DNA from: Candidatus Forterrea multitransposorum CG_2015-17_Forterrea_25_41
Lineage (GTDB): Archaea; Iainarchaeota; Iainarchaeia; Iainarchaeales; CSSED10-239
DNA length: 64,000 bases
Reading direction: 5' to 3'
Assembly: GCA_009392915.1 (NCBI GenBank)
Contig: CP045477.1
Span: 1 to 64,000 of the forward strand
Shown piece by piece: positions 1 through 64,000 of this stretch. Position numbers and translations under genes: made by a program. Numbering within the stretch: the stretch's first letter is position 1; each line of letters opens with the position of its first letter. The notes beneath the pieces were generated by a model, which was not told the DNA's origin, searched no databases, and was given only the letters and a program-made list of their open reading frames with translations.

Positions 1-1092
1 ATGCCAATTTCAAAAAAAAACATATTTTCAAATGTTAAAAACATAGAAGAGTCTATCTTTAAAGATGAACAAGTCTTTTATCCAGACTTTACTCCAGAAA
101 ACATTTTTTCAAGAGATTCACAAATTAAAGAACTTTCTTTTTCTTTAAAACCATTAATTTCAAATAAAAAAGCAAATAATTTTTTAATATATGGACCTCC
201 AGGAACAGGTAAAACTTTAACTTCAAGATTTGTTTTAGAAGAACTTATAAATTATTCTTTAAAAGTTAAATATCTATATGTTAATTGTATACAAGATAAT
301 ACAAGATTTTCTGTATTTTCAAGAATAGTTTCTTTCTTTGGAGGAATAATGCCAAGAAGAGGTCTTGCAGTTGATGAAATTTGGCAAAGAATTAAAGAAC
401 TTTTTTCAAAATCTTCTTTTTCACCAGTAATTATTTTAGATGAAATTGATAAACTTAAAAAAGAAGATCTTTCTGTACTTTTATATGATCTTTCAAGATT
501 TTCTTCAAATAATAAATATTTTACATTAATCTTAATTACAAACAATAAATCTTTTATTTTAGACTTAGATTCAAGAACCCAAAGCTCTTTATTTTTAAAA
601 GATTTAGAATTTAAAAAATATTCTTCTCAAGACCTAAAACTAATCTTAAAAGAAAGAGTTAATTATGGGCTTATTGAGAATGCAATTTCAGAAGATTTAA
701 TAGGGTATATTGCAGGATATGCAGCAATAAGAGATGGAGATGCAAGAATTGCTATTGATCTACTATATAAAGCTGCAAAGCAATCTGAAAGAGAGGGTAA
801 TTTGATGATCTCTAAAGAGGTTTTATTGTCTGTTTCAAACTTAATAGATTCTATTAAACTTAATGAAAAGATAGCTTCTCTTTCAAAAGAAGAATTTATG
901 TTTTTAAAATCTCTAAAAGAAGATCAAACAACAACAGAAGCATATTCTTCTTTAAAAGAAATTGCTCAAAGAACAAAAAGTAGATATCTTTTAAAATTTG
1001 AAAAATTAGGTTTTATTTCTTTTTCTCCAGTAAAAGAAGGAAAAGGTAATGTTAGAATAATATCTTTAAATTTTAATAAAGAATTATTATAA
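1..1092 (+). CDS. cdc6: Orc1/Cdc6 replication initiator AAA+ ATPase. The window starts exactly at its ATG, so it may be 5'-truncated.
   Basis: Walker A GPPGTGKT, Walker B ILDEID, and a C-terminal winged-helix region. Length and motif order are typical of archaeal Orc1/Cdc6. Confidence 0.8.
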   Translation: MPISKKNIFSNVKNIEESIFKDEQVFYPDFTPENIFSRDSQIKELSFSLKPLISNKKANNFLIYGPPGTGKTLTSRFVLEELINYSLKVKYLYVNCIQDNTRFSVFSRIVSFFGGIMPRRGLAVDEIWQRIKELFSKSSFSPVIILDEIDKLKKEDLSVLLYDLSRFSSNNKYFTLILITNNKSFILDLDSRTQSSLFLKDLEFKKYSSQDLKLILKERVNYGLIENAISEDLIGYIAGYAAIRDGDARIAIDLLYKAAKQSEREGNLMISKEVLLSVSNLIDSIKLNEKIASLSKEEFMFLKSLKEDQTTTEAYSSLKEIAQRTKSRYLLKFEKLGFISFSPVKEGKGNVRIISLNFNKELL

Positions 1093-1111
1093 AAAAACAG
1101 GTGATTAAATC

Positions 1112-1366
1112 ATGGGCTTTTTAAAAACTGATAAAAAAAAAGTAGAAGTTAAAGATGGAGATAAAGTAATTAAAGCTGCAGAAAAATTAGGTGTGCCTTT
1201 TAGTTGTAGAGAAGGTATTTGTGGTACTTGTAAAGTAAAGGTTGTAGATGGTTATGATAATTTAGCTGAAAAAACAAGTAATGAAGAATTTATGGATTTA
1301 AAAAAAAATGAAAGATTAATGTGTCAATGTAAACTTAAGTCAGGAGAAGTAAAAATTAAATTTTAA
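1112..1366 (+). CDS. Small 2Fe-2S ferredoxin-like protein
   Basis: CxxGxCGxC...C cysteine pattern (CREGICGTCKV ... MCQC) in an 84-aa protein. It sits next to the oxidoreductase operon. Confidence 0.55.
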   Translation: MGFLKTDKKKVEVKDGDKVIKAAEKLGVPFSCREGICGTCKVKVVDGYDNLAEKTSNEEFMDLKKNERLMCQCKLKSGEVKIKF

Positions 1367-2207
1367 TTATTTTTTTTAGTTTCTCTAAATTTCTTTTTCT
1401 TTTAAAAAGAGGATTTTTATTTTTTTGATAAACATTTTGCATTTCTTCAAAGGTTTTTTTCTTTTTAGAAATATAAATTATTCCTAAAGGCATTTTTTCA
1501 GTTTCTAAAGCTTTTAAAATTGCATTTTCTTTATTTTCTGGATTATAATCTTTTTCTAAATAATATGTGTTTTCTTTAAACCATTCAAAAGTATTTATTT
1601 TATTAAAAGTTACACATGGTTGAAGAATATCTACAATTGATAAGCCTTTATGATAAATTGCTTTTTGTAAGATTTCTTTTGTTTCTTTCAAGTCCCCTAT
1701 GTTTGCTCTAGCAACAAAAGATGCATCTAAAGAAATAGCTAGAGAAATTGGGTTTAAGGGCTCTAAAATAACCCCTGTTGTCTGAACTATAGTTTTCATT
1801 CCTTTTTTACTTGTAGGAGATGCTTGTCCTTTTGTTAAACCATAAATCATATTGTTGTGCACAATTATTGTAATATCTGGATTTCTTCTAATAGCATGTA
1901 AAAAATGATTTCCACCTTCTCCATACATATCTCCATCTCCACTTGTAACAATTACTTTTAAATCAGGATTAACAGCTTTAATAGCGGTTGCAGGAGGAAG
2001 TGATCTTCCGTGAAGTCCATTAAAAAAATTTGTATTAATATATTGTGGTGTTTTTGCCGCTTGTCCTATTCCTGAAACTAAAACTATATTTTCTGGTTTT
2101 AGTTTGGTTTCTTCTAGTACTTTTTTTAAAACTAAGTGTATTCCAAAATTTCCACATCCAGGGCACCATGCAATTTCTGTTTGGTTTGAAAAATCTATTT
2201 TGTTCAT
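1356..2207 (-). CDS. porB: 2-oxoacid(pyruvate):ferredoxin oxidoreductase beta subunit (TPP-binding)
   Basis: N-terminal CPGCGNFGI motif and a GDG TPP-binding region. It lies immediately downstream of the alpha-type gene on the same strand. Confidence 0.8.
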   Translation of the reverse strand: MNKIDFSNQTEIAWCPGCGNFGIHLVLKKVLEETKLKPENIVLVSGIGQAAKTPQYINTNFFNGLHGRSLPPATAIKAVNPDLKVIVTSGDGDMYGEGGNHFLHAIRRNPDITIIVHNNMIYGLTKGQASPTSKKGMKTIVQTTGVILEPLNPISLAISLDASFVARANIGDLKETKEILQKAIYHKGLSIVDILQPCVTFNKINTFEWFKENTYYLEKDYNPENKENAILKALETEKMPLGIIYISKKKKTFEEMQNVYQKNKNPLFKRKRNLEKLKKIIKI

Positions 2208-2210
2208 ATT

Positions 2211-5093
2211 TTAATCTAACCTCTCTGTTATTTCTTGCATGACCTCTTCTACAAAGAATTGCAATCCATTATATTTTAATATTTTAATAACTTCTTTATT
2301 TGTTTCTTTTTTAATAAGTTCTGCAAATTGCCCTGTTGCATTTCCTTCAATAACTATTATTTTTTTTGCAGATTTAAGTAAGTCTTTTGTTCCAGGATAA
2401 ATTGGATATAATTGTTCATAATGAAGATATTTTATTTTTTTATTATCTATTTTTTCAACAGCTTCTTTAATTGTTTCAAAAGTACTTCCCCATCCAATAA
2501 TAATTATTTCATTACCTTTTCCAATAATTGTTGGCTTTAAACTTTCAAAAGTTATATCTTCTATTCTTTTTAATCTTTTTTTAACCATTTTAATTCTTAA
2601 AGAAAAATCTTCTGTAATATGTCCTGTTTGGTCATGTTCGTCACTATCCACACAAACTAAACCTTTTCCAAAGCCAGGGATTGCTCTAGGGGAAATTCCA
2701 CTTTCTGTAAAAGCATATCTTTGATAATCTTTTTTACTTTCTATAATATATTTTTCTTTATCTTCTTTTATTTCTATTTTTTCAAAAGGATAAAGATTTT
2801 CCATAAAATATTGATCTGTTAATATAAAAACAGGAATTTGGTATTTTTGAGAATCAATAAAAGCTTTGTTTGTAATCTCTACAGCACTTTTTAAATTTTT
2901 AGGAGCATATACAATTCTTGCAAATTCTCCATGTCCAGCGTGCATAACTAAATTTAAATCTTCTTGAGCTGTTCTTGTTGGAAGTCCAGTTGCAGGTCCT
3001 GGTCTTTGAGCTACATGTATGACTAATGGAGTTTCTATCATTCCTGCAAGGCTTACACCTTCACACATAAGTGCAAATCCTCCACCAGATGTGTTTGTAA
3101 GTGATCTTGCACCTGCAAAAGATGCTCCTAAACACATGTTTATTGCTGAAATTTCATCTTCTGCTTGTTCTACAATAATATCAAAATTTTCTCTTAATTT
3201 TGCTAGATTTTGTAAAACACCTGTTGATGGTGACATTGGGTATGCTGATATAAAATCACACCCTCCAGCAATTGCTCCGTATGCTATTGCTTGAGCACCT
3301 GTAAATAAATTATTTAATTTTATTTGTTTATTTTTTTTAATTTTTGGTAAATTTTTAACTATTTTTAAAATTTCTTTTCCTTTTAAAATACCTTTTTCTG
3401 CTGCTTGAATATTTTTTAAAACAATTTCTTTTCCTTTTTTTGAAAAACTTTCTTTTAGTTGTTTTATAAAATATTTTTTATTAATATTTAGTATTCCTAA
3501 AAGAGTTCCTGTTGCAACAGTGTTTGCAAAAACTTTATTTCCTATTTTTTCTGCAATTTCTTTAAAGGAAACATCAATTGTTTTATTTTTAAGCCCTAAT
3601 TTTCTAACTTCTTCTTTATTTCCAATAATAATTGTATTTTCATCAATTCTTTCTTTTAAATGTTCTATAGTATTTTTATCTAAAGCAAGTAAAATATCTA
3701 TTTTTTTTAAATTTCCTCTTCTTTCTTTTTCTGTAAGTCTAATAGATATGGTGTTAACTCCTCCTCTAACTCTTGACATATATTCAGAGTTTGAAGAAAA
3801 GTAAAAACCTTCTTCTTTAAGTATTTTAAGTAAAACATTTTGAACAGATACAAGACCTTGGCCTGCTTCTCCAGAAAGTACAATTGATAATTCTTTTTCA
3901 TCTATTTTTTTATTTTTAATTTCTTTTTTAAAAAGTTCTTTTGTTTTTTCAGTAATTATCTTTGAAAATTCATTTAATTTTTTAAAGTTTTCTTTTTTAG
4001 GAATTCCTGTTGAAATTTCTCCTAAAATAACTTCTGCTTCAAAATTATTTGTAATATTTTCAAATTCTTTAAAGGCTTCCCCACCCCATTCTTTAGATCC
4101 AATAAATCCAATAATTTTTGTTTTTGGTTTTAATTTATTTAAAGTACTAACTGTTGTTGAAACAATAGGGTGAAGCCCACCTAAAAAAGTAGGAGATGCT
4201 ATAATTAAAGTTGACGCATCTACCATTTCAATTGCAAGTTGTCCTATCTCTGTAGTTGTAAGATTATATTCTTTAACTTTATTGCCTTGGTTAATAAGTT
4301 TAGAAGTTAAATATTCAACCATTTTTTTTGTACTTCCGTGCATAGAAGTATACCCAATAATTATTTTTGGTTTGGTTTCTTTTTTTGACCAATTATAGTA
4401 TTTATCAATTATCCAATCAACATCTTGGTATATTTTTCCATGACTTGGAGCTATTATTTTTGGATTATATTCTTTTATTTTTTCTAAGTTTTTAAGAATA
4501 TAATTTCTAAAAGGCATCATTATTTCTGCATAATATCTTTTAGCAGGTAATTCTATTTCTTTTGTATCTTTAACAAATAATTCGCTTGTTGCAAGATGTG
4601 CTCCAAAAAAATCACAAGAAAACAAAATTTTATCTTCTTTTAAAAAAGTAGACATAGTTTCTGGCCAATGAACCCAAGGAGTATAAATAAATTTTAAGGT
4701 TTTATCTCCTAAGCTAATTTCTTCTAAGTCTTTAATAACTTGTATTCTTTTTTCCTCAATTACCATTTCATCTAAAAGTATTTTTTTACAAAGAGGATTA
4801 CAAATTAATTTTGCTTTTGGAAATTTATTTAAAATTATAGGTATTGATCCAGAGTGATCTTGTTCTGCATGATTAGATATAATATAATCTATATTTTTAA
4901 TATTTAATTTTTCTAAGTTTAAAATAAGTTCTTCTGTTTTTGTAATGTCAACAGTGTCTATTAAAGCTGTTTTTTTAGATCCAATTATTAAGTATGAATT
5001 GTAGCTAGTTCCATCTGGAAGATAGATTAGTTCATCAAAAAGCTTTCTATCCCAATCAATGGCTCCAACTGAATATATGTTTTTCTTAATCAT
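2211..5093 (-). CDS. Fusion protein: flavodiiron protein (metallo-beta-lactamase + flavodoxin) fused to 2-oxoacid:ferredoxin oxidoreductase gamma-alpha
   Basis: The N-terminal ~400 aa have the HAEQDH di-iron motif of the MBL fold and a flavodoxin segment (IIGYTSMHGSTKKM). The middle part is PorG-like (LSGEAGQG). The C-terminal ~390 aa are PorA-like (GAQAIAYGAIAGGCDFISAYPMSP). It is a single uninterrupted 960-aa ORF. Confidence 0.7.
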   Translation of the reverse strand: MIKKNIYSVGAIDWDRKLFDELIYLPDGTSYNSYLIIGSKKTALIDTVDITKTEELILNLEKLNIKNIDYIISNHAEQDHSGSIPIILNKFPKAKLICNPLCKKILLDEMVIEEKRIQVIKDLEEISLGDKTLKFIYTPWVHWPETMSTFLKEDKILFSCDFFGAHLATSELFVKDTKEIELPAKRYYAEIMMPFRNYILKNLEKIKEYNPKIIAPSHGKIYQDVDWIIDKYYNWSKKETKPKIIIGYTSMHGSTKKMVEYLTSKLINQGNKVKEYNLTTTEIGQLAIEMVDASTLIIASPTFLGGLHPIVSTTVSTLNKLKPKTKIIGFIGSKEWGGEAFKEFENITNNFEAEVILGEISTGIPKKENFKKLNEFSKIITEKTKELFKKEIKNKKIDEKELSIVLSGEAGQGLVSVQNVLLKILKEEGFYFSSNSEYMSRVRGGVNTISIRLTEKERRGNLKKIDILLALDKNTIEHLKERIDENTIIIGNKEEVRKLGLKNKTIDVSFKEIAEKIGNKVFANTVATGTLLGILNINKKYFIKQLKESFSKKGKEIVLKNIQAAEKGILKGKEILKIVKNLPKIKKNKQIKLNNLFTGAQAIAYGAIAGGCDFISAYPMSPSTGVLQNLAKLRENFDIIVEQAEDEISAINMCLGASFAGARSLTNTSGGGFALMCEGVSLAGMIETPLVIHVAQRPGPATGLPTRTAQEDLNLVMHAGHGEFARIVYAPKNLKSAVEITNKAFIDSQKYQIPVFILTDQYFMENLYPFEKIEIKEDKEKYIIESKKDYQRYAFTESGISPRAIPGFGKGLVCVDSDEHDQTGHITEDFSLRIKMVKKRLKRIEDITFESLKPTIIGKGNEIIIIGWGSTFETIKEAVEKIDNKKIKYLHYEQLYPIYPGTKDLLKSAKKIIVIEGNATGQFAELIKKETNKEVIKILKYNGLQFFVEEVMQEITERLD

Positions 5094-5159
5094 TCTAGAG
5101 TCTATATATAAAACACCTCATAATAAAAAAAAGAAAAATAGTTTTTTTAAAATAAAAAA

Positions 5160-5912
5160 CTATTCTTGGTCAACTCTTGGTGCTAAGAAATATCTAATAG
5201 CAGAAGAGCCGATTGTGTAATTAATTTCAAGTGGCATATCGTCTTTAAGTTTTAAAGTGATTATGCTTTTTGCATTCTTAATCATATTTTGTAAATAGTC
5301 TAAAGTATACATTGCTTTTGCTTTGCTTCCTGAAATTAAAAGATTATTATCATTTGCTTCAATCTCTTGTTTGAATTTCCCTTTACTACTTTGTGTTTCT
5401 AAATAAAATTTATTATTTTCAACTTTTAAAGTGATATGGGAGCTAAAAAGACTTGCATCTTTTAAACCTGCAAGTAATTGATCAGAAGAGATTTGAACTG
5501 TTACATCAAATTGTATTTTAGGAAGAGGTTGTTCTTGTTCTGATACATCTATTAAAGGGATATGGAAGCTTCTTTTTGATTTTCCAATAAGTTCTATTAA
5601 GATAAATGATTTATCATCTTTAATTTCTAAACTTAATTTATCGTCACTTGATGAGTGGTTTAAGATTTGTAAGAAATTATTTATATTTATTCCAAAAGCA
5701 ATATTTTTTTCATCATCTTTAATATCTACTAAAAATTCTTCAAATGAATCTTTTGGCATTACAAAATCAACTAAACTTATTTGTCCAGGATCTGTTGCTC
5801 TTAAAAACATTTTTTCACTATCGATTGTAAATAAACCTTCGTTTATTAATACTCCAATAGCATCCATACTTTTTTGGAATTCTTTTACATCTTTTATTAT
5901 TAATTTAATCAT
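5160..5912 (-). CDS. pcn: DNA polymerase sliding clamp PCNA
   Basis: 250 aa, with a PCNA-like N-terminus (MIKLIIKDVKEFQKSMDAIGVLINEG...) and two-domain organisation. Confidence 0.75.
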   Translation of the reverse strand: MIKLIIKDVKEFQKSMDAIGVLINEGLFTIDSEKMFLRATDPGQISLVDFVMPKDSFEEFLVDIKDDEKNIAFGININNFLQILNHSSSDDKLSLEIKDDKSFILIELIGKSKRSFHIPLIDVSEQEQPLPKIQFDVTVQISSDQLLAGLKDASLFSSHITLKVENNKFYLETQSSKGKFKQEIEANDNNLLISGSKAKAMYTLDYLQNMIKNAKSIITLKLKDDMPLEINYTIGSSAIRYFLAPRVDQE

Positions 5913-5976
5913 CTTTAAATCTCCCCCTTAGCTAATATATTATATAAGCGATAATATTAAAATACTAATCATTTGT

Positions 5977-6495
5977 TTATAAAACTAATAATACATAAAC
6001 CCAACCTAATATTAAAACTACTCTTATTAAAAAAGATTGATCTAATACTTTAAATAACCAAGAAAGTATTAAAATTAGAATAGTTAAAGGAAGTAGTAAT
6101 ATCTTATAAAACCACTTAAACAAAGATTGTTTCAATCTGTAGCTTTTTTTTACAGAATCAAAAATGTTATTTGCATCTTGTCTTGAAGGTATTGAAAAGA
6201 AAAGCGCTGATATTGAAACCCATATAATTAATAATTTATAAATTAAAATCATTTCTTTTTTTAAAAGCAAAATTCCTATTATGGCTATTGCAATATTAAA
6301 AAAGAACGGAAATATAGAAATTATTATATTTTTATAAGATCTAGATTCATCATGAACTACATAACCATCTGAAAAACTAAATAATTTAATTTTTCTAATC
6401 CTTACTCCTAAAATAATACATGCAAATGCATGTGCAAGTTCATGGATAGTAATTCCAATAAATAATATTTTGGAAATAAAAACATTAAGGTTCAT
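5977..6495 (-). CDS. Small polytopic membrane protein with an HExxH motif, a putative membrane metalloprotease-like protein
   Basis: HELAH motif within a transmembrane helix and several hydrophobic segments. Confidence 0.35.
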   Translation of the reverse strand: MNLNVFISKILFIGITIHELAHAFACIILGVRIRKIKLFSFSDGYVVHDESRSYKNIIISIFPFFFNIAIAIIGILLLKKEMILIYKLLIIWVSISALFFSIPSRQDANNIFDSVKKSYRLKQSLFKWFYKILLLPLTILILILSWLFKVLDQSFLIRVVLILGWVYVLLVL

Positions 6496-6497
6496 AA

Positions 6498-6887
6498 TTA
6501 TTTTTTCTCAATATATATTTTTTTATTTTCTTTTCTAAAGAGGATTGTTTCTTTTTTAATTTCTCTAAAATCTACTTTAATTTCAATATTACTTTCTAAA
6601 AAATATTCTTTTTCTTCATTTGATATTTTATATTTTGAATCTATTTTTTCAATAGTCCATGTCTTTTTAGGTAATGCTTGAATCTCTTCAGAATAATTTT
6701 CTAATATTTCAGAAATATCTATATTTCCTTGTAATTTTTCAGAAAAACTTTTAATCTCTCTATTATCTATTATTTGCATATTTTTAGAATAAAGAGAGGT
6801 TGCTTGAATAATAATTAAGGAAAGCACAACTACAATAGAAAGCGATATTAAGATATACTCTAAACTAACTTGTGCTTTTTCATTCAC
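6498..6887 (-). CDS. Type IV pilin-like protein with a class III signal peptide
   Basis: The N-terminus MNEKAQVSLEYILISLSIVVVL is typical of archaeal prepilin/archaellin-like class III signal sequences. Confidence 0.45.
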   Translation of the reverse strand: MNEKAQVSLEYILISLSIVVVLSLIIIQATSLYSKNMQIIDNREIKSFSEKLQGNIDISEILENYSEEIQALPKKTWTIEKIDSKYKISNEEKEYFLESNIEIKVDFREIKKETILFRKENKKIYIEKK

Positions 6888-6901
6888 AGTTAATTTTTCC
6901 T

Positions 6902-7093
6902 TTAGTCTATTTTTTCTATTTGTTTAAACACATCATCTGCTTTGTCATCAACAGTTTTATTTGCTTTAGTTGTTGTTTTTTGTAACTGTGTTACAACTAC
7001 TAAAACTATAGCGATTATTGCAGCTATTAAAATTATCATTTCAGCAGAAATTTGTGCTTTTTGATCTTTAAATAAATATTTTAATTTATTCAT
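6902..7093 (-). CDS. Small type IV pilin-like protein with a class III signal peptide
   Basis: The N-terminus KAQISAEMIILIAAIIAIVLVVV is pilin-like, in a 63-aa protein. Confidence 0.45.
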   Translation of the reverse strand: MNKLKYLFKDQKAQISAEMIILIAAIIAIVLVVVTQLQKTTTKANKTVDDKADDVFKQIEKID

Positions 7094-7169
7094 AATTCTT
7101 CAAATAATTTATTGGTTATAAGATTATTTAAACCTTTTGTTCTTTATTTTTATTAAATATAATTAATAA

Positions 7170-7919
7170 ATGATTATCATGCAAAGATTAATAATTGTAA
7201 CTGGTGCAACTGGTGATTTAGGTAAAGAATATGTGAAAGTTTATTCCAAATTATCAGAAAATAAAGTTTATGCTATTTCAAGGCGAAAAGAAGACTTTCC
7301 AATAGAAGGTGTAATTTATCTTAATTGTGATTTAGAAAATAAAGATATAACTTTAAATGAAATTAATAAAATTTCTTTAGAGCACACCACTGAAATAGTA
7401 TTTATTCATCCTGTTGGAAAATTTAAGTTTGAAGAAAATGGAGACTTAATAAATAGTATTGATCAAGAAATATTTAAATCTAATTTAGATAGTTTTCATA
7501 ATGTTTTAAACCCTTTATTATTATTAAGAAAAGATAAAAATATTTTAATTAAATTAATTGCTTTTGGATCTTTAAGTGATTCTTTTAATGTACCTTGGTG
7601 GATTTCTTATAGTAAATCAAAACTTGCACTGAGAGCTGATATGAAGTCAATTTCTTTTTCTAAAAAAAATATTTGTTCTCTTTTTTTAAATTTAAGTAGT
7701 GTGAAAACTTTTAATGAACATAAAACAAGACCTTTTGCAGAAACTTCTTTTTGGCTTTCAGTTGATGAAATTGTAAAGAGATCTTTATCTATAATTGATT
7801 CTTTAAAAGAAAAATATACTGAAATTAATTTATATAATAATTCTCCTGAATATTATGAAGGTTATTACAAAGATTTTAATTTTTTAAAAGAAAAATGGTT
7901 AAAAGAAATGAAGGGCTAG
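7170..7919 (+). CDS. Rossmann-fold short-chain dehydrogenase/reductase-like protein
   Basis: N-terminal VTGATGDLGKEY dinucleotide-binding motif. Confidence 0.4.
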   Translation: MIIMQRLIIVTGATGDLGKEYVKVYSKLSENKVYAISRRKEDFPIEGVIYLNCDLENKDITLNEINKISLEHTTEIVFIHPVGKFKFEENGDLINSIDQEIFKSNLDSFHNVLNPLLLLRKDKNILIKLIAFGSLSDSFNVPWWISYSKSKLALRADMKSISFSKKNICSLFLNLSSVKTFNEHKTRPFAETSFWLSVDEIVKRSLSIIDSLKEKYTEINLYNNSPEYYEGYYKDFNFLKEKWLKEMKG

Positions 7920-7934
7920 AAGTCTTCTTTTTAT

Positions 7935-10253
7935 TTGTTTTTATCTATAATATATATATTTATGATTAAATCAATATATCTTGAAAATTGGAAAACCCAC
8001 CTTGATTCTAAGCTTTCCTTTCAAAAAGGAACAAACATACTCTTAGGTGTAATTGGTTCTGGAAAATCAAGTGTTGTTGATGCTATTTGTTATGCTTTAT
8101 ATGGTACATTTCCAACACTTTCAAACAGGAAAATAACTTTAGATGAAACTATAATGTTTAAACCTGTACAAAAAGAAAGTTTTAAGGTTATTTTAGAGCT
8201 TGTTCAAGAAAATAAATTATATTTAATAGAAAGAGAAGTATTTTCTGGAAATAAATCAAACTCTGCAAAAGTATATCTTGAAGGAAAGTTATTGGCTGGT
8301 CCTAAAAAAAGTGATGTTGATGAATTTATTTCAAAACTTTTAGGTATTGATTATAATCTTTTTATAAAAGTTGTATATTCTCAACAAAATGAAATTGATT
8401 ATTTTTTAAAAATAGCTCCTTCTAAAAGAAAAGAACAGTTTGATGATCTTTTTGGTATATCTCATTTTGAAAATATTAAAGTTTCAACAAGAGAAATTGA
8501 TAGACTTTTAAATCATGAAATTGATAAAAATGAACTTTTATTAAAACAAATAACTACTCAAATTTCAAATTATAATATAGAAGAACTTTTAGAAAAAGAA
8601 AAAGAAATAGCTGAAAAAATAACTTCTCTTGAAAAAGAAATTTTAGAAAAAGAAGTAAAAACTTTTTCTTTAAGTAAAGTAATTTCTGAAAAGAAGCTAG
8701 TTAAAGAAAAGCATGAATCCTTAACTTCTCAAATATCTTTATTTTCGTCCAGGCTTGAAGACTTTAATAAAGAATATACCTCTCTTTTAGAAAAAACTAA
8801 TCTTTCTTCTAAAGAAGAACTTGATCTCTTTGAAAAAGAGGTTTTTAAGAAAGAAAAATTCTTTAAAGAAAAACAAAATAAAAACAAAGAAACTGAGATT
8901 TTAAAAAAATCTTTAGATAACAAAATTTCTTTTTATGAAAATAATATTTTTCAAAACCAAGAAAGGATAAAAGAGCTTCTTTTAAAAATAGAAAAAGAAG
9001 AATTAACTATTCCTTTAATAGAGGAAAAGAAAAAATATCTTTTAGAAGAAATTGATTCTCTTAATATTTTAAAAATATCTTTACTTTCAAAACAAAAAGA
9101 TTTAGAAAAATCTTTTTATGAAATTTCTAAAGGCTTTTCAAACTGTCCTGTCTGTCAAACCCCTTTTACTGCAGATAAATTAACTGAAACTAAAGAGCAT
9201 ATAGATAAAGAGCTTTCAAGTCTATCTTTAAACCTAAAGGATTATTTAGAAAAAATAAAAGAAAAAGAAGATTTATTAAATCTGTTAAAAATAAAAGAAA
9301 AAACTTTAGAAAGAAATTTCTTAATTGAAAAACAAATTGAACAATTAAACAAAATAATTCTAGAAAATACTTATTTAAAAGAAAATGCCTTAACTGAAAT
9401 TAATTCTTTAGAAAAAATAGATGACTTGTCTGCTTTAGAAAAAGAAATTTTAAAAATAAAAGAGAGTCTTTCTCTTAAAAAAGAACTTTTAAAAATATCT
9501 GAAAAAATAAAAGAATACACCGAAAAAACAAAATTACAAAAAGAAGAGCTTTCAAAAATAAATTTTTCTCAAGAAGAATATCTAAATCTTTTAACAGATT
9601 ATAAAGGCTTAGAAAATAATTTCCTGCAAATAAAAGAATCCTTAACAAACTATAAATCCTTAAAAGAAAATTTAAAAAAACAATTAGAAAACCTAACCTC
9701 TCTTTCAAAACAAAAAGAAGAAGTAAGCCTTTCTTTTACAAAAATAAATAATAAAAAACAAGATCTTTCTTATTTTTTAAAAGCAATTGATAATAGCCAA
9801 CTACAGTTAAGAAAAGTTTTAATAGATAACATAAATCAAGCTCTTTCAATCATCTGGCCAAAAGTATATCCTTACAAAGATTATTTATCAGCAAGATTAA
9901 ATGCAGATAATGATTATATCTTAGAGGTCTTAACTTTAAAAAATAACTGGATAAGGGTTGAAGGTTTATTAAGTGGAGGAGAGAGGGCTTGTGCTTCACT
10001 TTCCATAAGGATTGCAATTTCTTTGATTCTTACAAAGAAATTAGGCCTTTTAATTCTTGATGAACCAACACATAATTTAGATGAAAAATCAATAGAGGCT
10101 TTATCAAATGTCTTAGAGGAAGAGCTTCCTGATCTTGTTGAGCAAATATTTATTGTGACTCATGATAATAAGCTTCTTGAAACAGTAAATGCAACTAAGT
10201 TTATAATAGAGAGAGATAAAGAAAACGATTCTGCTTCAAGAGTTAATTTTTAA
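7935..10253 (+). CDS. rad50: DNA double-strand break repair ATPase Rad50 (SMC-like)
   Basis: N-terminal Walker A (GVIGSGKSS), long coiled-coils, a central zinc hook CPVCQ, a C-terminal signature LSGGER, and Walker B LLILDEPT with D-loop. Confidence 0.85.
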   Translation: MFLSIIYIFMIKSIYLENWKTHLDSKLSFQKGTNILLGVIGSGKSSVVDAICYALYGTFPTLSNRKITLDETIMFKPVQKESFKVILELVQENKLYLIEREVFSGNKSNSAKVYLEGKLLAGPKKSDVDEFISKLLGIDYNLFIKVVYSQQNEIDYFLKIAPSKRKEQFDDLFGISHFENIKVSTREIDRLLNHEIDKNELLLKQITTQISNYNIEELLEKEKEIAEKITSLEKEILEKEVKTFSLSKVISEKKLVKEKHESLTSQISLFSSRLEDFNKEYTSLLEKTNLSSKEELDLFEKEVFKKEKFFKEKQNKNKETEILKKSLDNKISFYENNIFQNQERIKELLLKIEKEELTIPLIEEKKKYLLEEIDSLNILKISLLSKQKDLEKSFYEISKGFSNCPVCQTPFTADKLTETKEHIDKELSSLSLNLKDYLEKIKEKEDLLNLLKIKEKTLERNFLIEKQIEQLNKIILENTYLKENALTEINSLEKIDDLSALEKEILKIKESLSLKKELLKISEKIKEYTEKTKLQKEELSKINFSQEEYLNLLTDYKGLENNFLQIKESLTNYKSLKENLKKQLENLTSLSKQKEEVSLSFTKINNKKQDLSYFLKAIDNSQLQLRKVLIDNINQALSIIWPKVYPYKDYLSARLNADNDYILEVLTLKNNWIRVEGLLSGGERACASLSIRIAISLILTKKLGLLILDEPTHNLDEKSIEALSNVLEEELPDLVEQIFIVTHDNKLLETVNATKFIIERDKENDSASRVNF

Positions 10254-10273
10254 ACTTTTTATTAAAAATAACC

Positions 10274-11557
10274 TTGTTTTTAAACATTTTTATCTATATA
10301 TTATTTATGTCTTATATCCCTGATTTTCATAAGATTAAATACTTTACAGAAAAGTTTAAAGAATACTATCAAAATAATTATATCTCTTGTATATTGGATG
10401 TTTCAAAAAGAGAGTTTGGAATTGGTACTATACAATCTAAAATAAGTCAAAGACATTTATCTTTTGTATCTTTAGAAGATTTTAATAATTATTTAAGAAT
10501 TACTCCTCCTTTTTATGTTTCTTATTCAACAAGTTATTTTAAATATCCAGATAGAAGACCAATGGATAATAAAATATGGGAAGGTTCAGACATTGTTTAT
10601 GAGTTTGATTCAGATGATTATGATCTACCATGCCATGATAGACATAATACTTGGCAATGTACAAGTGAAGAATGTAATGAATGGGGTTATGGAAATTTAA
10701 CAGAATGCCCTAAATGTTTTTCAAAAACAAAGATTACAGAATGGACTTGTGATGAATGTTTAGGAAAAGCAAAAGAAGATACCTTAAGATTAGTTGATTT
10801 TTTAGAAAAAGAATTTAAATTAAATCCAGCAAGCTTTATTATTAGTTTTTCAGGTGCTAAAGGGTATCATGTAAGAATAACTGATAGAACAATAATTTCT
10901 TTATCTAAACCTGCAAGACTACAGATGATGAACTATATTTTAGCAAATGATTTAGAGCTTGAAAAATTAGGTTTTATAAAACAGAAAAAACTTTGGAAAA
11001 TACCACCTATAAAAGAAGCAGCTGGATGGTCTAAAAAGATTTTACATGGAATAATTGATATTTTTTCTTATGATGAAAAAAAGCTTATTAATTTATTTGG
11101 ACTTTCTCCAAAAAAAGCAAAACTTTTAAAGGATACAAAAGAAGATATTTTAAATAAGATGTATCATAATAATATATTAGTTGCTGATTTTTCTTCAAGT
11201 GATAAATTCTTTGAAGATGTTATAAATCATGTAATAAACAAGACTAGACTTAAAATAGACCCTCAATCATCTTCAGATATTTTTAAGATAATGAGGGTTC
11301 CAGATACTATTCATGGTGGTACTGGTTTTTTATCAACATATATTAAGACAAAAGAAGATTTAATTAATTTTGATCCTTTCAAAGATCCTGTTGTTTTAGG
11401 TACTATGGATCTAAAAAAAATAAAATTATTAAAACCAACACCTAAATTTAGAATAATTGACCAATATTATGGTCCTTATAATAAAGATGAGGTTTTAAAA
11501 CTTCCAGAAAAAGTATCAATGTTTTTAGTTCTTAAAGGGGTGGCAAATTTTGAGTGA
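10274..11557 (+). CDS. priS: DNA primase small (catalytic) subunit PriS
   Basis: PriS blocks: RHLSF, PPFYVSYS, MDNKIWEGSDIVYEFDSDD (catalytic acidic motif), FSGAKGYHVRI, plus a Cys-rich Zn-knuckle insertion. Confidence 0.7.
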   Translation: MFLNIFIYILFMSYIPDFHKIKYFTEKFKEYYQNNYISCILDVSKREFGIGTIQSKISQRHLSFVSLEDFNNYLRITPPFYVSYSTSYFKYPDRRPMDNKIWEGSDIVYEFDSDDYDLPCHDRHNTWQCTSEECNEWGYGNLTECPKCFSKTKITEWTCDECLGKAKEDTLRLVDFLEKEFKLNPASFIISFSGAKGYHVRITDRTIISLSKPARLQMMNYILANDLELEKLGFIKQKKLWKIPPIKEAAGWSKKILHGIIDIFSYDEKKLINLFGLSPKKAKLLKDTKEDILNKMYHNNILVADFSSSDKFFEDVINHVINKTRLKIDPQSSSDIFKIMRVPDTIHGGTGFLSTYIKTKEDLINFDPFKDPVVLGTMDLKKIKLLKPTPKFRIIDQYYGPYNKDEVLKLPEKVSMFLVLKGVANFE

Positions 11558-12116
11558 AGATTATAGTTTAGATTACGATGAATTAAGAAAAATTTATAGA
11601 CTTGAAACAAAGTCTCCCAAACTTACAAAATTAAATACTGATTTTTATAAGGAACTTAAAAAATTTCTTTCAGATGAAAGAAAAAAATATACTTCAGAGA
11701 TTGAAGAGTCTTTTTCTCATGCCACTATAAAAAAGTTTGAAACTTTAAAAAAAATGGTTGAAAAAATAAGAGAAATAAGAATGAAAAAATGTCTTAACCT
11801 TTGTTTAATGTATAGTAGAACAAATGATTTTGAAGAAGAAGGTTTAATTGATTTTGAAATTGATTTTGCAAAAGGTGTGATTAAATTAATTGATAAACAA
11901 ACAGAATTTTCACAAAATGTTTTTGGACTTTCTAAAAAAGCTAAAAAAATTGAAAATCAAAATCTTTGTAAAGTAAAATTTTTAGAGGAAGTTCCAACAT
12001 TTATTGGTGCTGATTTAAAGGAGTATGGTCCTTTTGAAAAAGAACAGGTTTGTGAGATTCCTGAAGATATGATTAAAATATTAGAATCAAAAAATCTTAT
12101 TAAAAAAATAGATTAA
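11550..12116 (+). CDS. GINS subunit-like protein (Gins15/Gins51 type), putative
   Basis: 188 aa, alpha-helical N-terminus typical of GINS. It sits immediately downstream of, and overlaps, priS; archaeal gins15 is classically co-operonic with priS. Confidence 0.4.
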   Translation: MSEDYSLDYDELRKIYRLETKSPKLTKLNTDFYKELKKFLSDERKKYTSEIEESFSHATIKKFETLKKMVEKIREIRMKKCLNLCLMYSRTNDFEEEGLIDFEIDFAKGVIKLIDKQTEFSQNVFGLSKKAKKIENQNLCKVKFLEEVPTFIGADLKEYGPFEKEQVCEIPEDMIKILESKNLIKKID

Positions 12117-12132
12117 AAAGAGTTGATAATTA

Positions 12133-12897
12133 ATGGTTGATTTTCCAAATATAAACGATGTGGTAATTTGTAAAGTTACAAAAATAGCTGATTTTGGTGT
12201 TTTTGCAGAGCTTTTAGAGTATGATAATATGGAAGGGTTTGTGCATATTTCACAAATATCTTCTACATGGATAAAAAATATTCATAACCATGTAAAACAA
12301 AATCAAATAAGAGCTGCAAAAGTTTTAAAAGTTGATGAAGAAAAAAAACATATTGATATTTCTTTTAGTAGGATCACAGCTGCAGATGAAAAAAGAAAAA
12401 TTTCTGAATATAGATTATTTTTAAGATCTCAAAGTCTTTTGGGTGTAATTGCTCAAGAAATTGGTGAGTCTCAAGAAAAAATTTGGGAAGAAGTTGCAGA
12501 TCCAATTATTGAAGAAGAAAATTCTCTTTATAAAGGATTTTTAAATATCTTAAAACATGGTGGAGATTATTATTCTCAAATTGATCCTAAATATCATAAA
12601 GTTTTATTTGAAATTTTAGATAAAAATATTACTTTGAAAGATAAAGATATTTTAGGAATTATGACAATTACTTCAAGTAATTCAAATGGTTTTGAAAATA
12701 TTAAAAAAGTACTTTCTGAAGTTACTGAAAAATATCCTGACTGTAGAATAATTTATTTAGGTCCTGGAAAATATGAACTTAAAGTAACTTCTAAAGAATT
12801 TAAAACTTCTGCAAAAAAATTTGATTTAATTGTAGATGAAATTTCTAAAGGATTAAAGAAACATGCTTCTTTTGAAGTTGTTAAAAAAGATTCTTAA
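12133..12897 (+). CDS. eif2a: Translation initiation factor 2 alpha subunit (aIF2-alpha)
   Basis: N-terminal S1 domain (VICKVTKIADFGVFAEL...GFVHISQISS), helical and C-terminal alpha/beta domains, ~254 aa. Confidence 0.75.
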   Translation: MVDFPNINDVVICKVTKIADFGVFAELLEYDNMEGFVHISQISSTWIKNIHNHVKQNQIRAAKVLKVDEEKKHIDISFSRITAADEKRKISEYRLFLRSQSLLGVIAQEIGESQEKIWEEVADPIIEEENSLYKGFLNILKHGGDYYSQIDPKYHKVLFEILDKNITLKDKDILGIMTITSSNSNGFENIKKVLSEVTEKYPDCRIIYLGPGKYELKVTSKEFKTSAKKFDLIVDEISKGLKKHASFEVVKKDS

Positions 12898-12911
12898 ATA
12901 TTTATATAAAG

Positions 12912-13730
12912 GTGAGTTGTAATATGGTTACAGAAATAAAATTAATTAAAAACATAAAAACTTTAAAAAACCCAGTTCTTTTTGTAGGACTTCCTGGAAT
13001 TGGTTTAGTTGGAAAAATATCTGTTGATTATTTAATTAAAGAATTATCTCCAAAACCAACATTGATTGGAAAAATATTTTCTGATTCATTTCCTCCTGCA
13101 GTTCACGAAAAGAATTCTGTTTTAGAGCTTATTTATGATGAAATTTATTTATATAAAACAAAAACAAAAGATTTTTTATTTATAGCAGGCCCTGTACAAC
13201 CTCCTTTAACAAACACAATTAATAGTGATCAACATTATGAATTTTCAGAAAAAATTGCTTTATTTGCAAAAAAACATAAAATTAAGGAAATATATACTTT
13301 TGCAGGTCTTAATATAGGTGATAAAAGAATAACTTCTAAACCAAAAGTAATTTGTGTTTCTACAGACTTAAAAACTAAAGAAAATATTTTAAAAAAGAAA
13401 ATATCAAATCTTCATTTTCAAGATAAAGGACAAGATGCTTTAATCTCTGGAGTTGCAGGTTTACTTTTAGGTATTTCTTTTGAATCTTATAAAATCCCAG
13501 GTGCTTGTTTAATGGGTGAGACAAATAGTAAATTAACTTATGGAGATCCTTCTTCTGCAAAACAACTTTTAGAAGTAGTTGATTCTTTATTTAAATTAAA
13601 AATTAATTTGAAAAAAATAGATGAGAGTGCAAAAAAGATTGAAAAATCATTTAGTGAAATTTCAAAAAATTTAGAACAAATTTCTCAAAAACAAGAAGGT
13701 CCTTCAACTCAATCTAATTATATAAGATAA
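12912..13730 (+). CDS. PAC2-family proteasome assembly chaperone (PbaA/PbaB-like)
   Basis: N-terminal VLFVGLPGIGLVGKIS motif characteristic of the PAC2/DUF75 family. Confidence 0.6.
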   Translation: MSCNMVTEIKLIKNIKTLKNPVLFVGLPGIGLVGKISVDYLIKELSPKPTLIGKIFSDSFPPAVHEKNSVLELIYDEIYLYKTKTKDFLFIAGPVQPPLTNTINSDQHYEFSEKIALFAKKHKIKEIYTFAGLNIGDKRITSKPKVICVSTDLKTKENILKKKISNLHFQDKGQDALISGVAGLLLGISFESYKIPGACLMGETNSKLTYGDPSSAKQLLEVVDSLFKLKINLKKIDESAKKIEKSFSEISKNLEQISQKQEGPSTQSNYIR

Positions 13731-13751
13731 TTTTTTTGGTGAAAAATAAAT

Positions 13752-15299
13752 ATGGTCTTTAAAGAAAATGAACTTGGAATTGTTGTTTCAACAATGGATT
13801 CACCTTCAACTTCAAAGATCACTTTTGTTTGTACCAAAAAAGTTTATAAAGGACAGTATGTTCAAATAGAATACTCTCAAGGTAGTTTAATTGGGCTTGT
13901 AACAGATGTATCTTCTCAGAATAGATATTTTGAAAATAATGAATCTGTAAAAGAATTTGAAAGTTCTGATTATAATATCAATGATCAATTTCCAACTAGT
14001 GATTGGGAATTTTTAATTGCAAATATAAAGCCTTTAGGGGTTCTTTCAAAAGAAAATTTTTTTGTAAGATCTACTCTTCCAGTATCTCCTGGTTCAAAAG
14101 TTTTAATTTGTGAAAAAGAAGTTTTATTTAAATTTCTTCATTTAAAAAAGAATGGACTTAATCTTGGACAAATTGAATTTCCTACTCTTCCTGTTACTTT
14201 TTGTATGGATAGACTTTTACAAAAACATTTAGCAATTTTAGCACAGTCTGGGGCAGGAAAAAGTTATTTAACCTCTGTTGTTTTAGAAGAACTTTTAGAC
14301 AGAACTAAAGAAGAAGGGCAAGTTGCAATTTTATTATTTGATGTTCATGGAGAGTATTCTCATTTTTCACACCCTATAAAAGATTCTTCTCAACATAAAG
14401 ATTATTCTTCAAAGACAATAAAGATTAATTCTTTTGAAATAAAGATTGGAGTTTCTACTCTTTCTTTAAATTTCTTTTCATCTCTTTTACCTTCTTTAAG
14501 TTCTGCACAAAAACGTGAACTTGGAAGTGTTTTAAAAAAATTAAATGAAGATAAAAAAAATGGTTTAGGTCCTTTTGATCTAAAAGACATTATTAAAGAA
14601 ATTGAAAGACAAGAAGTTAAAGAAAATGTTTCAAAACCTTTAATTAATGCTTTAGGTGAACTTTTAGATTATCATCTTTTTGCAAAAATAGATTCACCTT
14701 CAATTTTTGATATTGTAAAACCTGGAAAATTAACCATTATTGATTTATCTAGAGAGATAAATCTTAAAAAGAAACAATTAATACTTTATTATTTTGCACA
14801 TAAACTTTTTTACTCAAGAACAAATCCTTCTTTAAATGTACCTCCATTCCTTTTAGTTGTTGAAGAAGCCCATCAATTTGCTCCAGAAAGTGCAAGTAAA
14901 GATAGAGCTATGGCAAAATCAATTTTAGAAACTATTGCAAGAGAAGGTAGAAAGTTTGGATCTTGTCTTTGTTTAATTTCTCAAAGACCTGTAAAATTAT
15001 CTACCACTGTGCTTTCACAGGCAAACACACATATAATTTTAAGAATAACTAATCCTTATGACTTAAAACATATAGGAGAATCATCTGAAGGACTTGATTC
15101 TAAATCAGTAGAAATGATAACTTCTTTAAGAGTTGGAGAGGCTTTAGTTGTTGGTGAAGCTTCATCTTATCCTGTGTTTTTTAAAGTTAGAAAAAAATAT
15201 TCTCAAGATTCTCATTTAGATGTTTCTCTTTCAGGGCTTGCTAAAAATTATTTAAAAAATACTTCTAATCAAGAGAAAGATATTGAAGGCTTTTTATAG
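13752..15299 (+). CDS. herA: HerA-type DNA helicase/translocase ATPase
   Basis: HAS-barrel N-terminus, Walker A AQSGAGKSY, Walker B LLVVEEAHQF, and LISQRPVKLSTTVLSQANT of the HerA/FtsK superfamily. Confidence 0.75.
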   Translation: MVFKENELGIVVSTMDSPSTSKITFVCTKKVYKGQYVQIEYSQGSLIGLVTDVSSQNRYFENNESVKEFESSDYNINDQFPTSDWEFLIANIKPLGVLSKENFFVRSTLPVSPGSKVLICEKEVLFKFLHLKKNGLNLGQIEFPTLPVTFCMDRLLQKHLAILAQSGAGKSYLTSVVLEELLDRTKEEGQVAILLFDVHGEYSHFSHPIKDSSQHKDYSSKTIKINSFEIKIGVSTLSLNFFSSLLPSLSSAQKRELGSVLKKLNEDKKNGLGPFDLKDIIKEIERQEVKENVSKPLINALGELLDYHLFAKIDSPSIFDIVKPGKLTIIDLSREINLKKKQLILYYFAHKLFYSRTNPSLNVPPFLLVVEEAHQFAPESASKDRAMAKSILETIAREGRKFGSCLCLISQRPVKLSTTVLSQANTHIILRITNPYDLKHIGESSEGLDSKSVEMITSLRVGEALVVGEASSYPVFFKVRKKYSQDSHLDVSLSGLAKNYLKNTSNQEKDIEGFL

Positions 15300-15341
15300 C
15301 AAAGATGTTTTTATATATCTTATGATATAATATTATATAGT

Positions 15342-15809
15342 ATGTACAAAGTATCGTGGACAGAGTTTGAAAGTCTAGCAATTGATCTTACTAAAAAGAT
15401 TAAATCTTCAAATAAAAACTTTTCATTTATAGTTGGGGTTAGTAGAGGTGGTCTTTTACTTTCAAGATTATTATCTTCAACTTTAGATTTACCTATGGGT
15501 GTAATTGCAGCAAAACATGTAGATGGAATTTATCATGTTGATAATTATATATCAACAATATATGATGTTGAAGGGGATATTCTTTTAGTTGATGATGTTA
15601 TGGATCAAGCTTCTGTTAATGTAATTTCAAAAATAAATAAAAATTATAAAAATATAAATTCTATAACTTCAGCATGTGTTTTTTATAAAGGTACAGAAAA
15701 AAGTTTTAAACCTGATTTTTATACAAGTAAAGTTGATGATTTTATAACCATTGTTTTTCCTTATCAAGAAAAATCAATTTTGAAAAATTTAGAAAACTGT
15801 GAGGATTAA
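15342..15809 (+). CDS. Type I phosphoribosyltransferase (purine PRTase-like)
   Basis: PRPP-binding motif ILLVDDVMDQAS and VGVSRGG loop. Confidence 0.55.
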   Translation: MYKVSWTEFESLAIDLTKKIKSSNKNFSFIVGVSRGGLLLSRLLSSTLDLPMGVIAAKHVDGIYHVDNYISTIYDVEGDILLVDDVMDQASVNVISKINKNYKNINSITSACVFYKGTEKSFKPDFYTSKVDDFITIVFPYQEKSILKNLENCED

Positions 15810-15817
15810 GATTAATT

Positions 15818-16279
15818 ATGAAAAAAAAAATGTCTAATAAACAAAATTTAATAATAGCTTTATTAATTATTTTAATAATTTTAGTAATATTTTTTATTGT
15901 TATATTTTCTGCAAATATTTTATATAGTAATATAAAAGAAAATAATTTAGATAATATAGATTATAATTTAACAATTTCAAAAGTAGATTTTAATTCTGAT
16001 AGGTTAGTAAATGTAGAAAATGATGTGAATTTGTCAGAATTAAATGAATTTACTTTACCAGAAAGTAAGCTTATTAATGAATATTTAATCACAAGTATAA
16101 ATATTTCTGATTTAAGAAATAAATATTCTTTTTTATTTGATGAAGCCTTAGTTTCTTCTTATGGTTATCTTCAAACAGAAAAAGGAGATTATATTTTAGA
16201 ATATAAAGATTATATTTTAGTTTTTAATAAAGATGAAAATCAAACAAAAAGTATCTGGATGATTGAATATTTAGAATAA
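15818..16279 (+). CDS. Hypothetical membrane-anchored protein
   Basis: N-terminal transmembrane helix; no recognisable domain. Confidence 0.3.
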   Translation: MKKKMSNKQNLIIALLIILIILVIFFIVIFSANILYSNIKENNLDNIDYNLTISKVDFNSDRLVNVENDVNLSELNEFTLPESKLINEYLITSINISDLRNKYSFLFDEALVSSYGYLQTEKGDYILEYKDYILVFNKDENQTKSIWMIEYLE

Positions 16280-16297
16280 TTTTAAATTTTAAAAAAT

Positions 16298-18844
16298 GTG
16301 TTTTTTATGGATGATGCAAATTTAATGCTTTTAAAAAAGAAAGTAAAAGCTATAAAACAATATAAAGGCCAAGGTACTCAACTTATAAGTCTTTATCTTC
16401 CACCTGATGCAGATAGAAGTTCTGCAACAAAACAATTAACTGATGAAATGAGTCAATCTTCAAATATTAAGAGTGCTCAGACTAGAAAAAATGTACAAGC
16501 AGCTTTAAAAAGAATTATTAATTATTTAAAACAAATTGATTTTAAACTTCCTGAAACAGGTTTAGTTTTATTTTCTGGAGATGTTTCAACTAATCCTTCT
16601 AAATCAGATGTAATTTTACTTGCAATTGCACCTCCTGTAAGACTTACAACTAAGCTTTATTGGTGTGATTCAACATTTCACATAGCTCCTTTAGAAGATA
16701 TGGCACAAACAGATGATGTTTATGGTTTAGTTGTTCTTGACAAACGAGAAGCAACAGTTGCTATTTTAAGAGGAAAATCTAAAGAAATTCTTTTTTCAGA
16801 AACCTCAAATGTTCCTGGTAAAACAAAAGCCGGGGGGCAATGTTTAAAAGATGCTTTTGTATCTTTATCTGATGGGAATTTAATAGATGTTAGTGAAATT
16901 TCTAAAAAGGATATTCTTTCTTCTATGAATTTTAAACAAAATAAATTAATTAATTCTAAGGTTTTAGATAATTGGTCAGTTTCTAAAAATAAAACATATA
17001 TTATTAAAACAAAAGCTCCTGGTACAGAAATAAAAGCTAGTGAAGATCATATATTTTTTGTTTTAACTCCAGATGGTGTTGTTGAAAAAGCTTCAAAAGA
17101 TTTAACTTTAAATGATTATTTGTTATTTCCAGAAAAATTATCTTATAAAAATAAAATTTGGTCTTTTGATACTAAAAAATATATTTCTAAATTAAATAAA
17201 CCTTCTATAAAGATACCTATAAAACTTAATAATGTATTTGCTAAATTTTTAGGTTATTTATTAGGTGATGGTTCTATTGAAACTGATAGATTAACTTTTT
17301 ATGAATCTAGAAAAGATGTTATTTTAGAATATAAAAAGTTATTTGATAAATATTTTAATGTAAATTCTTCTTTAACTTTTAGAGATTCTAAAAATTATTA
17401 TCAATTAAGAGTTAATTCAACTGCTCTTGTAAGATTAATTAAAGAAGAATTTAAGGAAATTAAAAAAGCAAGAGATTCTTTAATACCTTCTAAAATATTA
17501 ACTTCTTCTAATAAAATATTAGCTAATTTTTTAAAAGGATTTTATGATGCTGAAGGTTATATTAATACTTCTAGAAAATCAATAGATATTGGAATAAATA
17601 ATAAAAAAATTGCACAACAACTTCAATTATCATTATTAAGATTTTCAATTATTGGATCTTTACAAGAATATGATAATAAACAAAATCCTTATACAAATAA
17701 CCATAGGTTTGTGATTTCAATTTCTGATAAAGAGTCAATAGATTCTTTTGAAAAAAATATTAATTTTACTTCTTTTGAAAAGCAAAAAAAAATAAAAAAA
17801 ATTCAAAAATTAAAAACAAACATGAGTTTCTCAAGAACACTTCCTGTATATGGTAGTCAGGTTAGATCTGTTGTTACAAAACATGGTTATAATTTAGAAC
17901 TTTTCCCAAAAGTGAGTAGTTTTTTCAATAATAATAGAATGCTTAGTAAATGCTTTTTTAAAAGTTCTGTTTTAGATTATGTTAAAGATAAATCTCTTTT
18001 AAAAGATTTAATTAAATTTTATAATATGCCATTTTTTGCTGCAAAGATAAATTCTATATTTATTGAAAAAAAGAAAACAATTATGACAGACATTTCTGTT
18101 GCTAATAAATCTTTTATTGCAAATGGATTAATTGTTCATAATTCAGCACATAGATTCGAAAGACTAAGAGATAAATATGAAGAAGAGTTTTATAAGAGAG
18201 TAGGTTCTAAAGTAAATACTGCTTTTGTAGATCTTGATAATTTTAAAGGAATGATTGTTGGTGGTCCTGGACTTACTAAAAATGAATTTTTAGAAATTGG
18301 TGATTTAGACCACAGAATAAAAGATAAAGTTTTAGGAACTGTAGATACTTCTTATACAGATGAGTCAGGTATAAAAGAAGTTTTAGATAAATCTGAAGAT
18401 ATTTTAAAAGAAACTGGTTTAGTTCATGAAAGAAAATTAATTAATAAGTTTTTTGAAGACTTAGCAAAAACAGGCCTTGCAAATTATGGTTTTCAAGATG
18501 TAATTGATGCCTTAAATATTGGTAAAGCTTCAACTGTTTTAGTGTCTGAAGGTTTAGAATGGACTGTTTTAATTTTTAAATGTTTATCAGACAAATCTAG
18601 ATTTATAAAAATTGTTAAAGATAAACATGAAGTTTCTGATACTATCTCAAAATTTGAAAATTCTCCAACAGATTGTCCAGAAGGTAAAGCAGAACTTGTT
18701 GAAGAAGTTGATATATATGATTATTTTATAGATATTTCTAAAAATACAAGTGCAAAAGTTGAACTTATTTCTATTGAAACTTTAGAAGGTAAACAATTTT
18801 TTGAAACTTTTGGAGGGCTTGCAGCTTTCTTAAGATATAGGTAA
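16298..18844 (+). CDS. prf1: Peptide chain release factor aRF1 interrupted by an in-frame intein
   Basis: The exteins (181 + 233 aa) have the aRF1 architecture, including the catalytic GGQ followed by SAHRFERLR. A 434-aa insertion begins with Cys and ends with His-Asn, followed by Ser. Confidence 0.8.
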   Translation: MFFMDDANLMLLKKKVKAIKQYKGQGTQLISLYLPPDADRSSATKQLTDEMSQSSNIKSAQTRKNVQAALKRIINYLKQIDFKLPETGLVLFSGDVSTNPSKSDVILLAIAPPVRLTTKLYWCDSTFHIAPLEDMAQTDDVYGLVVLDKREATVAILRGKSKEILFSETSNVPGKTKAGGQCLKDAFVSLSDGNLIDVSEISKKDILSSMNFKQNKLINSKVLDNWSVSKNKTYIIKTKAPGTEIKASEDHIFFVLTPDGVVEKASKDLTLNDYLLFPEKLSYKNKIWSFDTKKYISKLNKPSIKIPIKLNNVFAKFLGYLLGDGSIETDRLTFYESRKDVILEYKKLFDKYFNVNSSLTFRDSKNYYQLRVNSTALVRLIKEEFKEIKKARDSLIPSKILTSSNKILANFLKGFYDAEGYINTSRKSIDIGINNKKIAQQLQLSLLRFSIIGSLQEYDNKQNPYTNNHRFVISISDKESIDSFEKNINFTSFEKQKKIKKIQKLKTNMSFSRTLPVYGSQVRSVVTKHGYNLELFPKVSSFFNNNRMLSKCFFKSSVLDYVKDKSLLKDLIKFYNMPFFAAKINSIFIEKKKTIMTDISVANKSFIANGLIVHNSAHRFERLRDKYEEEFYKRVGSKVNTAFVDLDNFKGMIVGGPGLTKNEFLEIGDLDHRIKDKVLGTVDTSYTDESGIKEVLDKSEDILKETGLVHERKLINKFFEDLAKTGLANYGFQDVIDALNIGKASTVLVSEGLEWTVLIFKCLSDKSRFIKIVKDKHEVSDTISKFENSPTDCPEGKAELVEEVDIYDYFIDISKNTSAKVELISIETLEGKQFFETFGGLAAFLRYR
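16841..18142 (+). mobile_element. Intein with a LAGLIDADG homing-endonuclease domain inserted in aRF1 between Gln181 (of GGQ) and Ser
   Basis: N-terminal Cys, C-terminal VHN with a +1 Ser, and two LAGLIDADG-type blocks (FLGYLLGDGS and LKGFYDAEGYI). Confidence 0.75.
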
Positions 18845-18856
18845 GGTGTTATTTTT

Positions 18857-19363
18857 TTGATAAAGACATTTAAAGCAAGAAAGATTACAAAAACTAATAT
18901 TGGTTCTAAATGTGGAATCGTAGATATTCGTAAAAGAATTCTAGAAAATAAAACTTATTCTATTTCCTATACTATAAAAGGTAAGTCTTTAGAACTTAAT
19001 TTTTTAAAACGATATCGAAAATCTAATCTTAGTGATTTTAAAAATATTTATTCTGATCTTTTAAATATTGCAAAAGAAAAAAAAGTTAAAAAAATATATA
19101 CTAGTTCTTGGGTATTTTCAGAAACTAAAGGTTTATCTGAAAGATTAGGTTTTAAACTTGTTAAGGGTACTGATAAAAAATTAAATCTAATTAAAGAAAA
19201 ATATCCTGATTATAAAATTATAGGTATTGAACAAAGATTTTCTACAGATTCAATAAATTATGGTGTAATTCCTTGTTTAGTTTTAGAAAATAAATCTTTA
19301 AAAAAAGAAGTTATAATAAATATGGATAAAAATATGCTCCCAATATATGTAAAGGAACTTTAA
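18857..19363 (+). CDS. Hypothetical protein
   Basis: 168-aa ORF with no recognisable motif. Confidence 0.25.
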   Translation: MIKTFKARKITKTNIGSKCGIVDIRKRILENKTYSISYTIKGKSLELNFLKRYRKSNLSDFKNIYSDLLNIAKEKKVKKIYTSSWVFSETKGLSERLGFKLVKGTDKKLNLIKEKYPDYKIIGIEQRFSTDSINYGVIPCLVLENKSLKKEVIINMDKNMLPIYVKEL

Positions 19364-19366
19364 ATT

Positions 19367-20638
19367 ATGGATTATAGATATGTTACAGATACAAAAGGTT
19401 TAGGTGGAAGAATAAAACAACTTCCACAAGATTTCATTGTTGAGGAAATTGGTTTAGATTATGAAACTTCTGTAAAATACTTGCCTGATAAAAAAATAGA
19501 AACTATTGATTGGGAAAAAATATTTGAAAATAAAGAAGAAGGAAAAGATCATTTAATTTTAGATTTAGAAAAACATAATCTTTCTACTATGCAGGCAATT
19601 TCTCAAATGTCAAGATTTTTAAGACTTTCAAAATCAAGATTTGGTTATGCTGGATTAAAAGATAAAAGATCTATTTCTTCTCAAAAAATTTCTCTTTATA
19701 ATCCTGAATTGGAAAGACTTTCAAAATTTTATTTTAAAGACATTAAAACATATAACCCTTTTTGGTCTTCTAAAAAAATAGATATTGGTGATTTAAAAGA
19801 AAATAGATTTATTATAACTATTAGACAAATAGAAGGATTATCAAAAGAAGAAATAAAAGAAATTATTGAAACAAATTTTCTTAAAATAAATCAAAAAGGA
19901 TTAATTAATTATTTTGGTGAACAAAGGTTTGGAGGAGCAAGGGAAGTTACTGCTAAAGTTGGAAAACATTTAATATTAAAAGAATATAAAAAAGCAATTA
20001 TGCTATACTTAACCTCTCCTTCTCCTTATGAAGATCAAGATTTAAAAAATGCAAGAGAAGATATTTTAAAAACAAATGATTTTAAAAAATGGGCTTCTTC
20101 TTTTCCATCTAAATCTGGTTTTGAAGTTCCTATTTTAAATCATTTAGCAATTAATCCTGAAGATTATTTAGGAGCTTTTAAATCTCTTTCAAAATCTATG
20201 CAATATTTATTTATTCATGCTTATCAATCTTATTTGTTTAATGAAATTATTAATTATAGAATTGATAAAGGTTTATTTTTAAAACCATTAGATGCTGATA
20301 ACGTTATAAATGGTGTTTTACATTTACCTTTATTTGGTTATGATTCTAAATTTTTAGATGGTAGGGCAGGAGAAATTGAAAAAGAAATTTTTAAAAGAGA
20401 AGGAATTGATTTTAGACATTTTTTTAATAAAGATTATTCTGTTCTTTCTTGTAGAGGAGACTTAAGGCCAGTTATTACTTTTCCAAAAGAATTAAAGTTA
20501 ATTTCTATAGAGGAAGATGATTTAAATCAAGAAGAAATTCCAGGATCAAAAAAAGCAACAATTTCTTTTATTTTAGATAAAGGGCAATACGCCACTGTCT
20601 TGATTAGAGAGATTATTAAAAAAGAAAATATTGGTTAA
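19367..20638 (+). CDS. truD: tRNA pseudouridine synthase TruD/Pus7-type
   Basis: TruD family motif GLKDKRS (catalytic Asp) and typical length. Confidence 0.6.
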   Translation: MDYRYVTDTKGLGGRIKQLPQDFIVEEIGLDYETSVKYLPDKKIETIDWEKIFENKEEGKDHLILDLEKHNLSTMQAISQMSRFLRLSKSRFGYAGLKDKRSISSQKISLYNPELERLSKFYFKDIKTYNPFWSSKKIDIGDLKENRFIITIRQIEGLSKEEIKEIIETNFLKINQKGLINYFGEQRFGGAREVTAKVGKHLILKEYKKAIMLYLTSPSPYEDQDLKNAREDILKTNDFKKWASSFPSKSGFEVPILNHLAINPEDYLGAFKSLSKSMQYLFIHAYQSYLFNEIINYRIDKGLFLKPLDADNVINGVLHLPLFGYDSKFLDGRAGEIEKEIFKREGIDFRHFFNKDYSVLSCRGDLRPVITFPKELKLISIEEDDLNQEEIPGSKKATISFILDKGQYATVLIREIIKKENIG

Positions 20639-20803
20639 AATAAATATATTTGTTTTTTAGTGGAAAAATAATTTATGGTCCAAAAGGAATTCAGTGGATT
20701 TATAAACCTCCATTATATCTAAAGGACATAAAAAAAAGTACTTTGGAGATTTAACTTAAAATCTAAATAATATAATAAATTGAATTGATATAAATAAAAA
20801 GGA

Positions 20804-21088
20804 GTGATGAAAAATATGAAAAAAGAAGTTTTAGAAAAACTAAATATATTATTAACTAGTGCTTTTGGTTTAGTTGCTGCTCTTGCATGGAATGATGCTA
20901 TTAAAGCTTTGTTCGTTGCTATTTTTGGACAAGCTGGAACAATAATTGCAATGTTTTTATATGCTATAGTGGTTACAATAATAGTTGTTTGGGTTACAAT
21001 GAGACTTTCTATTTTTTCTGAAAAAACTGGTGACTTAGCAAATAAAGTTGTAAGTACTGCTAAAAAACCTTTAAAGAAAAAGAAGTAA
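20804..21088 (+). CDS. Small membrane protein (DUF-type, two transmembrane helices)
   Basis: Two hydrophobic helices, a lysine-rich C-terminus, and a strong upstream RBS (aaaggagtga). Confidence 0.35.
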   Translation: MMKNMKKEVLEKLNILLTSAFGLVAALAWNDAIKALFVAIFGQAGTIIAMFLYAIVVTIIVVWVTMRLSIFSEKTGDLANKVVSTAKKPLKKKK

Positions 21089-21126
21089 CTTATTTTTTAA
21101 AAAAAGTGAAAAAGTAAAGAAAAATT

Positions 21127-23268
21127 TTATTCTTTCTTTATTTTTTCATTTATTGTTTTTTCTTGATATTCAATTTTTAATTCTTTTAAAGTATCAAGTC
21201 CAAATTTTCCAACTAAATTAATAAATTTGTCAGTATTATTTTTAATATCGTTAGCGCTCTTTATACCATTATTAAAAAGTCTTCTAGCTCTTACTCTTCC
21301 AATATTTCTAAGTTCAACTAATGGAACAAGTTCTTGTTTAATACCATACTTAATCCTAGAAAGAAGATTTGAATATTCTTTTATAGTTATAATACTTGAT
21401 TTAGTGTGTTTTAAAAGTTCAATTGTAGAGTGACAGATCCATTCTGCTCTTGATATTAAATCTCTTATTTGTCCTGGTGTGGTATTATACTCATCAATAA
21501 TGTAGTTTTCTTCTTTTTCTTCAATCCAGTCAGCTATAAGTTTTGTTAAATATATTTTTTGTAAAAGATAAATATCTTCATAATCAAAGAAAATATTAGG
21601 TCTAATTTCTTCAAAGATTGTAAATATATTATTTTCTTTTTCTTGTTTATATTTTAAATATGGATACATTTCAGATGTGTTTGAAATAGTAAATATTTTT
21701 TCCATAATTTTAGTATCTTTATTTTTTTTAATCTCAAGATCTTTTAAAATATTATTTGCAGATAATGGATCAATGTATAAATAACATACTTTTTTACCAA
21801 GAGAAGTTATTAAAAAATCATTTTCATTTTTCTCTAAAAAACCATATTCATAGAATTCATAGACAATATCTTGTATATTTTTTCTAATTTCATGATTATC
21901 TCCATATGTGAAATAGTAAAATGTTTTTGATAAATAATTAATAAGTTCTTCTATACTTTTTAGTTCATTAACTAAAATCATAGAAAGCAAATGTCCTCTA
22001 AGAATATTTATTTTAGAAAGTTGAGAATCTATATTGGAAGGACCAGAAATAATATATGTGTTGTATATCTTTGGAATATCACTTTCTTTATTTACAACAC
22101 AAATAGCTTCTCCTTTTTTATCATATTTAGGTCTTCCTGCTCTTCCTGCCATTTGTTGAAATTCATTAACCGGTATTGGAACCATTGATCCTTCTGAAAA
22201 TCTAAACACACTATTAATAACAACTCTATATGCAGGTAAATTAATTCCTGCTGCAAGAGTTGGTGTTGCAAAAATTGCTTTAATATTTCCTTTTTTAAAA
22301 TTATTTTCAACAATTTCTCTTTGTTTATAAACAAGTCCTGCATGATGGAAAGCAGACCCCATTAAAAGAGAAAGAGAAAGTTCTTCACATTGTTTTGTAG
22401 GATTTTCTAAGGCTTCAAGAGCTTCTTTTGAAATTTGTCTTAGTTTTTTATATTCTTCTGGATTTATATGGGTTGATATTATTTTTCCATATTTTTTAGC
22501 AAACGACATTGCATTTTTTCTAGATGCACAAAAAACAATAATTTGTTTTTCTTTTTTTAAAGTGTCTCTAATGATTGATCCTAAATTAATGTTTTTAACT
22601 GCAAGAGAAGTTAAATCTTCTTTTCTATCTTCAAAATAAATAGAGTCGTTATAAAAAACCCCAGTCTCTAAAGGAACTGGCCTATAATTACTTAAAACTA
22701 GTTTTGCAGAAAGCCAATCAGATATTTCTTTTGAATTTTTAATAGTTGCAGATAAACCTAAAAGAGTAATTTCCTTGTAGTTATGTTTTAGTTGTGTTAT
22801 TATTACTTCTAAGGTAGATCCTCTGTTTGATCCAAGTTCATGTATCTCATCAATGGTTAAAAGTCCAACTTGTTTAAGCCAGGATGGCTCATGTCTTATG
22901 ATTGAATCAAATTTTTCGTATGTTAAAAATAAAACATCATAACTTTCAAGATATTTATTACTTGAATCAAGATCTCCTGTTGAGAGTGCTATTTTTACAT
23001 CAAGTTCTTTTGCAAACTTTCTTTTAGTTTCAAGATAATGTTCTGTAGTTAATGCTTTTAAAGGAGATATATATATTACTTTTTTTTTCTTATTTAAAAG
23101 ACAATCAAGCATATACATTTCAAAGACTGTTGTTTTACCTGAAGCAGTAGGTGTTGTTATGAGTGTATTTTCTCCTATGTTTTCTTTTGCTAAGATTTGC
23201 ATAGGGTTAAGTTTATCATAACCGTTAATCTTTAAGATTTTTTGAATAATTTCTTCTTTTGAATGCAT
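21127..23268 (-). CDS. Ski2/Hel308-like superfamily 2 DNA/RNA helicase
   Basis: Motif I TPTASGKT, DEIH Walker B (LLTIDEIHEL), SAT motif, QMAGRAGR motif VI, and a winged-helix/ratchet C-terminal region. 713 aa. Confidence 0.75.
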   Translation of the reverse strand: MHSKEEIIQKILKINGYDKLNPMQILAKENIGENTLITTPTASGKTTVFEMYMLDCLLNKKKKVIYISPLKALTTEHYLETKRKFAKELDVKIALSTGDLDSSNKYLESYDVLFLTYEKFDSIIRHEPSWLKQVGLLTIDEIHELGSNRGSTLEVIITQLKHNYKEITLLGLSATIKNSKEISDWLSAKLVLSNYRPVPLETGVFYNDSIYFEDRKEDLTSLAVKNINLGSIIRDTLKKEKQIIVFCASRKNAMSFAKKYGKIISTHINPEEYKKLRQISKEALEALENPTKQCEELSLSLLMGSAFHHAGLVYKQREIVENNFKKGNIKAIFATPTLAAGINLPAYRVVINSVFRFSEGSMVPIPVNEFQQMAGRAGRPKYDKKGEAICVVNKESDIPKIYNTYIISGPSNIDSQLSKINILRGHLLSMILVNELKSIEELINYLSKTFYYFTYGDNHEIRKNIQDIVYEFYEYGFLEKNENDFLITSLGKKVCYLYIDPLSANNILKDLEIKKNKDTKIMEKIFTISNTSEMYPYLKYKQEKENNIFTIFEEIRPNIFFDYEDIYLLQKIYLTKLIADWIEEKEENYIIDEYNTTPGQIRDLISRAEWICHSTIELLKHTKSSIITIKEYSNLLSRIKYGIKQELVPLVELRNIGRVRARRLFNNGIKSANDIKNNTDKFINLVGKFGLDTLKELKIEYQEKTINEKIKKE

Positions 23269-23405
23269 ATTTATTTTTTTAAAAAATTTATTTTTCTGTT
23301 TATATATTATTTTTTTCTTTCTATATATTATTATAAAGAAGATAATATAATACCTCTTTTTATTAATTAATTACTTTTAAAAAGATTATTATAAATAATA
23401 TATTT

Positions 23406-23609
23406 ATGGATATAAATAATAAATTATCTAAAAATCTAAAGTTAGCTTTTAAAGCATATGAAACAAGAAGTATTTCTTTATCAGAGGCAGCAGACATCGC
23501 TGGTATTTCATATAAGGATTTTTTAGATAAAATGGCTGTAAATAATGTTAAGTTTGATTTTTCAAGTATTGGAAAAGATGTGAACTATTTTGTTAAGAAA
23601 ACTAAGTAG
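23406..23609 (+). CDS. UPF0175-like small HTH protein (putative antitoxin)
   Basis: 67 aa with ISLSEAADIAGISYKDFLDKM, resembling UPF0175 antitoxin HTH proteins. Confidence 0.4.
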   Translation: MDINNKLSKNLKLAFKAYETRSISLSEAADIAGISYKDFLDKMAVNNVKFDFSSIGKDVNYFVKKTK

Positions 23610-23625
23610 TTTAATCTTTTTTTAT

Positions 23626-24737
23626 AATTGTGTTGCATAACTCTTTTTAAAAGTATTGTCTAACCTATTTTATTACTAGATAAAGGAGGTTAGACAATAT
23701 GAATATTAAGAACGAAAAGATTAATAAAAGGAACTGGTCAAAGATAAATTATGGAAAAACAAGACAAATCTTGTTTTTACTAGATAAAAACATTATTTTT
23801 AGTGAAAATGAAAGACTAGTTTCCCAAAATAAAAACAAACCAGGAAGACAATTTATATATAGTGATAGAATAATAGAACTATTAATTGATCTTAAAAATT
23901 ATTTTAAATTTGATTATCGTAAACTACAGGCATTCTGCCTGTTGTTTAATAATGTTATAAAAATAAAAACACCTGACTTTACAACTATTTGTAGAAGAAT
24001 GCACAAATTAGAATTATTTCTAAAAAATATAAAAACAAAAAAAGAACCAACCTTTATAGCTATAGATGGTTCTGGACTTCAAACTACTAATCGAGGAGAA
24101 TGGCTTAGATTAATACACAAAAAAGGAAAAATAAACTTAAGAAATGGATTTGTAAAATTAGTGATTGCAACAGATGTTGCATCTGGAGAAATAACTGGAG
24201 TGTATATTTCAGATGATTCTGATTTTGAAAATAAAAGCTTATCAGATTTATTATACCAAACAATAAATAATCAAAACCAAGAAGTCAAAGGACTTCTTGG
24301 AGATGGGGCATACGATTCTTATGATAACTTTGATATGCTTGATGATATGGGAATAAAACCAATTATCAAAATCAGAAAGAATGCAATTACAACAGAACCT
24401 AATGACGATTATTTAAAAAGAAGAAGAAAACTTGGAAAAAAGAAAAAAATAAAAAGAATTGAAGTTGCAAAAAAGCAACTTAAAAATGTAGATGACTGGA
24501 AACAAAAAAATGAGTATAATAAAAGGTGGGTTGTTGAATACACGTTTAGTGTATTCAAAAGACTATTCGGACATAGTGTGTACTCTAAAAGAAAGAAATA
24601 TGTCAAAAATGAAGTAATTTCTAAAGTAAATTTGTATAATAAATTATTAAATATCAATTAAGAAAAAAATAAAATGAATTAAAAAAAGAAATAAGCTAAA
24701 AATATTGTGTAAAACACAATATTTGTGCAACACAATT
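23626..24737 (+). mobile_element. IS5-family-like insertion sequence
   Basis: Perfect 12-bp terminal inverted repeats aattgtgttgca at 23626-23637 and, reverse-complemented, at 24726-24737, extendable to ~17 bp. They flank a single DDE transposase ORF. Flanking T-rich sequence is consistent with an ~8-bp target duplication (ttttttat). Confidence 0.65.
23699..24661 (+). CDS. DDE transposase (IS5/IS4 superfamily)
   Basis: Catalytic blocks IAIDGSG, LGDGAYDS and VVEYTFSVFKRLFG, the E-containing block typical of IS5-family transposases. Confidence 0.65.
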   Translation: MNIKNEKINKRNWSKINYGKTRQILFLLDKNIIFSENERLVSQNKNKPGRQFIYSDRIIELLIDLKNYFKFDYRKLQAFCLLFNNVIKIKTPDFTTICRRMHKLELFLKNIKTKKEPTFIAIDGSGLQTTNRGEWLRLIHKKGKINLRNGFVKLVIATDVASGEITGVYISDDSDFENKSLSDLLYQTINNQNQEVKGLLGDGAYDSYDNFDMLDDMGIKPIIKIRKNAITTEPNDDYLKRRRKLGKKKKIKRIEVAKKQLKNVDDWKQKNEYNKRWVVEYTFSVFKRLFGHSVYSKRKKYVKNEVISKVNLYNKLLNIN

Positions 24738-24818
24738 TTTTTTATCTTTTTTAGTTACATTTATAAATATAATCTTCTTTAATATTAGTACCTTATATAT
24801 ATTATACTCAGATCATTT

Positions 24819-26192
24819 ATGGCTATAGACAAAAGATTTTTTTTAGGGATAACTATTAGTAAAAAAAGAAAAGCAATTTCTCCTTTAATTGCCACTATTC
24901 TTTTAATAGTTGTTGCCGTTGCAATTATAGCTATTATTGTTTCCTGGGGAAAAGGATTTACCAATGATTCTTTAAGCAAAGCCTCTGGTCTTGAAATTTA
25001 CACTGAATCAGAAACTTCTTTTTACTTGCAAGTAAAAAATTCAATAAACGGAAGAACTGTTGTTCAATATAATCCTCCTTATAATTCTCCTCACACCTCT
25101 TTAACCATAACAGGTTATAGCCTACATGGTAACACGAATATTAATCCCATAGATCCACCAATTACAATAACTGCAAACCAAACTGCAGTTATTGATCATG
25201 GTATTTTATTTCCAGAATTAAATTTAGTTTTATATTTGGATAATGATCGAATGATTATTAAAACTGATCTTTTACAAACTATTAAATCTCCTCTTTCTTG
25301 TCCAGAAGGTTATGTTTCTGTTCCAGGAAACCACTTATATGGAACTATGAATGAAAGTGGGGGTTTTTGTGTTTCAAAATATGAGATGAAAATGGATAGA
25401 ACAGGAGATGGAATAGGAAATCTTGTAGCTGATTATCCTGATTGTAACACCGGTTCTTTAACATATAATACTTATAGTTATGAATTATGCCCTACACCAG
25501 GCACTTTAGTTTCTACTCCAGAAGGTTCTCCCATAGCAAGAATCACACAAACTGAAAGCATATCAGCCTGTGAAGCTATTGGTGGTCATTTAATAACAAA
25601 TAACGAATGGATGACCATTGTACGAAACATAGAACAAGTTCCATCTAATTGGTCAGGTGGAGCAGTTGGTGATGGCTACCTTCCAAGAGGGAATTCATCT
25701 TCTTCAGGAGCTATGGAAGGCTTTGATCAACTTTCAGGAACTACCAAAAGAACCTTGACCTTAACAAACGGAGAGGTAATTTGGGATTTAGCAGGAAATG
25801 TAAGACAATGGACCAGTGACACTATTCAAAGAAAGGACCAGCCTGATGGTTTTAATAATGTAGATGATAGTAATAATACTTCTGGTTTTAATTGGTTTGA
25901 TTATTTTAAGGGCGGTGGAGTAGATCAATATATTTATTCTGATAATTTAGGTAACACCACCTTAAAGTATAAAGATTTATTTTTATTAACTAGTAATACT
26001 TATAATGCAACAGATAATGGTGTTGGAAGGATTTATACTTATAGTGATTTTAGTGATACTAGTACAACTGAGTACGCGTTTTTGCGCGGTGGTCACTGGG
26101 GCAATGGCACTAATGCCGGGGTCTTGCACCTGGTCTTGAACAAGACTCCTGGGTCCCGGAGCATCCTCATCGGCCTGCGCTGTGTCAAGTAG
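24819..26192 (+). CDS. DGR target (variable) protein: pilin-like surface protein with a C-terminal FGE/C-type-lectin-fold domain
   Basis: N-terminal class III signal/archaeal pilin-like segment KKRKAISPLIATILLIVVAVAI. FGE/DUF1566-type motifs GGHLITNNEWMTIV, GNVRQWTSD, and a C-terminal FLRGGHWGNG...GLRCVK coinciding with the VR repeat. Confidence 0.8.
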   Translation: MAIDKRFFLGITISKKRKAISPLIATILLIVVAVAIIAIIVSWGKGFTNDSLSKASGLEIYTESETSFYLQVKNSINGRTVVQYNPPYNSPHTSLTITGYSLHGNTNINPIDPPITITANQTAVIDHGILFPELNLVLYLDNDRMIIKTDLLQTIKSPLSCPEGYVSVPGNHLYGTMNESGGFCVSKYEMKMDRTGDGIGNLVADYPDCNTGSLTYNTYSYELCPTPGTLVSTPEGSPIARITQTESISACEAIGGHLITNNEWMTIVRNIEQVPSNWSGGAVGDGYLPRGNSSSSGAMEGFDQLSGTTKRTLTLTNGEVIWDLAGNVRQWTSDTIQRKDQPDGFNNVDDSNNTSGFNWFDYFKGGGVDQYIYSDNLGNTTLKYKDLFLLTSNTYNATDNGVGRIYTYSDFSDTSTTEYAFLRGGHWGNGTNAGVLHLVLNKTPGSRSILIGLRCVK

Positions 26193-26195
26193 TTT
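26075..26195 (+). repeat. DGR variable repeat (VR) at the 3' end of the target gene
   Basis: The 121-bp GC-rich segment matches 27300-27420 at 108 of 121 positions. 12 of the 13 mismatches correspond to adenines in the other copy. Confidence 0.85.
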
Positions 26196-26498
26196 TTAGA
26201 AAAAATATATTTCATCCCCAAACCATGTATTTAGACGGGTGAGACGGCAAGACGGCCAGACGGAAGAAGCCATGGCAACCTAAACGTTTCAAGATTGTTT
26301 TTGCAAAAAAATGAAAAAACGTATTTGTGAAGTTTTAAAAAAAAGAAATGAGTGTGATTTTTGCAAATTTTTTTGATTTTTTTCAAAAAAATTTGCTAGC
26401 CGTTAAACCAAATGGTTTTTTAATGTAAAAATAATTTTTATAATAATTAAGTTTTAAAGAAAAAATACTTTATATCTTGGACAAACAATGTGATTTAA

Positions 26499-26885
26499 AT
26501 GAGTTTAGTTGGAAATGAAAAAGGAATTCTAAATTTTGGTGTTTACAAGGAGCTTTTCCCAATCGTTATTGAAACTTATAATTTTTTAGAAAATAATAAA
26601 TCTTTATTTAAAGTAGATTTTGTTTATACAGATACTGTTAAAAATTTAATAGATATTCTTTCTTTTCTTTCCAAAGGGTATAATAAATTTCATTCTAATG
26701 AAAAATCTTTACTTTACTCTTATTCAAGAGATTGTGTTTCTACAACCCAATCTAATCTTTTAATATTATCTGAACTTAATAAAGATCTCTCAAAAGAAAA
26801 AACCTTATATTTTTATAATCAATTTGAGGATAAAATAAAGTATTTTAATGGTTTAATAAAAAAGATTGAAGAAAATAAAAACTAG
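26499..26885 (+). CDS. Hypothetical protein located between the DGR target and avd
   Basis: 128-aa ORF of unknown function within the DGR cassette. Confidence 0.3.
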   Translation: MSLVGNEKGILNFGVYKELFPIVIETYNFLENNKSLFKVDFVYTDTVKNLIDILSFLSKGYNKFHSNEKSLLYSYSRDCVSTTQSNLLILSELNKDLSKEKTLYFYNQFEDKIKYFNGLIKKIEENKN

Positions 26886-26896
26886 GGTATATTATT

Positions 26897-27226
26897 ATGT
26901 TATTTGACTTAAAGTTATATAAAGAAACTTATAACTTTTTACTTTATATTTATCCTGAAATAAATAAATTCCCTAAATCAGATAAATATTCTTTAGGAGA
27001 GGATATTAAAAAAACAACTATTTCTTTAATGTCAAATATTGTTCTTTTTTCAAAGCATAATGAAAATACTTTAAAAGAAGCAGATAAAAACTTAGAATTA
27101 CTAAGAATATATATTAGGCTTTCTTTTGATTTAAAAATAATCTCTTTTAAAAAATATGAGGTTATTTCAAGGCAATTAAATGATATTGGTAATTTATTAG
27201 GTGGTCTTTTAAAACAAAAGATTTAA
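26897..27226 (+). CDS. avd: DGR accessory variability determinant (Avd)-like four-helix-bundle protein
   Basis: 109 aa with the pattern FPKSDKYSLGEDIKKTTISLMSNI, reminiscent of the bAvd/23S-rRNA-intervening-sequence protein family. It is positioned immediately upstream of TR. Confidence 0.6.
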   Translation: MLFDLKLYKETYNFLLYIYPEINKFPKSDKYSLGEDIKKTTISLMSNIVLFSKHNENTLKEADKNLELLRIYIRLSFDLKIISFKKYEVISRQLNDIGNLLGGLLKQKI

Positions 27227-27299
27227 ATATTTTTTCAACTAATAGTTATGTTGTTCTTTTAAATAAAAAGAATAGGGCTTTTACAGAAAAAAACAGGTG

Positions 27300-27420
27300 C
27301 GCGTTTTTGCGCGGTGGTAACTGGAACAATGGCACTAATGCCGGGGTCTTGAACCTGAACTTGAACAATACTCCTGGGAACCGGAACAACAACATCGGCC
27401 TGCGCTGTGTCAAGTAGTTT
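27300..27420 (+). repeat. DGR template repeat (TR)
   Basis: Intergenic 121-bp copy of VR, adenine-rich in AAC codons, located between avd and the RT gene. Confidence 0.85.
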
Positions 27421-27422
27421 CT

Positions 27423-27445
27423 CCTTATTATTTTTAATAATAAGG
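27423..27445 (+). other. Perfect 10-bp stem hairpin immediately downstream of TR
   Basis: ccttattatt-ttt-aataataagg. Confidence 0.4.
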
Positions 27446-27678
27446 TTTTATCAGAGTTTGTATGTTTATTTTTTTATCTAAAAAAACATATAAAGCGAAT
27501 ATTTTAAAAAACTACATCTGTAAAATGTTTCCTGATTGCACATAATGTGTGCCATAAGAACTATTTTGTTTTTATGTTAAAAAATCAAATATAAAGATAA
27601 GTTATTACATTTAGTATTTTTATAGTCTGTAAAAAGAAATCTGTAATAACTCTTAACTTTAAATAAGGCTTTTTAAAA

Positions 27679-28695
27679 ATGAAATCATACAATAACCTTT
27701 GGCAAGAATTCACTTCTTTTAAAAATATTTTTAATGCCTATAAAAAAGCAAGAAAGTCCACACCAAACAAAAAGTATATCTTGCAATTTACCACAAATTT
27801 AGAAAAGGAGTTATTCTTATTACAAGATCAATTAATTTCAGAAAATTTTCAATTTTCTCCTTACAGAAGTTTTAAAGTTTATGAACCTAAAGAAAGAACA
27901 ATAAGTGCACCTATTTTCAGGGATGTTGTTGTTCAGCATGCCATAATAAACATTATTGAACCTATTTTTGATAAAACCTTTATAGATAACTCTTTTGCTT
28001 GTAGAAAAGGAAAAGGCACACATAAAGGGCTTTTTGAAATTAAAAAAGTAATTCAAACCCCAAATCATCCAAAATACTATTTAAAACAAGATGTAAAGAA
28101 ATACTTTCCTTCAGTTCATAAACCTACCTTAAAAGAAATAATTTTTAAAAGAATTAAGGATGCAAGATTACTTTCTCTAATATATAAAATAATTGATAGT
28201 TATTCTTTTGATTTAAATCAAATTCAAAAAGGTATCCCTATAGGTAATTTAACCTCTCAGTTGTTTGCAAATATTTATTTAAACCATTTAGATCAGTATG
28301 TTAAGCATTCTTTAAAAATTAAACATTATTATAGATATGTAGATGATTTTTTAATATTTTCAAACAATAAAAGAAAATTACATGTTTTTAGAAGAAAAAT
28401 AAAATTATTTTTAAGTAAAGAACTATTATTAGATGTTCCAAAAAATAAAACTTATATAAACTTAGTAAGTAAAGGAGTTGATTTTTTAGGTTATAAGGTA
28501 TTTCCTTCAAACATAAGATTAAGAAAATCAAATCTTAAAAGATTTCTTCTAAGACAAAATAAAAATAACTTTCTTCTAAAAAAAAATCAAATTTCTAAAC
28601 TTAACTATAATTTTTCTCTTTTTTCTTTTTTAGGTTATGCAAAGCATGCAAACTCTTATAATCTCTTAAGTACTTTAAATATTAATGAGTTATAG
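27679..28695 (+). CDS. DGR reverse transcriptase
   Basis: RT motifs FRDVVVQHAI, the DGR-diagnostic motif 4 PIGNLTSQLFANIYLN (IGxxxSQ), and motif 5 YYRYVDDFLIF (YxDD). 338 aa; adjacent to TR. Confidence 0.85.
   Translation: MKSYNNLWQEFTSFKNIFNAYKKARKSTPNKKYILQFTTNLEKELFLLQDQLISENFQFSPYRSFKVYEPKERTISAPIFRDVVVQHAIINIIEPIFDKTFIDNSFACRKGKGTHKGLFEIKKVIQTPNHPKYYLKQDVKKYFPSVHKPTLKEIIFKRIKDARLLSLIYKIIDSYSFDLNQIQKGIPIGNLTSQLFANIYLNHLDQYVKHSLKIKHYYRYVDDFLIFSNNKRKLHVFRRKIKLFLSKELLLDVPKNKTYINLVSKGVDFLGYKVFPSNIRLRKSNLKRFLLRQNKNNFLLKKNQISKLNYNFSLFSFLGYAKHANSYNLLSTLNINEL
28589..28687 (+). repeat. 99-bp direct repeat, copy 1 (3' end of the RT coding sequence)
   Basis: Near-identical to 30138-30236. Confidence 0.8.
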
Positions 28696-28838
28696 TTTAT
28701 TTTTATTATGGGCACTTGAGCGTCTATTTTAAACTTAAATTATAATCTTTTACTAACGCACTATACCTTAATTATAATCTTCTATCAAAAGACTATATTT
28801 AAAAATGTTTTTATTATATATTATATTAGTGATAAAAT

Positions 28839-30104
28839 ATGGATAAAGCTTTTTTAAGAAACGTTGTTTCTGACCAGTATGAAGATTTAAAAGATGTTTC
28901 AAAAACAATACAAAGATATGATTCAAAAGAAATAGCGCGCTTTGTAAATAATCCTGCTATATCTATAATTTCAGGAGTAAGGCGTTGTGGTAAGTCCACT
29001 TTTTTAGAGCAGATAATAAATTTATATTATAAAAATAACTTTTATTATTTTGATTTTTCTGATGAAAGAATTGCAAAATTTGAAACTGCTGACTTTCAAA
29101 CATTATATGAGGTGTTTTTAGAAAAATTTGGAAAAAGACAGGCTTTTTTCTTTGATGAAATACAAGGAGTTCCAGAATGGAATAAATTTGTTAATAGAAT
29201 GAAAAAGATTGGGCATAAATGTTTTGTAACCGGTTCAAATTCAAATTTGTTAAGTCAAGAAATATCTACTTATCTAACAGGAAGACATATTGATAAAATC
29301 TTATTCCCTTTTTCCTTTAAAGAATATTTAACGTATAAAAATATTAATGTAGATTTAGATTCTACAAAATCAAGAACCTTAATTATTAAAGAGTTTAAAA
29401 ATTACTTTAAAATAGGTGGTTTTCCAGAGGTTGTTTTAACAAACGATACTTCAATTTTATTAAATATTTATTCTGACATAATTTCTAAAGATATAATTGA
29501 AAGATTTAGGATTAATGATGTTTCTTTATTTAAAGAATTTTGTAATTATGTAATTTCTTTATCTACGAATGAATTTACTTTTAAATCATTAAAAGATAAT
29601 TTTAATATTCAGAATATTACTACTGTTTCAAACTATCTTGATTATCTTAAATTAACTTACCTTGTTTATGAAGTTAAAAGATTTTCTTCTTCATTACAAA
29701 AATTAAATAAATATCCAAAAAAATATTATTGTATAGATAATGGTTTATTAAATAAAGTGGGTTTTGGATATTCAATAGAGGAAACTAGATTTTTAGAAAA
29801 TCAAGTTTTTATTGAACTTTGGAGAAATAATCCGCAATCTGAAATTTATTATTATAGAGATAAGGATAATAAAGAATGTGATTTTTTATTGTTAAATGAT
29901 AGAAAAGTAGTTAAGGCTATTCAAGTGTGTTTTGCTTTTAAAAAGATAGATACTAGAAAAAGAGAAATAGAAGGTTTACTATCTGCTTTAAAAGAGTTTA
30001 ATCTAAATTATGGCGAAATTATTACTTTTGAGCATAAAGAAAAATTAAAGATAGATGGAAAAGTAATAGAGATGATTCCTGTATATGAGTGGTTATTAAA
30101 ATAA
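28839..30104 (+). CDS. DUF4143/COG1373-family AAA ATPase
   Basis: Walker A GVRRCGKST, Walker B FFFDEIQ, and a C-terminal DUF4143-like region. 421 aa. Confidence 0.65.
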   Translation: MDKAFLRNVVSDQYEDLKDVSKTIQRYDSKEIARFVNNPAISIISGVRRCGKSTFLEQIINLYYKNNFYYFDFSDERIAKFETADFQTLYEVFLEKFGKRQAFFFDEIQGVPEWNKFVNRMKKIGHKCFVTGSNSNLLSQEISTYLTGRHIDKILFPFSFKEYLTYKNINVDLDSTKSRTLIIKEFKNYFKIGGFPEVVLTNDTSILLNIYSDIISKDIIERFRINDVSLFKEFCNYVISLSTNEFTFKSLKDNFNIQNITTVSNYLDYLKLTYLVYEVKRFSSSLQKLNKYPKKYYCIDNGLLNKVGFGYSIEETRFLENQVFIELWRNNPQSEIYYYRDKDNKECDFLLLNDRKVVKAIQVCFAFKKIDTRKREIEGLLSALKEFNLNYGEIITFEHKEKLKIDGKVIEMIPVYEWLLK

Positions 30105-30137
30105 TTTTTTTTAATTTTAAAAAAGGCTTTACCTTTA

Positions 30138-30236
30138 AAATTTCTAAACTTAACTATAATTTTTCTCTTTTTTCTTTTTTAGGTTATGCAAAGCATGCAA
30201 ACTCTTATAATCTCTTAAGTACTTTAAATATTAATG
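30138..30236 (+). repeat. 99-bp direct repeat, copy 2 (intergenic)
   Basis: Near-identical copy of the RT 3' end, downstream of the ATPase gene. Confidence 0.8.
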
Positions 30237-30336
30237 GTTTTATAGTGTAGATTCTCTTTGCATTAAAAATATTGTTTTTGAAAAAAACAAAGCTTTAAAT
30301 TTTGTTTATTTATATAATATATTAGGTGAAAGCAAT

Positions 30337-30549
30337 ATGAAATATAGAGTTTTAATAGAACAAGACGAAGATGGTATCTTTGTTGCTGAATGCCCTAGTC
30401 TTCCAGGTGCAATTTCTCAAGGAAAAACAAGAGAAGAAGCAATAATAAATATTAAAGAAGCCATAAAAGGTTATCTTGAAAGTTTAAAGATAGCTAATGA
30501 ACCAATTCCTTCTCCAATATCTGAAGAAATAATTGATATTTATGGATAA
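30337..30549 (+). CDS. hicB: HicB-like antitoxin (UPF0150)
   Basis: MKYRVLIEQDEDGIFVAECPSLPGAISQGKTREEA is typical of HicB. It overlaps the downstream hicA. Confidence 0.6.
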   Translation: MKYRVLIEQDEDGIFVAECPSLPGAISQGKTREEAIINIKEAIKGYLESLKIANEPIPSPISEEIIDIYG

Positions 30550-30766
30550 ACTGCCTATTATATCTGGTCAAGATTTAATCAAATTACTTCTAAAATTAGA
30601 TTATCAAGTTCATCATCAAACTGGATCACATATTATCTTAAGACAAAATAAAGAACCTTTTAGAAGATTAACAATTCCAAACCATAAAGAAATTTCAATA
30701 GGGACTTTAAGAGCAATTATAAGGCAAGTTGGAATAACAAGAGAAGAATTTGTTAAATTATTCTAA
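30533..30766 (+). CDS. hicA: HicA-like mRNA interferase toxin
   Basis: YcfA/HicA fold signature with conserved His (QTGSHIILRQ). 77 aa. Confidence 0.6.
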   Translation: MIFMDKLPIISGQDLIKLLLKLDYQVHHQTGSHIILRQNKEPFRRLTIPNHKEISIGTLRAIIRQVGITREEFVKLF

Positions 30767-31041
30767 ATTAAATTGTTCTTTTAATTATTATTTTTAATTT
30801 TTTTAAAGTAAAATAAATAATTTTTAACCTAATTTAAATGTTTTTAAGTAATTTATAATATTTTTTTAATTTACTACATAAAAACAAATCTTTTTAAGCA
30901 ATTCGGTCTATAATTATATTATATAAAAAATCTACTTTTATAAATATCCTATTTTTTGCGGCTGTTTTAATTATTAAAAACAGTAGTAGATAGGTTATTG
31001 ATTTTTAGTTTCTATGATTAGAAGACAAGAGGTTAATTAAC

Positions 31042-31719
31042 ATGATAAAAACAAAAGATATTATTGAAATTGATCTAATTTTAAAAGATGTAAATACTAA
31101 TGAAATTTTAGATACTACAAAAAAAGAAATTGCGAAAGAAAATAATTTAAATTTAAAAAATGAATATAAACCTTTAAATTATGTTTTTGGTACTGGAGAA
31201 CTTTTAAAAGGTATTGAAGATAATATTTCTGATTTAGAAGTTTCTAAAACAAAAACATTTGTTTTAAAAAAAGAACAAGCTTTCAAAGATAAAGACCCTA
31301 AAAAAATAGAATTAGTTTCTTTAAATGAATTTAAAAAAGAAAATGTAAGACCAGAAGTTGGTTTATTTGTAAATATTGGAAATAGATCTGGAAAAATAAT
31401 TTCTGTTTCTGGTGGAAGAGTTAAAGTTGATTTTAATCCTATTTATGCAGGAAGAGATTTAGAATATACTGTAACAATAAATAAAGTTATTTCTAAAGAT
31501 TCTGATAAACTTCCTTTACTTTTAGAAAAGGCATTTTATTTTATGCCAAAAGAACAAATTAATTTAATTTCTAAAGAAGATGAAATTGAAGTTGAAATGC
31601 CTTTAGGTGTTCCTCAAGAAATTGATTATTTTAAACAATTTTTTGCAAAACTAGTTTTTGATTCAACTAATTATGAAAATGTTAAGTTTGTTCAAAAATT
31701 AACTAAGAAAAAAGGGTGA
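31042..31719 (+). CDS. FKBP-type peptidyl-prolyl cis-trans isomerase (long archaeal type)
   Basis: FKBP core (YVFGTGELLKGIEDNI ... NPIYAGRDLEYTVTI) with an IF-domain insertion. Confidence 0.6.
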   Translation: MIKTKDIIEIDLILKDVNTNEILDTTKKEIAKENNLNLKNEYKPLNYVFGTGELLKGIEDNISDLEVSKTKTFVLKKEQAFKDKDPKKIELVSLNEFKKENVRPEVGLFVNIGNRSGKIISVSGGRVKVDFNPIYAGRDLEYTVTINKVISKDSDKLPLLLEKAFYFMPKEQINLISKEDEIEVEMPLGVPQEIDYFKQFFAKLVFDSTNYENVKFVQKLTKKKG

Positions 31720-31725
31720 ATTATT

Positions 31726-32331
31726 TTGAATGATAAAACATTAAAAACAGGTACAACAACAGTTGGAATTGTTGCAAAAGATGGTATTGTTTTAGCAGCT
31801 GATATGCAAGCTACAATGGGTAATTTAGCAGTTAATAATAATACTACTAAAATATACAAAATTAATGATTCTATTGCAATGACAATTGCAGGTTCTGTAG
31901 GGGATGCTATGGTTTTAATTAGATATCTTCAAAATCATGCAAATCTTTATGAACTTGAACATAAGAGGGCTTTAAGTACAAAATCATGTGTAACTCTTTT
32001 GTCAAATATTTTAAATTCTAGTAAAATGCTTCCGTTCTATTCTCAATTAATTCTTGCAGGAGCAGATCAAGAACTTTATTCTCTAGATATGCTTGGAGGA
32101 TTTTCAAAAGAAGATAATTTTTCATTTTCAGGTTCAGGTTCAGAACTTGCTTTAAGTGCACTTGATAAAGGTTATAAATCTAATATTTCTATTAAGGATA
32201 CTATTGAACTTGCAAAAGAAGCTATTACTTCTGCTAAGAAAAGAGATGTTTTTACTGGCGGAGATGGAATAAAAGTTGTAATTATTAAAAAAGATGGTAT
32301 TGAAGAACTACCTATTGAAAAATACAAATAG
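31726..32331 (+). CDS. psmB: Proteasome beta subunit
   Basis: The TTTVGIVAKDGIVLAAD propeptide/Thr1 region is typical of archaeal PsmB. Confidence 0.8.
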   Translation: MNDKTLKTGTTTVGIVAKDGIVLAADMQATMGNLAVNNNTTKIYKINDSIAMTIAGSVGDAMVLIRYLQNHANLYELEHKRALSTKSCVTLLSNILNSSKMLPFYSQLILAGADQELYSLDMLGGFSKEDNFSFSGSGSELALSALDKGYKSNISIKDTIELAKEAITSAKKRDVFTGGDGIKVVIIKKDGIEELPIEKYK

Positions 32332-32483
32332 TTCTTTTTTTATTTTTTTTTAAAAATTACTTTTAAATTTTTTATACTTTATAATCTTTATATTTATTTT
32401 AAATAAATTATAAAGAAAATTAATCTAAATTATACAATTAAATATATGATATTTATACTTTTTTAAAAATAATGTGAACAAAT

Positions 32484-34376
32484 ATGGACTTATTCGATAA
32501 TATTAAAAAACAAATTTCTTCTCTCTTAAATGAGAAAAAAATGTCGTTTTCAAAGATAGAACCTGAAGCTTCAGAGATTGCTATCTATACAAATGACCCT
32601 TATTCTTTTTTCAGTAATAAAACAATTGTTGGTGAAATTGCTGATAAATTTAAAAAAAGAATTAACATTAGAACTGAAAAATCATCTCTTATGGATTCAG
32701 CTGAAGCCTATAATAAAATAAAAGAAATAATTCCAGAAGATGCTGGTATTAAATCAATTGCTTTTGATGGAGTTTTTTCAGAAGTTGTAATTGAAGCAGA
32801 TAAGCCTGGTGTAGTTATTGGAAAACAAGGAGATGTTTCAAAATCAATTATAAAAGAAACAAAATGGATTCCAAAAATATTAAGAGCACCACTTGAACCT
32901 TCTGAAATAATTAAAAAAATAAGAGGGTATGCAATTAAAAATAATACTGAAAGAAGACAATTTCTAAAAGAAGTTGCAAAAAAAATATATTCTCCTCCTG
33001 TTAGTAATAAAGAATGGGTTAGAATGACAGCTCTTGGTGGTTTTAGAGAAGTTGGAAGAAGTGCTATACTTTTAGAAACTCCTGATACAAAAATACTTTT
33101 AGATTGTGGAATTAATCCTGCAGATAAAAATGAAGAAGCACCTTTCTTTGGTGTTATAAGATTTCCTTTAGATGAACTTGATGCTGTAGTAATTACACAC
33201 GCTCACATAGATCACGTAGGATTTTTACCATATCTTTTTAGAGCAGGTTATAGAGGTCCTGTATATTGTACAGAACCTACAAAAGATATTATGGCTCTTT
33301 TACTTTTAGATGCAATTTCAGTTTCTGAAAAAACAGGTAGAGAAGCTCTTTATGGAGAAGAAGATGTTAAGGAAGTTATAAAACACTGTATAACTAAAAA
33401 CTTTAGAGAAGTTACAGATATCGCTCCTGGAATAAGACTTACTTTCCATAATTCAGCACATATTTTAGGTTCTGCTTCTGCACACTTACATATAGGTGAT
33501 GGAAAACATAACTTAGTTTATTCTGCAGATATTAAATATGGTTTTACAAGATTATATAACAATATGGATGCAAATTATCCTAGAGTAGATACTTTAATTT
33601 TAGAAAGTACTTATGGTGGTAAACCATTAAATCCTTCTAGAAATAAATCAGAAGATCGTTTAATAGAAGTTTTAAATGAAACACATGATAAAGGAGGAAT
33701 TACTTTAATTCCTGTTTTTTCTGTAGGTCGTGCTCAAGAAGTTATGATTGTTTTAGAAGAATATTTTAGACGTGGAAAATTAAAAGCAGAAAATGTTTTT
33801 ATAGATGGTATGACAAGAGAAGCTTCTTTAATACATACTGTTTATCCTGAATATTTAAAAATGAATATTAAAACTAGAGTTTTACAAAATAATTCTCCAT
33901 TTTCTTCAAAACTTTTTAGATCAGTTGATTATGAAGAAAATTCTAGAGAAAATGTTTTAAATTCTCCTGGTTCAATTATTATAGCATCATCAGGTATGCT
34001 TACAGGTGGACCTTCAGTTGCATATTTTAATGAACTTGCAGATAACCCTAATAATTCTTTAGTTTTTGTTGGTTATCAAGCAAGAAATAGTTTAGGACAA
34101 AAGGTGCAAAAAGGTTTAAAATCAATGATTATTAATGATTCTAAAGGAAAAACAAAAACATTAAATGTTAATCTTAGAATTGAAACTATTGATGCCTTTT
34201 CAGGTCACGCTTATCGTCAAGAGTTACTAAATTATGTTACAAGTTTAAATCCTAAACCAAAAACAATTTTAGTAAATCACGGTGATTCTTGTCCTGAATT
34301 TGCAAGATTTGTTGCAAAGAAATTCCATATTAATACACTTTCAATTCAAAATTTAGAGAGTGTTAGATTAAGGTAA
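32484..34376 (+). CDS. aCPSF1/FttA (KH – metallo-beta-lactamase – beta-CASP ribonuclease), transcription termination factor
   Basis: N-terminal KH domains, HAHIDHVG MBL motif, and a beta-CASP region. 630 aa. Confidence 0.8.
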   Translation: MDLFDNIKKQISSLLNEKKMSFSKIEPEASEIAIYTNDPYSFFSNKTIVGEIADKFKKRINIRTEKSSLMDSAEAYNKIKEIIPEDAGIKSIAFDGVFSEVVIEADKPGVVIGKQGDVSKSIIKETKWIPKILRAPLEPSEIIKKIRGYAIKNNTERRQFLKEVAKKIYSPPVSNKEWVRMTALGGFREVGRSAILLETPDTKILLDCGINPADKNEEAPFFGVIRFPLDELDAVVITHAHIDHVGFLPYLFRAGYRGPVYCTEPTKDIMALLLLDAISVSEKTGREALYGEEDVKEVIKHCITKNFREVTDIAPGIRLTFHNSAHILGSASAHLHIGDGKHNLVYSADIKYGFTRLYNNMDANYPRVDTLILESTYGGKPLNPSRNKSEDRLIEVLNETHDKGGITLIPVFSVGRAQEVMIVLEEYFRRGKLKAENVFIDGMTREASLIHTVYPEYLKMNIKTRVLQNNSPFSSKLFRSVDYEENSRENVLNSPGSIIIASSGMLTGGPSVAYFNELADNPNNSLVFVGYQARNSLGQKVQKGLKSMIINDSKGKTKTLNVNLRIETIDAFSGHAYRQELLNYVTSLNPKPKTILVNHGDSCPEFARFVAKKFHINTLSIQNLESVRLR

Positions 34377-34382
34377 GGTATT

Positions 34383-34877
34383 ATGTATTTTGTAATAACA
34401 GGTTCTGTTGCAAGCGGTAAAACTACGCTTGCACAAGAAGTTAAAAAAAAATTTCCTTTTCAAAAGTTTTTAGTTGTTAATGATAAAGATTTTTCTAAAG
34501 AAAATAATATTGCTATCTTAAATGAAGAAACAAAAGAATATGAAATAGATACTTCACTTCTTTCAAAAAAATGTTTAGAACTTTTAAAAAAGAAAAAAAA
34601 TATTATTTTTGAAGGACATTTGTTTTGTGAAGTTTCTAAACTTTTTTTAAAAAAAATGGATTTTGTTTTTTTATTATTATCTTCTGAAAAATTATTAAGA
34701 GATAGAATGTCTGAGAGAAATTATTCTGTTTTAAAAATTGAAGAAAATATTCTTTGTCATAAGACAAGTTATTTTCAAGAAAAATTAAATTCTAAAAAAA
34801 TAGATTATATTCCTATAGAGGTTTCAAAAGACCTTAAATTAAATTTAAAAAAAATAAATAAATATTTAAAATTATAA
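34383..34877 (+). CDS. P-loop nucleotide kinase-like protein
   Basis: Walker A ITGSVASGKTT. 164 aa. Confidence 0.4.
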   Translation: MYFVITGSVASGKTTLAQEVKKKFPFQKFLVVNDKDFSKENNIAILNEETKEYEIDTSLLSKKCLELLKKKKNIIFEGHLFCEVSKLFLKKMDFVFLLLSSEKLLRDRMSERNYSVLKIEENILCHKTSYFQEKLNSKKIDYIPIEVSKDLKLNLKKINKYLKL

Positions 34878-34890
34878 AATGTGATAAAAA

Positions 34891-35724
34891 ATGGTTCAAG
34901 CATTAGTTTCTGCAAAAACACAAACTGTTAAAGAAATTAAAAAGAAATCTTCTATTAAAAGAAGAAATAAATTAATTGTTAAATTGATTTTAATAACTAT
35001 TGTTGCAATATTAATTGCATTGATATTAAGCAAAATAGTTGTTGAAACAAGAACTTCTTTTACAAATAATGATATTGACTTTAAATCAGTAAACTTTCAT
35101 ATACATGAAGGTTTTGAAATATTTGGAACTGATAAAAATTATTTATTAGTTTTTAATTACTATTACCAAGATACAAATTATTTATCTTCAGTAATTGATG
35201 GCCTTGTATTTTCTCAATCCATGCTTTCTGCTAAAAATAAAAATACAATTCTTTTAATTTCTGTAATTGATAATGAAAATAATCTTCTTTATTGTCAATC
35301 AAATAATGGAAATGTTTTAGAAAATATTGAACTTACAAGTGAAGAATGTTTATCTCTTTTAGATACTAATCATTCTGTAATTATGGTTAATTATCCTTTT
35401 GGAGATGTTGAAAAATCAGAAGTTGTTTTAAATTTAAATGAAAAATTATTATTAATTAATCCTAAATCAAAAGAATTTGTTTATGACTCTTTATATGTTT
35501 CTTTTAATCAAATGTATAAAGATGCTAAAATGATTGAAGATTCTTTAACAGATATTCAAAATAAATTAAGCACTTCTAAAGAAAAGTCTTTGGTTGATAA
35601 AAATATTATTGATGAAAATATTGTTGATGAAAACTTTTATGATCAAAATATTTTAATTGATGAAAATTTTTCTGATGATAATTCTTTAAACGATGATAAC
35701 TTTTCACAAGATATTAATAATTAA
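34891..35724 (+). CDS. Hypothetical membrane-anchored protein with a D/N-rich C-terminus
   Basis: Single N-terminal transmembrane helix and a low-complexity acidic tail. Confidence 0.3.
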   Translation: MVQALVSAKTQTVKEIKKKSSIKRRNKLIVKLILITIVAILIALILSKIVVETRTSFTNNDIDFKSVNFHIHEGFEIFGTDKNYLLVFNYYYQDTNYLSSVIDGLVFSQSMLSAKNKNTILLISVIDNENNLLYCQSNNGNVLENIELTSEECLSLLDTNHSVIMVNYPFGDVEKSEVVLNLNEKLLLINPKSKEFVYDSLYVSFNQMYKDAKMIEDSLTDIQNKLSTSKEKSLVDKNIIDENIVDENFYDQNILIDENFSDDNSLNDDNFSQDINN

Positions 35725-35786
35725 ATATTTTTTTAAAAATAACTTTATAAAACAATTTATATTGTTTATGTTCTATAATTATAATT

Positions 35787-37157
35787 ATGTCTTCAATAAA
35801 TCTTGATAAATCAAAAGTATCAATTTATAGAGATACTAGAAAGAAATTACTTTCTCAAATCAAACCTAGTACTTCTCAAAATATAAAAGAAAAAAGATTT
35901 ATTGATAATGTTATTAAAAAAATAGAAAAGATGCCAGGACCACATTTATCTGCTGTTTGTGCAGGTTCTTTTGGAAAAGGTACTAATTTAAAAGATACAA
36001 AAGATTTTGATGTTTTTGTAATTTATCCTCCTTCTCTTGAAAAAACAAAATTTATTGAAGAAGGTTTAATGTTAGGTCAAAAAGCTTTTAAAGGATATTT
36101 TTGGGAAAAAGCATATTCTCAACATCCTTATATAAGAGGTGTAATTGACGGACATAAAGTTGAAGTTGTGCCTGCATATAAAATAGAACCTAATGAACCT
36201 ATAATTTCTGCAGTTGATAGAACTGTTTTACATTTAATGTTTGTTTTAAAAAATATGTCTGAAACACAAAAAGATGAAACTAGACTTTTAAAATATTTTT
36301 TAAAACAAATAGGGTCTTATGGTGCAGATACTTCTGTATCTGGATTTTCTGGTTATTTATGTGAACTTTTAATTCTATTTTATGGAGATTTTATAACTGT
36401 TTTAGAGAATGCTTCAAATTGGCAATATCCTATAAAATTTACTTTACTTAAAGAACAACATGTTAACTTAGCAAGATTTTCTGAAAGCTTAGTTGTAATT
36501 GATCCTATTGATGATACTAGAAATGTAGCATCTGCTGTAAGTTTAAAACAATTAAGTTTATTTATAGCTTCTTCAAGAAAATTTTTAGAAAATCCTTCTA
36601 TTGATTTCTTTAATACTAAAGTTATTCCAAAAGTTACATATCATCAATTAATAGGGAAACTTGAAAATTTTTCACTAGTAATTGTAAGTTTTGAAGTAAA
36701 AGATATGTTAAAAGAAATTATTTGGTCTAAAGTTAAAAGTAATACTTCAAAGTTAATTACTCATTTAGAATTTTCTGATTTTGATATTTTAAAATATGAA
36801 GTTTATCATAAAGAAGGTCAAGATAGATGTTATCTTGTATTATTATTAAATACTTTAGAACTTCCTAAATTTAAAAAAATTAATGGACCTTTAGTTTCTG
36901 ATTTTAAAAGTTCTCAAAATTATTTAACTAATAATCGTTCTGTACTTGGTCCATATATTAAAGAAGATAGATGGTATGTTGTAAGAAAAAGAGATAAAAC
37001 TTCTGCAAAGGCAATAATTTTAGATTTCTCACAAGTCTTTAATTTAAAATCTAAGATTTATTCTGGAACAGAGATCAATGATTTATTTTTAGAAGATGAT
37101 GACTTATCTGAATATTTAACTGATTTTTTTATTACTAAAGAGAAATTTTTAATTTAA
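35787..37157 (+). CDS. cca: Archaeal class I CCA-adding enzyme (tRNA nucleotidyltransferase)
   Basis: GSFGKGTNLKDTKDFDVFV nucleotidyltransferase motif and typical ~450-aa length. Confidence 0.75.
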   Translation: MSSINLDKSKVSIYRDTRKKLLSQIKPSTSQNIKEKRFIDNVIKKIEKMPGPHLSAVCAGSFGKGTNLKDTKDFDVFVIYPPSLEKTKFIEEGLMLGQKAFKGYFWEKAYSQHPYIRGVIDGHKVEVVPAYKIEPNEPIISAVDRTVLHLMFVLKNMSETQKDETRLLKYFLKQIGSYGADTSVSGFSGYLCELLILFYGDFITVLENASNWQYPIKFTLLKEQHVNLARFSESLVVIDPIDDTRNVASAVSLKQLSLFIASSRKFLENPSIDFFNTKVIPKVTYHQLIGKLENFSLVIVSFEVKDMLKEIIWSKVKSNTSKLITHLEFSDFDILKYEVYHKEGQDRCYLVLLLNTLELPKFKKINGPLVSDFKSSQNYLTNNRSVLGPYIKEDRWYVVRKRDKTSAKAIILDFSQVFNLKSKIYSGTEINDLFLEDDDLSEYLTDFFITKEKFLI

Positions 37158-37299
37158 TTTTTTTAGTTATATATAAGTTAATTATTTAATATTAATATCT
37201 TATTTTTTCCTTTTTTATCCTAAGTAATTATAATCTGGTATGTTATTTTAGATTAAGGTGTTTTTTTTTGTACACTTATTTAGGGTTAATATATATATA

Positions 37300-37500
37300 T
37301 TACACAAATTATAGTTATATTGGATTTGAGACCTTGGAGACAAGTAGTTTCCTAAAGAATGATTTTCAGGTGAGTTTTTTCATCTAGGAGGTGGTGATAA
37401 AGTAATATGACGATAAACGACTCGAACGATAGTTAGGGAAGCAAACCCAAACCAGGTTTATATGGTAAACTGATGTGATTTGAAGGCTTCCCTATCTTTA
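37300..37500 (+). ncRNA. Candidate structured non-coding RNA (unidentified)
   Basis: A GC-enriched patch inside a 460-bp non-coding gap. It has a long-range helix (gatag..agggaagc / gcttccct..atc) enclosing a local hairpin (gttta-tatgg-taaac), and no ORF. Confidence 0.25.
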
Positions 37501-37617
37501 ACAAATATTTTTTCTATTTCTCTAATTTTATTTAAATTCTATAAGCTTTATATATCTTTTCTATATATATTATATATATAGTACCTTTTTTTTATCAAAG
37601 ACTATATGGTAAAAAAT

Positions 37618-37699
37618 GCAGAGGTGGCGGAGTGGTCAAACGCGCCAGCCTTGAGAGCTGGAGCCTTGCGCTACACGAGTTCGAATCTCGTCCTCTGCG
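37618..37699 (+). tRNA. tRNA-Ser (anticodon TGA), type II with long variable arm
   Basis: Acceptor gcagagg/cctctgc, anticodon stem ccagc/gctgg with loop cttgaga, T-loop ttcgaat. No encoded CCA. Confidence 0.8.
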
Positions 37700-37730
37700 C
37701 TTTATCTTTTAAAATATAGGAATTTTTATT

Positions 37731-38063
37731 ATGATTAAAGAAAACATTTCTTTTCAAGATTTTTTAAAACTTGATATAAGAATTGGAACAATTGTTGAGG
37801 CTGAAGCTGTTGAGGGTTCTGATAAATTAATAAAATTAATAATTGATTTTAAAGATTTTAAAAGACAGATTTTAGCTGGTATTAAAACAAAATATCAACC
37901 AACTGATTTATTAAACAAACAAATTCCTGTTATTGTAAATTTAGAACCTAGAAAAATGATGGGTTTTGAAAGTCAAGGAATGATCTTAGCTGTTGGAGAT
38001 AAAACTTTAGATGCTTTACTTTTACCATCTGAGCCTGTATCGGAAGGCTCGATTGTACACTAA
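37731..38063 (+). CDS. tRNA-binding domain protein (Trbp111/CsaA/EMAP-like)
   Basis: LDIRIGTIVEAEAVEGSDKLIKL OB-fold tRNA-binding signature. 110 aa. Confidence 0.65.
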   Translation: MIKENISFQDFLKLDIRIGTIVEAEAVEGSDKLIKLIIDFKDFKRQILAGIKTKYQPTDLLNKQIPVIVNLEPRKMMGFESQGMILAVGDKTLDALLLPSEPVSEGSIVH

Positions 38064-38084
38064 TTTTTTTTTAAAACTAAAAAT

Positions 38085-38166
38085 GCAGAGGTGGCGGAGT
38101 GGTCAAACGCGCAAGCCTGGAAAGCTTGAGCCTCGTGCTACGCGAGTTCGAATCTCGTCCTCTGCG
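38085..38166 (+). tRNA. tRNA-Ser (anticodon GGA)
   Basis: Same scaffold as the upstream tRNA-Ser; anticodon loop ctggaaa. Confidence 0.8.
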
Positions 38167-38197
38167 CTTTTTTCTTTTTTAATTTAATATTTATTTT

Positions 38198-38286
38198 GCA
38201 GAGATGGCGGAGTGGTCAAACGCACAAGTTTCGAAAACTTGATTAAGGTTTTTTCCTTTACATGAGTTCAAATCTCATTCTCTGCG
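38198..38286 (+). tRNA. tRNA-Ser (anticodon CGA)
   Basis: Acceptor gcagaga/tctctgc, anticodon loop ttcgaaa, long variable arm, T-loop ttcaaat. Confidence 0.75.
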
Positions 38287-38462
38287 TAGCTGGTTTCGGT
38301 CAGCTAGCACCCAATGATTTTGCGTTTGTTAACGCTTATTTAAACTTTCTTTTTAAAAGAAGTGATTTTCCCCCAAAACTTTTTTTCTTTAAAAATTGTG
38401 TTTTAAAAATTTTTAATCTATTTTATATCTATTTAAAATACTTTTGCCTCTCTTTAATATTT

Positions 38463-39584
38463 ATGACTGAAAAAATGATTGTAAATCCATACCAAGTAGA
38501 AGGAGAAGTTGATTACCAAAGACTTGTAAAAGAATTTGGTCTTCAAGAAATAACTCCTGAAATTTTAGAAAAAATAAAACAAATAACTAAAGGTCTTCAT
38601 CCAATGTTAAAGAGAAAAATCTTTTTTGCACATAGAGACCTTAACTGGGTGTTAGATGAATATCTAAAAGGAAATAAATTTTTTCTATATACAGGTTGTG
38701 GTCCATCAGGTCCAATCCATCTAGGGCATGCATTAGTATGGTATTTTACAAAATACTTACAAGATACTTTTGATGTTGAATTATATTTTCAGTTTACAGA
38801 TGATGAAAAATTTTTATACAAAGATAAACCTTATGAAGAAATACAAAAATGGGTCTATGAAAACATGCTTGATGTTATAGCTATAGGTTTTGACCCTAAA
38901 AAAACATTTTTCATAGTAGACACAAAGCATGCTGGTCTTCTTTACCCAGAGGCAATAAAGGTTGCAAAGAAATTAACTTTTTCAACAGTTAAATCTTCTT
39001 TTGGTTTTACAGATAGCAATAATGTTGGATCTATTTTTTATACCTCTATGCAAGCAGTTCCTTCTTTTTTGCCATCAGTTTTAAAAAAGAAAAACATTCC
39101 TTGCCTTATTCCTCATGCAATAGATCAAGATAATCATTTTAGAATAACAAGAGATATTTTACCAAAGCTTGGTTTTTATAAACCTGCAAGCATACAATGT
39201 TCTTTTCTTCCTCCATTAACAGGAGCTTTTGGAAAAATGAGTAGTACTGGAGAAGCTAAAGGAATATTCATGACAGACTCTCCAAAAGAGATTAAAGATA
39301 AAATAAATAAATATGCCTTCTCTGGAGGACAACCAACTTTAGAAGAACATAGAGAAAAAGGTGGAAACACAGAGATTGACATTCCTTTCCAATATTTAAA
39401 ATATCTTTTCGAAGAGGATGATGAAAAATTAGCAGAGATTGAAAAAGATTATTCTTCTGGAAAGATGTTAACTGGAGAGATTAAAAAATATTTAATTGAT
39501 AAAATAACTGCTTTCCTTTTAGCTCATCAAGAAAGAAGAAAAGATGCTCACAAGAAAATAGATGATTTTCTTTTAAAGGTTTAA
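38463..39584 (+). CDS. trpS: Tryptophanyl-tRNA synthetase (archaeal/eukaryotic type)
   Basis: Class I HIGH-region GPSGPIHLGH and a KMSST (KMSKS-variant) motif. The start is reassigned to the internal ATG at 38463, because the longer ORF overlaps the tRNA. Confidence 0.75.
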   Translation: MTEKMIVNPYQVEGEVDYQRLVKEFGLQEITPEILEKIKQITKGLHPMLKRKIFFAHRDLNWVLDEYLKGNKFFLYTGCGPSGPIHLGHALVWYFTKYLQDTFDVELYFQFTDDEKFLYKDKPYEEIQKWVYENMLDVIAIGFDPKKTFFIVDTKHAGLLYPEAIKVAKKLTFSTVKSSFGFTDSNNVGSIFYTSMQAVPSFLPSVLKKKNIPCLIPHAIDQDNHFRITRDILPKLGFYKPASIQCSFLPPLTGAFGKMSSTGEAKGIFMTDSPKEIKDKINKYAFSGGQPTLEEHREKGGNTEIDIPFQYLKYLFEEDDEKLAEIEKDYSSGKMLTGEIKKYLIDKITAFLLAHQERRKDAHKKIDDFLLKV

Positions 39585-39596
39585 ATTAGGTGTTTT

Positions 39597-40364
39597 ATGA
39601 ATTTATTATTTTTAGGATTAGGTAATACAGGTATTTCTATTGCCGATAGATTATCTAAAAATAATAATATATTCTATTATGATGTAGTTAAAAAAAATGT
39701 AGCTTATAAGTATTTACCTTTAACAAAGTTAAAAAAATCTAATTTTGATTATATAATAGTTACACTTTCTTCAATTTCGATATTAAACCGACTTAAATTA
39801 TGCTCTAAATATAATACTACTTATGATTTAAGAAAATATGAGTTGGTTAAAAATAAAAATAGTTTGAAAAAAATTATAAATTACCTCCCTAATTCTAAGG
39901 TAATTGTAGTTTCTAATCCTGTGGATGATATTGTTACTTTTTTATCAAAAAATACTAATTTAGATGTAATTGGTTTTGGGATTTCTTTAGATGCTTTAAG
40001 ATATTCTAATTATTTTAAACAAAAAATTAATTGTATTGGTTTACATGGTTTTTCAGTTCCTTTAAAGGTATTAAAAAGTAAAACTCATTTTTTAAAAAGT
40101 TATTCGGCGGTTGATCTAAAATTATTTAACTCTTTTAAAGTTAATGGTATTAATTATGATCTAGTATCAAAAGAATTTGAATTATTTTTTAATAAACTTA
40201 ATTCAGATAAACAAAATACATTATATTTATCTAAATATATTTCAAAAGACATTCTAGGATTAGAAAATATATCTTTATCTCTCCCTTATTTTGTAAAAAA
40301 AGGAAAAGTAGTTGGTCTTAAACAAATAAAACTAACTAGTCTTGAAAAAAATCTATTAAAATAA
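39597..40364 (+). CDS. Lactate/malate dehydrogenase-like Rossmann protein (short, possibly degenerate)
   Basis: N-terminal GLGNTG Rossmann motif and a VSNPVD motif, but only 255 aa. Confidence 0.35.
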   Translation: MNLLFLGLGNTGISIADRLSKNNNIFYYDVVKKNVAYKYLPLTKLKKSNFDYIIVTLSSISILNRLKLCSKYNTTYDLRKYELVKNKNSLKKIINYLPNSKVIVVSNPVDDIVTFLSKNTNLDVIGFGISLDALRYSNYFKQKINCIGLHGFSVPLKVLKSKTHFLKSYSAVDLKLFNSFKVNGINYDLVSKEFELFFNKLNSDKQNTLYLSKYISKDILGLENISLSLPYFVKKGKVVGLKQIKLTSLEKNLLK

Positions 40365-40366
40365 AA

Positions 40367-40879
40367 TTATTTTCCTAATTTTCCAGGTCTTTCAAAGACA
40401 ATTGATTTATGAGCAGAAAATCTAGTTAAGTTCATTATTAAATCTGCAAGAAGTTTTGCATATATAGGTGGAAAGTTTAAAAATTCAACAAAACCAATAA
40501 CCATTATAAAAATAACAATTACTGCAGAAAAGTTAATTACATAATATCTTCCAAAAGCAAAAAGGTTTTTCTTAGAAAAAGCTTTTACATCATTTTTAAA
40601 AACAAATTTTTTATGAAGATTAAAATTTGTAAATGTTTTTACAAAATCAGAAATAAATGTAACCCATAAGTAATTATAAGCAAGTATATTATGTAAACCA
40701 AAAATCATTAATATATCTATTATTGTTCCTGCAAGACCTAAGACTGCATATTTTAAAAATCTCTTCATTCTATACATTAAAGGAAAAGAAATTAACCAAT
40801 AATATATTTGATATACAAAATTACTTTTTTTAATAGTAATTAATGAATGTGTGAATTTATCATTTTTATCTAAAGCCAT
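40367..40879 (-). CDS. GtrA-like small polytopic membrane protein
   Basis: Four predicted transmembrane helices; ~170 aa. Confidence 0.35.
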   Translation of the reverse strand: MALDKNDKFTHSLITIKKSNFVYQIYYWLISFPLMYRMKRFLKYAVLGLAGTIIDILMIFGLHNILAYNYLWVTFISDFVKTFTNFNLHKKFVFKNDVKAFSKKNLFAFGRYYVINFSAVIVIFIMVIGFVEFLNFPPIYAKLLADLIMNLTRFSAHKSIVFERPGKLGK

Positions 40880-41013
40880 ATTTTAAAAACTCTAATTAAC
40901 TATATTATATATTATTTATAACCCTTAAGTTTTAAAAAGAATAACTATTTATATCTTTTACATATATAATATATTGTTATGATTTTTTAATAACTATTAA
41001 ACTTTGATAAAAT

Positions 41014-44000
41014 ATGTCCGTAGAGAAATATAAAGCAACAAATGATAAAGATTTATTTGATGAAGTAGAATCTTCTAATAGAAAGTATGTTAATGAAGAT
41101 ACTATTAAAGATATTGAAGATAAATTAAAAAAATCAAGAGAAGAACATCCTTTAGAAGATGTTGAAAATTTTTCTGAAATTGATGATTCTGAAGATGATG
41201 ATTCTGAAGATGATGATAACTTAGATGAAGTTGATTTAGAAGAAAACTCTGAAGATGAAAATTCAGAAGATAATAATTCAGAAGATAATAATTCAGAAGA
41301 TAATAATTCAGAAGATAATAATTCAGAAGATAATAATTCAGAAGATAATAATTCAGAAGATAATAATTCTGAAGATAATGATATAGATGAAGCTGATTTA
41401 GAAGAAGACTCTGAAGATAATAATTTAGAAGAAGATAATGTTGAAAAAGACCTAAATGAAATTGATTCTAAAGAATCAGATTTAAAAGAAGATTTTACTA
41501 AAAACTCAAATATATCAAAAGAGATTACTAAAGATAAAGATATACCTGCTAAAAGTTCAGAAATTATAATTAAACCAGCACTTAAATTCTTAGAAGATTT
41601 ACAAGACCCTAATGTAGTTTATTTAGGTAGAAAAAAATCTGTTTTAAAACAATATGGAAAGATAGCTACAGCATATATAGGAAAAGTTGCTGAAAATCAA
41701 CAAGAAGGCAAACAAGTTAACATAGATGGTCTAAATCCACACGTTATTTTCTTAGATGGTGCTAGAGGAACAGGTAAGAGTTATCTTTTAGGGGTAATAG
41801 CAGAAGAGCTTGCAAGAACAAACCCATATATAGGGCAAATAGTAATTGATCCTGTAGGTGTTTTCTGGTCAATGAAATTTCCAAACAGAGATTCAAAAGA
41901 ATTAAAAATTTTAGAAGAATGGGGTTTAAAGGCAGAAGGTCTTAAAAACTTAAAAGTCTTTGTTCCAGAAGGTATAGTTTCTCAAGTTTCAAAAGATACT
42001 TATGATGACACTTTTTCAATGTTTCCTTCTCTTTTAACTCCAGAAGATTGGTGTTTAACTTTTGGTATTGAAAGATTTTCTCCATCAGGCTTACTTTTAG
42101 AAAAAACTTTAGAGTCTGTAAAGAAAGGATATGTTACAGGTGGAACAAAAGATGTTCCTGATGTTAAAAAAATATCAGCAAAAGGAAATCATTTTACTTT
42201 AGAAGATATTATTAACTGTCTTCAAAACAATTCTGAATTTCAATCTTCTCAAAAAGGTTATAAACCAGATTCTATAAGAGCTTTAGTTTCAAGATTTGAA
42301 GCTGCAAGATCTTGGGGTATATTTTCAGATTCTGGAACTCCTCTTTCAAAACTTTCAAGAGAAAATCAATTAACTGTGCTTGATACTTCTTTTTTAGATG
42401 AAAATATTACTGCTTTAGTTATTGGTATTTTAGCTAGAAGAATTCTTTCTGCAAGAAAACTTCTTGCAAGACAAGAAGCTGTTAAAAAATATGGTGATTC
42501 AACACAAAAAGCAGAAGAACTTTTAGAAATTGAAATTCCTCCAACATGGATGTATATTGATGAAGCACACACTTTAATTCCTTCTGGAAATTCTCAAACA
42601 CCAGCAACTGCAGGAATTATAGAGTATGTTAAGCAAGGAAGAAGACCTGGTTGTTCTTTAGTTTTTGCAACACAACAGCCTTCTGCAATAAACACTAAAG
42701 TTTTATCACAAGTTGATATATTAATCTCAAATAAATTAGTTTTTAATGATGATATTTCTGCAATTCAAAAAAGAATGCCTGCAATAATACCAAAGCAATA
42801 TAAAGAACCAAATTTTATAAAGACTTTGCCTTTTGCAACTGCTCTTGTAGGAGATAGATCAGAAGAAACTTCTAGAGCTTTTATTTTAAGAGCAGCACCA
42901 AGAAGATCTCAACATGAAGGTCGTGATGCAGAAACAATTAGAGAGATTCCTAAAAAAAATAAATCTGAAGTTTTAGAAATTGCTTTTAAAATGGTTTATG
43001 AAAAATTAGAAAAAACAAAAGAAATTAAAGTGTCTTTTGCAAAAGATATTTTAGATGTTATTAATATTAAATATAGAGGAACTGTTGAATATGATGAACT
43101 TTTAGAAAAACTTTTAGAAAAAAATGTTTTACTTAAAGAAGATCTTCTATATCTTAATGAAAATTTTTTCAAAGAATATAATCAAGAAGAAAAATTAGTT
43201 TCTAATGATTCCGAAAATACTGATGAAATAAATTCTTTAGATGAAAATGAGCTTGAAAATATTGAAGAAAATTTAGAACATGTTAAAAGTAGTGTTTCAA
43301 AAGTAAAAGTAAGAAATACTATTGCAGAAAGAATTTCAAAAGCAAATATTGAAGAAATTGCAAATCAAAATATTAAAAAATCTTTATTATTTAAACCAAA
43401 AGAAGAAATTTTAAATATTGTTTTAAAATATAGAACAATTTATAAAATAAGTTATAATGTTTATGATTCACAAGATTCTTTTAAGACAAATACTTGTTTT
43501 GTGGATTCTGTAACTGGTGAGTTTATACATTTTTTAAATGGAGAGTTTAAGATTTCTTCTGGTTTAAATGTTTTAGATAAAATTAATGAAGATTATTTAG
43601 AGATTCTTTATCTTTTAAATAAACAACATACTTTGTTTTCTTTAAATCAAGAAACAGATATTGAAGAAAAAGATTTAATTGAAATGATTGATTCTTTTAA
43701 AGAATTAAATTTAATTACTGTTAAAAATAATTCTGGTATAGATGTTTATAAAATAGATTCAAAAGCTTTTGATATTCCTTTTAACCCGACTATTAAAGTT
43801 CTTTCATCTTTAGATGTTTTACCTTTAAAAAAACAAGATGTTGAGTTTTTAGAATCAATAAACTATTCTTTAAATGTTATTCAAGATAATTTAAAGAAAT
43901 TATGGGGTGAAATTGAATTTACTTCTCTTCAAGAAATCTATTGGCCAATTTGGCAAATTACTTATAATAATAAAGAAGGAAATAGAGTTTTAAAAGTAGA

Positions 44001-44025
44001 TGCTGTAACAGGCAAAAAAATGTGA
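41014..44025 (+). CDS. Large HerA/FtsK-superfamily ATPase with an acidic repetitive N-terminus and a long C-terminal extension
   Basis: Walker A GARGTGKSY, Walker B MYIDEAHTL, and ATQQPSAINTKVLSQVDILISN mirroring the HerA motif. The N-terminus has (SEDNN)n repeats. 1003 aa. Confidence 0.6.
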   Translation: MSVEKYKATNDKDLFDEVESSNRKYVNEDTIKDIEDKLKKSREEHPLEDVENFSEIDDSEDDDSEDDDNLDEVDLEENSEDENSEDNNSEDNNSEDNNSEDNNSEDNNSEDNNSEDNNSEDNDIDEADLEEDSEDNNLEEDNVEKDLNEIDSKESDLKEDFTKNSNISKEITKDKDIPAKSSEIIIKPALKFLEDLQDPNVVYLGRKKSVLKQYGKIATAYIGKVAENQQEGKQVNIDGLNPHVIFLDGARGTGKSYLLGVIAEELARTNPYIGQIVIDPVGVFWSMKFPNRDSKELKILEEWGLKAEGLKNLKVFVPEGIVSQVSKDTYDDTFSMFPSLLTPEDWCLTFGIERFSPSGLLLEKTLESVKKGYVTGGTKDVPDVKKISAKGNHFTLEDIINCLQNNSEFQSSQKGYKPDSIRALVSRFEAARSWGIFSDSGTPLSKLSRENQLTVLDTSFLDENITALVIGILARRILSARKLLARQEAVKKYGDSTQKAEELLEIEIPPTWMYIDEAHTLIPSGNSQTPATAGIIEYVKQGRRPGCSLVFATQQPSAINTKVLSQVDILISNKLVFNDDISAIQKRMPAIIPKQYKEPNFIKTLPFATALVGDRSEETSRAFILRAAPRRSQHEGRDAETIREIPKKNKSEVLEIAFKMVYEKLEKTKEIKVSFAKDILDVINIKYRGTVEYDELLEKLLEKNVLLKEDLLYLNENFFKEYNQEEKLVSNDSENTDEINSLDENELENIEENLEHVKSSVSKVKVRNTIAERISKANIEEIANQNIKKSLLFKPKEEILNIVLKYRTIYKISYNVYDSQDSFKTNTCFVDSVTGEFIHFLNGEFKISSGLNVLDKINEDYLEILYLLNKQHTLFSLNQETDIEEKDLIEMIDSFKELNLITVKNNSGIDVYKIDSKAFDIPFNPTIKVLSSLDVLPLKKQDVEFLESINYSLNVIQDNLKKLWGEIEFTSLQEIYWPIWQITYNNKEGNRVLKVDAVTGKKM
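41251..41372 (+). repeat. 15-bp coding tandem repeat (about 7-8 copies of gaagataataattca)
   Basis: Directly visible; encodes the SEDNN repeats in the N-terminus of the large ATPase. Confidence 0.85.
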
Positions 44026-44031
44026 TAAAGT

Positions 44032-44328
44032 ATGGTTTTAACTGAAAAAGATTTTATACAAGATACATGTAAAGCAACACCAGGATTTGAATATTATCCA
44101 AAGAAGTTCTTAGAATTAAATGTTTCAAAATTACTCCCTATATTAAAAGAAAATGATTTTTATATATCTAAAGATAATTCTCCTTTTTATCTGCATGTAA
44201 AAAAAAAAGAATTAGAAGCATCTATTTTTTCATCAGCTAAGATAATTATTAAGAATACTACTGTTGAAGAAGATGCTAGTTTATTTTTACTTGATATTTT
44301 AGTTTGTTTAAATAAAGTTATGGAATAA
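44032..44328 (+). CDS. Hypothetical small protein
   Basis: 98-aa ORF tightly following the large ATPase. Confidence 0.25.
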   Translation: MVLTEKDFIQDTCKATPGFEYYPKKFLELNVSKLLPILKENDFYISKDNSPFYLHVKKKELEASIFSSAKIIIKNTTVEEDASLFLLDILVCLNKVME

Positions 44329-45328
44329 TTTTTTTTAAAATTTTTTCCATTCTTTCAATAACTTCTCTTTTTTCTTTTTTTTCAATATATTTTTTATGTC
44401 TTTTAATTATTTCTTTTCTAGCAGCTTCTTTAATTTTCTCTTCATTTATAATTGAGCTTTTAACTGTATTTATGCCCATATCTGTAGGAGATTTATACTC
44501 GTGCATTTTATTTTTTTTTGAAATAATTTTGTTAATTATTTTTTTTAAAATTTTAAAATTTTCAATATCTCTATTATAGTTAATAGCTGTAATTCCATAT
44601 GCTTTTTTATGATAAGGGTCAATAATATTTTTATCTCCAATATCTGCTGTTGCAGCTTCATATGCAAGATTAATAGGATGATTTAAAGGAAGATTAAATA
44701 CTGGGAAAGTTTCAGATTTAAAATATCCTGAATTAATTTTATTTTTTGAATCTAAAAATATTTGTGCTAAACAAATCCCCATTTTTCCTGAATTTGCAAC
44801 TGCACCAATTACAACATTTATTTTTTTATTTGTTTGGATATATGGTTGTTCAATAAATCCTTTTTGTCCTAATATTTCATCTAAATCATTTGGATAGTCT
44901 TTAATTGTTTTTGAGAAATAAACTTTTATGTTTTTCTTTTTCATTTCTTTTTCTAAAACTTTTCCTGAATTTTCATTTTTATATCTTGTTATTACTATAT
45001 CAATTTTTTCAAATTTTTTATGCAATTTTTCAATTTCTTCTAATACTAATTTTCTAAATTCTAGATTACTATTATAATCTCTTCCATTTTCTAGATGTTT
45101 TGAATAAATACAATATATTATTCCTACATCTTTTTTTATTTTTTCAAGAATCTTTACTTTTGTATCTTTTTTATAATCTATTAATACTCTATTTGCATGA
45201 TAGTCTCTTAAAAGATGTCCTCCAAACTCAATATAGACTTTATCAAAGTTTTTAATTCTTTTTTTAATTTCATTTACTTGTAATTGAATATATTTATCTT
45301 CATCAAATGCTATTTTCTTTGTAATCAT
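44318..45328 (-). CDS. Hypothetical protein
   Basis: 336-aa ORF, lysine-rich, with no recognised motif. Confidence 0.3.
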   Translation of the reverse strand: MITKKIAFDEDKYIQLQVNEIKKRIKNFDKVYIEFGGHLLRDYHANRVLIDYKKDTKVKILEKIKKDVGIIYCIYSKHLENGRDYNSNLEFRKLVLEEIEKLHKKFEKIDIVITRYKNENSGKVLEKEMKKKNIKVYFSKTIKDYPNDLDEILGQKGFIEQPYIQTNKKINVVIGAVANSGKMGICLAQIFLDSKNKINSGYFKSETFPVFNLPLNHPINLAYEAATADIGDKNIIDPYHKKAYGITAINYNRDIENFKILKKIINKIISKKNKMHEYKSPTDMGINTVKSSIINEEKIKEAARKEIIKRHKKYIEKKEKREVIERMEKILKKIIP

Positions 45329-45398
45329 AATTATTTTTTCCTATATCTTTAATATACGATATTACTATCAAAGAGATTATAAATATTTATCTTTATAA

Positions 45399-47465
45399 AT
45401 GTTTTGGTTTTCTTTTTTATATATGTATCTTAATAAAAATGCTATTTCTCCATTAATAGCAAGCATTTTAATTATTGTTGTAGTTGTTGCAGTTATTGGT
45501 GTGATTCTATTATGGGGTAAAAACTTTACAAATGAAAGTTTAACTTCCACTTATACTTTTTCACAAGATAAAACTGTTTCTGATTTTGTTTGGCAAGATG
45601 ATATTACTGGTAAAAATCTTTTTATAAAAAACACACATATATCATTAAGTAAAACTATTATTGGTTATAAAATAAACAGTTCCTTAGATTATGCTTATCT
45701 TAATAAATATCATTATCTTGATGAATCTTTTTTATTATCTAAAAATTCCATTGCTCAATTAACTTTAGGTTGTGTTCCAGAAAAGAATTTTTCAATTGAA
45801 CTTTTAACAGACTCTAATGAATATATTTCTTTTCCTGTCACTTCTAAGTTTTTTGATCCTTCAGAATGTACTTTTTCTTTTTCAATAACTTCTCCTTTGG
45901 AAAATTCAATCAATGCTTTAAATTCTAGTATTTCATTTACTTCTGAAATTTTAAATTCTTCAGGTACTCCTTCTTGTACTTGGATTTCTTCAATTGATGG
46001 TACTTTTTCAACATCTTGTGATGCAACTTATTCTTCTTTATCTTCTGGTTCTCATGATATTAATTTAGTTGTTGAAGATTCTGGTGATATTTTAACACAA
46101 TCAACTTCAATTATTGTAAAAGATTCTTTAGAAAGTATTATTTCTACTCCTTCAAATTCATCAAATCATTTATTTAGTGATACAATTTCATTTAGTGGTA
46201 CTGCAGATAATAATTTTGGTTCTCACACTTGTTCTTGGACTTCTTCTTTAGATGGTTCTCTTTCAAGTGATTGTAGTTTTAGTTCTAGTTTATCTCCAGG
46301 CACACATACTATTACTTTACAAGTAACTGATTCTCTTGAAACAGCATCTTCAAATATTTCTATAGATGTTTATGCTTTATTAGTTGCTTCTGTTTCTCTT
46401 CCTGCTAATAATTCTACAAAATCTTTAGGAAGTCCTATCTCTTTTTCATCAAGCATTTCTGGAGGCGATGGATCTTATTCTTGTAGTTGGACAGATAATG
46501 GTTCTCCTTTAAGTTCTAGTTGTTCATTTAGTCATACTTATCCACAAGGAAGTTGGTCTGAATATCAAGATATGCCTCAAGGTAGAGATTATCATGATTG
46601 TGTAGGTGTTGGTGATAAACTATATTGTTTTGGAGGAGATGATTCTACTTATAATGTAGAAAGAACTACTCAAATTTATAATTCTACAACAAATACTTGG
46701 TCTTTAGGTGCAAATATGCCTGCAGATAGAGAGCTTCCAGCATGTAGTTATTATAATGGAATAATTTATTGTATAGGAGGATTTAATAGTTCTTGGGATT
46801 ATGTTAATTCAAATTATGCTTATAATATTTCTACAAATTCTTGGTCTAGTAAAACTTCTATGCCAACAGTAAGAGCTGAACATGATTGTACTGCCTTAGA
46901 TGGAAAAATTTATTGTTTTGGTGGAAATAAAGATGGTGGAGGTGCAAGTAATCTTCTTGAAATATATAATATTTCAACAAATTCTTGGTCAACAGGTACA
47001 AGTTCACCTTCAGGAAAAGCAAATCATAATTGTGAGGGTTTAAATAATAAGGTTTATTGTATTGGTGGTACAACTACTACTTTAATATATGATGTTTTAT
47101 CTGATTCATGGTCTACAGGTACAACTATCTCAACATCAAAATCATCTGGAGCTTCTGATTTATATGGTACTAAAATTTATTATGGAGGAGGTTCTTCTGC
47201 TGCACTTTTAGTTTACGATACTGTTTTAAATAGTTGGTCAACTCTTGCTAGTTTACCTTATTCTAACAGATCTTATATAGGTTGTGGAATTGCAGATAAT
47301 ACTTTTTATTGTGCAGGAGGAGATTCAAGTCAAGGTAGAGAAACATACATGGATAAATTACATGGATATTCTATAGGTGCTACAGGAACACATGAAATTG
47401 AATTAAATGTAAGTGATGGTTATGGTCAAACTGCTTCTAATACAATAAATATTAATGTTCAATAG
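45399..47465 (+). CDS. Secreted pilin-like surface protein with Cys-containing repeats and a C-terminal Kelch-repeat beta-propeller
   Basis: N-terminal class III signal/pilin-like segment NKNAISPLIASILIIVVVVAVIGVILLWG, which shares the AISPLIA...IVV segment with the DGR target. Repeated SC(S/T)WTSS.DGS blocks, and about 6 Kelch-like repeats (YCFGG / YCIGG). Confidence 0.55.
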   Translation: MFWFSFLYMYLNKNAISPLIASILIIVVVVAVIGVILLWGKNFTNESLTSTYTFSQDKTVSDFVWQDDITGKNLFIKNTHISLSKTIIGYKINSSLDYAYLNKYHYLDESFLLSKNSIAQLTLGCVPEKNFSIELLTDSNEYISFPVTSKFFDPSECTFSFSITSPLENSINALNSSISFTSEILNSSGTPSCTWISSIDGTFSTSCDATYSSLSSGSHDINLVVEDSGDILTQSTSIIVKDSLESIISTPSNSSNHLFSDTISFSGTADNNFGSHTCSWTSSLDGSLSSDCSFSSSLSPGTHTITLQVTDSLETASSNISIDVYALLVASVSLPANNSTKSLGSPISFSSSISGGDGSYSCSWTDNGSPLSSSCSFSHTYPQGSWSEYQDMPQGRDYHDCVGVGDKLYCFGGDDSTYNVERTTQIYNSTTNTWSLGANMPADRELPACSYYNGIIYCIGGFNSSWDYVNSNYAYNISTNSWSSKTSMPTVRAEHDCTALDGKIYCFGGNKDGGGASNLLEIYNISTNSWSTGTSSPSGKANHNCEGLNNKVYCIGGTTTTLIYDVLSDSWSTGTTISTSKSSGASDLYGTKIYYGGGSSAALLVYDTVLNSWSTLASLPYSNRSYIGCGIADNTFYCAGGDSSQGRETYMDKLHGYSIGATGTHEIELNVSDGYGQTASNTININVQ

Positions 47466-47517
47466 ACTTTATATAAAATAAATATGTTTTTAAACATTAA
47501 CTCTATATAATTATATA

Positions 47518-48375
47518 ATGAACTATAAAATTATATTTTTATTTTTAACATTAATTATATTAACTCCAGGGATTTTTTCTCATGTTAATTTATCAGTAGA
47601 TCCTTCTGTTTCAAATAATACTGTTTATTTATCAAAAAATATTTCAAAAGATGTTTTATTTAATTATACTTCAAATTATTCTTCAACAATTAATAATACT
47701 TATAGAGCTGAATATGATTTAAAAATATATTCTCAAGAACTAAAAGAAATAGATTTATCTTTATCAAAAACAGAAGAATATTTTGTTTCAGATGTCTTTT
47801 CATCTTTTGCTTTAAATATAAGAAGTTTAAATTATATTGATCAAACAATTAATTTAAGAATAAAAGTTTCAGTCTATGATTCTTTAAATAATTTGGTTGA
47901 TAGTGATTATTTATTTTTAAAAATAATTTCAAATAATTCTGAATATGAATTTTCAGAGTCTCCAATAAATAAAGTTCCAGAATATAAAGGTTATTCTTTA
48001 TCTAGAGATAAGATGATACTTTTAAATTATTTAGATAAAGATAAGATTTCAATTAAAAATCATGTAGATTATTCTTTTGTATATGATGTTAATTGTACTT
48101 CAAATAGTAAAGATCTTTCTTTAGATTTAAGATATGATGGAGATAATAAACATATTTTAGAAGTTTCAATAGCTAATAATTCTGTTCAAGAAGATTTATT
48201 TTATATATCTTGTTATGCTTTTAATAAAGATGATATTAAAGACATTAGAACAATTACTGTTAATTATTTAAATCAAGATATTAATGTTAGTGATGAAACT
48301 ATTATTGAAGAAGAAGTTATAGAAGATAACAAAATTAAAACTTTTTTTAAAAATATTTTTGAAAAATTAAAATAA
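47518..48375 (+). CDS. Secreted hypothetical protein
   Basis: N-terminal signal peptide/transmembrane helix; S/N-rich. Confidence 0.3.
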   Translation: MNYKIIFLFLTLIILTPGIFSHVNLSVDPSVSNNTVYLSKNISKDVLFNYTSNYSSTINNTYRAEYDLKIYSQELKEIDLSLSKTEEYFVSDVFSSFALNIRSLNYIDQTINLRIKVSVYDSLNNLVDSDYLFLKIISNNSEYEFSESPINKVPEYKGYSLSRDKMILLNYLDKDKISIKNHVDYSFVYDVNCTSNSKDLSLDLRYDGDNKHILEVSIANNSVQEDLFYISCYAFNKDDIKDIRTITVNYLNQDINVSDETIIEEEVIEDNKIKTFFKNIFEKLK

Positions 48376-48383
48376 GTTTATTT

Positions 48384-48812
48384 CTAAAAACTATCTGCAA
48401 GTAAGTGTACTACAACTCCTAAAAAACCTGCAAAGAAATAAACTGGATCTAAAAAAAGTAAAGGACTTGCTGTTAATATTCCAAAAGTAAAAGAATGAAG
48501 TGGCCCTCTATGTTTAATGACAGTTAAAATAATTTCTAATAATAAAAGTATCCCTGCAATAATTAAAGCTGTTTGATCATTATTAATAATACTTATTCCT
48601 GTAAAAAATATTAATAAAAGAATAATTATTTTATCTAATTGTTTTCTTATCCATGAATTATTTTTATCAATATCTGGAAGAAGTGTGTATACTATGAATA
48701 TAAAGTATGCAATTAATATTTTTTCAATCTCAAGTTCCATTAAGTTTGAGATTACAACATATACAAAAGTAAATATAAATGTTGCAAATAGAACATGCCC
48801 TAATTTATTCAT
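48384..48812 (-). CDS. Hypothetical polytopic membrane protein
   Basis: Four hydrophobic helices. Confidence 0.3.
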   Translation of the reverse strand: MNKLGHVLFATFIFTFVYVVISNLMELEIEKILIAYFIFIVYTLLPDIDKNNSWIRKQLDKIIILLLIFFTGISIINNDQTALIIAGILLLLEIILTVIKHRGPLHSFTFGILTASPLLFLDPVYFFAGFLGVVVHLLADSF

Positions 48813-48915
48813 TTCTAAAAAATCCTTTTTTTCTTATAATATATATACTATAGATTTATTTATAAATTCTTATCTTCTTTAATATATATTAAATATATTT
48901 TAAAATAGACTAAAA

Positions 48916-49746
48916 ATGAATGAAATAATAAGTTATATAATAATTGGTATTTTACAAGGGGTAGTTGAATGGCTTCCTATAAGTTCTCAAGGAAACTTAA
49001 TGGTTTATTTATCAAATGTTTTAAATTTATCTTCTCAATTAAGTTTAAATTATTCTATTCTTTTACACATAGGTACTCTTTTAGCAGCTATTGTTTATTT
49101 TTATAAAGAAATTAAATCTCTTTTAACTGTTAAAAATATTTCTTTACTTTTTAAATATAATTTTAAATTATTAAAAATTAAAGAAAGTAATTTAGATAAA
49201 GATTTTTCTTACTTAAGATTTATTTTTATAACAGTTATTGTAACTCTTTTAATTTCAGGTCCAATTTATTTTTTAATAAGTGATGGAATAAATAATTTCA
49301 ATATACTTTTAATAAATTTAATTATTGGTCTATTATTATTTATTACTGGTTTTTTAATATTCTTTTCAAGAAAAATATTTTCAAAAAAACCTGTTCTTTC
49401 AATAAAAAATTCTTTTCTTTTAGGTTTATTTCAAGGTTTTTCAATACTTCCAGGGTTAAGTAGAAGTGGGCTTACAACTTCTTTACTTCTTTTTAGAGGT
49501 TTTAGTCCAGAGAAAGCTTTCAGAATTAGTTTTTTAGTTTCAATTCCAACTATTTTTATTGGAGAAATAGCACTTTTAGTTTTTAATGGTTTATTTTTCT
49601 CTCCATATATTTTAATTTCAATAGTTGTTTCTTTTATTGTTGGTTATTTTACAATTGATCTTTTGATTAAATTTGCAAAGAAAATTAATTTTTCATATTT
49701 TTGTTTTATTTTAGGATTTATATATATTCTAACTTATTTTATTTAA
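48916..49746 (+). CDS. uppP: Undecaprenyl-diphosphatase (UppP/BacA family)
   Basis: Conserved LSRSGLT motif, an N-terminal region with Glu and Ser (VVEWLPISSQG), and multiple transmembrane helices. Confidence 0.65.
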   Translation: MNEIISYIIIGILQGVVEWLPISSQGNLMVYLSNVLNLSSQLSLNYSILLHIGTLLAAIVYFYKEIKSLLTVKNISLLFKYNFKLLKIKESNLDKDFSYLRFIFITVIVTLLISGPIYFLISDGINNFNILLINLIIGLLLFITGFLIFFSRKIFSKKPVLSIKNSFLLGLFQGFSILPGLSRSGLTTSLLLFRGFSPEKAFRISFLVSIPTIFIGEIALLVFNGLFFSPYILISIVVSFIVGYFTIDLLIKFAKKINFSYFCFILGFIYILTYFI

Positions 49747-50320
49747 ATTCTAATAATATTCCTTTAATTCTTTCATATGTGATTTTAGGATCATTCAATC
49801 TTATTAGTAATTCATTTATGTGATTTTTATTATTTTTTAATTTTTTAATCAAAACATTTGTTATATTTTCTTTTTTAATTTTAGGTATTTTTTTTAAGAA
49901 TTTCGCAAAATTAATTATTATTTCTCTTGCTTCTTTTGAATTATAATTAAGAGAAACTAATGATATTATTTCTTTTGCTTTCTTAGAAGAAACTTCTTTA
50001 TTGATTAAAAACTTTAAATATATTTTTTTTTGTGCTGTAGTTAGTTTCTCTTCTTCGACAACTTTTCTTTTACTAACTTTTTTTAAGATTTCTTCTTCTT
50101 TTTTTAAACTGTTAAAAAACTGTTTTACACTAAACTTATTTTCTTCAATAGATTTTTTTATTCTTTCATAAATAATAGGATCTTTTTTAATGGTTTTTGT
50201 TAAAAGATTAATTTCGTTTATAGTTAAGTCTAGCCTATAAAGTTCAGGATATTTTTTATCCATTTTAACTAAAACTTCTTTTGTTCTTTTTAATGCTCTA
50301 TTATTTATATTTCTTGGCAT
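49739..50320 (-). CDS. Hypothetical protein
   Basis: 193-aa lysine-rich helical ORF. Confidence 0.25.
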   Translation of the reverse strand: MPRNINNRALKRTKEVLVKMDKKYPELYRLDLTINEINLLTKTIKKDPIIYERIKKSIEENKFSVKQFFNSLKKEEEILKKVSKRKVVEEEKLTTAQKKIYLKFLINKEVSSKKAKEIISLVSLNYNSKEAREIIINFAKFLKKIPKIKKENITNVLIKKLKNNKNHINELLIRLNDPKITYERIKGILLEFK

Positions 50321-50425
50321 GTTTAATCTTTCTTTTATTTATATTTATTTAGAAGATGTATATTCTTTTAAATGTATTCTATAATATATATATTATATAA
50401 AAATATTTCAAGGAGTGAATTAAAT

Positions 50426-50743
50426 ATGTCAGAAAATGTAACTGAATTAAATGATACTAATTTTAAAGAAACAATTACTGGAAAAGAAATTGTAGTTGTT
50501 GATTTTTGGGCTGCATGGTGTGGACCTTGTCAGATGTTTGCTTCAATTTTTGAAAATTTTGCAAAAGAAAATACTAATGTTTTTTGTGTAAAAGTTAATG
50601 TTGATGATTCTCCAAATATTTCTAAAGAATATCAAGTAATGTCAATTCCTACAATACTTTTTATAAAAAATGGAGAAGTTGTTAAAAAACAAGTAGGTGT
50701 ACTTTCTAAAGAAATTATTAAGCAAATTGTTAATGAATTATAA
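50426..50743 (+). CDS. trx: Thioredoxin
   Basis: WAAWCGPC active site. The start is placed at the internal ATG preceded by the RBS aaggagtga. Confidence 0.75.
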   Translation: MSENVTELNDTNFKETITGKEIVVVDFWAAWCGPCQMFASIFENFAKENTNVFCVKVNVDDSPNISKEYQVMSIPTILFIKNGEVVKKQVGVLSKEIIKQIVNEL

Positions 50744-50782
50744 AATTATTTTTTTTAAAAATTTAAAAGGAGTTTATCAAAA

Positions 50783-52288
50783 ATGAAACTAGAATTAAAA
50801 ATAAAAATATTAGATATTTATGCAAATTATCCAATAGTTATTATGCATCCAAGATCATCATTAAGTTTAGGTGCACAAAATTTAGATAGATTAGAAGTTA
50901 AAAATGAAAAAATTGATACAGCTTTTGTTTTAGACACTTCAAATTCTTATGTTACAGAAAATGAATTAGGTATTTTTAAAGATACAGCAAAAGATCTAAG
51001 TTTAAACAACGGAGATAAAGTAGTTGTAAAATTACAAACACCTCCTCTTGCAACTAAATATATAATGGATAAAATAAAAAATAAAACTTTAGAAAAAGAA
51101 GAAATTGATGAAATTGTAAAATCTATAGAAAACAATTCTTTATCAGAAGTTGAATTATCTGCTTTTGTAACTGGAGTTTTCATAAATGGTCTTAATTTAG
51201 AAGAAACTAAATTTTTATGTAATTCTTTAGTTGATATTGGAGATAGAATTGATTTTGGAGAAAACATTATTTTAGATAAACATTCTATTGGTGGAATTAA
51301 TGGTAGAGTTTCAATGATATTAACTCCAATTATTGCATCTTTAGGTTATAAAATTCCAAAAACAGCGTCTAGATCAATAACTTCTGCAGCAGGTACTGCT
51401 GATGCCATGGAAGTTTTAGCTCCTGTAAGCTTTGATGTTGAAGAAATTAAAGAAATTATAAATAAAGCAGGTGGAGTTGTTGCATGGGAAGGTAAATTTG
51501 ATCTTTGTCCTGTAGATAATAAATTAATTGATATTGAACATGCTTTAGGAATTAATCCAGAAGGAATAATGATTGCATCTATTCTTTCAAAGAAAAAAAG
51601 TATAGGTTCAACTCATCTTGTAATTGATATTCCTGTTGGAAGAGATGTTAAAGTTAAAAATAAAGAAGATGGAGAACGTCTTGCAAAGAAATTTATAACT
51701 ATTAGTGAATCTTTAGGTATTAAATCTAAGGTTGTTTTAACTGATGGTGATAAACCTTGTGGGGATTTCTTTGGTCCAGCTCTTGAAGCTAAAAATGTTT
51801 TAGAACTTTTAGAAGGTAAATATCAAGACTCTGTTTTAGAGAAAGCATGTCTTCTTGCAGGTGAACTTTTAGAGCTTGTTGGAAAATCAAAAAATGGAGA
51901 AGGTTATCTTCTTGCAAAAGAAATTGTAACTTCTGGAAAAGCTTTAGATAAATTTATTGAAATTATTAAAATTCAAGGTGGAAGTATTTTAAGATCAGAA
52001 GATGTTCCAAAAGCTAAGTTTATACAAAAGATTTATTCTTCACAAGCAGGGGATGTAAATAATTTTGATGTTTCAAAAATAACTCATTTAGCAAAACTTT
52101 TAGGTGCTCCAAAAGATATTGAAGCAGGTGTTGTTTTATTCTGTCAAGTAGGAGATTCTGTACAAGTAAATGATGCTATATTAGAGTTCCATGCAAATAC
52201 AGAAGAAAAAATATCAAGAGCTATTGAGTATTTAAAAGATAATAATCCTGTTATCTTTGATAAAATGGTTTTAGAAGAGTTTGAATAA
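50783..52288 (+). CDS. AMP phosphorylase (thymidine phosphorylase family, archaeal DeoA-like)
   Basis: 501 aa with an N-terminal extension and the pyrimidine-nucleoside phosphorylase core (SIGGINGRVSMILTPIIAS, TSAAGTADAMEVLA). Confidence 0.65.
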   Translation: MKLELKIKILDIYANYPIVIMHPRSSLSLGAQNLDRLEVKNEKIDTAFVLDTSNSYVTENELGIFKDTAKDLSLNNGDKVVVKLQTPPLATKYIMDKIKNKTLEKEEIDEIVKSIENNSLSEVELSAFVTGVFINGLNLEETKFLCNSLVDIGDRIDFGENIILDKHSIGGINGRVSMILTPIIASLGYKIPKTASRSITSAAGTADAMEVLAPVSFDVEEIKEIINKAGGVVAWEGKFDLCPVDNKLIDIEHALGINPEGIMIASILSKKKSIGSTHLVIDIPVGRDVKVKNKEDGERLAKKFITISESLGIKSKVVLTDGDKPCGDFFGPALEAKNVLELLEGKYQDSVLEKACLLAGELLELVGKSKNGEGYLLAKEIVTSGKALDKFIEIIKIQGGSILRSEDVPKAKFIQKIYSSQAGDVNNFDVSKITHLAKLLGAPKDIEAGVVLFCQVGDSVQVNDAILEFHANTEEKISRAIEYLKDNNPVIFDKMVLEEFE

Positions 52289-52304
52289 AACTCTTTTTCT
52301 TTTT

Positions 52305-53102
52305 TTATTTTTTAATTAAATTATATATTTTTTCAAATTCCTTTACAGATATTTGTTTTACTTTTTTAGTCTGTAATTTTTCTGGAATAAGTTTTATTTT
52401 ATCTAAAGAAATTATTTCTTTATTTTCAGAATTAGAATGTTTAAAGCTATTAACTATATCTTTATTTGGATATCTAAAAATATTTTTAATAAACTGATTA
52501 TAATTATCATCTACTTTTGTGTTCTTTTTTGGAATTATTGAAACTATTGAAGAATCAACTTTTGGTTTTGGAAAAAAAGATGCTTTTCTAATGTTTCTAA
52601 TATTTTTTATATCACTATGTGATTGTAAAAGTACACTGATTGAAACATAATTTGCAAAACCTTCATATGCAACTAATTTTTCTGCAAATTCTTTTTGTAC
52701 AACTAGACATGCTGGTTTAGTTGCTATTATCTTATCAATTATTTTTAAAGATATTGAATAAGGAATAAATCCAACAATTTTATCAAATTTAAGTTTAGAT
52801 AGATCTACTTCTAAAAAATCAGAATGGATTATTTCTAGATTTTTATCTGGATATTCTTTTTTTAAGATTTCAACCATTATTGGATCTTTTTCAATAGCAA
52901 TTACTTTTTTAAAAACTTTTAAAAGTTCTTTTGTTACAAATCCAAGTCCAGGCCCAATTTCTAGAACTGTTTCTTCTTTATTAGGTTTAATTGTTTCAAT
53001 TACTTTAGAAATAGAGTTTTTATCTATTATAAAATTTTGATCTAATTTATGGTTAGGTTTAAATCCATGAATAAGCATTAATCTATATATTTCTTTTTGC
53101 AT
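52305..53102 (-). CDS. ksgA: 16S rRNA dimethyladenosine transferase KsgA/Dim1
   Basis: LDQNFIIDKN and the SAM motif VLEIGPGLGFVT. Confidence 0.75.
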   Translation of the reverse strand: MQKEIYRLMLIHGFKPNHKLDQNFIIDKNSISKVIETIKPNKEETVLEIGPGLGFVTKELLKVFKKVIAIEKDPIMVEILKKEYPDKNLEIIHSDFLEVDLSKLKFDKIVGFIPYSISLKIIDKIIATKPACLVVQKEFAEKLVAYEGFANYVSISVLLQSHSDIKNIRNIRKASFFPKPKVDSSIVSIIPKKNTKVDDNYNQFIKNIFRYPNKDIVNSFKHSNSENKEIISLDKIKLIPEKLQTKKVKQISVKEFEKIYNLIKK

Positions 53103-53116
53103 AATAATTAATTTTT

Positions 53117-53638
53117 TTATTTTTTAATAAGATATGGCATTGTAAATAAATTATATTTAATTTCTTCGCCACCGATGATTTCATCAATAACCCTATTTAC
53201 AACAACCTTTACAGGATCTGGCATCATTTCTATTTCTCTAATGTCATCAAAAGAAGTGAATTTACCTTTTTTCTTAATATGTTCAATGATTGCCATTCTA
53301 TGTTTTACACCTATCATTGGTAAAAGATCAAGTTGATGTCTTCTAAGACCAATTGGTTTTGCATTATTGAAAAAATTTACAAATTTATCTGAGTGTTCAG
53401 TTACAATTGTTTCAATTGCTTTGTCAAGTTCTTTTTTTCCAACATTTGATAATCTATTATAATTTATTCTTCTTACAATTAAATTTTCTGTGGAAATTTT
53501 TTCTTGAATCTTATGATTTTCTGAAGTAACAATTTCAAGTAAAGAAAAGTTAGAGCTACCAATACAGTGAATAACATCTGTTTGTTTAAATTTAATATCT
53601 TTCTTTAGTCTATCTAAAACTATTGCTTCTTTCATCAT
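53117..53638 (-). CDS. DUF655-family putative RNA-binding protein
   Basis: Its position in the conserved archaeal L21e–RpoF–DUF655–KsgA cluster, and its size. Confidence 0.5.
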   Translation of the reverse strand: MMKEAIVLDRLKKDIKFKQTDVIHCIGSSNFSLLEIVTSENHKIQEKISTENLIVRRINYNRLSNVGKKELDKAIETIVTEHSDKFVNFFNNAKPIGLRRHQLDLLPMIGVKHRMAIIEHIKKKGKFTSFDDIREIEMMPDPVKVVVNRVIDEIIGGEEIKYNLFTMPYLIKK

Positions 53639-53647
53639 AAAATTTAA

Positions 53648-53971
53648 TCACTCTTTTTTGTATTTCTTTAAAATTTCTATGATTTTTTCTTTTTTATCAT
53701 CATCAATATCTTTTTCTTTTTCTAATATTAAGTTTAATTCTGTAACATTAGGCAAGATATCAGTTATTTTTGTTGCAAGTTCATCAGATAATTCTATTTC
53801 AATTAAAGCTGATTTTAACTTTTCTGCTGTTGCAGGAGTTAAACTTGCAAATAACTTTGCATGCTCGTGTGCATGTTTTTGTTCGAAATTTAATTCTTTT
53901 TCTTTTGCTTTTTCAGTTAATACTTTCTTAACTTCATTTAATGTTACGTCTTCAACATATTTATAATTCAT
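53648..53971 (-). CDS. rpoF: RNA polymerase subunit F (Rpo4/Rpb4-like)
   Basis: 107-aa helical protein between L21e and DUF655, matching the conserved cluster. Confidence 0.5.
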   Translation of the reverse strand: MNYKYVEDVTLNEVKKVLTEKAKEKELNFEQKHAHEHAKLFASLTPATAEKLKSALIEIELSDELATKITDILPNVTELNLILEKEKDIDDDKKEKIIEILKKYKKE

Positions 53972-54288
53972 TTTTTCACCTTTTTAACTTTAGGTATTTG
54001 TTTTATAGGTTTTAAATGAACTCTTTCAGTTATAACTTTCTTTTTTAAATTTCCATCATAAATTTCCATAACTGGGGCTTTTCCTTGGAAAGAAACTAAT
54101 TTACCTGTTTTTCCTTGCATTCTTTTATGAGGAAGTCCTTGATGTTTAGAACTGTTAATGTTTATTTGGTATGTTCCACCAATTTCAACTGGTTTTAGTA
54201 CTTCATTAACTGTTGTTTTTGCTCTAACATTTCTTTTCATTAAACTTCTTGTTTTTGCTCTTTTTCCGTGTGCTTTTTTTCCTGACAT
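53968..54288 (-). CDS. rpl21e: Ribosomal protein L21e
   Basis: MSGKKAHGKRAKTRSLMKR ... HQGLPHKRMQGKTGK, the L21e signature. Confidence 0.8.
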   Translation of the reverse strand: MSGKKAHGKRAKTRSLMKRNVRAKTTVNEVLKPVEIGGTYQININSSKHQGLPHKRMQGKTGKLVSFQGKAPVMEIYDGNLKKKVITERVHLKPIKQIPKVKKVKK

Positions 54289-54527
54289 ATTTAATTACCT
54301 TTTTTTATATTTTTTAAGACTTTGAAAAATTAAGTCACTAGACTAATAAATATCAAAATCTATTAATTATTCAATATATATTAATAGAATAGATATGTTT
54401 TAAAAGAGATTCTTAGGGGAAGAGGGTTTTGAAAATTCATTTTATTTATATTCCTTTAAATACCCCTTTATAAATATTTTGCTTTATAATATATCTAAAG
54501 TGCATATATAAAAATAGGTGATTTCTT

Positions 54528-55136
54528 ATGTCTTATAAAATACAAAATTTAGTTGCATCTTCTAATCTTGAAACTACATTAGATCTTTATAATCTTGCAG
54601 CTGCAATACCTGATGTTGAATACGAACCAGAACAATTTCCAGGAGCTATATTTAAACTTAAAGAACCAAAAGTAACTTTACTTTTATTTAAGAATGGAAA
54701 ATTAATAATCTCTGGAGCTTCAAATGAAGATGATATTGTTGCAGGAATTAAAAAAGCAACAAAGTTAATTAATGAAATTCAAAAAGAAGTTAAAATTAAA
54801 AAATCAGTAAATTATACCATTGTTAATTTAGTTGCAACTTCAAATCTTAATAAACCAGTTGATTTATTCCAAGCTGCAGTAACTTTAGATGATATTGAAT
54901 ATGAACCAGAACAATTTCCTGGTGCAATAATTAGAATTCATAATCCAAAAATTACAATTCTTTTATTTAAGAATGGTAAAATGATTTGTGCTGGTGCAAA
55001 ATCAGAAGCAGATATTAAGAAAAGTATTACTGTTGTAAAGAAATTATTAAAAGACAACAATTCTGAAGGTGAAGAAAAGTTATCTTTTAAACCAGAAAAG
55101 AAAGCAATTGCAAAGAAATCAGTTAAAAAGAAATGA
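54528..55136 (+). CDS. tbp: TATA-box binding protein
   Basis: Two direct TBP repeats (NLVASSNLETTLDLYNLAAAIPDVEYEPEQFPGAIFK and NLVATSNLNKPVDLFQAAVTLDDIEYEPEQFPGAIIR). Confidence 0.85.
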   Translation: MSYKIQNLVASSNLETTLDLYNLAAAIPDVEYEPEQFPGAIFKLKEPKVTLLLFKNGKLIISGASNEDDIVAGIKKATKLINEIQKEVKIKKSVNYTIVNLVATSNLNKPVDLFQAAVTLDDIEYEPEQFPGAIIRIHNPKITILLFKNGKMICAGAKSEADIKKSITVVKKLLKDNNSEGEEKLSFKPEKKAIAKKSVKKK

Positions 55137-55211
55137 TTTCTTTTTTTCTTATTTTTTAATAAAATATTTAAAAAGAATCTATTTATAAACTTTGTGGTTC
55201 TTATTATTTAT

Positions 55212-55328
55212 GTTAGCGGCCATAGGGATGGAGAAACACCTGGACCCTTTCCGAACCCAGAAGTTAAGTCTATTGCCGTTTTAGTTCGCTGTTAGTTCAT
55301 GCTAGTAGCGTCTTTAAAGCTGCTAACA
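55212..55328 (+). rRNA. 5S rRNA (divergent, unlinked to 16S/23S)
   Basis: 5' gcggccatag...ccgaacccagaagttaag conserved 5S blocks. Terminal helix ttagcggc/gctgctaa with one G·U pair. The middle/3' part is AT-rich and atypical. Confidence 0.55.
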
Positions 55329-55537
55329 TTTAATATTTTCTATTTTATAAAAAAGAATTATTAAAAGCTATTTTTTTTAAAAATAATTTTTCTACAAGCA
55401 AAACTTATTTTTTTATAAATAATTTAGTTCTTGTTTAGATAAACTTAAATTAAATCTATTTTTTAAAATTAAATATCTTTTAATATATTTCCCTACACAT
55501 TTATTTATTATAATTATTTATTTAAGGGGAAAAATAT

Positions 55538-57490
55538 ATGATAGATACAAAAACAGAATCAAATGCATTTAATACTTTTTTTACAAAACATAAAAAAATT
55601 ATATTTATATTACTTATTTTTTTAATGGCTTTTGCTGTTAGGGGACATCTTTTAAAATATGACAATATGTTTGAATTTGATACATATTGGCACTTAAGAA
55701 TGACAGGTTATGTTCTTCAAGGAGATTTACCTGATTATGATCCATTAGGTTTCTATGCAGAAGGAGGAACTCCACTTTCAGATAGACCCTCTTTTGTATG
55801 GTATTTAACTTCATTTTTATATATTTTATTTACTCTCGGAGCTCCCTACAATAAAGCTTTACTTATGGAGTTTGCAAGGTTTTTGCCAGCAATCTTTGGT
55901 GCTTTAATCTCAGTTGCAATGTATTTTTTAGGTAAAGAAATTTATAATCGTAAAGCTGGATTTATAATGGCAATAGTTACAGCTACAATTCCTGCATTTG
56001 TTTATAGAACCATGGCTGGTTTTTATGAAGAAGATGCTTTAGGATTTTTATGGATGATTTTAGGTTTTATTTTCCTTGTTAAAGCAATAAAAAATATGCA
56101 TTCAAGAAAACAAAATATAAGATACTCTTTATTATCTGGTTTGTTTTTTGGACTTATGGCTTTTACTTGGTCTGCATTTATTTTGATACCTTTAATTATA
56201 GTTTCATTTTTAATTGCAAATTTAATATACATGGCTTATAAGAATTATTCAAATAAAGATATTGCTTTATTTTTAAAAACCATTGTAATTTCTTTTGTAA
56301 TTTTTGCAGCTTTAGCTTCAATTGCTCAACCTGGTTGGGTAAAGACTACAGGTAATTATGTAATTGATAATATACCTTTAAATAAAGAAAACATAGATAA
56401 ACTTTCAAATAATGTAACTTCAGAAACTGATGTTGTAAAAGCATCTGTTGGTGAGGAAAATACAGGAAAGCAATTTTTCTTATATAAGTATAGTTTCCTT
56501 TTATGGATTCCGTTTGTTGTACTTTTAATAATGCCACTTAATTTATTATTTTCAAAAAAGAAAGATAATTTAACTTTATTACTTTTCTTTTGGATTTTAA
56601 TAACTTTATTGATGGCTTGGTCAAAATTAAAGTTTACATTTTATTTTGGAATACCGATAGCTGTATCTGCTGGATTTTTAATTTATTTTATAAATGAATG
56701 GATTAATAAAAATTCTACAGTTTTAAGAAAAAGAGTGTTTGCAATATTTATTGGTTTAATATTATTAACATCTATTGCTGCAGGTACACATGAAGTTTAT
56801 TCTAAAGTTCCACATATTGTTGAAAAAACAGATTGGAGGGAATCAATCTTTTGGATTGCAGAAAATACGTCTCCTGATGCAAAAATATTTAACTGGTGGG
56901 ATTATGGTCACTGGATAACTTATTTTTCAGAAAGAAAGGCCAGTACTGATAATACTAATTCCAATATATCAGGTACTAGTGACTTTGGATTATTTATTTT
57001 AAGTCAAGATTTAAATTATACAGCAAATCTTATGAAAAAATATGATGCTGATTATTTTATAGCAGATAATGGTTATTTTAATAGATATGCTTCATTTGGA
57101 TCTTACGGTTTTATTACTACAAATTATCAAGACCCAAGAATTAAAAGTTATGTTTCATTTTCTTTAGATTGTTATCCTGGCTCTGTAGGTGATGGTAAAC
57201 TTGCATACAAATGTGGAGAAAATATATTTACAGAAGAAGAATTTAATTCATTTCCAACAGTCTGGAATGATAAACCAAAAGATGTAATGAATGGAGTTCC
57301 AATCTTTATGTATCGTTTAGAAGATAACTCTAAATTATTTATTTTAAATACATCTTCAAATAATTCTACATTTGCAAAAATATGGTTTAATGAAAATATT
57401 CATTCTCAATTATTTTCTTTAGCTTATGAAAATGGGGCTGTAAGAATCTATGAAGTTAATAAAGAAAAAGTGAACGAGTATGCAGAATAG
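55538..57490 (+). CDS. aglB: Oligosaccharyltransferase AglB (STT3 homologue)
   Basis: WWDYGHWI motif (NWWDYGHWITYF), a multi-spanning N-terminus, and a C-terminal periplasmic domain. 650 aa. Confidence 0.8.
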   Translation: MIDTKTESNAFNTFFTKHKKIIFILLIFLMAFAVRGHLLKYDNMFEFDTYWHLRMTGYVLQGDLPDYDPLGFYAEGGTPLSDRPSFVWYLTSFLYILFTLGAPYNKALLMEFARFLPAIFGALISVAMYFLGKEIYNRKAGFIMAIVTATIPAFVYRTMAGFYEEDALGFLWMILGFIFLVKAIKNMHSRKQNIRYSLLSGLFFGLMAFTWSAFILIPLIIVSFLIANLIYMAYKNYSNKDIALFLKTIVISFVIFAALASIAQPGWVKTTGNYVIDNIPLNKENIDKLSNNVTSETDVVKASVGEENTGKQFFLYKYSFLLWIPFVVLLIMPLNLLFSKKKDNLTLLLFFWILITLLMAWSKLKFTFYFGIPIAVSAGFLIYFINEWINKNSTVLRKRVFAIFIGLILLTSIAAGTHEVYSKVPHIVEKTDWRESIFWIAENTSPDAKIFNWWDYGHWITYFSERKASTDNTNSNISGTSDFGLFILSQDLNYTANLMKKYDADYFIADNGYFNRYASFGSYGFITTNYQDPRIKSYVSFSLDCYPGSVGDGKLAYKCGENIFTEEEFNSFPTVWNDKPKDVMNGVPIFMYRLEDNSKLFILNTSSNNSTFAKIWFNENIHSQLFSLAYENGAVRIYEVNKEKVNEYAE

Positions 57491-58508
57491 TGTTTTATTC
57501 TTTATATTTTTAGGTTTTTCTTTTTTCTTTTCTTTATTTTTATCTTTATTTTTAGTTCCAATGTTTATTAAAATTATTTCTAAGACTTCATATTTAGGAA
57601 AAGATATGAATAAATACAATAAAAATTTAGTTTGTGAACTTGGAGGAGTTCCAGTTTTTTTAAGTTTTATTTTTTCAATTTTTTTAATAATGTTATTAAA
57701 TTTTGTTTTAATTTCAATTTTTAGTTTTAATTTTTCAGTAATTGATTTCATTCAGTTTAGTTTAATTATTATTGCTTTATTTTCAATCTTTTTTGTAGGA
57801 TTTATTGATGATATTTTAGGTTGGAAAAAAGGAATTAGTCAAATTCAACATTTTATATATCCTTTAGTATTTTCAATTCCTTTAATCATATATGCTTTAA
57901 TTTATGAAATTACAACTCTTTATGTTCCTTTACTAGGTGTTTTTAATGTTGGCTTACTTTATGCATTTATTCTAGTTCCAATTGCATTTACTGCAACTAC
58001 AAATCTTTTAAATTTACTTGCTGGATTTAATGGTCTTGAAGCTGGTATGGGAATTATAGTTTTTTTAACAATTTCAATTTTTTCTATTTTTCAAGGAAAC
58101 ATTACTCTTGTAATTATTTTATTTGCATGGATTGGTGCACTTTTAGGTTTTTTAAAATTTAATAAATTTCCATCTAAAATGTTTCCAGGAGATATTATTA
58201 CTTTAATTAATGGATCTTTAGTTGGAATTTCTGCAATTGTTTTAGGTTTAGAATTATTAATTGCTTTTTTAATTGTTCTTTTTATAATTGAATTTATAAT
58301 TAAAGCAAAACACAAGTTTAAAACAGAATGTTTTGGATTAATTTCAAAATCTGGAATTATAAAACCAAATCCTAAGGGTGGTTCTTTAACTCATGTAGTT
58401 TTAAGCAAAGGAAGGTTTACTGAAAAGAAATTAGTTAATGTTTTTTATATTTTACAAGGAGTAATTTCTGCAATTTCATTAATTCTTTTCTTTATTGTGT
58501 ATATTTGA
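57480..58508 (+). CDS. Glycosyltransferase family 4 polyprenyl-phosphate sugar-1-phosphate transferase (MraY/WecA/AglH-like)
   Basis: Polytopic membrane protein with a FIDDILG (DDxxD-type) motif. Immediately downstream of aglB. Confidence 0.5.
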   Translation: MQNSVLFFIFLGFSFFFSLFLSLFLVPMFIKIISKTSYLGKDMNKYNKNLVCELGGVPVFLSFIFSIFLIMLLNFVLISIFSFNFSVIDFIQFSLIIIALFSIFFVGFIDDILGWKKGISQIQHFIYPLVFSIPLIIYALIYEITTLYVPLLGVFNVGLLYAFILVPIAFTATTNLLNLLAGFNGLEAGMGIIVFLTISIFSIFQGNITLVIILFAWIGALLGFLKFNKFPSKMFPGDIITLINGSLVGISAIVLGLELLIAFLIVLFIIEFIIKAKHKFKTECFGLISKSGIIKPNPKGGSLTHVVLSKGRFTEKKLVNVFYILQGVISAISLILFFIVYI

Positions 58509-58514
58509 TGTATT

Positions 58515-59348
58515 ATGAGGTTAATTTCTTTTAATAAATTTTTAATAATTTCAAGGCCTATTCTTTTCCCACTTATTTTTATTTGTTTATTGGTTGCTTT
58601 TTTTTATACTTTTAAATCTTTTAAATTTTTAAATTTAATTGATTTAATATTTATTTTATTATTAACTTTTTTAGTTCCTTTTTTTACATTTTCAATAAAT
58701 GACCTTGGAGATTATTATTCTGATAAAAAAAATGTTAGGAAAAAAAATATTCTTTTTGGTAAATTTCAAAAAGATTTATTATTTTTTAAAGATTCAATTT
58801 ATTTATACAATTTTTTAATATTTTTAATTTTATTTATTTATTCTTTAATATTTTATAATTTAGAAACAGTAATTATTTTGTTATTACTTTTATTTTTTAT
58901 TTATTTTTATTCTGCAAAACCAATTAGATTTAAAGAAATTTTTATTTTAGATTTTTTATCAAACGGAATAATTACATTGCTTTGTTTTGCTTTAATTTAT
59001 TCTTTTAAATATTCTTTTTTTGATTTACCATTAGGAATTTATTTAATTTCTTTGGCAATTTCTTCCTATCATTTAATTGCTGCTCAATTAGATTATTCTC
59101 CAGATAAACTTGCAAATCAAAAGACAACTATAATATTAATAAATAATAGACATATAATTTATTCATTAACTTTATTACTAAATGTACCTTTATTTTTAAT
59201 TTCTTTTAATTCTATTTTTAGATATTTAGTTTATTTAAATATAATAATAATCTTAACTTTATGGTTTTTTCCAAAGATAAATAAAAAAATAGTTTTTTGT
59301 GTATTTATTATTTTTTGGACTTTTATTTGTATTTTTTATTTTATTTAA
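58515..59348 (+). CDS. UbiA-family membrane prenyltransferase-like protein
   Basis: NDLGDYYSD (NDxxDxxxD) motif in a polytopic membrane protein. Confidence 0.4.
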   Translation: MRLISFNKFLIISRPILFPLIFICLLVAFFYTFKSFKFLNLIDLIFILLLTFLVPFFTFSINDLGDYYSDKKNVRKKNILFGKFQKDLLFFKDSIYLYNFLIFLILFIYSLIFYNLETVIILLLLLFFIYFYSAKPIRFKEIFILDFLSNGIITLLCFALIYSFKYSFFDLPLGIYLISLAISSYHLIAAQLDYSPDKLANQKTTIILINNRHIIYSLTLLLNVPLFLISFNSIFRYLVYLNIIIILTLWFFPKINKKIVFCVFIIFWTFICIFYFI

Positions 59349-60412
59349 AAATCAAATATTCTTTTTTGAAATTTCAATCCTTTTAAAATTTCTGATTTTT
59401 GCAAAATCCATTTAAGATTTAAATTTTCTTTAATATATTCAATTACTTGATTTAAATCTTCAAAAACAATTTCTTCTTTTTCTAAAGATTCTTTTATTGC
59501 TTCTCTTATAACCCAAACTCCTTTAGAATTATATTTTTCATCAATATCTCTAAGGACAATAACGCTTGCTTTTTTATTTATTTTTTTTAAATATTCTAAA
59601 ACAACTTCTCTTGCTGCATAGTATGCACCAGTTATTTGATTTGCATATTCTTTTTTAGGTGAATTTATTTCATAGTCCTGAGCAATTAAATTTCCATTAA
59701 CATACTCAAACATTTCAAAACTCCAAGAATACGGCATAAATATAACATAAAATGTGTTGTTATAAAAACTATATTTATGCATCTTAAATCTATCAATTGT
59801 TTGATTGTTTTCAACATCTTTAAAAAATTCTTTTCCTAAAATATCATCAATTGATGTTATTGACCATCTAGTAGGTACAAAAATCCTATTTTTTTTAAGA
59901 CCTAAAAGACCAATAGATAATAGTTGTTCAATCTTATATACATCATTTGTTTTATTATAATATTCAACAATTGCATCTTTTGCTTTTATTTGAGTATCTC
60001 CTGTAATTTTATCTACAGTTCTTGAAACTTTAATATTGTCTACTATTTTTATTTTTTCAAGTTCTAAAGCTTTATTATTTATTCCTGTTATTTTTTCATT
60101 AATGTTTATTTTTTTAATATTGTAATTAATTTCAACTTCAGTTTCTTTATCTGATTTTATTAAATTTTGAATTTCAATAATTTCATTTTTATTTTTAACA
60201 GCATCTATTTTAGAATAATTTTTAACTGCAAAAACTTGTTTTTGTCTATTTTTTTCAACTTCAGATATTTCACTTTTGATCCATTTTTCAGGAGTATTTG
60301 AAAAAGCTTCTTTTTTATCATTAAATATTCCTGGACCTATCATTAAGTTAGGATAATTGTTTTCATAAACTATGTTATATGGCTTTGAATAGGCTTGTTT
60401 TTTAATACTCAT
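59345..60412 (-). CDS. Hypothetical protein
   Basis: 355-aa ORF with no confident motif. Confidence 0.25.
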   Translation of the reverse strand: MSIKKQAYSKPYNIVYENNYPNLMIGPGIFNDKKEAFSNTPEKWIKSEISEVEKNRQKQVFAVKNYSKIDAVKNKNEIIEIQNLIKSDKETEVEINYNIKKININEKITGINNKALELEKIKIVDNIKVSRTVDKITGDTQIKAKDAIVEYYNKTNDVYKIEQLLSIGLLGLKKNRIFVPTRWSITSIDDILGKEFFKDVENNQTIDRFKMHKYSFYNNTFYVIFMPYSWSFEMFEYVNGNLIAQDYEINSPKKEYANQITGAYYAAREVVLEYLKKINKKASVIVLRDIDEKYNSKGVWVIREAIKESLEKEEIVFEDLNQVIEYIKENLNLKWILQKSEILKGLKFQKRIFDF

Positions 60413-60573
60413 ACTATTTTTCTATTTTCTCTTCTTTTAACTATATATTATTTTAAGATAGGTTTATAAATTATTTTATAGATAATTAATATATTATATT
60501 TATCGTTTCGCCATAGAAACAAAATTATAAAGGATTTTATAAGACCTTTAAAAAAAAGGATAGTGATTAGTGT

Positions 60574-61053
60574 ATGTTTAAATTTTTAAGTTTATTTATT
60601 GATAAAAGCAAATCTCCTAAAATGTCAAGGAGAAATAATATTGCAATTTTTGTAGATGGTCCTAATATTTTAAGAAAAGAATTTAATGTTGATTTATCAA
60701 AAATAAGAAGATATTTACAAAAAGAAGGTGTTTTAAAAGTTGCAAGAGTATATCTTAATCAATATGCAACTGATAAGCTTATGGAAGCAGTTGTTAATTT
60801 AGGTTTTGAAACAATAATTACAGTTGGAGATGTTGATGTTGCAATGGCAGTTGATGCAACAGATATTGTTCACAATAAAGAAATAGATACTATTGTTTTT
60901 GTAACTAGAGATTCAGATTATCTTCCTGCAATTTTAAAAGCTAAAAAGCATGGAAAGAATACAATGGTTTTCTTAGTTGAAGAAGGTTCTGCAACAGCTC
61001 TTAAAAACACAGTTGATAAAGTTGTTTTCATGGACAAATTAAAATATGAATAG
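60574..61053 (+). CDS. NYN/LabA-like (PIN-related) domain protein
   Basis: IAIFVDGPNI ... VTRDSDYLPAI LabA/NYN signature. Confidence 0.55.
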   Translation: MFKFLSLFIDKSKSPKMSRRNNIAIFVDGPNILRKEFNVDLSKIRRYLQKEGVLKVARVYLNQYATDKLMEAVVNLGFETIITVGDVDVAMAVDATDIVHNKEIDTIVFVTRDSDYLPAILKAKKHGKNTMVFLVEEGSATALKNTVDKVVFMDKLKYE

Positions 61054-61056
61054 ATT

Positions 61057-61551
61057 ATGAATTTACCAATATCAAAACCAATAGTTGAAAATGTTTTCTT
61101 AGATGTAATAGATCCAGTTAAATTGTTATCTGATCTTAATCAAAAGCAATTTACTGGCTTTATTTATCTTACTATTCATTCTTTGAATAATTTTGAAGAA
61201 AATATTTTATTGTTTTTAAAAGGTAATATTTCTGGTTCTATTTATTTAAATAATACTTATAATGTTGAAATTTTTGGAAAAGAAGCATTTGATTTTTCAA
61301 TTAATAATTTAGGTTATAATGATGGGACAATAAATATTTATGAATTGTCTGCAGAACAATTAAAATTAATATTAATTTTTAATGATAAAATAAAATATGA
61401 AACAAAAATTGATGAAAAATCACTCTCTAAATTAAGTTTTAAATACAATGAAGATTTATTTAGAGAAAGATTGAAAAATAAGATTTTAAATGTTAAATTA
61501 AGAGAAGAATTATTTGACAAATTTAAAATTAATGAGTTATTAAGGTTATAA
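61057..61551 (+). CDS. Hypothetical protein
   Basis: 164-aa ORF. Confidence 0.25.
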   Translation: MNLPISKPIVENVFLDVIDPVKLLSDLNQKQFTGFIYLTIHSLNNFEENILLFLKGNISGSIYLNNTYNVEIFGKEAFDFSINNLGYNDGTINIYELSAEQLKLILIFNDKIKYETKIDEKSLSKLSFKYNEDLFRERLKNKILNVKLREELFDKFKINELLRL

Positions 61552-61554
61552 TTT

Positions 61555-61995
61555 ATGAAAAAAATATTATCTAGATTTCTAACAAGATTATCTACAAAAA
61601 TGTTAAATATTGATGATTTAAAAACTCCTAAAGAGTTAGAACCATTATTAGAGTATAGGCCAGTTAATTTATGTTCAAAAAACTTAGATGATTTTTTATT
61701 AAAATTAAGACATAAACATCTTGTAAATCATATAATTGTAACTGATCTTGAAGGAATAGTAATTGGTAGTACAGAAAAAGACTTAAGAGAGGGTTTTAAA
61801 AGTGCTGCAATGTATAATTATATTAATACAGAAATTAAAGAATTATCAATCATCTTAATTGAATCAAAAGGATGGAACATAATATTTAAATATAGTGACA
61901 ATGTATATTTTATTAAAGCAAATGATAGTCTTAGTAGAATAGAAGTAATGGCTATTGTAAATGATTTAGAAAATTATTTAAAAGTTATAAAGTGA
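61555..61995 (+). CDS. Roadblock/LC7 (MglB-like) domain protein
   Basis: HIIVTDLEGIVIGS core; ~146 aa; adjacent to a MinD/ParA-type ATPase. Confidence 0.45.
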   Translation: MKKILSRFLTRLSTKMLNIDDLKTPKELEPLLEYRPVNLCSKNLDDFLLKLRHKHLVNHIIVTDLEGIVIGSTEKDLREGFKSAAMYNYINTEIKELSIILIESKGWNIIFKYSDNVYFIKANDSLSRIEVMAIVNDLENYLKVIK

Positions 61996-62002
61996 AATTT
62001 AT

Positions 62003-62791
62003 ATGGGTGAAATATTAACAATTGCATCAGGAAAAGGCGGTGTTGGAAAAACAACACTAACAGCTAATTTAGGGATTGCTTTAAGTGATTTAGGTTTTAA
62101 AGTATTATTGATAGATGCAGATATTGCAATGTCAAATCTTAGTCTATTAATTGGTCTTGAAAATCCACCAATTACTTTACATGATATTTTATTAGGTTCT
62201 TCTTCAGCTCAAGATGCAGTTTATGATGGACCTAATGGAATTAAGATTATCCCTTCTGGACTTTCAATTTCTAATTATCAAAGAGTAGATGCTGAAAGAT
62301 TAATTTCTGTTGCAAAAAGTTTAATTTCAGATTTTGATTATATTTTAATTGATGCTCCTGCTGGTATTGATAAAAATGTTTTATCAGCAATTTCAGCTTC
62401 AACACAAGTTTTATTAATAACTGAACCAACATCTCCTTCTGTAGCAGATGTTTTTAAAGTTAAAATTGTTTGTGAAAGATTAAATCAAAAAGTTTTAGGA
62501 ATTGTTGTAAATAAAGTAAGTAGTACTAAGGGTGAAATTTCTGAAAAAGAAATTATGAAAATGCTTGAACTTCCAAGTTATGGAACTATACCTTACAGTG
62601 CAGACATTAGAGAGTCTTTCTTACTTAAAAAAATAAAACCTATCTTAATACATAATCCTAATAGTCCTTCTGCAAATTCTTTTAGATATATTGCAATAAG
62701 ATTATCAGGAAGAGAAGTTAAAGTTAAAGACGAAAAAAAGAAAAGTGGCTTTTTTAGTTTTTTAAAAAGATTATTTTCAAAAAAAAAATAA
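62003..62791 (+). CDS. minD: MinD/ParA-family P-loop ATPase
   Basis: Deviant Walker A SGKGGVGKTT and Walker B ILIDAPAG. Confidence 0.75.
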   Translation: MGEILTIASGKGGVGKTTLTANLGIALSDLGFKVLLIDADIAMSNLSLLIGLENPPITLHDILLGSSSAQDAVYDGPNGIKIIPSGLSISNYQRVDAERLISVAKSLISDFDYILIDAPAGIDKNVLSAISASTQVLLITEPTSPSVADVFKVKIVCERLNQKVLGIVVNKVSSTKGEISEKEIMKMLELPSYGTIPYSADIRESFLLKKIKPILIHNPNSPSANSFRYIAIRLSGREVKVKDEKKKSGFFSFLKRLFSKKK

Positions 62792-62802
62792 GGTGATTTA
62801 AA

Positions 62803-63033
62803 ATGAGTGATTCAAAAATAACAAGACCATTTGACATGTTAAATAATGCAATAAATAAGCAAGTTTTAATACAGTTAAAAGAAAATGTTCAAGTTAGAGG
62901 TAAATTAAAAGCATTTGATGTACATATGAATATAGTTATTGAAGATGCTGAAGAAATAATTGATGGAAAGATGAAAACTAAATATGTTGAAACTTTAGTT
63001 AGAGGAGATAATATAGTTTGGATAACTGTTTAA
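62803..63033 (+). CDS. Sm-like (LSm) archaeal protein
   Basis: 76 aa, with Sm1/Sm2 motifs (VLIQLKENVQVRGKLKAFDVHMNIVIEDAEE ... RGDNIVWI). Confidence 0.7.
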   Translation: MSDSKITRPFDMLNNAINKQVLIQLKENVQVRGKLKAFDVHMNIVIEDAEEIIDGKMKTKYVETLVRGDNIVWITV

Positions 63034-63054
63034 AATTTAATTTTAAAATAAGAT

Positions 63055-63999
63055 GTGTGTTATATGATATTGGCTATATTTACTAAATTTATTGAAAATT
63101 TTAATAATAATGTTAAAGATAGCCTTTATGATATAATTCCTCTTAACTATATTTTTATTTTTGTAATTATAATATTTGTTTTAGTTGCAATTTTAGTTTT
63201 CTCAACACTAATTTTACCGTTATTTAAAAAGTCTTCAAAAAGACTTTATAAAAGATATCTTTTTTTAAGAGATGAAATGAAAAGAGTAGATACTCTTTAT
63301 TCTCAAAAAAAAATTATATTTGATGAATATGTATCTTTACAGTTTCAGAATGCACAAGAATATTATCAAATTGTAAAAATATTATCTTCAGATCCAAAAT
63401 TTAAATCTAAACTTCAAAGTTACACTCTTCAGGATAATTTATCAAACCCAAAACCTCCTTCAAGAAAACCTTTAACAAAAGAAGAAAAAGATTTACAACA
63501 AATTGAAAAATTAACTTCTGTTTTAAAACCAAGAGCTAGTGATTTTACAAAAGAAGATATATATAGTGTTTTGCTTTATGAAGGTTTTGAAGAAAATATT
63601 ATTCAAAGTGTATTAAAAGCTTTAGTCTCTCAGAATGTGACCTTTTCAAAAATATCTTCTACTGAAAATAAAAAAGATTTATCTTCTTTCTTAGATAATT
63701 TAATTAAAGGAAAAGAATCTGATCTTAAAAATCAAGGTGAAACTTCTCAATCAATTTCATTTGATAAAAATAAAGAGAATGATTTCTTTAAAGAAGATTT
63801 TAAAAGAAAAGAACTTAATTTTGATAATATTAAAGATGTTGATTATACTTTTAAGGTTGAACCTGAAAAGAAAGAAAAAGTTGGTTTCTTTAAAAGACTA
63901 TTTGGAAAAAAGAAAAAACCACCTGTTAAAGCATCTATAACAGAAGTTGACAGTATCTTAAAGAATATTGAAAATGAATTAAAGACTAAAGAAATTTAA
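63055..63999 (+). CDS. Hypothetical membrane-anchored protein
   Basis: N-terminal transmembrane helix, a K/E-rich tail, and a stop at 63997-63999. Confidence 0.3.
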   Translation: MCYMILAIFTKFIENFNNNVKDSLYDIIPLNYIFIFVIIIFVLVAILVFSTLILPLFKKSSKRLYKRYLFLRDEMKRVDTLYSQKKIIFDEYVSLQFQNAQEYYQIVKILSSDPKFKSKLQSYTLQDNLSNPKPPSRKPLTKEEKDLQQIEKLTSVLKPRASDFTKEDIYSVLLYEGFEENIIQSVLKALVSQNVTFSKISSTENKKDLSSFLDNLIKGKESDLKNQGETSQSISFDKNKENDFFKEDFKRKELNFDNIKDVDYTFKVEPEKKEKVGFFKRLFGKKKKPPVKASITEVDSILKNIENELKTKEI

Positions 64000-64000
64000 T

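Follow-up and report, generated by a model that had tools for sequence, protein, structure and literature searches.

A complete diversity-generating retroelement with a pilin-like, C-type-lectin target in the archaeon Candidatus Forterrea multitransposorum

The locus at positions 24819 to 28695 of the window (the whole 64-kb stretch of DNA analysed) is, with a probability that we put at about 90%, a chromosomal, functional and complete diversity-generating retroelement (DGR) of the Avd-TR-RT type, the mechanism of which we infer from its parts. It adds a well-documented example to a kind of system that is already known; in this tiny archaeon of the DPANN group, it would rewrite the tip of a surface protein that resembles a pilin. 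An earlier note on this DNA had assigned four DGR components to the region and had taken the genome to be archaeal. All four components were found where that note had placed them, and the archaeal setting was confirmed by genes in the window for Cdc6/Orc1, PCNA, GINS, primase, aRF1, proteasome and AglB. The features of the locus are as follows.

24819..26192, + strand: DGR target gene, 457 aa (ORF with a Pfam FGE-sulfatase match)
24864..24947, + strand: archaellin/type IV pilin-type N-terminal segment (KRKA followed by ISPLIATILLIVVAVAIIAIIVSW), from TIGR02537
26075..26195, + strand: variable repeat (VR), from alignment to the TR; allelic in other assemblies
26233..26263, + strand: tandem array of four AGACGG units with a period of 8-9 nt, 3' of the VR and after a conserved TGTATTT
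26363..26396, + strand: conserved inverted repeat GCAAATTTTTTTG...CAAAAAAATTTGC, 3' of the target gene and 5' of the accessory genes, from alignment with L014 and L018
26499..26885, + strand: ORF128, second accessory gene, 128 aa, pI 7.7, between target and avd
26897..27226, + strand: avd (accessory variability determinant), 109 aa, pI 9.35, from NF033474 and bAvd
27300..27420, + strand: template repeat (TR), intergenic, from alignment to the VR
27414..27652, + strand: structured part of the DGR RNA spacer, from RNAalifold of 9 loci
27414-27422 with 27507-27515, + strand: spacer helix H1, pairing the 3' end of the TR with AAAAACTAC
27424-27426 with 27443-27445, + strand: spacer helix H2
27457-27467 with 27484-27494, + strand: spacer helix H3
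27599-27609 with 27642-27652, + strand: spacer helix H4
27679..28695, + strand: DGR reverse transcriptase (RT), 338 aa, pI 10.0, from phmmer against PDB and from RVT_1

The VR and TR had been described as near-copies of 121 bp that differ almost entirely at TR adenines, and both parts of this description held. The pairwise alignment was ungapped over 121 nt at exactly the positions listed, with 13 mismatches, and tabulation by TR base placed 12 of these on adenines (A>C, A>G and A>T, four of each), for which the hypergeometric P is 8.1e-8 (12 or more of 13 on A, given 30 adenines among 121 TR bases). The sole non-adenine mismatch in the allele of the window was a T>G change at repeat position 70 (T70G). 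Adenine restriction was complete in a second, paralogous DGR carried by the same genome of approximately 0.84 Mb (20/20 VR/TR mismatches at A) and in the syntenic relative L014 (16/16). The VR covers the last 39 codons of the target gene (codons 419-457 of 457), the stop codon and 3 nt beyond, and its GC content of 58.7%, like that of the TR (51.2%), is far above that of the window (24.6%). Read in frame, the TR adenines fall into nine AAC, three AAT, two ACT and one ATC codons, and 27 of the 30 lie 5' of the GC-rich 3' block. No extra VR-like copy was found on either strand of the window.

The GC-rich 3' part of the VR (TCGGCCTGCGCTGTG...) is the same in the TR and is IMH-like; because the two repeats are identical through their 3' ends, no difference of the IMH/IMH* kind is visible inside the repeat. 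The IMH and the downstream hairpin are features that vary among DGRs. A GC hairpin of the BPP-1 type was not found 3' of the VR, where the downstream DNA was less structured than shuffled versions of itself (z=+2.09). The AGACGG array lies in this region. Its pattern had one match in the window (0 expected), it recurs downstream of the VR in L014, L018, L019 and L020, and arrays of other repeat units occupy the same position in L015, L142, L143 and L144. The inverted repeat further downstream, at whose position relatives have a GC-rich hairpin with a T-run, might serve as a terminator or as part of a leader.

A conserved structure of the spacer between TR and RT was evident from covariation among the 9 loci. 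Compensatory changes were noted in 13 of the 34 pairs, 94.5% of alignment cells were paired as opposed to 43-54% when the partner was slid, and the covariation was matched by 0 of 500 shuffles.

The RT had been proposed to be of DGR type from the motifs PIGNLTSQ and YVDD. Both were present (IGNLTSQ at 28240-28260, YVDD at 28336-28347) in a protein that matched Pfam RVT_1 at 1.5e-21, and the closest PDB relative by phmmer was bRT of Bordetella phage BPP-1 (8ub7_A, 3.7e-54, 187.5 bits), aligned end to end over residues 2-331 with IGNLTSQ against IGSLTSQ and the motif GIPIG(S/N)LTSQLFAN common to both. The next-best match was a group II RT (1.8e-22, at most 83 bits), followed by retron-type RTs at 74 bits, and the RT failed the cut-offs of the group II model TIGR04416 (148.8 bits, cut-off 300) and of the retron model NF038233 (56.7 bits, cut-off 235). 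These search scores support placement of the RT in the DGR clade. Its annotated relatives come from Iainarchaeota, Aenigmarchaeota, Pacearchaeota, Nanoarchaeota and Altiarchaeales. Comparison of C-termini indicated that the final few codons of the RT have been replaced by an insertion, a cassette of 1.45 kb.

The small gene earlier called Avd-like passed the curated equivalog model NF033474 (NCBIfam 'DGR protein Avd'; score 92.4 bits, cut-off 80) and matched Pfam bAvd at 2.2e-21. The neighboring ORF128 is probably a divergent second four-helix bundle of the 23S-rRNA-IVP/Avd superfamily and is conserved throughout its DGR clade. Its fold, a four-helix bundle, is nearest to IVP/Avd structures, and its profile matched 2gsc_A at 4.9e-5; 24 of 40 relatives found with this profile match PF05635 (best 1.5e-39) and 2 match bAvd. 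The ORF128 sequence itself gave no match to PF05635 or PF22296, being too divergent for the Pfam model of the 23S rRNA IVP family (PF05635, TIGR02436; PDB 2gsc, 2rld), and a profile-profile comparison of ORF128 with the local Avd by hhalign was negative (probability 0.2). ORF128 is near-neutral, as opposed to the basic Avd of the same cassette.

The proposal that the target is a pilin-like surface protein of FGE fold was upheld by both profile and structure searches. The FGE-sulfatase match of the target (7.4e-7) passes its cut-off, and TIGR02537 matched residues 17-47 with 24.1 bits (cut-off 20); this model also matched 37 of 61 homologues. Cleavage by a prepilin peptidase is predicted after Ala19. 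[quoted passage not shown] Foldseek searches with this model gave as best matches the DGR variable proteins TaqVP of Thermus aquaticus (5vf4, 1.3e-9) and Mtd (1yu4, 3.6e-5), and they also matched FGE and a Pyrobaculum type IV pilus (8fk7_A, 5.7e-4, TM(target) 0.42), the last of which was also matched in sequence by phmmer (1.4e-3). These results support identification of the target as a protein that resembles archaeal type IV pilins and ends in a C-type-lectin/FGE domain. Genes for a prepilin peptidase or an assembly ATPase were not identified in the scanned parts of the window.

Hypervariability of the VR in populations, a further expectation of the earlier note, was borne out at the level of assembled contigs. 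RT and Avd recur with exactly the same sequences in more than 60 assembly blocks, and the TR was identical in 13 of 13 independent contigs, whereas no fewer than three alleles of the VR (A, B and C) occurred among independent assemblies with identical TR. VR turnover with a stable TR was thus observed in natural populations by this contig-level proxy. Differences between alleles were concentrated at TR-adenine positions, differences of the alleles from the TR fell on adenines in 12/13, 13/14 and 16/19 cases, and alleles A and B were separated by one change, at a TR adenine. Comparison of the window with L003 revealed 25 substitutions over 14.1 kb, 18 of which lay within the 121-nt VR, so that the two strains are approximately 0.05% divergent elsewhere and 15% divergent in the VR, with flanking DNA identical up to the repeat borders. 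L145, a 98% identical locus at another site, has a fourth VR allele, in which 16 A-sites are changed and the AAC run is longer by one codon. At the main site, only three consensus alleles were seen and these track two strain types; therefore, VR turnover may be rare. Contigs L006, L012 and L013 break at the VR, and the VR/TR repeat itself, rather than heterogeneity, could cause such breaks.

The small number of alleles is also what would be expected of a fossil, that is, a DGR that once worked and is now inactive, in which the VR differences are historical. Dozens of one-site assemblies yielded three consensus alleles from two strains, the C-terminus of the RT has been altered by the cassette insertion, and an IS element lies 150 nt upstream of the target. 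This explanation is nevertheless improbable, given that every population contig retains the four ORFs in intact and conserved form, that divergence between otherwise nearly identical strains is focused in the VR, that alleles A and B lie a single TR-adenine change apart, and that a TR-adenine position distinguishes the strains in the VR of the paralogous cassette (VR2) as well. Exchange of VR alleles between strains by ordinary homologous recombination, without retrohoming, is very improbable. In the Ca. Forterrea paper (PMC5905446), recombination was given as the cause of SNPs that cluster locally near the origin and near transposons, and the VR alleles do track strain types; recombination would move alleles, but it accounts neither for the adenine focus of the differences between alleles and TR nor for flanks that are identical right to the repeat borders.

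Hardly any weight falls on the further explanation in which the repeat is incidental and the RT is part of a different retroelement or of a defence system (group II intron, retron or DRT). Relatives carry the label 'retron-type RT' at JGI, generic PADLOC RT and DRT models match at 1e-50 to 1e-37 and TIGR04416 matches at 2e-43, but these model matches fall under curated cut-offs, the DGR RT is the best solved relative by a margin of more than 100 bits, the 338-aa protein is without a maturase or endonuclease domain, and a curated Avd adjoins it. Neither group II intron RNA nor retron RNA was found in the window, where Rfam gave only 3 tRNAs and 5S rRNA. Points against the reading as a functional DGR are the T70G mismatch, the lack of an IMH/IMH* difference and of a BPP-1-like hairpin, and the altered RT end.

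For the functional DGR, the following sequence of events is proposed. The accessory operon ORF128-avd-TR-spacer-RT would be transcribed, and RT and Avd, probably with ORF128, would bind the RNA of the TR and structured spacer. The RT would reverse-copy the TR to cDNA with misincorporation opposite template adenines, and this cDNA would take the place of the VR in the 3'-terminal part of the target gene, with the GC-rich block common to VR and TR as the 3' boundary. As many as 27 adenines, distributed over 15 codons, would be able to vary, for about 8e15 protein variants, with the variable residues predicted to lie on the ligand-binding face of the C-type-lectin domain. Since this domain sits on a pilin-like stalk, it would be displayed on the cell surface or pilus of this host-dependent DPANN archaeon. 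The synthesis of cDNA and its priming, the part played by ORF128, the processing and display of the pilin and the ligand are accordingly to be read as putative.

Synteny with L014, in which the neighbors match (helicase-UPF0175-[DGR]-FKBP-proteasome), supports a chromosomal and vertically inherited position of the DGR. Comparison with L014 and the paralogous cassette also bears on the origin of allele C. At repeat positions 34, 43 and 56, the TR of the paralogous cassette (TR2) and the L014 TR have A, A and T, which is therefore the ancestral state of the window TR. The finding that one VR allele bears marks of the paralogous TR suggests cross-talk between cassettes. Allele C might instead be an old allele that predates the three TR substitutions, as the ancestral bases in TR2 and L014 would allow, but this is somewhat unlikely: the TR of L145, 2% diverged and at another site, already has the derived C, C and C while the strains are only approximately 0.05% apart, so that allele C would have stayed unwritten far longer than the time separating the strains. 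Allele C is also nearer to VR2, with which it shares 11-12 of 15 substituted bases compared with 4-5 of 13 for allele A. Taken together, and with somewhat less than even confidence, cross-talk can be joined with other features of the locus in a single reading, in which the VR of one natural strain was rewritten from the paralogous template, either by homing of TR2 cDNA in trans or by VR2-to-VR1 conversion; a canonical Avd and a divergent IVP-like four-helix bundle form a heteromeric accessory module in this Iainarchaeota DGR clade; and a lineage-variable tandem array is used beside the target site in place of a hairpin. If this reading is true, the origin- and transposon-associated 'recombination hot spot' of Ca. 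Forterrea would in part be DGR activity.

Compared with the BPP-1 DGR (mtd-avd-TR-brt), the window DGR has the same order of target with 3' VR, avd, intergenic TR, spacer and RT, as well as an Avd predicted to be a similar four-helix bundle (only marginally similar in sequence to Bbp7, E=0.63), a VR in the CLec/FGE-fold C-terminus of a target structurally matched by Mtd, an adenine-specific signature of mutagenesis with AAC codons and a structured TR-RT spacer. It differs in being cellular, chromosomal and archaeal, in its extra gene, probably of the Avd superfamily, in the absence of a GC hairpin after the VR and of IMH/IMH* mismatches in the repeat, and in its target, which is a pilin-like cell-surface protein as opposed to a phage tail-fibre tip. 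The abundance of DGRs in DPANN archaea is already established, with descriptions from DPANN/Nanoarchaeota since 2015-2017 (Paul et al. 2015, PMC4372165; Paul et al. 2017, as cited in PMC8144416), and a structure for comparison among archaeal DGRs is that of AvpA (PMC5006420). These systems likewise belong to uncultivated small-genome subsurface archaea, have CLec-fold targets and carry ORFs of Avd size that separate the target from the RT. The Nanoarchaeota-type trinucleotide-loop hairpin is absent at the window locus and present in the relative L015. Neither a pilin-type N-terminus on targets nor a conserved IVP-like second accessory gene is described in the archaeal DGR papers compared, and archaeal clade-5 targets are typically without a recognizable transmembrane or other domain (Roux et al. 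2021).

TaqVP, which matches the target best in structure, also has weak sequence similarity to it over the VR segment (RGGxWGNG...AG); it differs in being bacterial, in having no pilin-type N-terminal domain and in an identity of 16-18%. Pilus-associated DGR targets are known as type V pilus adhesins of Bacteroides (bioRxiv 10.1101/2024.11.15.621889), which share with the window target the concept of a hypervariable adhesive domain on a pilin scaffold. A bacterial N_methyl pilin motif together with an FGE domain was noted in the CPR proteins P0246, P0248, P0255 and P0256, true homologues of the CLec part of the target. Compared with these bacterial pilus cases, the scaffold in the window is of the archaeal class III signal/archaellin type (TIGR02537).

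The chromosomal cassette at the locus is supported, in mechanism as well as in membership, as a diversity-generating retroelement (DGR) of the avd-TR-RT type, and the earlier observation of a complete DGR in an archaeal genome was confirmed and its interpretation supported. The features of the cassette, and of a second DGR in the same genome, are as follows.

24819-26192: target gene, FGE-sulfatase domain (GenBank NCT58966.1)
26075-26195: variable repeat (VR), the last 39 codons and the stop codon of the target ORF plus 3 nt
26499-26885: ORF128, 128 aa, between VR and avd
26897-27226: avd, 109 aa, matching the NCBI equivalog and Pfam bAvd
27300-27420: template repeat (TR), intergenic
27679-28695: reverse transcriptase (RT), 338 aa, RVT_1
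6429-10222 of contig L018, and contig L019, outside the window: second, paralogous DGR with target, 131-aa ORF resembling 23S rRNA intervening-sequence protein (IVP), Avd, TR2 and RT

Pairwise alignment of 26075-26195 with 27300-27420 was ungapped over 121 nt with 13 mismatches, and the coordinates given in the earlier note proved correct to the base. Differences had been claimed to fall almost exclusively at TR adenines, as was found for 12 of the 13 (A>C 4, A>G 4, A>T 4; the remaining one T>G), with a probability of 8.1e-8 for at least 12 of 13 mismatches on A given 30 A among 121 TR bases. The repeats were also GC-rich on AT-rich DNA, as noted from the sequence (G+C 59% for VR and 51% for TR versus 24.6% for the window). 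In frame, the TR adenines occupy 9 AAC, 3 AAT, 2 ACT and 1 ATC codons 5' of the GC-rich block TCGGCCTGCGCTG, and the 27 mutable adenines were computed to allow 1.8e16 DNA variants and approximately 8e15 stop-free protein variants. No third VR-like copy was found when both strands of the window were scanned with A positions ignored.

The top solved relative of the RT was by far the Bordetella phage DGR RT (8ub7_A, E=3.7e-54, 187 bits), residues 2-331 aligning with 3-317 of the latter, motif GIPIGNLTSQLFAN standing opposite GIPIGSLTSQLFAN and YVDD opposite YMDD. Scores against other solved RTs reached at most 83 bits for group II intron RTs and 74 bits for 'retron-type' RTs, and the protein fell below the curated NCBIfam cut-offs for group II RT/maturase, retron and Drt, in agreement with the proposed DGR kind of RT. 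Rfam detected no intron or retron RNA in the window. The small gene at 26897-27226, previously described as Avd-like, passed the NCBI equivalog 'diversity-generating retroelement protein Avd' (92.4 bits, cut-off 80) and also matched Pfam bAvd (2.2e-21); its product is basic (pI 9.35).

ORF128, which is near-neutral (pI 7.7), itself gave no Pfam, NCBIfam or PADLOC match, and each related cassette retrieved (L014, L015, L017, L018/19, L020 and L141-L145, with RTs 52-99% identical to that of the window) had a homologue of 122-136 aa directly before avd. Searched against 1.84 billion proteins, the family profile retrieved no more than 51 representative clusters; 24 of 40 clusters matched PF05635 (23S rRNA IVP/four-helix bundle; best 1.5e-39), 2 of 40 matched bAvd, and the profile matched the IVP-family structure 2gsc_A (4.9e-5). 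Profile-profile comparison of the family with four local Avd sequences (hhalign) was negative (probability 0.2), and homology to Avd/IVP is therefore shown transitively and by fold. A search of genome contigs with the ORF128 alignment found a single locus, on L020 (Ca. Iainarchaeum sp.). We conclude that ORF128 belongs to the Avd/IVP superfamily as a second, divergent member beside Avd and that this DGR clade has kept it as one of its components, with a role that is inferred only. Two avd genes were reported in one DGR of a 372-DGR survey by Wu et al. (PMC5758913), and a clade-wide IVP-like second accessory gene is not described in the literature compared. The locus offers a compact natural system for asking what a second Avd-like subunit does.

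Turnover of the VR was evident from natural populations. The exact RT and Avd proteins were present in more than 60 public assembly blocks, and a TR identical to that of the window in 13 contigs (at least 10 samples). Allele A of the VR was noted in the window and in population contigs L004 and L007, allele B, which is allele A with one further A>T, in L001, L002, L005 and L011, and allele C, with 19 differences from TR, in L003/L009; the same three full-length alleles appeared in the target protein cluster, on 14, 4 and 11 contigs. Inter-strain variation at the DGR locus lay mostly within the VR, and between the window and L003, 18 of 25 substitutions over 14,098 nt (total taken from BLAST; indel at 30946-30998) were inside its 121 nt. 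A fourth allele was found on L145, a contig from another project that is 98% identical over 2.9 kb, the VR of which differs from its TR by 16 A-site differences, one C>T and one extra codon. This codon lies inside the AAC-AAC-AAC run of the VR (L145 521-644) and may reflect RT slippage on the AAC repeat. Three population contigs break off within the VR or at its border, which fits mixed alleles, although the VR/TR repeat itself could also break assemblies. The published account of Ca. Forterrea multitransposorum from Crystal Geyser (PMC5905446) describes two main strains, with variation that clusters close to the origin and to one transposon, attributes this localized variation to homologous recombination and mentions no retroelement. 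A caution follows for such genomes, namely that localized variation need not be all homologous recombination.

The second DGR is encoded in the same assembly as the window (locus-tag prefix GW776), with TR2 at L018 8813-8933 and an RT of 343 aa. Its repeats (121 nt) show 20 differences, 20/20 at adenines. One TR-adenine position of VR2 differs between the two strains, and more distant members of the cluster carry entirely different VR2 sequences.

Apart from the repeat ends, TR2 and the window TR are distinguished only by positions 34, 43 and 56, which read A, A and T in TR2 and C, C and C in the window TR. The only non-adenine differences between allele C and its local TR are at these positions (34 G, 43 G, 56 T), a coincidence with P=8e-6, and all interior differences between allele C and TR2 are at adenines. 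Since the repeat ends of allele C retain local sequence, only its interior was replaced. Cross-talk between the two cassettes is favoured, either by homing of TR2 cDNA into the VR of the window or by conversion of that VR by VR2, the two routes not being separable. Conversion draws some support from the 11-12 of 15 substituted bases that allele C shares with VR2, compared with 4-5 of 13 for allele A; the probability of this sharing is 3e-4 to 2e-3 under uniform substitution and 0.03-0.08 with correction for the A>G bias in both sequences, and with significance that is marginal after this correction, descent of allele C from VR2 is suggested by the shared bases, not decisively. If allele C were instead older than three substitutions in the local TR, no exchange would be involved, but this reading is weakened because the TR of L145, despite 2% divergence, already has C, C and C, whereas the two strains differ by only about 0.05%. 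Exchange between two DGR cassettes, the favoured reading, is not described in the literature compared, and the locus offers a natural system in which to ask if DGRs that share a cell can rewrite one another's targets. In a relative, L014, the DGR at 5128-9011 is syntenic with that of the window, yet its ORF128, Avd, RT and TR are nearer those of the second DGR (81-87% identity and 4 TR differences, versus 76-80% and 12 to the cassette of the window), which points to faster evolution of the window copy or to cassette exchange.

An alignment of the spacer region at nine loci, running from the 3' end of the TR as far as the start codon of the RT, yielded a 34-pair consensus structure in which 13 pairs carry compensatory changes. 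Paired cells amounted to 94.5%, versus 43-54% with partners slid 1-3 columns, and the observed covariation was reached by 0/500 column shuffles. The strongest helix (27599-27609/27642-27652) had both-sided changes at 8 of 11 pairs. The last TR bases (27414-27422) pair with the invariant AAAAACUAC at 27507-27515, a helix on which covariation therefore gives no information. This pairing resembles the BPP-1 RNA (from the Bordetella phage with the reference DGR), the spacer of which, in work by Handa et al., reportedly folds back onto the TR end and positions priming. We predict a priming nucleotide near the conserved ACUACAUCUGUA (27510-27521).

All DGR-defining features tested were found except a BPP-1-style hairpin and difference between IMH, the GC-rich 3' boundary element of VR, and its TR counterpart IMH*; BPP-1 has both, the DGR of the window neither, and both vary among DGRs. 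A search 3' of the VR for a BPP-1-type hairpin was negative, with folding energy worse than shuffles (z=+2.09). Approximately 40 nt past the VR stop codon is a fourfold AGACGG tandem array (26233-26263), the sole copy in the window, which was noted at the same site in L014, L018/19 and L020. More distant relatives carry a 3-5-fold array of 7-9-nt units downstream of VR, with other units (ATCGG, TTGCCGC, TATCTG). When metagenome contigs were scanned for the array as GACGGNNNAGACGGNNAGACGG, at least 120 matches were listed, none of these in DGR-like or AT-rich context, the pattern being too loose. The locus also lends itself to asking what DNA element stands in for the BPP-1 hairpin at the target.

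The description of the target as a pilin-like FGE-fold surface protein was upheld by its FGE-sulfatase domain, its N-terminus and structural matches. The N-terminus passed the archaellin/type IV pilin model TIGR02537 (24.1, cut-off 20), as did 37 of 61 target homologues. In an AlphaFold model built on the 61 homologues (pLDDT 89, pTM 0.83), residues 22-56 form a long N-terminal helix and residues 70-152 a beta-sandwich, and the C-terminal domain is large. Foldseek matched it best to the DGR variable proteins TaqVP (1.3e-9) and Mtd (3.6e-5), then to formylglycine-generating enzymes, and matched its N-terminal part to the archaeal type IV pilin 8fk7 (5.7e-4). Attachment to host cells and a near-absence of metabolism of their own characterize DPANN archaea, for which reason partner recognition is a question of interest. 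The hypervariable lectin domain on a type IV pilin-like stalk, together with natural allelic turnover, makes the target a concrete, testable candidate for a host-recognition adhesin. In targets of archaeal clade-5 DGRs, no transmembrane or other domain can usually be recognized (Roux et al.), and a pilin-like archaeal DGR target is not described in the literature compared.

DPANN archaea have been known to carry DGRs since 2015 (PMC4372165), and a 2017 report, cited in PMC8144416 and PMC5758913, found them to be abundant there. The DGR of the window belongs to this known kind of system, with some variant features, and its RT is probably already within large metagenome surveys.

Relatives were annotated as Ca. 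Iainarchaeum. Gene order in L014 (GCA_015657875.1, RT 76% identical) was the same (helicase, UPF0175, target, ORF128, avd, RT, FKBP, proteasome), and absent from it were the IS at 23699-24661, an AAA_14/DUF4143 ATPase gene (28839-30104) and a HicB/HicA pair (30337-30766). The IS, which carries a DDE_Tnp_1 transposase, separates the UPF0175 gene from the target, and most population contigs stop there, approximately 200 nt upstream of the target. The ATPase, which matches the PADLOC phage-defence candidate PDC-S01 (1.5e-102), is the single gene flanked by a perfect 99-nt direct repeat (28589-28687/30138-30236), a duplication of the RT gene 3' end; no integrase was found inside the insert. The second copy reads ...NINGFIV*, similar to the end of the paralogous RT (...INGFDRIF*), and the insertion therefore probably displaced the ancestral C-terminus of the RT. 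The HicB antitoxin/HicA toxin pair has this insert on one side and the FKBP gene on the other; in population contig L011, HicB is truncated by the loss of 1 nt at 30449. In two population contigs (L006 4905-6194, L013 4826-6115) a single fused 429-aa product was called for the FKBP-type gene and the proteasome beta-subunit gene, which are separate ORFs in the window (31042-32331).

The window begins (1-5093) with Cdc6/Orc1, followed by pyruvate:ferredoxin oxidoreductase (PFOR) genes on the minus strand, and, given Cdc6/Orc1 at its start, probably adjoins the replication origin. On several points the window and its population fit the genome as described in PMC5905446, which has many transposons, an origin beside cdc6 and PFOR near the origin, with 42 kb corresponding to 5% of the genome (~840 kb). 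Elsewhere in the window, the aRF1 (eRF1-type release factor) gene at 16298-18844 holds an intein with a LAGLIDADG homing-endonuclease domain, three tRNA-Ser genes (TGA, GGA, CGA) are clustered at 37618-38287 and a lone 5S rRNA gene lies at 55212-55328.

Follow-up and report, generated by a model that had tools for sequence, protein, structure and literature searches.

A chromosomal DGR of an AT-rich DPANN-type archaeon and a VR-side origin for its single non-adenine difference

The diversity-generating retroelement (DGR) of Bordetella phage BPP-1 (mtd-avd-TR-brt) is the paradigm against which the archaeal element described here can be read. Both share the order of target gene, avd, template repeat (TR) and reverse transcriptase (RT), RTs that are homologous over their full length and carry the [I/V/L]GxxxSQ motif, an Avd four-helix bundle, a TR of ~120 nt rich in AAC codons, a variable repeat (VR) forming the C-terminus of a C-lectin-fold protein, and adenine-specific mutagenesis, which in the archaeal case is seen as a pattern of VR/TR differences. 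Unlike the phage system, however, the archaeal element is chromosomal rather than phage-borne, its target is pilin-like rather than a tail fibre, it includes a second Avd-like gene, its VR and TR have identical 3' ends with no IMH/IMH* difference, and its VR is followed not by a GC-rich inverted repeat but by a fourfold direct-repeat array. Closer parallels come from the DGRs of Nanoarchaeota and other DPANN archaea (Paul et al., 2015, PMC4372165; AvpA of Handa et al., 2016, PMC5006420; clade 5 of Roux et al., 2021, PMC8144416), with which our element shares archaeal hosts with ultra-small genomes and groundwater-type habitats, variable proteins of the FGE subclass of C-lectins, small basic ORFs between target and RT, and the presence of more than one DGR per genome; the exact lineage may already have been described (e.g. 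Paul et al., 2017). The published Nanoarchaeota DGRs differ in that their target gene contains a GRA-loop hairpin and their IMHs are the pair TGGGGT/TGGAAT (PMC4372165); neither feature is found here. Furthermore, archaeal clade-5 targets typically lack a recognisable transmembrane or other domain (Roux et al., PMC8144416), whereas an archaeal pilin N-terminus can be recognised in the present target. Two bacterial systems are also relevant. The structure that our target model resembles most is TaqVP of Thermus aquaticus (5vf4), likewise a DGR variable protein whose C-lectin fold is FGE-like, but the two are 16-18% identical and TaqVP has no pilin-like N-terminal module. In Bacteroides, DGRs acting on the tip adhesins of type V pili (bioRxiv 10.1101/2024.11.15.621889) similarly vary the subunit by which a surface filament adheres, although their hosts belong to a different domain, the bacterial type V and archaeal type-IV-like pili are unrelated, and the filament considered here is a predicted one.

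The cassette lies within the 64-kb stretch of DNA that was analysed (hereafter, the window) and comprises, in this order, the target, an Avd-like gene, avd, the TR and the RT, with all five genes intact. We read it, with high confidence, as a chromosomal DGR of an AT-rich DPANN-type archaeon in which the one non-adenine difference between the repeats, T27369 in the TR and G26144 in the VR, reflects a change on the VR side rather than decay of the template.

The VR (26072..26195, + strand) spans the final 39 codons of the target gene, its stop codon and 3 further nt, and pairs with the non-coding TR (27297..27420, + strand) in repeat family D1 (89% identity). A preliminary description of the locus, made from the sequence alone, had counted 13 mismatches in 121 positions at an offset of 1225 bp, 12 of them at TR adenines. 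Both counts were reproduced by ungapped alignment of 26075-26195 with the last 121 nt of the TR (27300-27420), and the 12 adenines are those listed originally (27319, 27325, 27326, 27352, 27358, 27359, 27379, 27380, 27386, 27389, 27391 and 27392); the opposing VR bases are 4 C, 4 G and 4 T. Re-alignment thus places 12 of the 13 mismatches on A instead of distributing them over all four TR bases (hypergeometric P = 8.1e-8 for at least 12 of 13 mismatches on A), and the estimate that about 12 of roughly 30 TR adenines are substituted turns out to be exact for the 121 nt (12/30). In the target frame, the TR contains nine AAC and three AAT codons. The codon table agrees that eight of the nine AAC codons are diversified at codon positions 1-2 (to H, G, H, V, S, S, I and L), the two repeat translations given earlier are correct, and the FLRGG and GLRCVK scaffold flanks are unchanged between VR and TR, as had been proposed. 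Two of the AAT codons are unaltered and the third is altered at its T alone: T27369 versus G26144 (+ strand; AAT to AAG, N to K) is, as reported, the sole non-adenine difference within the aligned ranges. The repeat also reaches 3 nt further on the 5' side (26072/27297) than had been noted, for a total of 124 nt, and this extension adds an edge mismatch, 26074 A versus 27299 G, which falls outside the originally described range (26075-27420) and is best taken to mark where homology ends.

No other copy of the repeat was found on either strand of the 64-kb window. The G+C content of the repeat is ~51-58%, compared to a window mean of ~24%, and 258 nt separate the end of the TR from the start of the RT. 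Published criteria for DGR detection allow at most 2 non-A mismatches per 100 bp (PMC4372165), so that the VR/TR pair, with a single such mismatch, falls inside them. The same adenine bias is present in five further cassettes; in related cassettes, the adenine-restricted mismatches amount to 20/20, 16/16, 17/17 and 17/17 on A.

The RT (338 aa; 27679..28695, + strand) matches RVT_1 (E=1.5e-21) and PHROG 1423 (E=2e-112). In phmmer searches, it aligns over its full length with bRT of the Bordetella phage (8ub7_A, E=3.7e-54), with group II intron RTs far behind (E=1e-22). The motif GIPIGNLTSQLFAN is aligned to GIPIGSLTSQLFAN of bRT, and the [I/V/L]GxxxSQ signature of the DGR clade (as opposed to QGxxxSP) is present as IGNLTSQ opposite IGSLTSQ of bRT. 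An ATPase gene is inserted in the last codons of the RT, altering its C-terminal residues, and may impair the enzyme. Despite this insertion, the window VR allele fits the adjacent TR rather than the TR of the paralogous cassette described below.

The avd gene (accessory variability determinant, 109 aa; 26897..27226, + strand) is recognised by NCBIfam NF033474 (DivGenRetAVD; 92.4 bits, equivalog cut-off 80), by Pfam bAvd (E=2e-21) and by the PHROG 'Avd protein of DGR' (E=4e-24). It is preceded by ORF128 (128 aa; 26499..26885, + strand), a second, divergent Avd-like four-helix-bundle gene, for which the evidence comes from Pfam hits of its family, a structure model and synteny. The window protein itself has no match in Pfam, NCBIfam or PHROG, and profile-profile comparison with Avd suffered from too-shallow profiles. 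However, eight of 19 family members match PF05635 (best E=3e-8), and the AF2 model (pLDDT 90) consists of four helices with 2gsc and 2rld (23S-rRNA-IVP family) and Avd, in both 8ub7_E and 4dwl, as the best Foldseek matches (TM (target) 0.73-0.85). Furthermore, ORF128 is in every case the gene immediately preceding avd, even at the distant loci L139 and L140. Given the Pfam matches of the distant family members and the structure, ORF128 is an Avd-superfamily paralogue.

The target gene (457 aa; 24819..26192, + strand) encodes a pilin-like N-terminal helix, a beta-sandwich and an FGE-type C-type-lectin domain, the last 40 residues corresponding to the VR. The helix, of the archaeal class-III-signal/pilin-like kind, extends over approximately aa 17-55 (aa 22-55 in the AF2 model, followed by the beta-sandwich); it matches the archaellin/type IV pilin N-terminal domain TIGR02537 (24.1 bits, cut-off 20), and phmmer retrieves the Pyrobaculum type IV pilin 8fk7. 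The FGE-sulfatase family of Pfam is matched with E=7e-7. The fold expected by the preliminary description, a CLec-type VR, is borne out by the AF2 model (pLDDT 88.8), which resembles DGR variable proteins and FGE-type C-lectin folds: its top Foldseek matches are TaqVP 5vf4 (E=6e-10), FGE structures and Mtd 1yu0, with 8fk7 for the N-terminus. The pilin-like N-terminus suggests that the protein is probably a variable lectin displayed on a type-IV-pilus-like filament, into which it would be incorporated.

A paralogue of the target on the same contig (P0044, 47% identical) was considered as a remote target and rejected, as its C-terminus is AT-rich and has no similarity to the TR, and no RT is located nearby; this non-DGR paralogue encodes the same scaffold in AT-rich codons. 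Among the distant target loci L137 and L138, one contig stops inside the target and the other carries a target without an adjacent DGR. Searching contigs with the RT yielded two sequences only: L126 (labelled Ca. Iainarchaeum sp.), whose RT is 78% identical, and a Legionella RT that is unrelated. In a scan of metagenomic DNA with the 17-nt anchor GCGTTTTTGCGCGGTGG, L026 was the sole real relative among the matches listed, the rest being chance hits to a pattern that is too short.

Downstream of the VR, beginning 42 nt past the target stop codon, are four direct repeats of ~8 nt with an AGACGG core (26233..26267, + strand; TRF period 8, score 38). The motif GACGGN{3,4}GACGG has three overlapping matches in the array and none elsewhere in the 64 kb, with 0 expected. 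The array is kept at both cassettes of two species and is missing in the cassette-deleted loci L126, L128 and L129, and the distant DGR L140 has a fourfold array of a different sequence (AATCTGG) at the same place, suggesting that it is a candidate VR-side cis element involved in target-site marking or operon regulation. The GC-rich inverted repeat of BPP-1, which boosts homing but is dispensable (PMC5758913), has no counterpart: there is no GC-rich inverted repeat or hairpin downstream of the VR, and the DNA of 26186-26300 folds no better than its shuffles (z=+1.15). The 3' end of the repeat contains the GC-rich segment ATCGGCCTGCGCTGTGT. Nor is there a difference between IMH and IMH*, as the final 26 nt, ending in TAGTTT, are the same in VR and TR, and all similarity is lost beyond. 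Identical IMH and IMH* have been recorded for some DGRs (Wu et al., PMC5758913), so this known variation does not affect membership among the DGRs; nevertheless, with neither an IMH/IMH* difference nor an inverted repeat, the textbook model does not explain how VR and TR are discriminated.

The spacer between TR and RT (27421..27678, + strand) starts with a hairpin right after the TR (stem 27423-27429/27439-27445), followed by further conserved helices. Its mean identity across four cassettes is 86%, compared to 76-80% for the proteins they encode, and the RNAalifold consensus includes six pairs changed on both sides, which, with four sequences only, lends weak support. The spacer is presumably the 3' part of the DGR RNA. 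Rfam models match three tRNAs and the 5S rRNA in the whole window, and nothing in the cassette. Following the Bordetella phage paradigm, TR and spacer would be transcribed, and the RT with Avd, probably also with the second Avd-like protein, would copy the TR RNA into cDNA, with misincorporation opposite template adenines during synthesis. The cDNA would then take the place of the 3'-terminal VR of the pilin-like C-lectin gene, re-randomising 8-12 AAY-encoded residues of the ligand-binding surface. We read the 12 A-to-N differences as the record of the last homing from the adjacent TR.

The same genome contains a second, paralogous DGR (locus B), the TR of which (TR_B) is 92% identical to the TR adjacent to the window VR (TR_A), with 10 differences in 121 nt, identical GC-rich flanking segments and three internal diagnostic sites (TR_B markers A27333, A27342 and T27355); the flanks of locus A are CGCGTTTTTGCGCGG ... 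GTCAAGTAG. Public contigs from six samples (L001-L006) align with the window over 12.6-15 kb at 99.8-99.99% identity; the source metagenomes are JGI 3300025129, 3300025035, 3300008007, 3300025844 and 3300008095 and ENA ERZ27293359/68. The six independent assemblies all have one and the same TR, whereas the VR is represented in those contigs by three alleles, two of them 1 nt apart; contig L006 ends within the VR. One allele, that of L003, which belongs to a sister strain and is found on 11 contigs, differs from the window at 26 positions, of which 18 are in the 124-nt VR and eight in the other ~14 kb; 15 of the 18 are TR_A adenines and two more are adenines in TR_B only. These assembled consensus alleles (n=3) suggest that the DGR is active in nature. 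Among the alternatives to our overall reading, the one that fares best, though it is improbable, holds that the cassette is a relic of a formerly active DGR, the VR of which now changes by ordinary mutation only. The 3' end of the RT has been disrupted and rebuilt by the insertion, dead cassettes with the VR fused to the TR downstream flank and a truncated RT occur in the related genomes L128 and L129, and only three alleles are known in total, two of them a single nucleotide apart. Ordinary mutation, however, is difficult to reconcile with the concentration of differences in the VR and at template adenines, or with the five intact genes and an RT alignable to bRT along its entire length. Moreover, the window allele has the three TR_A-specific bases and hence was written after TR_A gained them.

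For the T-to-G difference, the preliminary description had left the choice between a variable position and drift of the TR to a population check, which we ran on public assemblies: position 26144 differs between alleles and the TR is constant. G26144 is common to all window-type alleles (the window, L001, L002, L004 and L005) and the L003-type allele has T. The codon that includes T27369 is AAT in all ten sequenced TR copies examined, representing five distinct TRs. It is AAT in TR_A (six assemblies), TR_B (four copies), both cassettes of a second species (L131 and L132) and the more distant L026. A T is also kept at the equivalent of 26144 in all related VRs. Since all TR copies have AAT and the alternative VR allele has T, the difference is, judging from these sequences, a VR-side change and not template decay. 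The competing view, whereby the VR retains the base of the earlier template and the TR has mutated since, is not without precedent, as TR sequences do change (TR_A and TR_B differ at three internal positions) and the 'non-A' mismatches of the sister VR allele are accounted for by a different TR sequence. Yet, had the ancestral TR carried G or A, every lineage listed above would have had to change to T in parallel, and given the uniform AAT and the T of the second VR allele, TR drift is excluded for practical purposes, retaining only a very small probability.

Lys (AAG) is out of reach for adenine mutagenesis of AAT. For the VR-side change, the chances are about even that reverse transcription or cDNA integration made a rare error at a non-adenine base, and a later point mutation giving Lys is a slightly weaker contender. 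Unexplained non-A differences occur in one of six VR/TR pairs of the DGR family studied here. This rate is compatible with the upper bounds of per-site misincorporation by bRT-Avd, which are near the assay baseline (U 0.5%, C 0.3%, G 1.6%; PMC7826257), and fits the 23% of DGRs with at least one non-A difference in a published survey (PMC5758913). One non-A VR/TR difference per DGR is, therefore, ordinary.

The sister allele presents a different case. Compared to its own TR, the L003-type VR of locus A has three non-A mismatches, which lie exactly at the three internal sites of difference between TR_A and TR_B, whereas compared to TR_B, all 18 of its mismatches are at adenines. This coincidence implies that the L003-type allele was seemingly written from the information of the other cassette. 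Tentatively, and with the chances somewhat against it, we propose that the two paralogous cassettes are cross-compatible, such that the information of one template can be written into the VR of the other, and that 'non-adenine' mismatches of this kind are footprints of template choice rather than polymerase error. If trans-homing of TR_B cDNA is the route of transfer, recognition of the target has to go through shared cis elements; the conserved fourfold direct-repeat array after each VR would be the first to consider, and one of the two Avd-like proteins might read it. As for gene conversion, the L003-type VR_A shares 11-12 of 15 co-mutated bases with VR_B, a level of sharing that falls short of significance once the strong A-to-G bias is considered (P=0.08 for 11/15, versus L130). 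The window allele could, in principle, have been written from TR_B as well, considering the paralogous DGR in the same genome with its 92% identical TR and identical GC-rich flanks. This is highly unlikely: the window VR has 16 mismatches to TR_B, two of them non-A (CTG versus TTG and the T-to-G difference), as opposed to 13, one of them non-A, to TR_A, and its codons at the diagnostic sites are GGC, GCC and CTG, as in TR_A. Finally, an ordinary segmental duplication or gene-conversion tract, adenine-biased by coincidence, would account for the direct repeat and nothing more, and is next to impossible given the strength of the bias (P=8e-8) and its recurrence in five further cassettes, the RT and Avd genes between and beside the repeats, and a repeat G+C content twice that of the surroundings, while the non-DGR paralogue of the target uses AT-rich codons for the same scaffold.

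Taken as a chromosomal DGR with a VR-side T-to-G change, the locus offers a clean, textbook example of the VR/TR adenine signature, which by itself will not surprise specialists. What it adds is an archaeal DGR for which several VR alleles are available from genomes that are otherwise clonal. The 'non-A' mismatches between VR and TR need not represent polymerase errors, as one of them is a VR-side event set against a stable template, and a second template in the same genome accounts for three others in the sister allele. Judging from gene content and flanking sequence, the presence of two Avd genes and of a direct-repeat array in a cassette with no hairpin and no IMH/IMH* difference appears to point to a variant solution to target recognition, and the pilin-like anchor of the target suggests a hypervariable lectin on the surface filament of an episymbiotic archaeon.

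The two copies of the direct repeat, at 26072-26195 and 27297-27420 (124 nt, offset 1225, 89% identity, ungapped), differ at 13 positions within the 121-nt range covered by the preliminary description, and our alignment reproduces exactly the coordinates of the 12 adenine-site mismatches reported there. At 12 of the 13 positions, the downstream copy, the template repeat (TR), has A, where the upstream copy, the variable repeat (VR), has C in four cases, G in four and T in four; with A accounting for 25% of positions, the probability of at least 12 of 13 mismatches falling on A is P=8e-8. The remaining mismatch pairs T27369 of TR with G26144 of VR, and an additional one (26074 A/27299 G) lies at the 5' edge of the repeat, beyond the range initially described. 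Read in the frame of ORF 24819-26192, TR corresponds to AFLRGGNWNNGTNAGVLNLNLNNTPGNRNNNIGLRCVK and VR to AFLRGGHWGNGTNAGVLHLVLNKTPGSRSILIGLRCVK. Eight of the nine AAC codons are altered at positions 1-2, and 12 of the 30 TR adenines are substituted, bearing out the adenine-specific, AAC-concentrated pattern. All 12 changes in the window allele lie within AAC codons and none affects the 12 adenines outside them (Fisher P=3e-4); because adenines of AAT, ACT and ATC are also altered in other alleles, this restriction is not a mechanistic limit. There is no third copy of the repeat within the 64-kb window. The G+C content of the repeat is 51-58%, compared to the window average of ~24%. Elsewhere in the same genome, a pilin-lectin paralogue (L133:7001-8338; 47% identity) with no DGR nearby carries the same C-terminal scaffold (..MRGG...GFRCVK) in AT-rich codons, indicating that the high G+C is a property of the DGR repeat rather than of the protein.

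The repeat lies among genes that make up a complete diversity-generating retroelement (DGR) cassette on the + strand. The target gene (24819-26192) encodes a TIGR02537 archaellin/type-IV-pilin N-terminal domain (above the cut-off) and an FGE-sulfatase-type domain. Its AlphaFold model (pLDDT 88.8) consists of a long N-terminal helix, a beta-sandwich and a large domain; the N-terminal part resembles 8fk7, an archaeal type IV pilin from Pyrobaculum, and the large domain is matched best, among PDB structures, by TaqVP, a DGR variable protein of Thermus (E=6e-10), by formylglycine-generating enzymes and by Mtd. Further downstream, avd (26897-27226, +; NF033474, 92 bits versus a cut-off of 80) is followed by TR (+), a 258-nt spacer and the reverse transcriptase (RT) gene (27679-28695, +), the product of which aligns over its whole length with the Bordetella phage bRT (8ub7_A, E=3.7e-54) and contains the DGR signature IGNLTSQ. 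Between the target gene and avd lies an unannotated 128-aa ORF (26499-26885, +) that, on its own, has no family match. PF05635, the four-helix-bundle family containing Avd, is matched by 8 of 19 members of the family of this ORF; the structure modelled for its product (pLDDT 90) is a four-helix bundle most similar to 23S-rRNA-IVP-family structures and Avd, and in all intact relatives within this archaeal DGR clade, two distant ones among them, avd follows directly on the ORF. The cassette therefore contains two Avd-superfamily genes, with the ORF at 26499-26885 encoding the second and more divergent four-helix bundle of Avd type. The flanking genes, encoding a Ski2-type helicase, a proteasome beta subunit and a CCA-adding enzyme, are archaeal, and close relatives bear the submitters' label Ca. 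(I)ainarchaeum, a DPANN lineage. All defining features of a DGR that can be judged from sequence are present, and both the initial observation and its interpretation as a DGR were correct.

As for the T-to-G difference, the preliminary description had considered TR drift, which is excluded: the codon is AAT in every TR copy examined, namely, TR of the window cassette (locus A) in six assemblies, TR of a paralogous second cassette (locus B) in four, both cassettes of a second species (L131 and L132) and a more distant relative (L026), and T is retained at the position equivalent to 26144 in all related VRs, including the alternative allele represented by contig L003. Hence, the template base is stable and G arose on the VR side and, being common to all window-type alleles, in one event. 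Two origins remain, an error of reverse transcription or cDNA integration and a later point mutation. Misincorporation opposite U by bRT-Avd is ~0.5%, near the assay baseline (PMC7826257), and the DGR family of the window shows one unexplained non-A difference in six VR/TR pairs. At 0.05% background divergence, the 91 non-A sites would be expected to hold ~0.05 changes; selection could favour a later T-to-G mutation, given that Lys is out of reach for adenine mutagenesis of AAT. Under either origin, the difference is ordinary: a curated survey found at least one non-A-to-N difference in 23% of 372 DGRs (PMC5758913), and DGR detection criteria tolerate two non-A differences per 100 bp (PMC4372165).

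The exact RT protein is found on at least 22 contigs on record. Six of these contigs (L001-L006, from four JGI and two ENA samples) match the window between positions ~23.6 and 38.7 kb with 99.8-99.99% identity; TR is identical in all six, whereas VR varies. The VR of L004 equals that of the window, those of L001, L002 and L005 differ by one base at a TR-adenine site (26112 A to T), and L006 begins within VR, at 26138. L003 differs from the window at 18 positions in VR compared to eight over the remaining ~14 kb. The same three VR alleles are represented in the protein collection, on 14, 4 and 11 contigs. An invariant TR with a polymorphic VR in a near-clonal background is the footprint expected if a DGR is active or was so until very recently. 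Single-base differences between otherwise identical VR alleles occur in two cases, 26112 A/T at locus A and G/C in one AAC-derived codon (GTC/CTC) of the locus B VR (L134:6335 region), both at TR-adenine sites (chance ~0.06); short-patch homing or repair, as opposed to random mutation, may account for them. Outside VR, the six contigs vary mostly in a cluster of single-nucleotide differences within the CCA-adding enzyme gene (36066-36950).

Locus B lies outside the window on the same 839,632-nt contig and NCBI assembly (GW776_00835 versus GW776_05680 for the window genes); its DNA was read from L130 (6001-9848), L134, L135 and L136. It comprises genes for Lon, lactamases, a 453-aa target, an Avd-like protein, Avd, TR, a 343-aa RT and PheRS, with 80%, 79% and 76% identity to the window target, Avd and RT, respectively. 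The second-cassette avd is split into 58-aa and 37-aa ORFs in one sample (L136:7033-7361), apparently by a frameshift. The L003-type VR of locus A (L003:1475-1598), from a sister strain, departs from its own TR at three non-A sites (GGC to GGG, GCC to GCG and CTG to TTG), all synonymous; the probability of at least three such changes at background divergence is ~1.5e-5. Within the mutagenized core, the TRs of loci B and A differ at exactly three positions, 27333 (A versus C), 27342 (A versus C) and 27355 (T versus C), which coincide with these three sites (chance ~5e-5 for three hits among 50 non-A core positions). When the allele is compared to the locus B TR, 18 of 18 mismatches fall on A, versus 16 of 19 for its own TR. 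Given that the flanks are still of locus A type, the VR core was written from locus B information, either by trans-homing of cDNA from the locus B TR or by gene conversion from the locus B VR. Of 15 co-mutated bases, 12 agree between the L003-type VR and the locus B VR of the same genome, which is suggestive but, given the G bias, falls short of significance. The window allele carries the three bases specific to the locus A TR and was thus written from the latter.

The last 26 nt of VR and TR, including GC-rich ATCGGCCTGCGCTGTGT and the stop codon, are identical, so there is no difference of the IMH/IMH* kind that distinguishes the 3' ends of VR and TR in classical DGRs, as already noted for some DGRs (Wu et al., PMC5758913); past TAGTTT, the two copies diverge completely. 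DNA folding found no stable hairpin 3' of VR. Instead, 42 nt past the target stop codon lies an array of four ~8-nt direct repeats (26233-26267; AGACGG core, period 8-9), the only one in the window (0 expected by chance). It is kept at both cassettes of two species and is absent from loci with a deleted cassette; at the equivalent place (L140:3944-3974), a distant DGR (17 of 17 mismatches A-specific) has a four-copy array of different sequence, AATCTGG. By inference, the array would either serve as a mark of the VR side or control the operon that lies downstream. On the 3' side of TR lie a hairpin and a spacer with 86% conservation, above that of the proteins, and a few compensatory pairs, in both cases among only four sequences.

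An exact 99-nt duplication of the RT 3' end (28589-28687 and 30138-30236) brackets an AAA_14/DUF4143 ATPase gene (28839-30104), and the second copy runs on into ancestral downstream sequence alignable with the insertion-free L131, indicating that the ATPase segment was inserted into the last codons of RT, changing its C-terminus from ..NINGFIV* to ..NINEL*. An IS5-family transposase gene (23699-24661) just 5' of the target gene, at which several public contigs terminate, and a HicB/HicA toxin-antitoxin pair (30337-30766) 3' of the ATPase gene are both missing from the syntenic L131 locus. In three related contigs (L126:5582-5700, L128 and L129:7258-7380), a diversified VR is joined directly to the usual 3' flank of TR (TAGTTTCTCCTTATT...), without the Avd-like gene, avd and TR; in L128 and L129, RT is cut to 142 aa and the entire unit is tandemly duplicated across the two. 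These fusions represent either element-killing VR/TR recombination or assembly collapse (L126). The window also contains three tRNA-Ser genes (anticodons TGA, GGA and CGA; 37618-38287) within 670 nt, the first two ~91% identical, and a 5S rRNA gene (55212-55328).

Neither the IMH/IMH* asymmetry nor the downstream inverted repeat is present in textbook form, but since both are known to vary, membership among DGRs is unaffected; the two non-textbook cis features mark a variant solution for target recognition. DGRs from groundwater DPANN and Nanoarchaeota have been published (PMC4372165; PMC8144416), and contigs carrying this one are already public. Of modest novelty are the presence of two Avd paralogues in tandem, the array of direct repeats, the footprint of templating across cassettes and the pilin-like anchor of the window target, given that Roux et al. 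(PMC8144416) describe archaeal clade-5 DGR targets as typically lacking recognizable domains. PF07963, the bacterial pilin N-methylation motif, takes the place of the archaeal pilin N-terminus in four homologues of the lectin part of the window target (P0109, P0111, P0118 and P0119; ~44% identity), the sources of which may be CPR bacteria. If these homologues are indeed bacterial, one variable module would have been fused to domain-appropriate pilin anchors in both bacteria and archaea.

Follow-up and report, generated by a model that had tools for sequence, protein, structure and literature searches.

What kind of protein does a DGR diversify in a DPANN archaeon, and is that protein likely to be displayed at the cell surface? 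In the largest survey to date, the DGR targets of archaea (clade 5) and CPR bacteria (clade 2) typically carried no recognisable transmembrane or conserved domain, and a location in the membrane "remains to be established" for them (PMC8144416). The question arises again in the 64,000-nucleotide stretch of DNA analysed here (the window), in which a complete DGR (target, ORF128, Avd, TR and RT) accompanies a gene that the first-pass annotation had described as a DGR-varied, pilin-like surface protein with a lectin-fold domain. The suspected DPANN origin agrees with the closest GTDB genome, a Candidatus Iainarchaeum MAG (L006, 81% amino acid identity, kingdom Nanobdellati). As an exact search with 53 nt of the target gene gave no match in the GTDB representative genomes, the taxonomic placement rests on this relative; the source name 'Candidatus ainarchaeum' borne by close homologs, absent from the NCBI taxonomy searched, is taken as a garbled Iainarchaeum. 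As argued below, we consider it likely that the target consists of two modules, one resembling an archaeal type IV pilin and the other a DGR-diversified lectin fold, and that it acts as a variable adhesin displayed on a pilus or on the cell itself.

The features of the locus are collected in Table 1. The target ORF was found precisely as it had been annotated, with the N-terminus ...SKKRKAISPLIATILLIVVAVAIIAIIVSWGKGF, and the AlphaFold2 (AF2) model of the protein (pLDDT 88.3, pTM 0.83) displays both folds, one behind the other: a pilin module of ~150 residues, in which a globular beta-sandwich follows the N-terminal helix, and a C-type-lectin (CLec) module of ~300 residues. The latter had been assigned to the C-terminal third, which has to be corrected, as it takes up two thirds of the protein.

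Table 1. Coordinates of the DGR locus and of a paralogous gene in the window
Feature	Coordinates	Strand	Remarks
DGR target gene	24819..26192	+	457 aa; modular archaeal pilin-like protein with C-terminal CLec-fold variable domain
Predicted class III signal-peptide leader	24819..24875	+	residues 1-19, MAIDKRFFLGITISKKRKA
Hydrophobic N-terminal alpha-helix, pilin module	24876..24983	+	residues 20-55, ISPLIATILLIVVAVAIIAIIVSWGKGF...
Beta-sandwich globular part, pilin module	25002..25274	+	~residues 62-152
C-type-lectin/FGE-fold domain, putatively ligand-binding	25290..26189	+	~residues 158-457
Variable region (VR)	26075..26195	+	from repeat/mismatch analysis; at the 3' end of the target ORF
ORF128, conserved accessory gene of the archaeal DGR cassette	26499..26885	+	position conserved across loci
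Avd accessory protein	26897..27226	+	Pfam bAvd 76.8 bits, E = 2.2e-21
Template repeat (TR)	27300..27420	+	in the VR reading frame encodes CAFLRGGNWNNGTNAGVLNLNLNNTPGNRNNNIGLRCVK*
DGR reverse transcriptase (RT)	27679..28695	+	338 aa; Pfam RVT_1 77.5 bits; IGNLTSQ and YVDD motifs
Paralogous modular pilin-like protein	45399..47465	+	N-module as in the target, followed by PKD and a Kelch beta-propeller

The N-terminus had been likened to archaeal class III signal sequences, and the HMM searches bear this out. NCBIfam TIGR02537 (arch_flag_Nterm), whose cutoff is 20 bits, matched residues 17-47 with 24.1 bits (E = 1.9e-5), and Pfam Pilin_N (PF07790) gave 16.9-19.1 bits, below its gathering score of 25.2. 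Among the N-domains of the family, 15 of 18 matched Pilin_N at E <= 0.1 (best 5e-4), none of them above the gathering score. When a profile of 18 sequences (residues 1-156) was searched against the PDB, the top of the list consisted of archaeal type IV pilins only, with 8fk7 as the best match (E = 1.7e-6), followed by 8rey, 8fj5, 9myg, 8gi2 and Iho670. In these alignments, residue 1 of the mature pilins 8rey_M ('VSPIIATILL...') and Iho670 (3j1r/5kyh) falls on I20 of the target. The junction of leader and helix reads KKRKA|ISPLIATILLIVVAVAIIAIIV, that is, a short basic leader with a small residue at -1 and a hydrophobic helix behind it, and the homologs also have basic leaders of ~7-20 residues preceding [GAS][IVL][SE]P. 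From this pattern, we predict that a prepilin peptidase cleaves the target between A19 and I20. The helix spans residues 22-55 in the AF2 model, in agreement with the profile alignment to 8fk7_A.

As to the second module, the motifs noted at first reading (GGHLITNNEWMTIV, GNVRQWTSD and FLRGGHWGNG) are all present, and the three-dimensional CLec/FGE fold was found in the target. Its assignment as an FGE/DUF1566-type domain held for the first name and found no direct match for the second: Pfam FGE-sulfatase (PF03781) matched residues 234-366 with 29.5 bits, above the gathering score of 23.3 (E = 7.4e-7), and DUF1566/Lcl_C (PF07603) had no match on the target at E <= 1. Lcl_C does match the homolog P0017, with 29.8 bits under a model cutoff of 34.9. 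The target VR aligns with that of TaqVP in such a way that eight of the nine TaqVP variable residues fall on adenine-templated codons, and that the invariant W349 of TaqVP corresponds to W427 of the target. Since all nine variable residues of TaqVP are reported to be solvent-exposed (PMC6328139), the alignment indirectly supports the view that those of the target would likewise be exposed on the binding face. In the modelled beta-strand 438-442, moreover, the TR pattern L-N-L-N-L-N would place the variable residues on one face. Of the two findings named beforehand as speaking against the first-pass annotation, absence of a CLec/FGE fold and burial of the variable positions, neither emerged, the second being judged from the TaqVP alignment.

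The VR/TR pair measures 121 nt. Its two copies disagree at 13 positions, and TR has an adenine at 12 of these, a bias that is hardly due to chance (hypergeometric P = 8e-8, with 30 A in the 121 nt of TR). Fifteen TR codons contain adenine (426, 428, 429, 431, 432, 437, 439, 441, 442, 443, 446, 448, 449, 450 and 451; 12 AAY, two ACT and one ATC), all within nt 26094-26171, so that their re-randomisation could produce up to ~8e15 protein variants on a constant scaffold. The IGNLTSQ and YVDD motifs of the RT were seen in the ORF translation, and [ILV]GxxxSQ in an RVT_1 protein is diagnostic of DGR-type RTs. ORF128, for which no Pfam or NCBIfam match was found, is kept at the same position in five other loci (L007, L009, L011, L014 and L010; 34-80% identity). 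Its hhalign alignment with Avd runs from end to end with E = 0.0078 and a probability of only 5%, and the protein may perhaps be helical and Avd-like, though highly diverged. At the boundary examined for an IMH, VR and TR share the same sequence through 26195 and diverge beyond. A hairpin or cruciform was sought downstream of VR, but the folding of 26190-26300 was no better than that of shuffles (z = 0.98); a GC-rich segment of GACGG repeats was noted at the VR 3' end, and an Rfam scan of 26150-27720 yielded no structured element. The TR 3' end was also sought across the window as a mark of a second target, and its only copies were VR and TR. With no third copy, the Kelch protein of Table 1 was discarded as a DGR target.

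The DGR works, by adenine-specific mutagenesis and with diversification of the target in situ. In the proteins from three MAGs (P0001, P0121 and P0122), residues 1-425 are identical and the differences lie at adenine-templated codons only. Near-identical contigs from other samples (L084-L086) tell the same at the DNA level: a comparison of the window with L084 and L085 over the 3.9 kb from 24819 to 28695 gives 18 differing positions, all of them in VR, the between-sample differences being located exclusively in 26094-26169, and TR is unchanged in the three variant contigs. The first-pass claim that this gene is the DGR target is thus upheld on two counts: its VR/TR pair is adenine-specific and accompanied by Avd and RT, and the variation between samples is restricted to VR.

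We found 933 homologs of the target at E <= 1e-3. The best 120 of them have an archaeal class III-type N-terminus in 83 cases and a bacterial type IV pilin N-terminus in six, and automatic annotations tag some members of the family as 'flagellin-like' or 'archaellin/type IV pilin N-terminal domain-containing'. In four CPR loci (L028, L043, L050 and L072), a protein with a GFTLIELL-type pilin N-terminus and a CLec domain is adjacent to both RT and Avd; in a fifth (L048), a protein of the same build has only the RT adjacent. The CLec module has been joined to three kinds of type IV pilin N-termini across archaea and CPR bacteria. RT homologs adjoin related targets in many loci; no RT was present within 8 kb of the bacterial homolog P0118 or of the archaeal homolog P0022, so not all family members adjoin a DGR. 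The pilin module, too, is found on other proteins. Its recurrence in the Kelch protein, already noticed in the first-pass annotation, amounts to 33% identity over 127 residues (E = 6e-13) and spans the whole N-module beyond the helix (residues 17-143 of the target and 13-138 of the Kelch protein), and the remainder of that protein has Kelch and PKD Pfam matches. The same N-module (~140 aa) is carried by three further paralogs that lie in tandem at another place in the genome; the C-terminal modules of the paralogs p494 and p617 (L001) were without Pfam match.

These data can be arranged in a plausible mechanism. After removal of the leader, the pilin module would put the protein in the membrane, and its helix would most likely allow incorporation into a type IV filament or a short pseudopilus. 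A transcript of TR would be copied by the RT, with Avd, into a cDNA bearing random bases opposite the template adenines, and this mutagenised cDNA would replace VR, so that the 15 codons are re-randomised and the scaffold is left unchanged. Through such re-randomisation, the population would hold a set of surface binding specificities that keeps changing. An extracellular location is consistent with the 11 N-glycosylation sequons of the target, with its six Cys (five of them conserved) and with the presence of AglB in the window. Incorporation into a filament or its tip, binding of extracellular ligands and attachment to partner cells, particles or other targets may follow from this arrangement, and the protein may, as had been suggested at first reading, sit at a pilus tip and serve an episymbiont to attach to its host.

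Whether the target enters a pilus at all may nevertheless be disputed. Pilus assembly genes are absent near the target and its paralogs, which lie outside pilus operons, and Pfam scans of 46 window ORFs revealed no T2SSE/FlaI ATPase, TadC/FlaJ platform or A24 (prepilin) peptidase. The head, of 300 residues, was counted as bulky for the body of a filament. Archaeal class III signal peptides are also known on surface proteins that form no filaments, such as those of the Sulfolobales bindosome, which is classed as TFF subsystem 4I (bioRxiv 10.64898/2026.04.22.720090). The target could accordingly be a receptor whose pilin-like module only anchors or exports it, on the model of the bindosome or of a pseudopilus, and whose diversified lectin domain binds nutrients, particles or cells without an extended filament. 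We regard this as rather unlikely, as bacterial modular pilins with bulky heads do enter pili (PMC8179133), the target has a full pilin-like globular beta-sandwich and not just a bare signal peptide, and the occurrence of the CLec module on three different type IV pilin N-termini fits display on filaments.

Several close homologs bear in NCBI the name of SUMF1/EgtB/PvdO (formylglycine-generating) family enzymes, a function that we reject for the target as highly improbable, because the positions of the catalytic Cys pair of the substrate groove (S333/C336 in hFGE, D348/N351 in TaqVP) are occupied by the hypervariable H426 and N429. The diversification might also be defensive. Pili are frequent receptors of viruses, and if this surface structure were so used by a virus or parasite, the DGR could vary the protein for escape. 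A role of this kind was raised for membrane DGR targets by Roux et al. 2021 (PMC8144416); here it appears improbable, since the variation, like that of Mtd, TvpA and TaqVP, is centred on the face with which CLec domains canonically bind ligands and not on the whole exposed surface, and since the window contains nothing that indicates an interaction with viruses.

If the target is a pilin-like variable adhesin, as we favour, its significance may extend beyond this genome. The locus is a clean and demonstrably active example in which the DGR target has an identifiable module for export and display, an archaeal type IV pilin. The family of this target counts hundreds of proteins, and CPR bacteria have a parallel version that is also fused to a pilin. 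One may speculate, although we would put the chances somewhat below even, that DGR-diversified modular type IV pilins constitute a cross-domain class of adaptive adhesins, in which CPR bacteria and DPANN archaea exchanged one lectin-fold module that was grafted repeatedly on archaeal Pilin_N, archaeal QxSxE and bacterial N-methyl pilin modules. Ultra-small cells would then display an antibody-like repertoire on type IV filaments and capture hosts or partners with it. If true, this would settle a point that Roux et al. 2021 left open, namely, whether the DGR targets of DPANN archaea and CPR bacteria are surface proteins. In Saccharibacteria, episymbiosis was shown to be driven by type IV pili (PMC9894109, PMC11623550). 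In the literature covered, outside which Paul et al. 2017 falls, we found no published link of DGRs to archaeal or type IV (pre)pilins. The presence of an identifiable pilin display module on an active DGR target makes the attachment hypothesis directly testable.

Several known systems share a part of this architecture. TaqVP of Thermus aquaticus (5vf4), TvpA of Treponema (2y3c) and Mtd of a Bordetella phage (1yu0) are DGR variable proteins with the CLec fold; TvpA is a lipoprotein, Mtd forms the tip of the phage tail fibre, and none of the three is a pilin. In contrast to them, the target has its CLec domain fused to a pilin-like module of the archaeal type IV kind, which bears a class III signal peptide. 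AvpA of Nanoarchaeota (Handa et al. 2016, PMC5006420) is, like the target, a DGR target with a CLec fold from a DPANN archaeon; in the paper, neither a signal peptide nor a transmembrane segment nor a pilin is mentioned for it. Its VR is short (23 residues) and structurally distinct from the type of TaqVP, Mtd and TvpA (PMC6328139), whereas the VR of the target is of the TaqVP type. In the type V pili of Bacteroidota, a DGR also diversifies a CLec-fold head on a pilin-type N-terminal domain, with adenine-specific VR changes in natural populations as in the target, but these are lipoprotein, strand-exchange pili that have no relation to type IV filaments, and the target is from a DPANN archaeon and lies outside a pilus operon.

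In architecture, the target also matches PilB (vWA) and PilC (lectin module) of Streptococcus sanguinis (Raynaud et al. 2021, PMC8179133), where a small N-terminal pilin is likewise followed by a bulky C-terminal module and display of the binding modules at the pilus tip has been proposed. The likeness is extended by the CPR bacteria, in which the CLec module of the target type is found on N_methyl-type pilin N-termini. The target differs from the bacterial modular pilins in its archaeal pilin type (ISPLIAT..., Pilin_N/arch_flag_Nterm, not GFTLIE) and in the hypermutation of its module by a DGR; the survey of modular pilins covered bacterial IPR012902 proteins only. With the archaeal type IV pilins of P. 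calidifontis (8fk7) and S. solfataricus (8fjs), Iho670, UpsA and Natrinema PilA2, the target shares the N-terminal motif, the helix and the small beta-sandwich, and their mature N-termini align with its own. However, the known structural archaeal pilins have ~130-165 residues (300 in Iho670), whereas the target adds a lectin-fold domain of 300 residues and is the target of a DGR.

The ORF in the second row of the table below, which the first-pass annotation had called a DGR target, is the target of a complete and active DGR. The cassette is ordered target, ORF128 (a 128-residue ORF), Avd, template repeat (TR) and RT. The variable region (VR) and TR differ at 13 positions, 12 of which correspond to an adenine in TR (30 A in 121 nt; hypergeometric P = 8e-8), and the lone non-A mismatch is a TR T at 26144, where the window carries G (N442K). 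Translated in the VR frame, TR reads CAFLRGGNWNNGTNAGVLNLNLNNTPGNRNNNIGLRCVK, and through residue 451 it has 15 adenine-bearing codons (12 AAY, two ACT and one ATC), whose randomisation could give as many as 8.3e15 protein variants, none with a new stop codon. Since the window holds no further copy of the TR 3' end besides VR and TR, this is the single DGR target in it.

Coordinates of the DGR cassette and of other features in the window
Feature	Position	Strand	Remarks
IS element transposase (DDE_Tnp_1, 320 aa)	23699-24661		directly upstream of the DGR target; IS also in L084
Target ORF	24819-26192	+	457 residues, start MAIDKRFFLGITISKKRKAISPLIATILLIVVAVAIIAIIVSWGKGF
VR	26075-26195		final 121 nt of target gene region, copied at TR
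ORF128 (128 aa)	26499-26885		between VR and avd
Avd	26897-27226		bAvd, 76.8 bits
TR	27300-27420		121-nt repeat of VR
RT	27679-28695		RVT_1, 77.5 bits; IGNLTSQ and YVDD
HerA-like gene, second in window	13752-15299		
aRF1 (eRF1 domains 1-3)	16298-18844		contains an intein bearing a LAGLIDADG endonuclease domain
HerA/DUF87-type ATPase (1003 aa)	41014-44025		long acidic N-terminal repeat (SEDNN units)

Change in natural populations was adenine-specific and restricted to VR, showing that the DGR is naturally active. Within the 90%-identity cluster that contains the target protein there are three full-length variants, each from a different MAG; their residues 1-425 are the same, and they differ at adenine-templated codons only. 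Across 24819-28695, the near-identical contigs L084 and L085 from other samples showed 18 differences from the window, all 18 within VR (26094-26169), and an identical TR. Fourteen fell at TR-A sites, three at TR-C sites (all synonymous) and one at a TR-T site, at which the window carries the deviating base. The non-adenine differences (26108, 26117, 26130 and 26144) suggest ordinary mutation or else a low level of misincorporation at non-A positions with subsequent filtering by selection.

We show here that the target has two modules. The first-pass annotation had described an archaeal pilin/archaellin-like N-terminus, recurring in a Kelch protein, and a lectin/FGE-type variable domain in the C-terminal third. 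Both folds and the recurrence were borne out, but the variable domain takes up two thirds of the protein, and the similarity to the Kelch protein extends over the whole N-terminal module. A DGR variable domain of CLec/FGE fold makes up the C-terminal two thirds; it matched Pfam FGE-sulfatase (29.5 bits; gathering score 23.3), and the AlphaFold2 model of the target was confident (mean pLDDT 88.3, pTM 0.83; alignment of 69 homologs). Residues 419-454 aligned (phmmer) with the VR of TaqVP, the CLec-fold DGR variable protein of Thermus aquaticus (5vf4). Once the TaqVP numbering was adjusted for a 4-residue tag offset, eight of its nine variable residues (D348, N351, V354, Y361, N364, S368, R370 and G372) fell on adenine-templated codons of the target (426, 429, 432, 439, 442, 446, 448 and 450, respectively), and its invariant W349 corresponded to W427. 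All nine TaqVP residues are reported as solvent-exposed (PMC6328139), and this homology supports a predicted exposure of the variable residues in the target. The alternating L-N-L-N-L-N of TR falls in a modelled beta-strand (residues 438-442), so that the variable side chains would point toward one face.

At the other end of the protein, TIGR02537, the NCBIfam archaellin/type IV pilin N-terminal model, scored 24.1 bits (cutoff 20); Pfam Pilin_N matched the target and 15 of 18 relatives, in each case below its gathering score. Residues 1-156 of 18 family members were made into a profile, and its top matches among all PDB sequences were archaeal type IV pilins: the P. calidifontis pilus (8fk7, E = 1.7e-6), 8rey, 8fj5, 9myg, Natrinema PilA2 (8gi2) and the Ignicoccus Iho670 filament. 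Residue 1 of mature 8rey_M (VSPIIATILL...) and of the Iho670 chains aligned to I20, which predicts class III signal-peptidase cleavage between KKRKA and ISPLIAT. Taken together, the PDB matches, the mature-start alignment and the TIGR02537 score indicate that the N-terminal third is a whole archaeal type IV pilin-like module rather than a signal sequence alone.

This module is found in other proteins. In the Kelch protein at 45399-47465 (33% identity over 127 residues, E = 6e-13) it is followed by PKD and Kelch domains; the 1003-residue HerA/DUF87-type ATPase gene lies upstream, with two genes intervening. Three tandem genes (494, 445 and 617 aa) at 6515-11288 of contig L001 begin with the same module. 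L001 carries the paralog P0044, which also lies on the 839,632-bp contig bearing a protein identical to the target (NCT58966.1, 'archaeon'); it is from the same organism's genome. The middle gene is a CLec paralog 47% identical to the target with no RT within 8 kb, and its C-terminus resembles a VR that is decayed or undiversified; the C-terminal parts of the outer genes are unrelated and had no Pfam match. Database homologs numbered 933; of the best 120, 83 had an archaeal class III-type N-terminus and six the canonical N-terminus of bacterial type IV pilins (…GFTLIELLVVIAIIG…), the other 31 being fragments or having Sec-type or other N-terminal regions. A few CLec homologs (P0098, P0107, L023 and L080) displayed QxSxE-like N-termini (…KGQVSLEVIILIG…, …KAQVSTEVVLMIG…), which we take to resemble those of Epd/DUF361-class archaeal pilins; if so, these would add a third kind to the pilin N-termini joined to the CLec module. 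The archaeal pilin-CLec architecture was present in 14 of 78 loci from GTDB genomes, and the order target-ORF128-Avd-RT was kept in L007, L009, L011 and L014 at target identities down to 41%. Eight full-length CPR loci among the 78 joined a bacterial pilin N-terminus to this CLec domain, five with an adjacent RT and four of these five also with Avd.

Several observations concern the sequence around the cassette. ORF128 had no family match, and its position is kept in the archaeal cassettes L007, L009, L010, L011 and L014 (34-80% identity); it has an ETYNFL motif in common with Avd, against which hhalign gave E = 0.0078 at a probability of 5%. A perfect 99-nt direct repeat (28589-28687 and 30138-30236) flanks a 1.55-kb segment holding an AAA_14/DUF4143 ATPase gene (28839-30104). 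Copy 1 is the 3' end of the RT ORF (ending NINEL) and copy 2 lies within a small ORF (ending NINGFIV), which looks like an insertion that duplicated the RT tail and left RT open; L084-L086 show the same arrangement. In the two nearest GTDB genomes (L006, 2686-2952; L008, 5690-5954), the counterpart of the post-TR spacer (27421-27678) directly follows the target stop and leads into RT, with ORF128, Avd and a separate TR absent; the cause is either a real deletion by VR-TR recombination or a collapse of the 121-nt repeat during assembly. Just downstream of VR, a locally GC-rich stretch (26216-26285) contains four GACGG units at a spacing of about 8-9 nt (gacgggtgagacggcaagacggccagacgg), and 38 nt of it are kept in L007; it had no Rfam match and folded no better than shuffled sequence.

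The window is AT-rich (~25% G+C) and encodes archaeal Cdc6, PCNA, primase, GINS, aIF2-alpha, FttA, CCA-adding enzyme, AglB, Nre, TBP, a proteasome subunit and an intein-containing aRF1. The nearest GTDB representative with the target gene is a Candidatus Iainarchaeum MAG (81% amino-acid identity), and Iainarchaeota are placed in the kingdom Nanobdellati (DPANN).

We propose that a class III signal peptidase would remove the leader of the target, that the hydrophobic helix would hold the protein in the membrane and admit it to a type IV filament, most plausibly at the tip or in low abundance by analogy with bacterial modular pilins (PMC8179133), and that the diversified CLec face would bind an external ligand. 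The 11 N-glycosylation sequons (two within VR), the six cysteines (five conserved) and the presence of AglB in the window are consistent with an extracellular location. The main rival explanation is that the target may instead be a bindosome-like surface receptor outside any filament; the window ORFs scanned against Pfam included no TFF ATPase, platform protein or peptidase. Host attachment by the target is plausible, given the 0.84-Mb DPANN genome.

Archaeal and CPR DGR targets are stated to have, typically, no recognisable membrane or conserved domains (Roux et al. 2021, PMC8144416), and a pilin-CLec target opens the function of DGRs in DPANN and CPR to testing. Neither signal peptides nor pilins are mentioned in the papers on archaeal variable proteins, and we found no link between DGRs and archaeal or type IV (pre)pilins in the searchable literature; in one survey, a 'GspG-type pilin' domain is recorded as rare among targets, and some family members are automatically annotated as 'flagellin-like' or 'archaellin/type IV pilin N-terminal domain-containing'. 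CLec proteins are familiar targets of DGRs, in DPANN too (PMC4372165, PMC5006420), tip adhesins diversified by a DGR are known from Bacteroides Type V pili (bioRxiv 2024.11.15.621889), and modular type IV pilins are known from bacteria (PMC8179133). The DGR-diversified archaeal pilin-CLec target is well supported but, in principle, no surprise.
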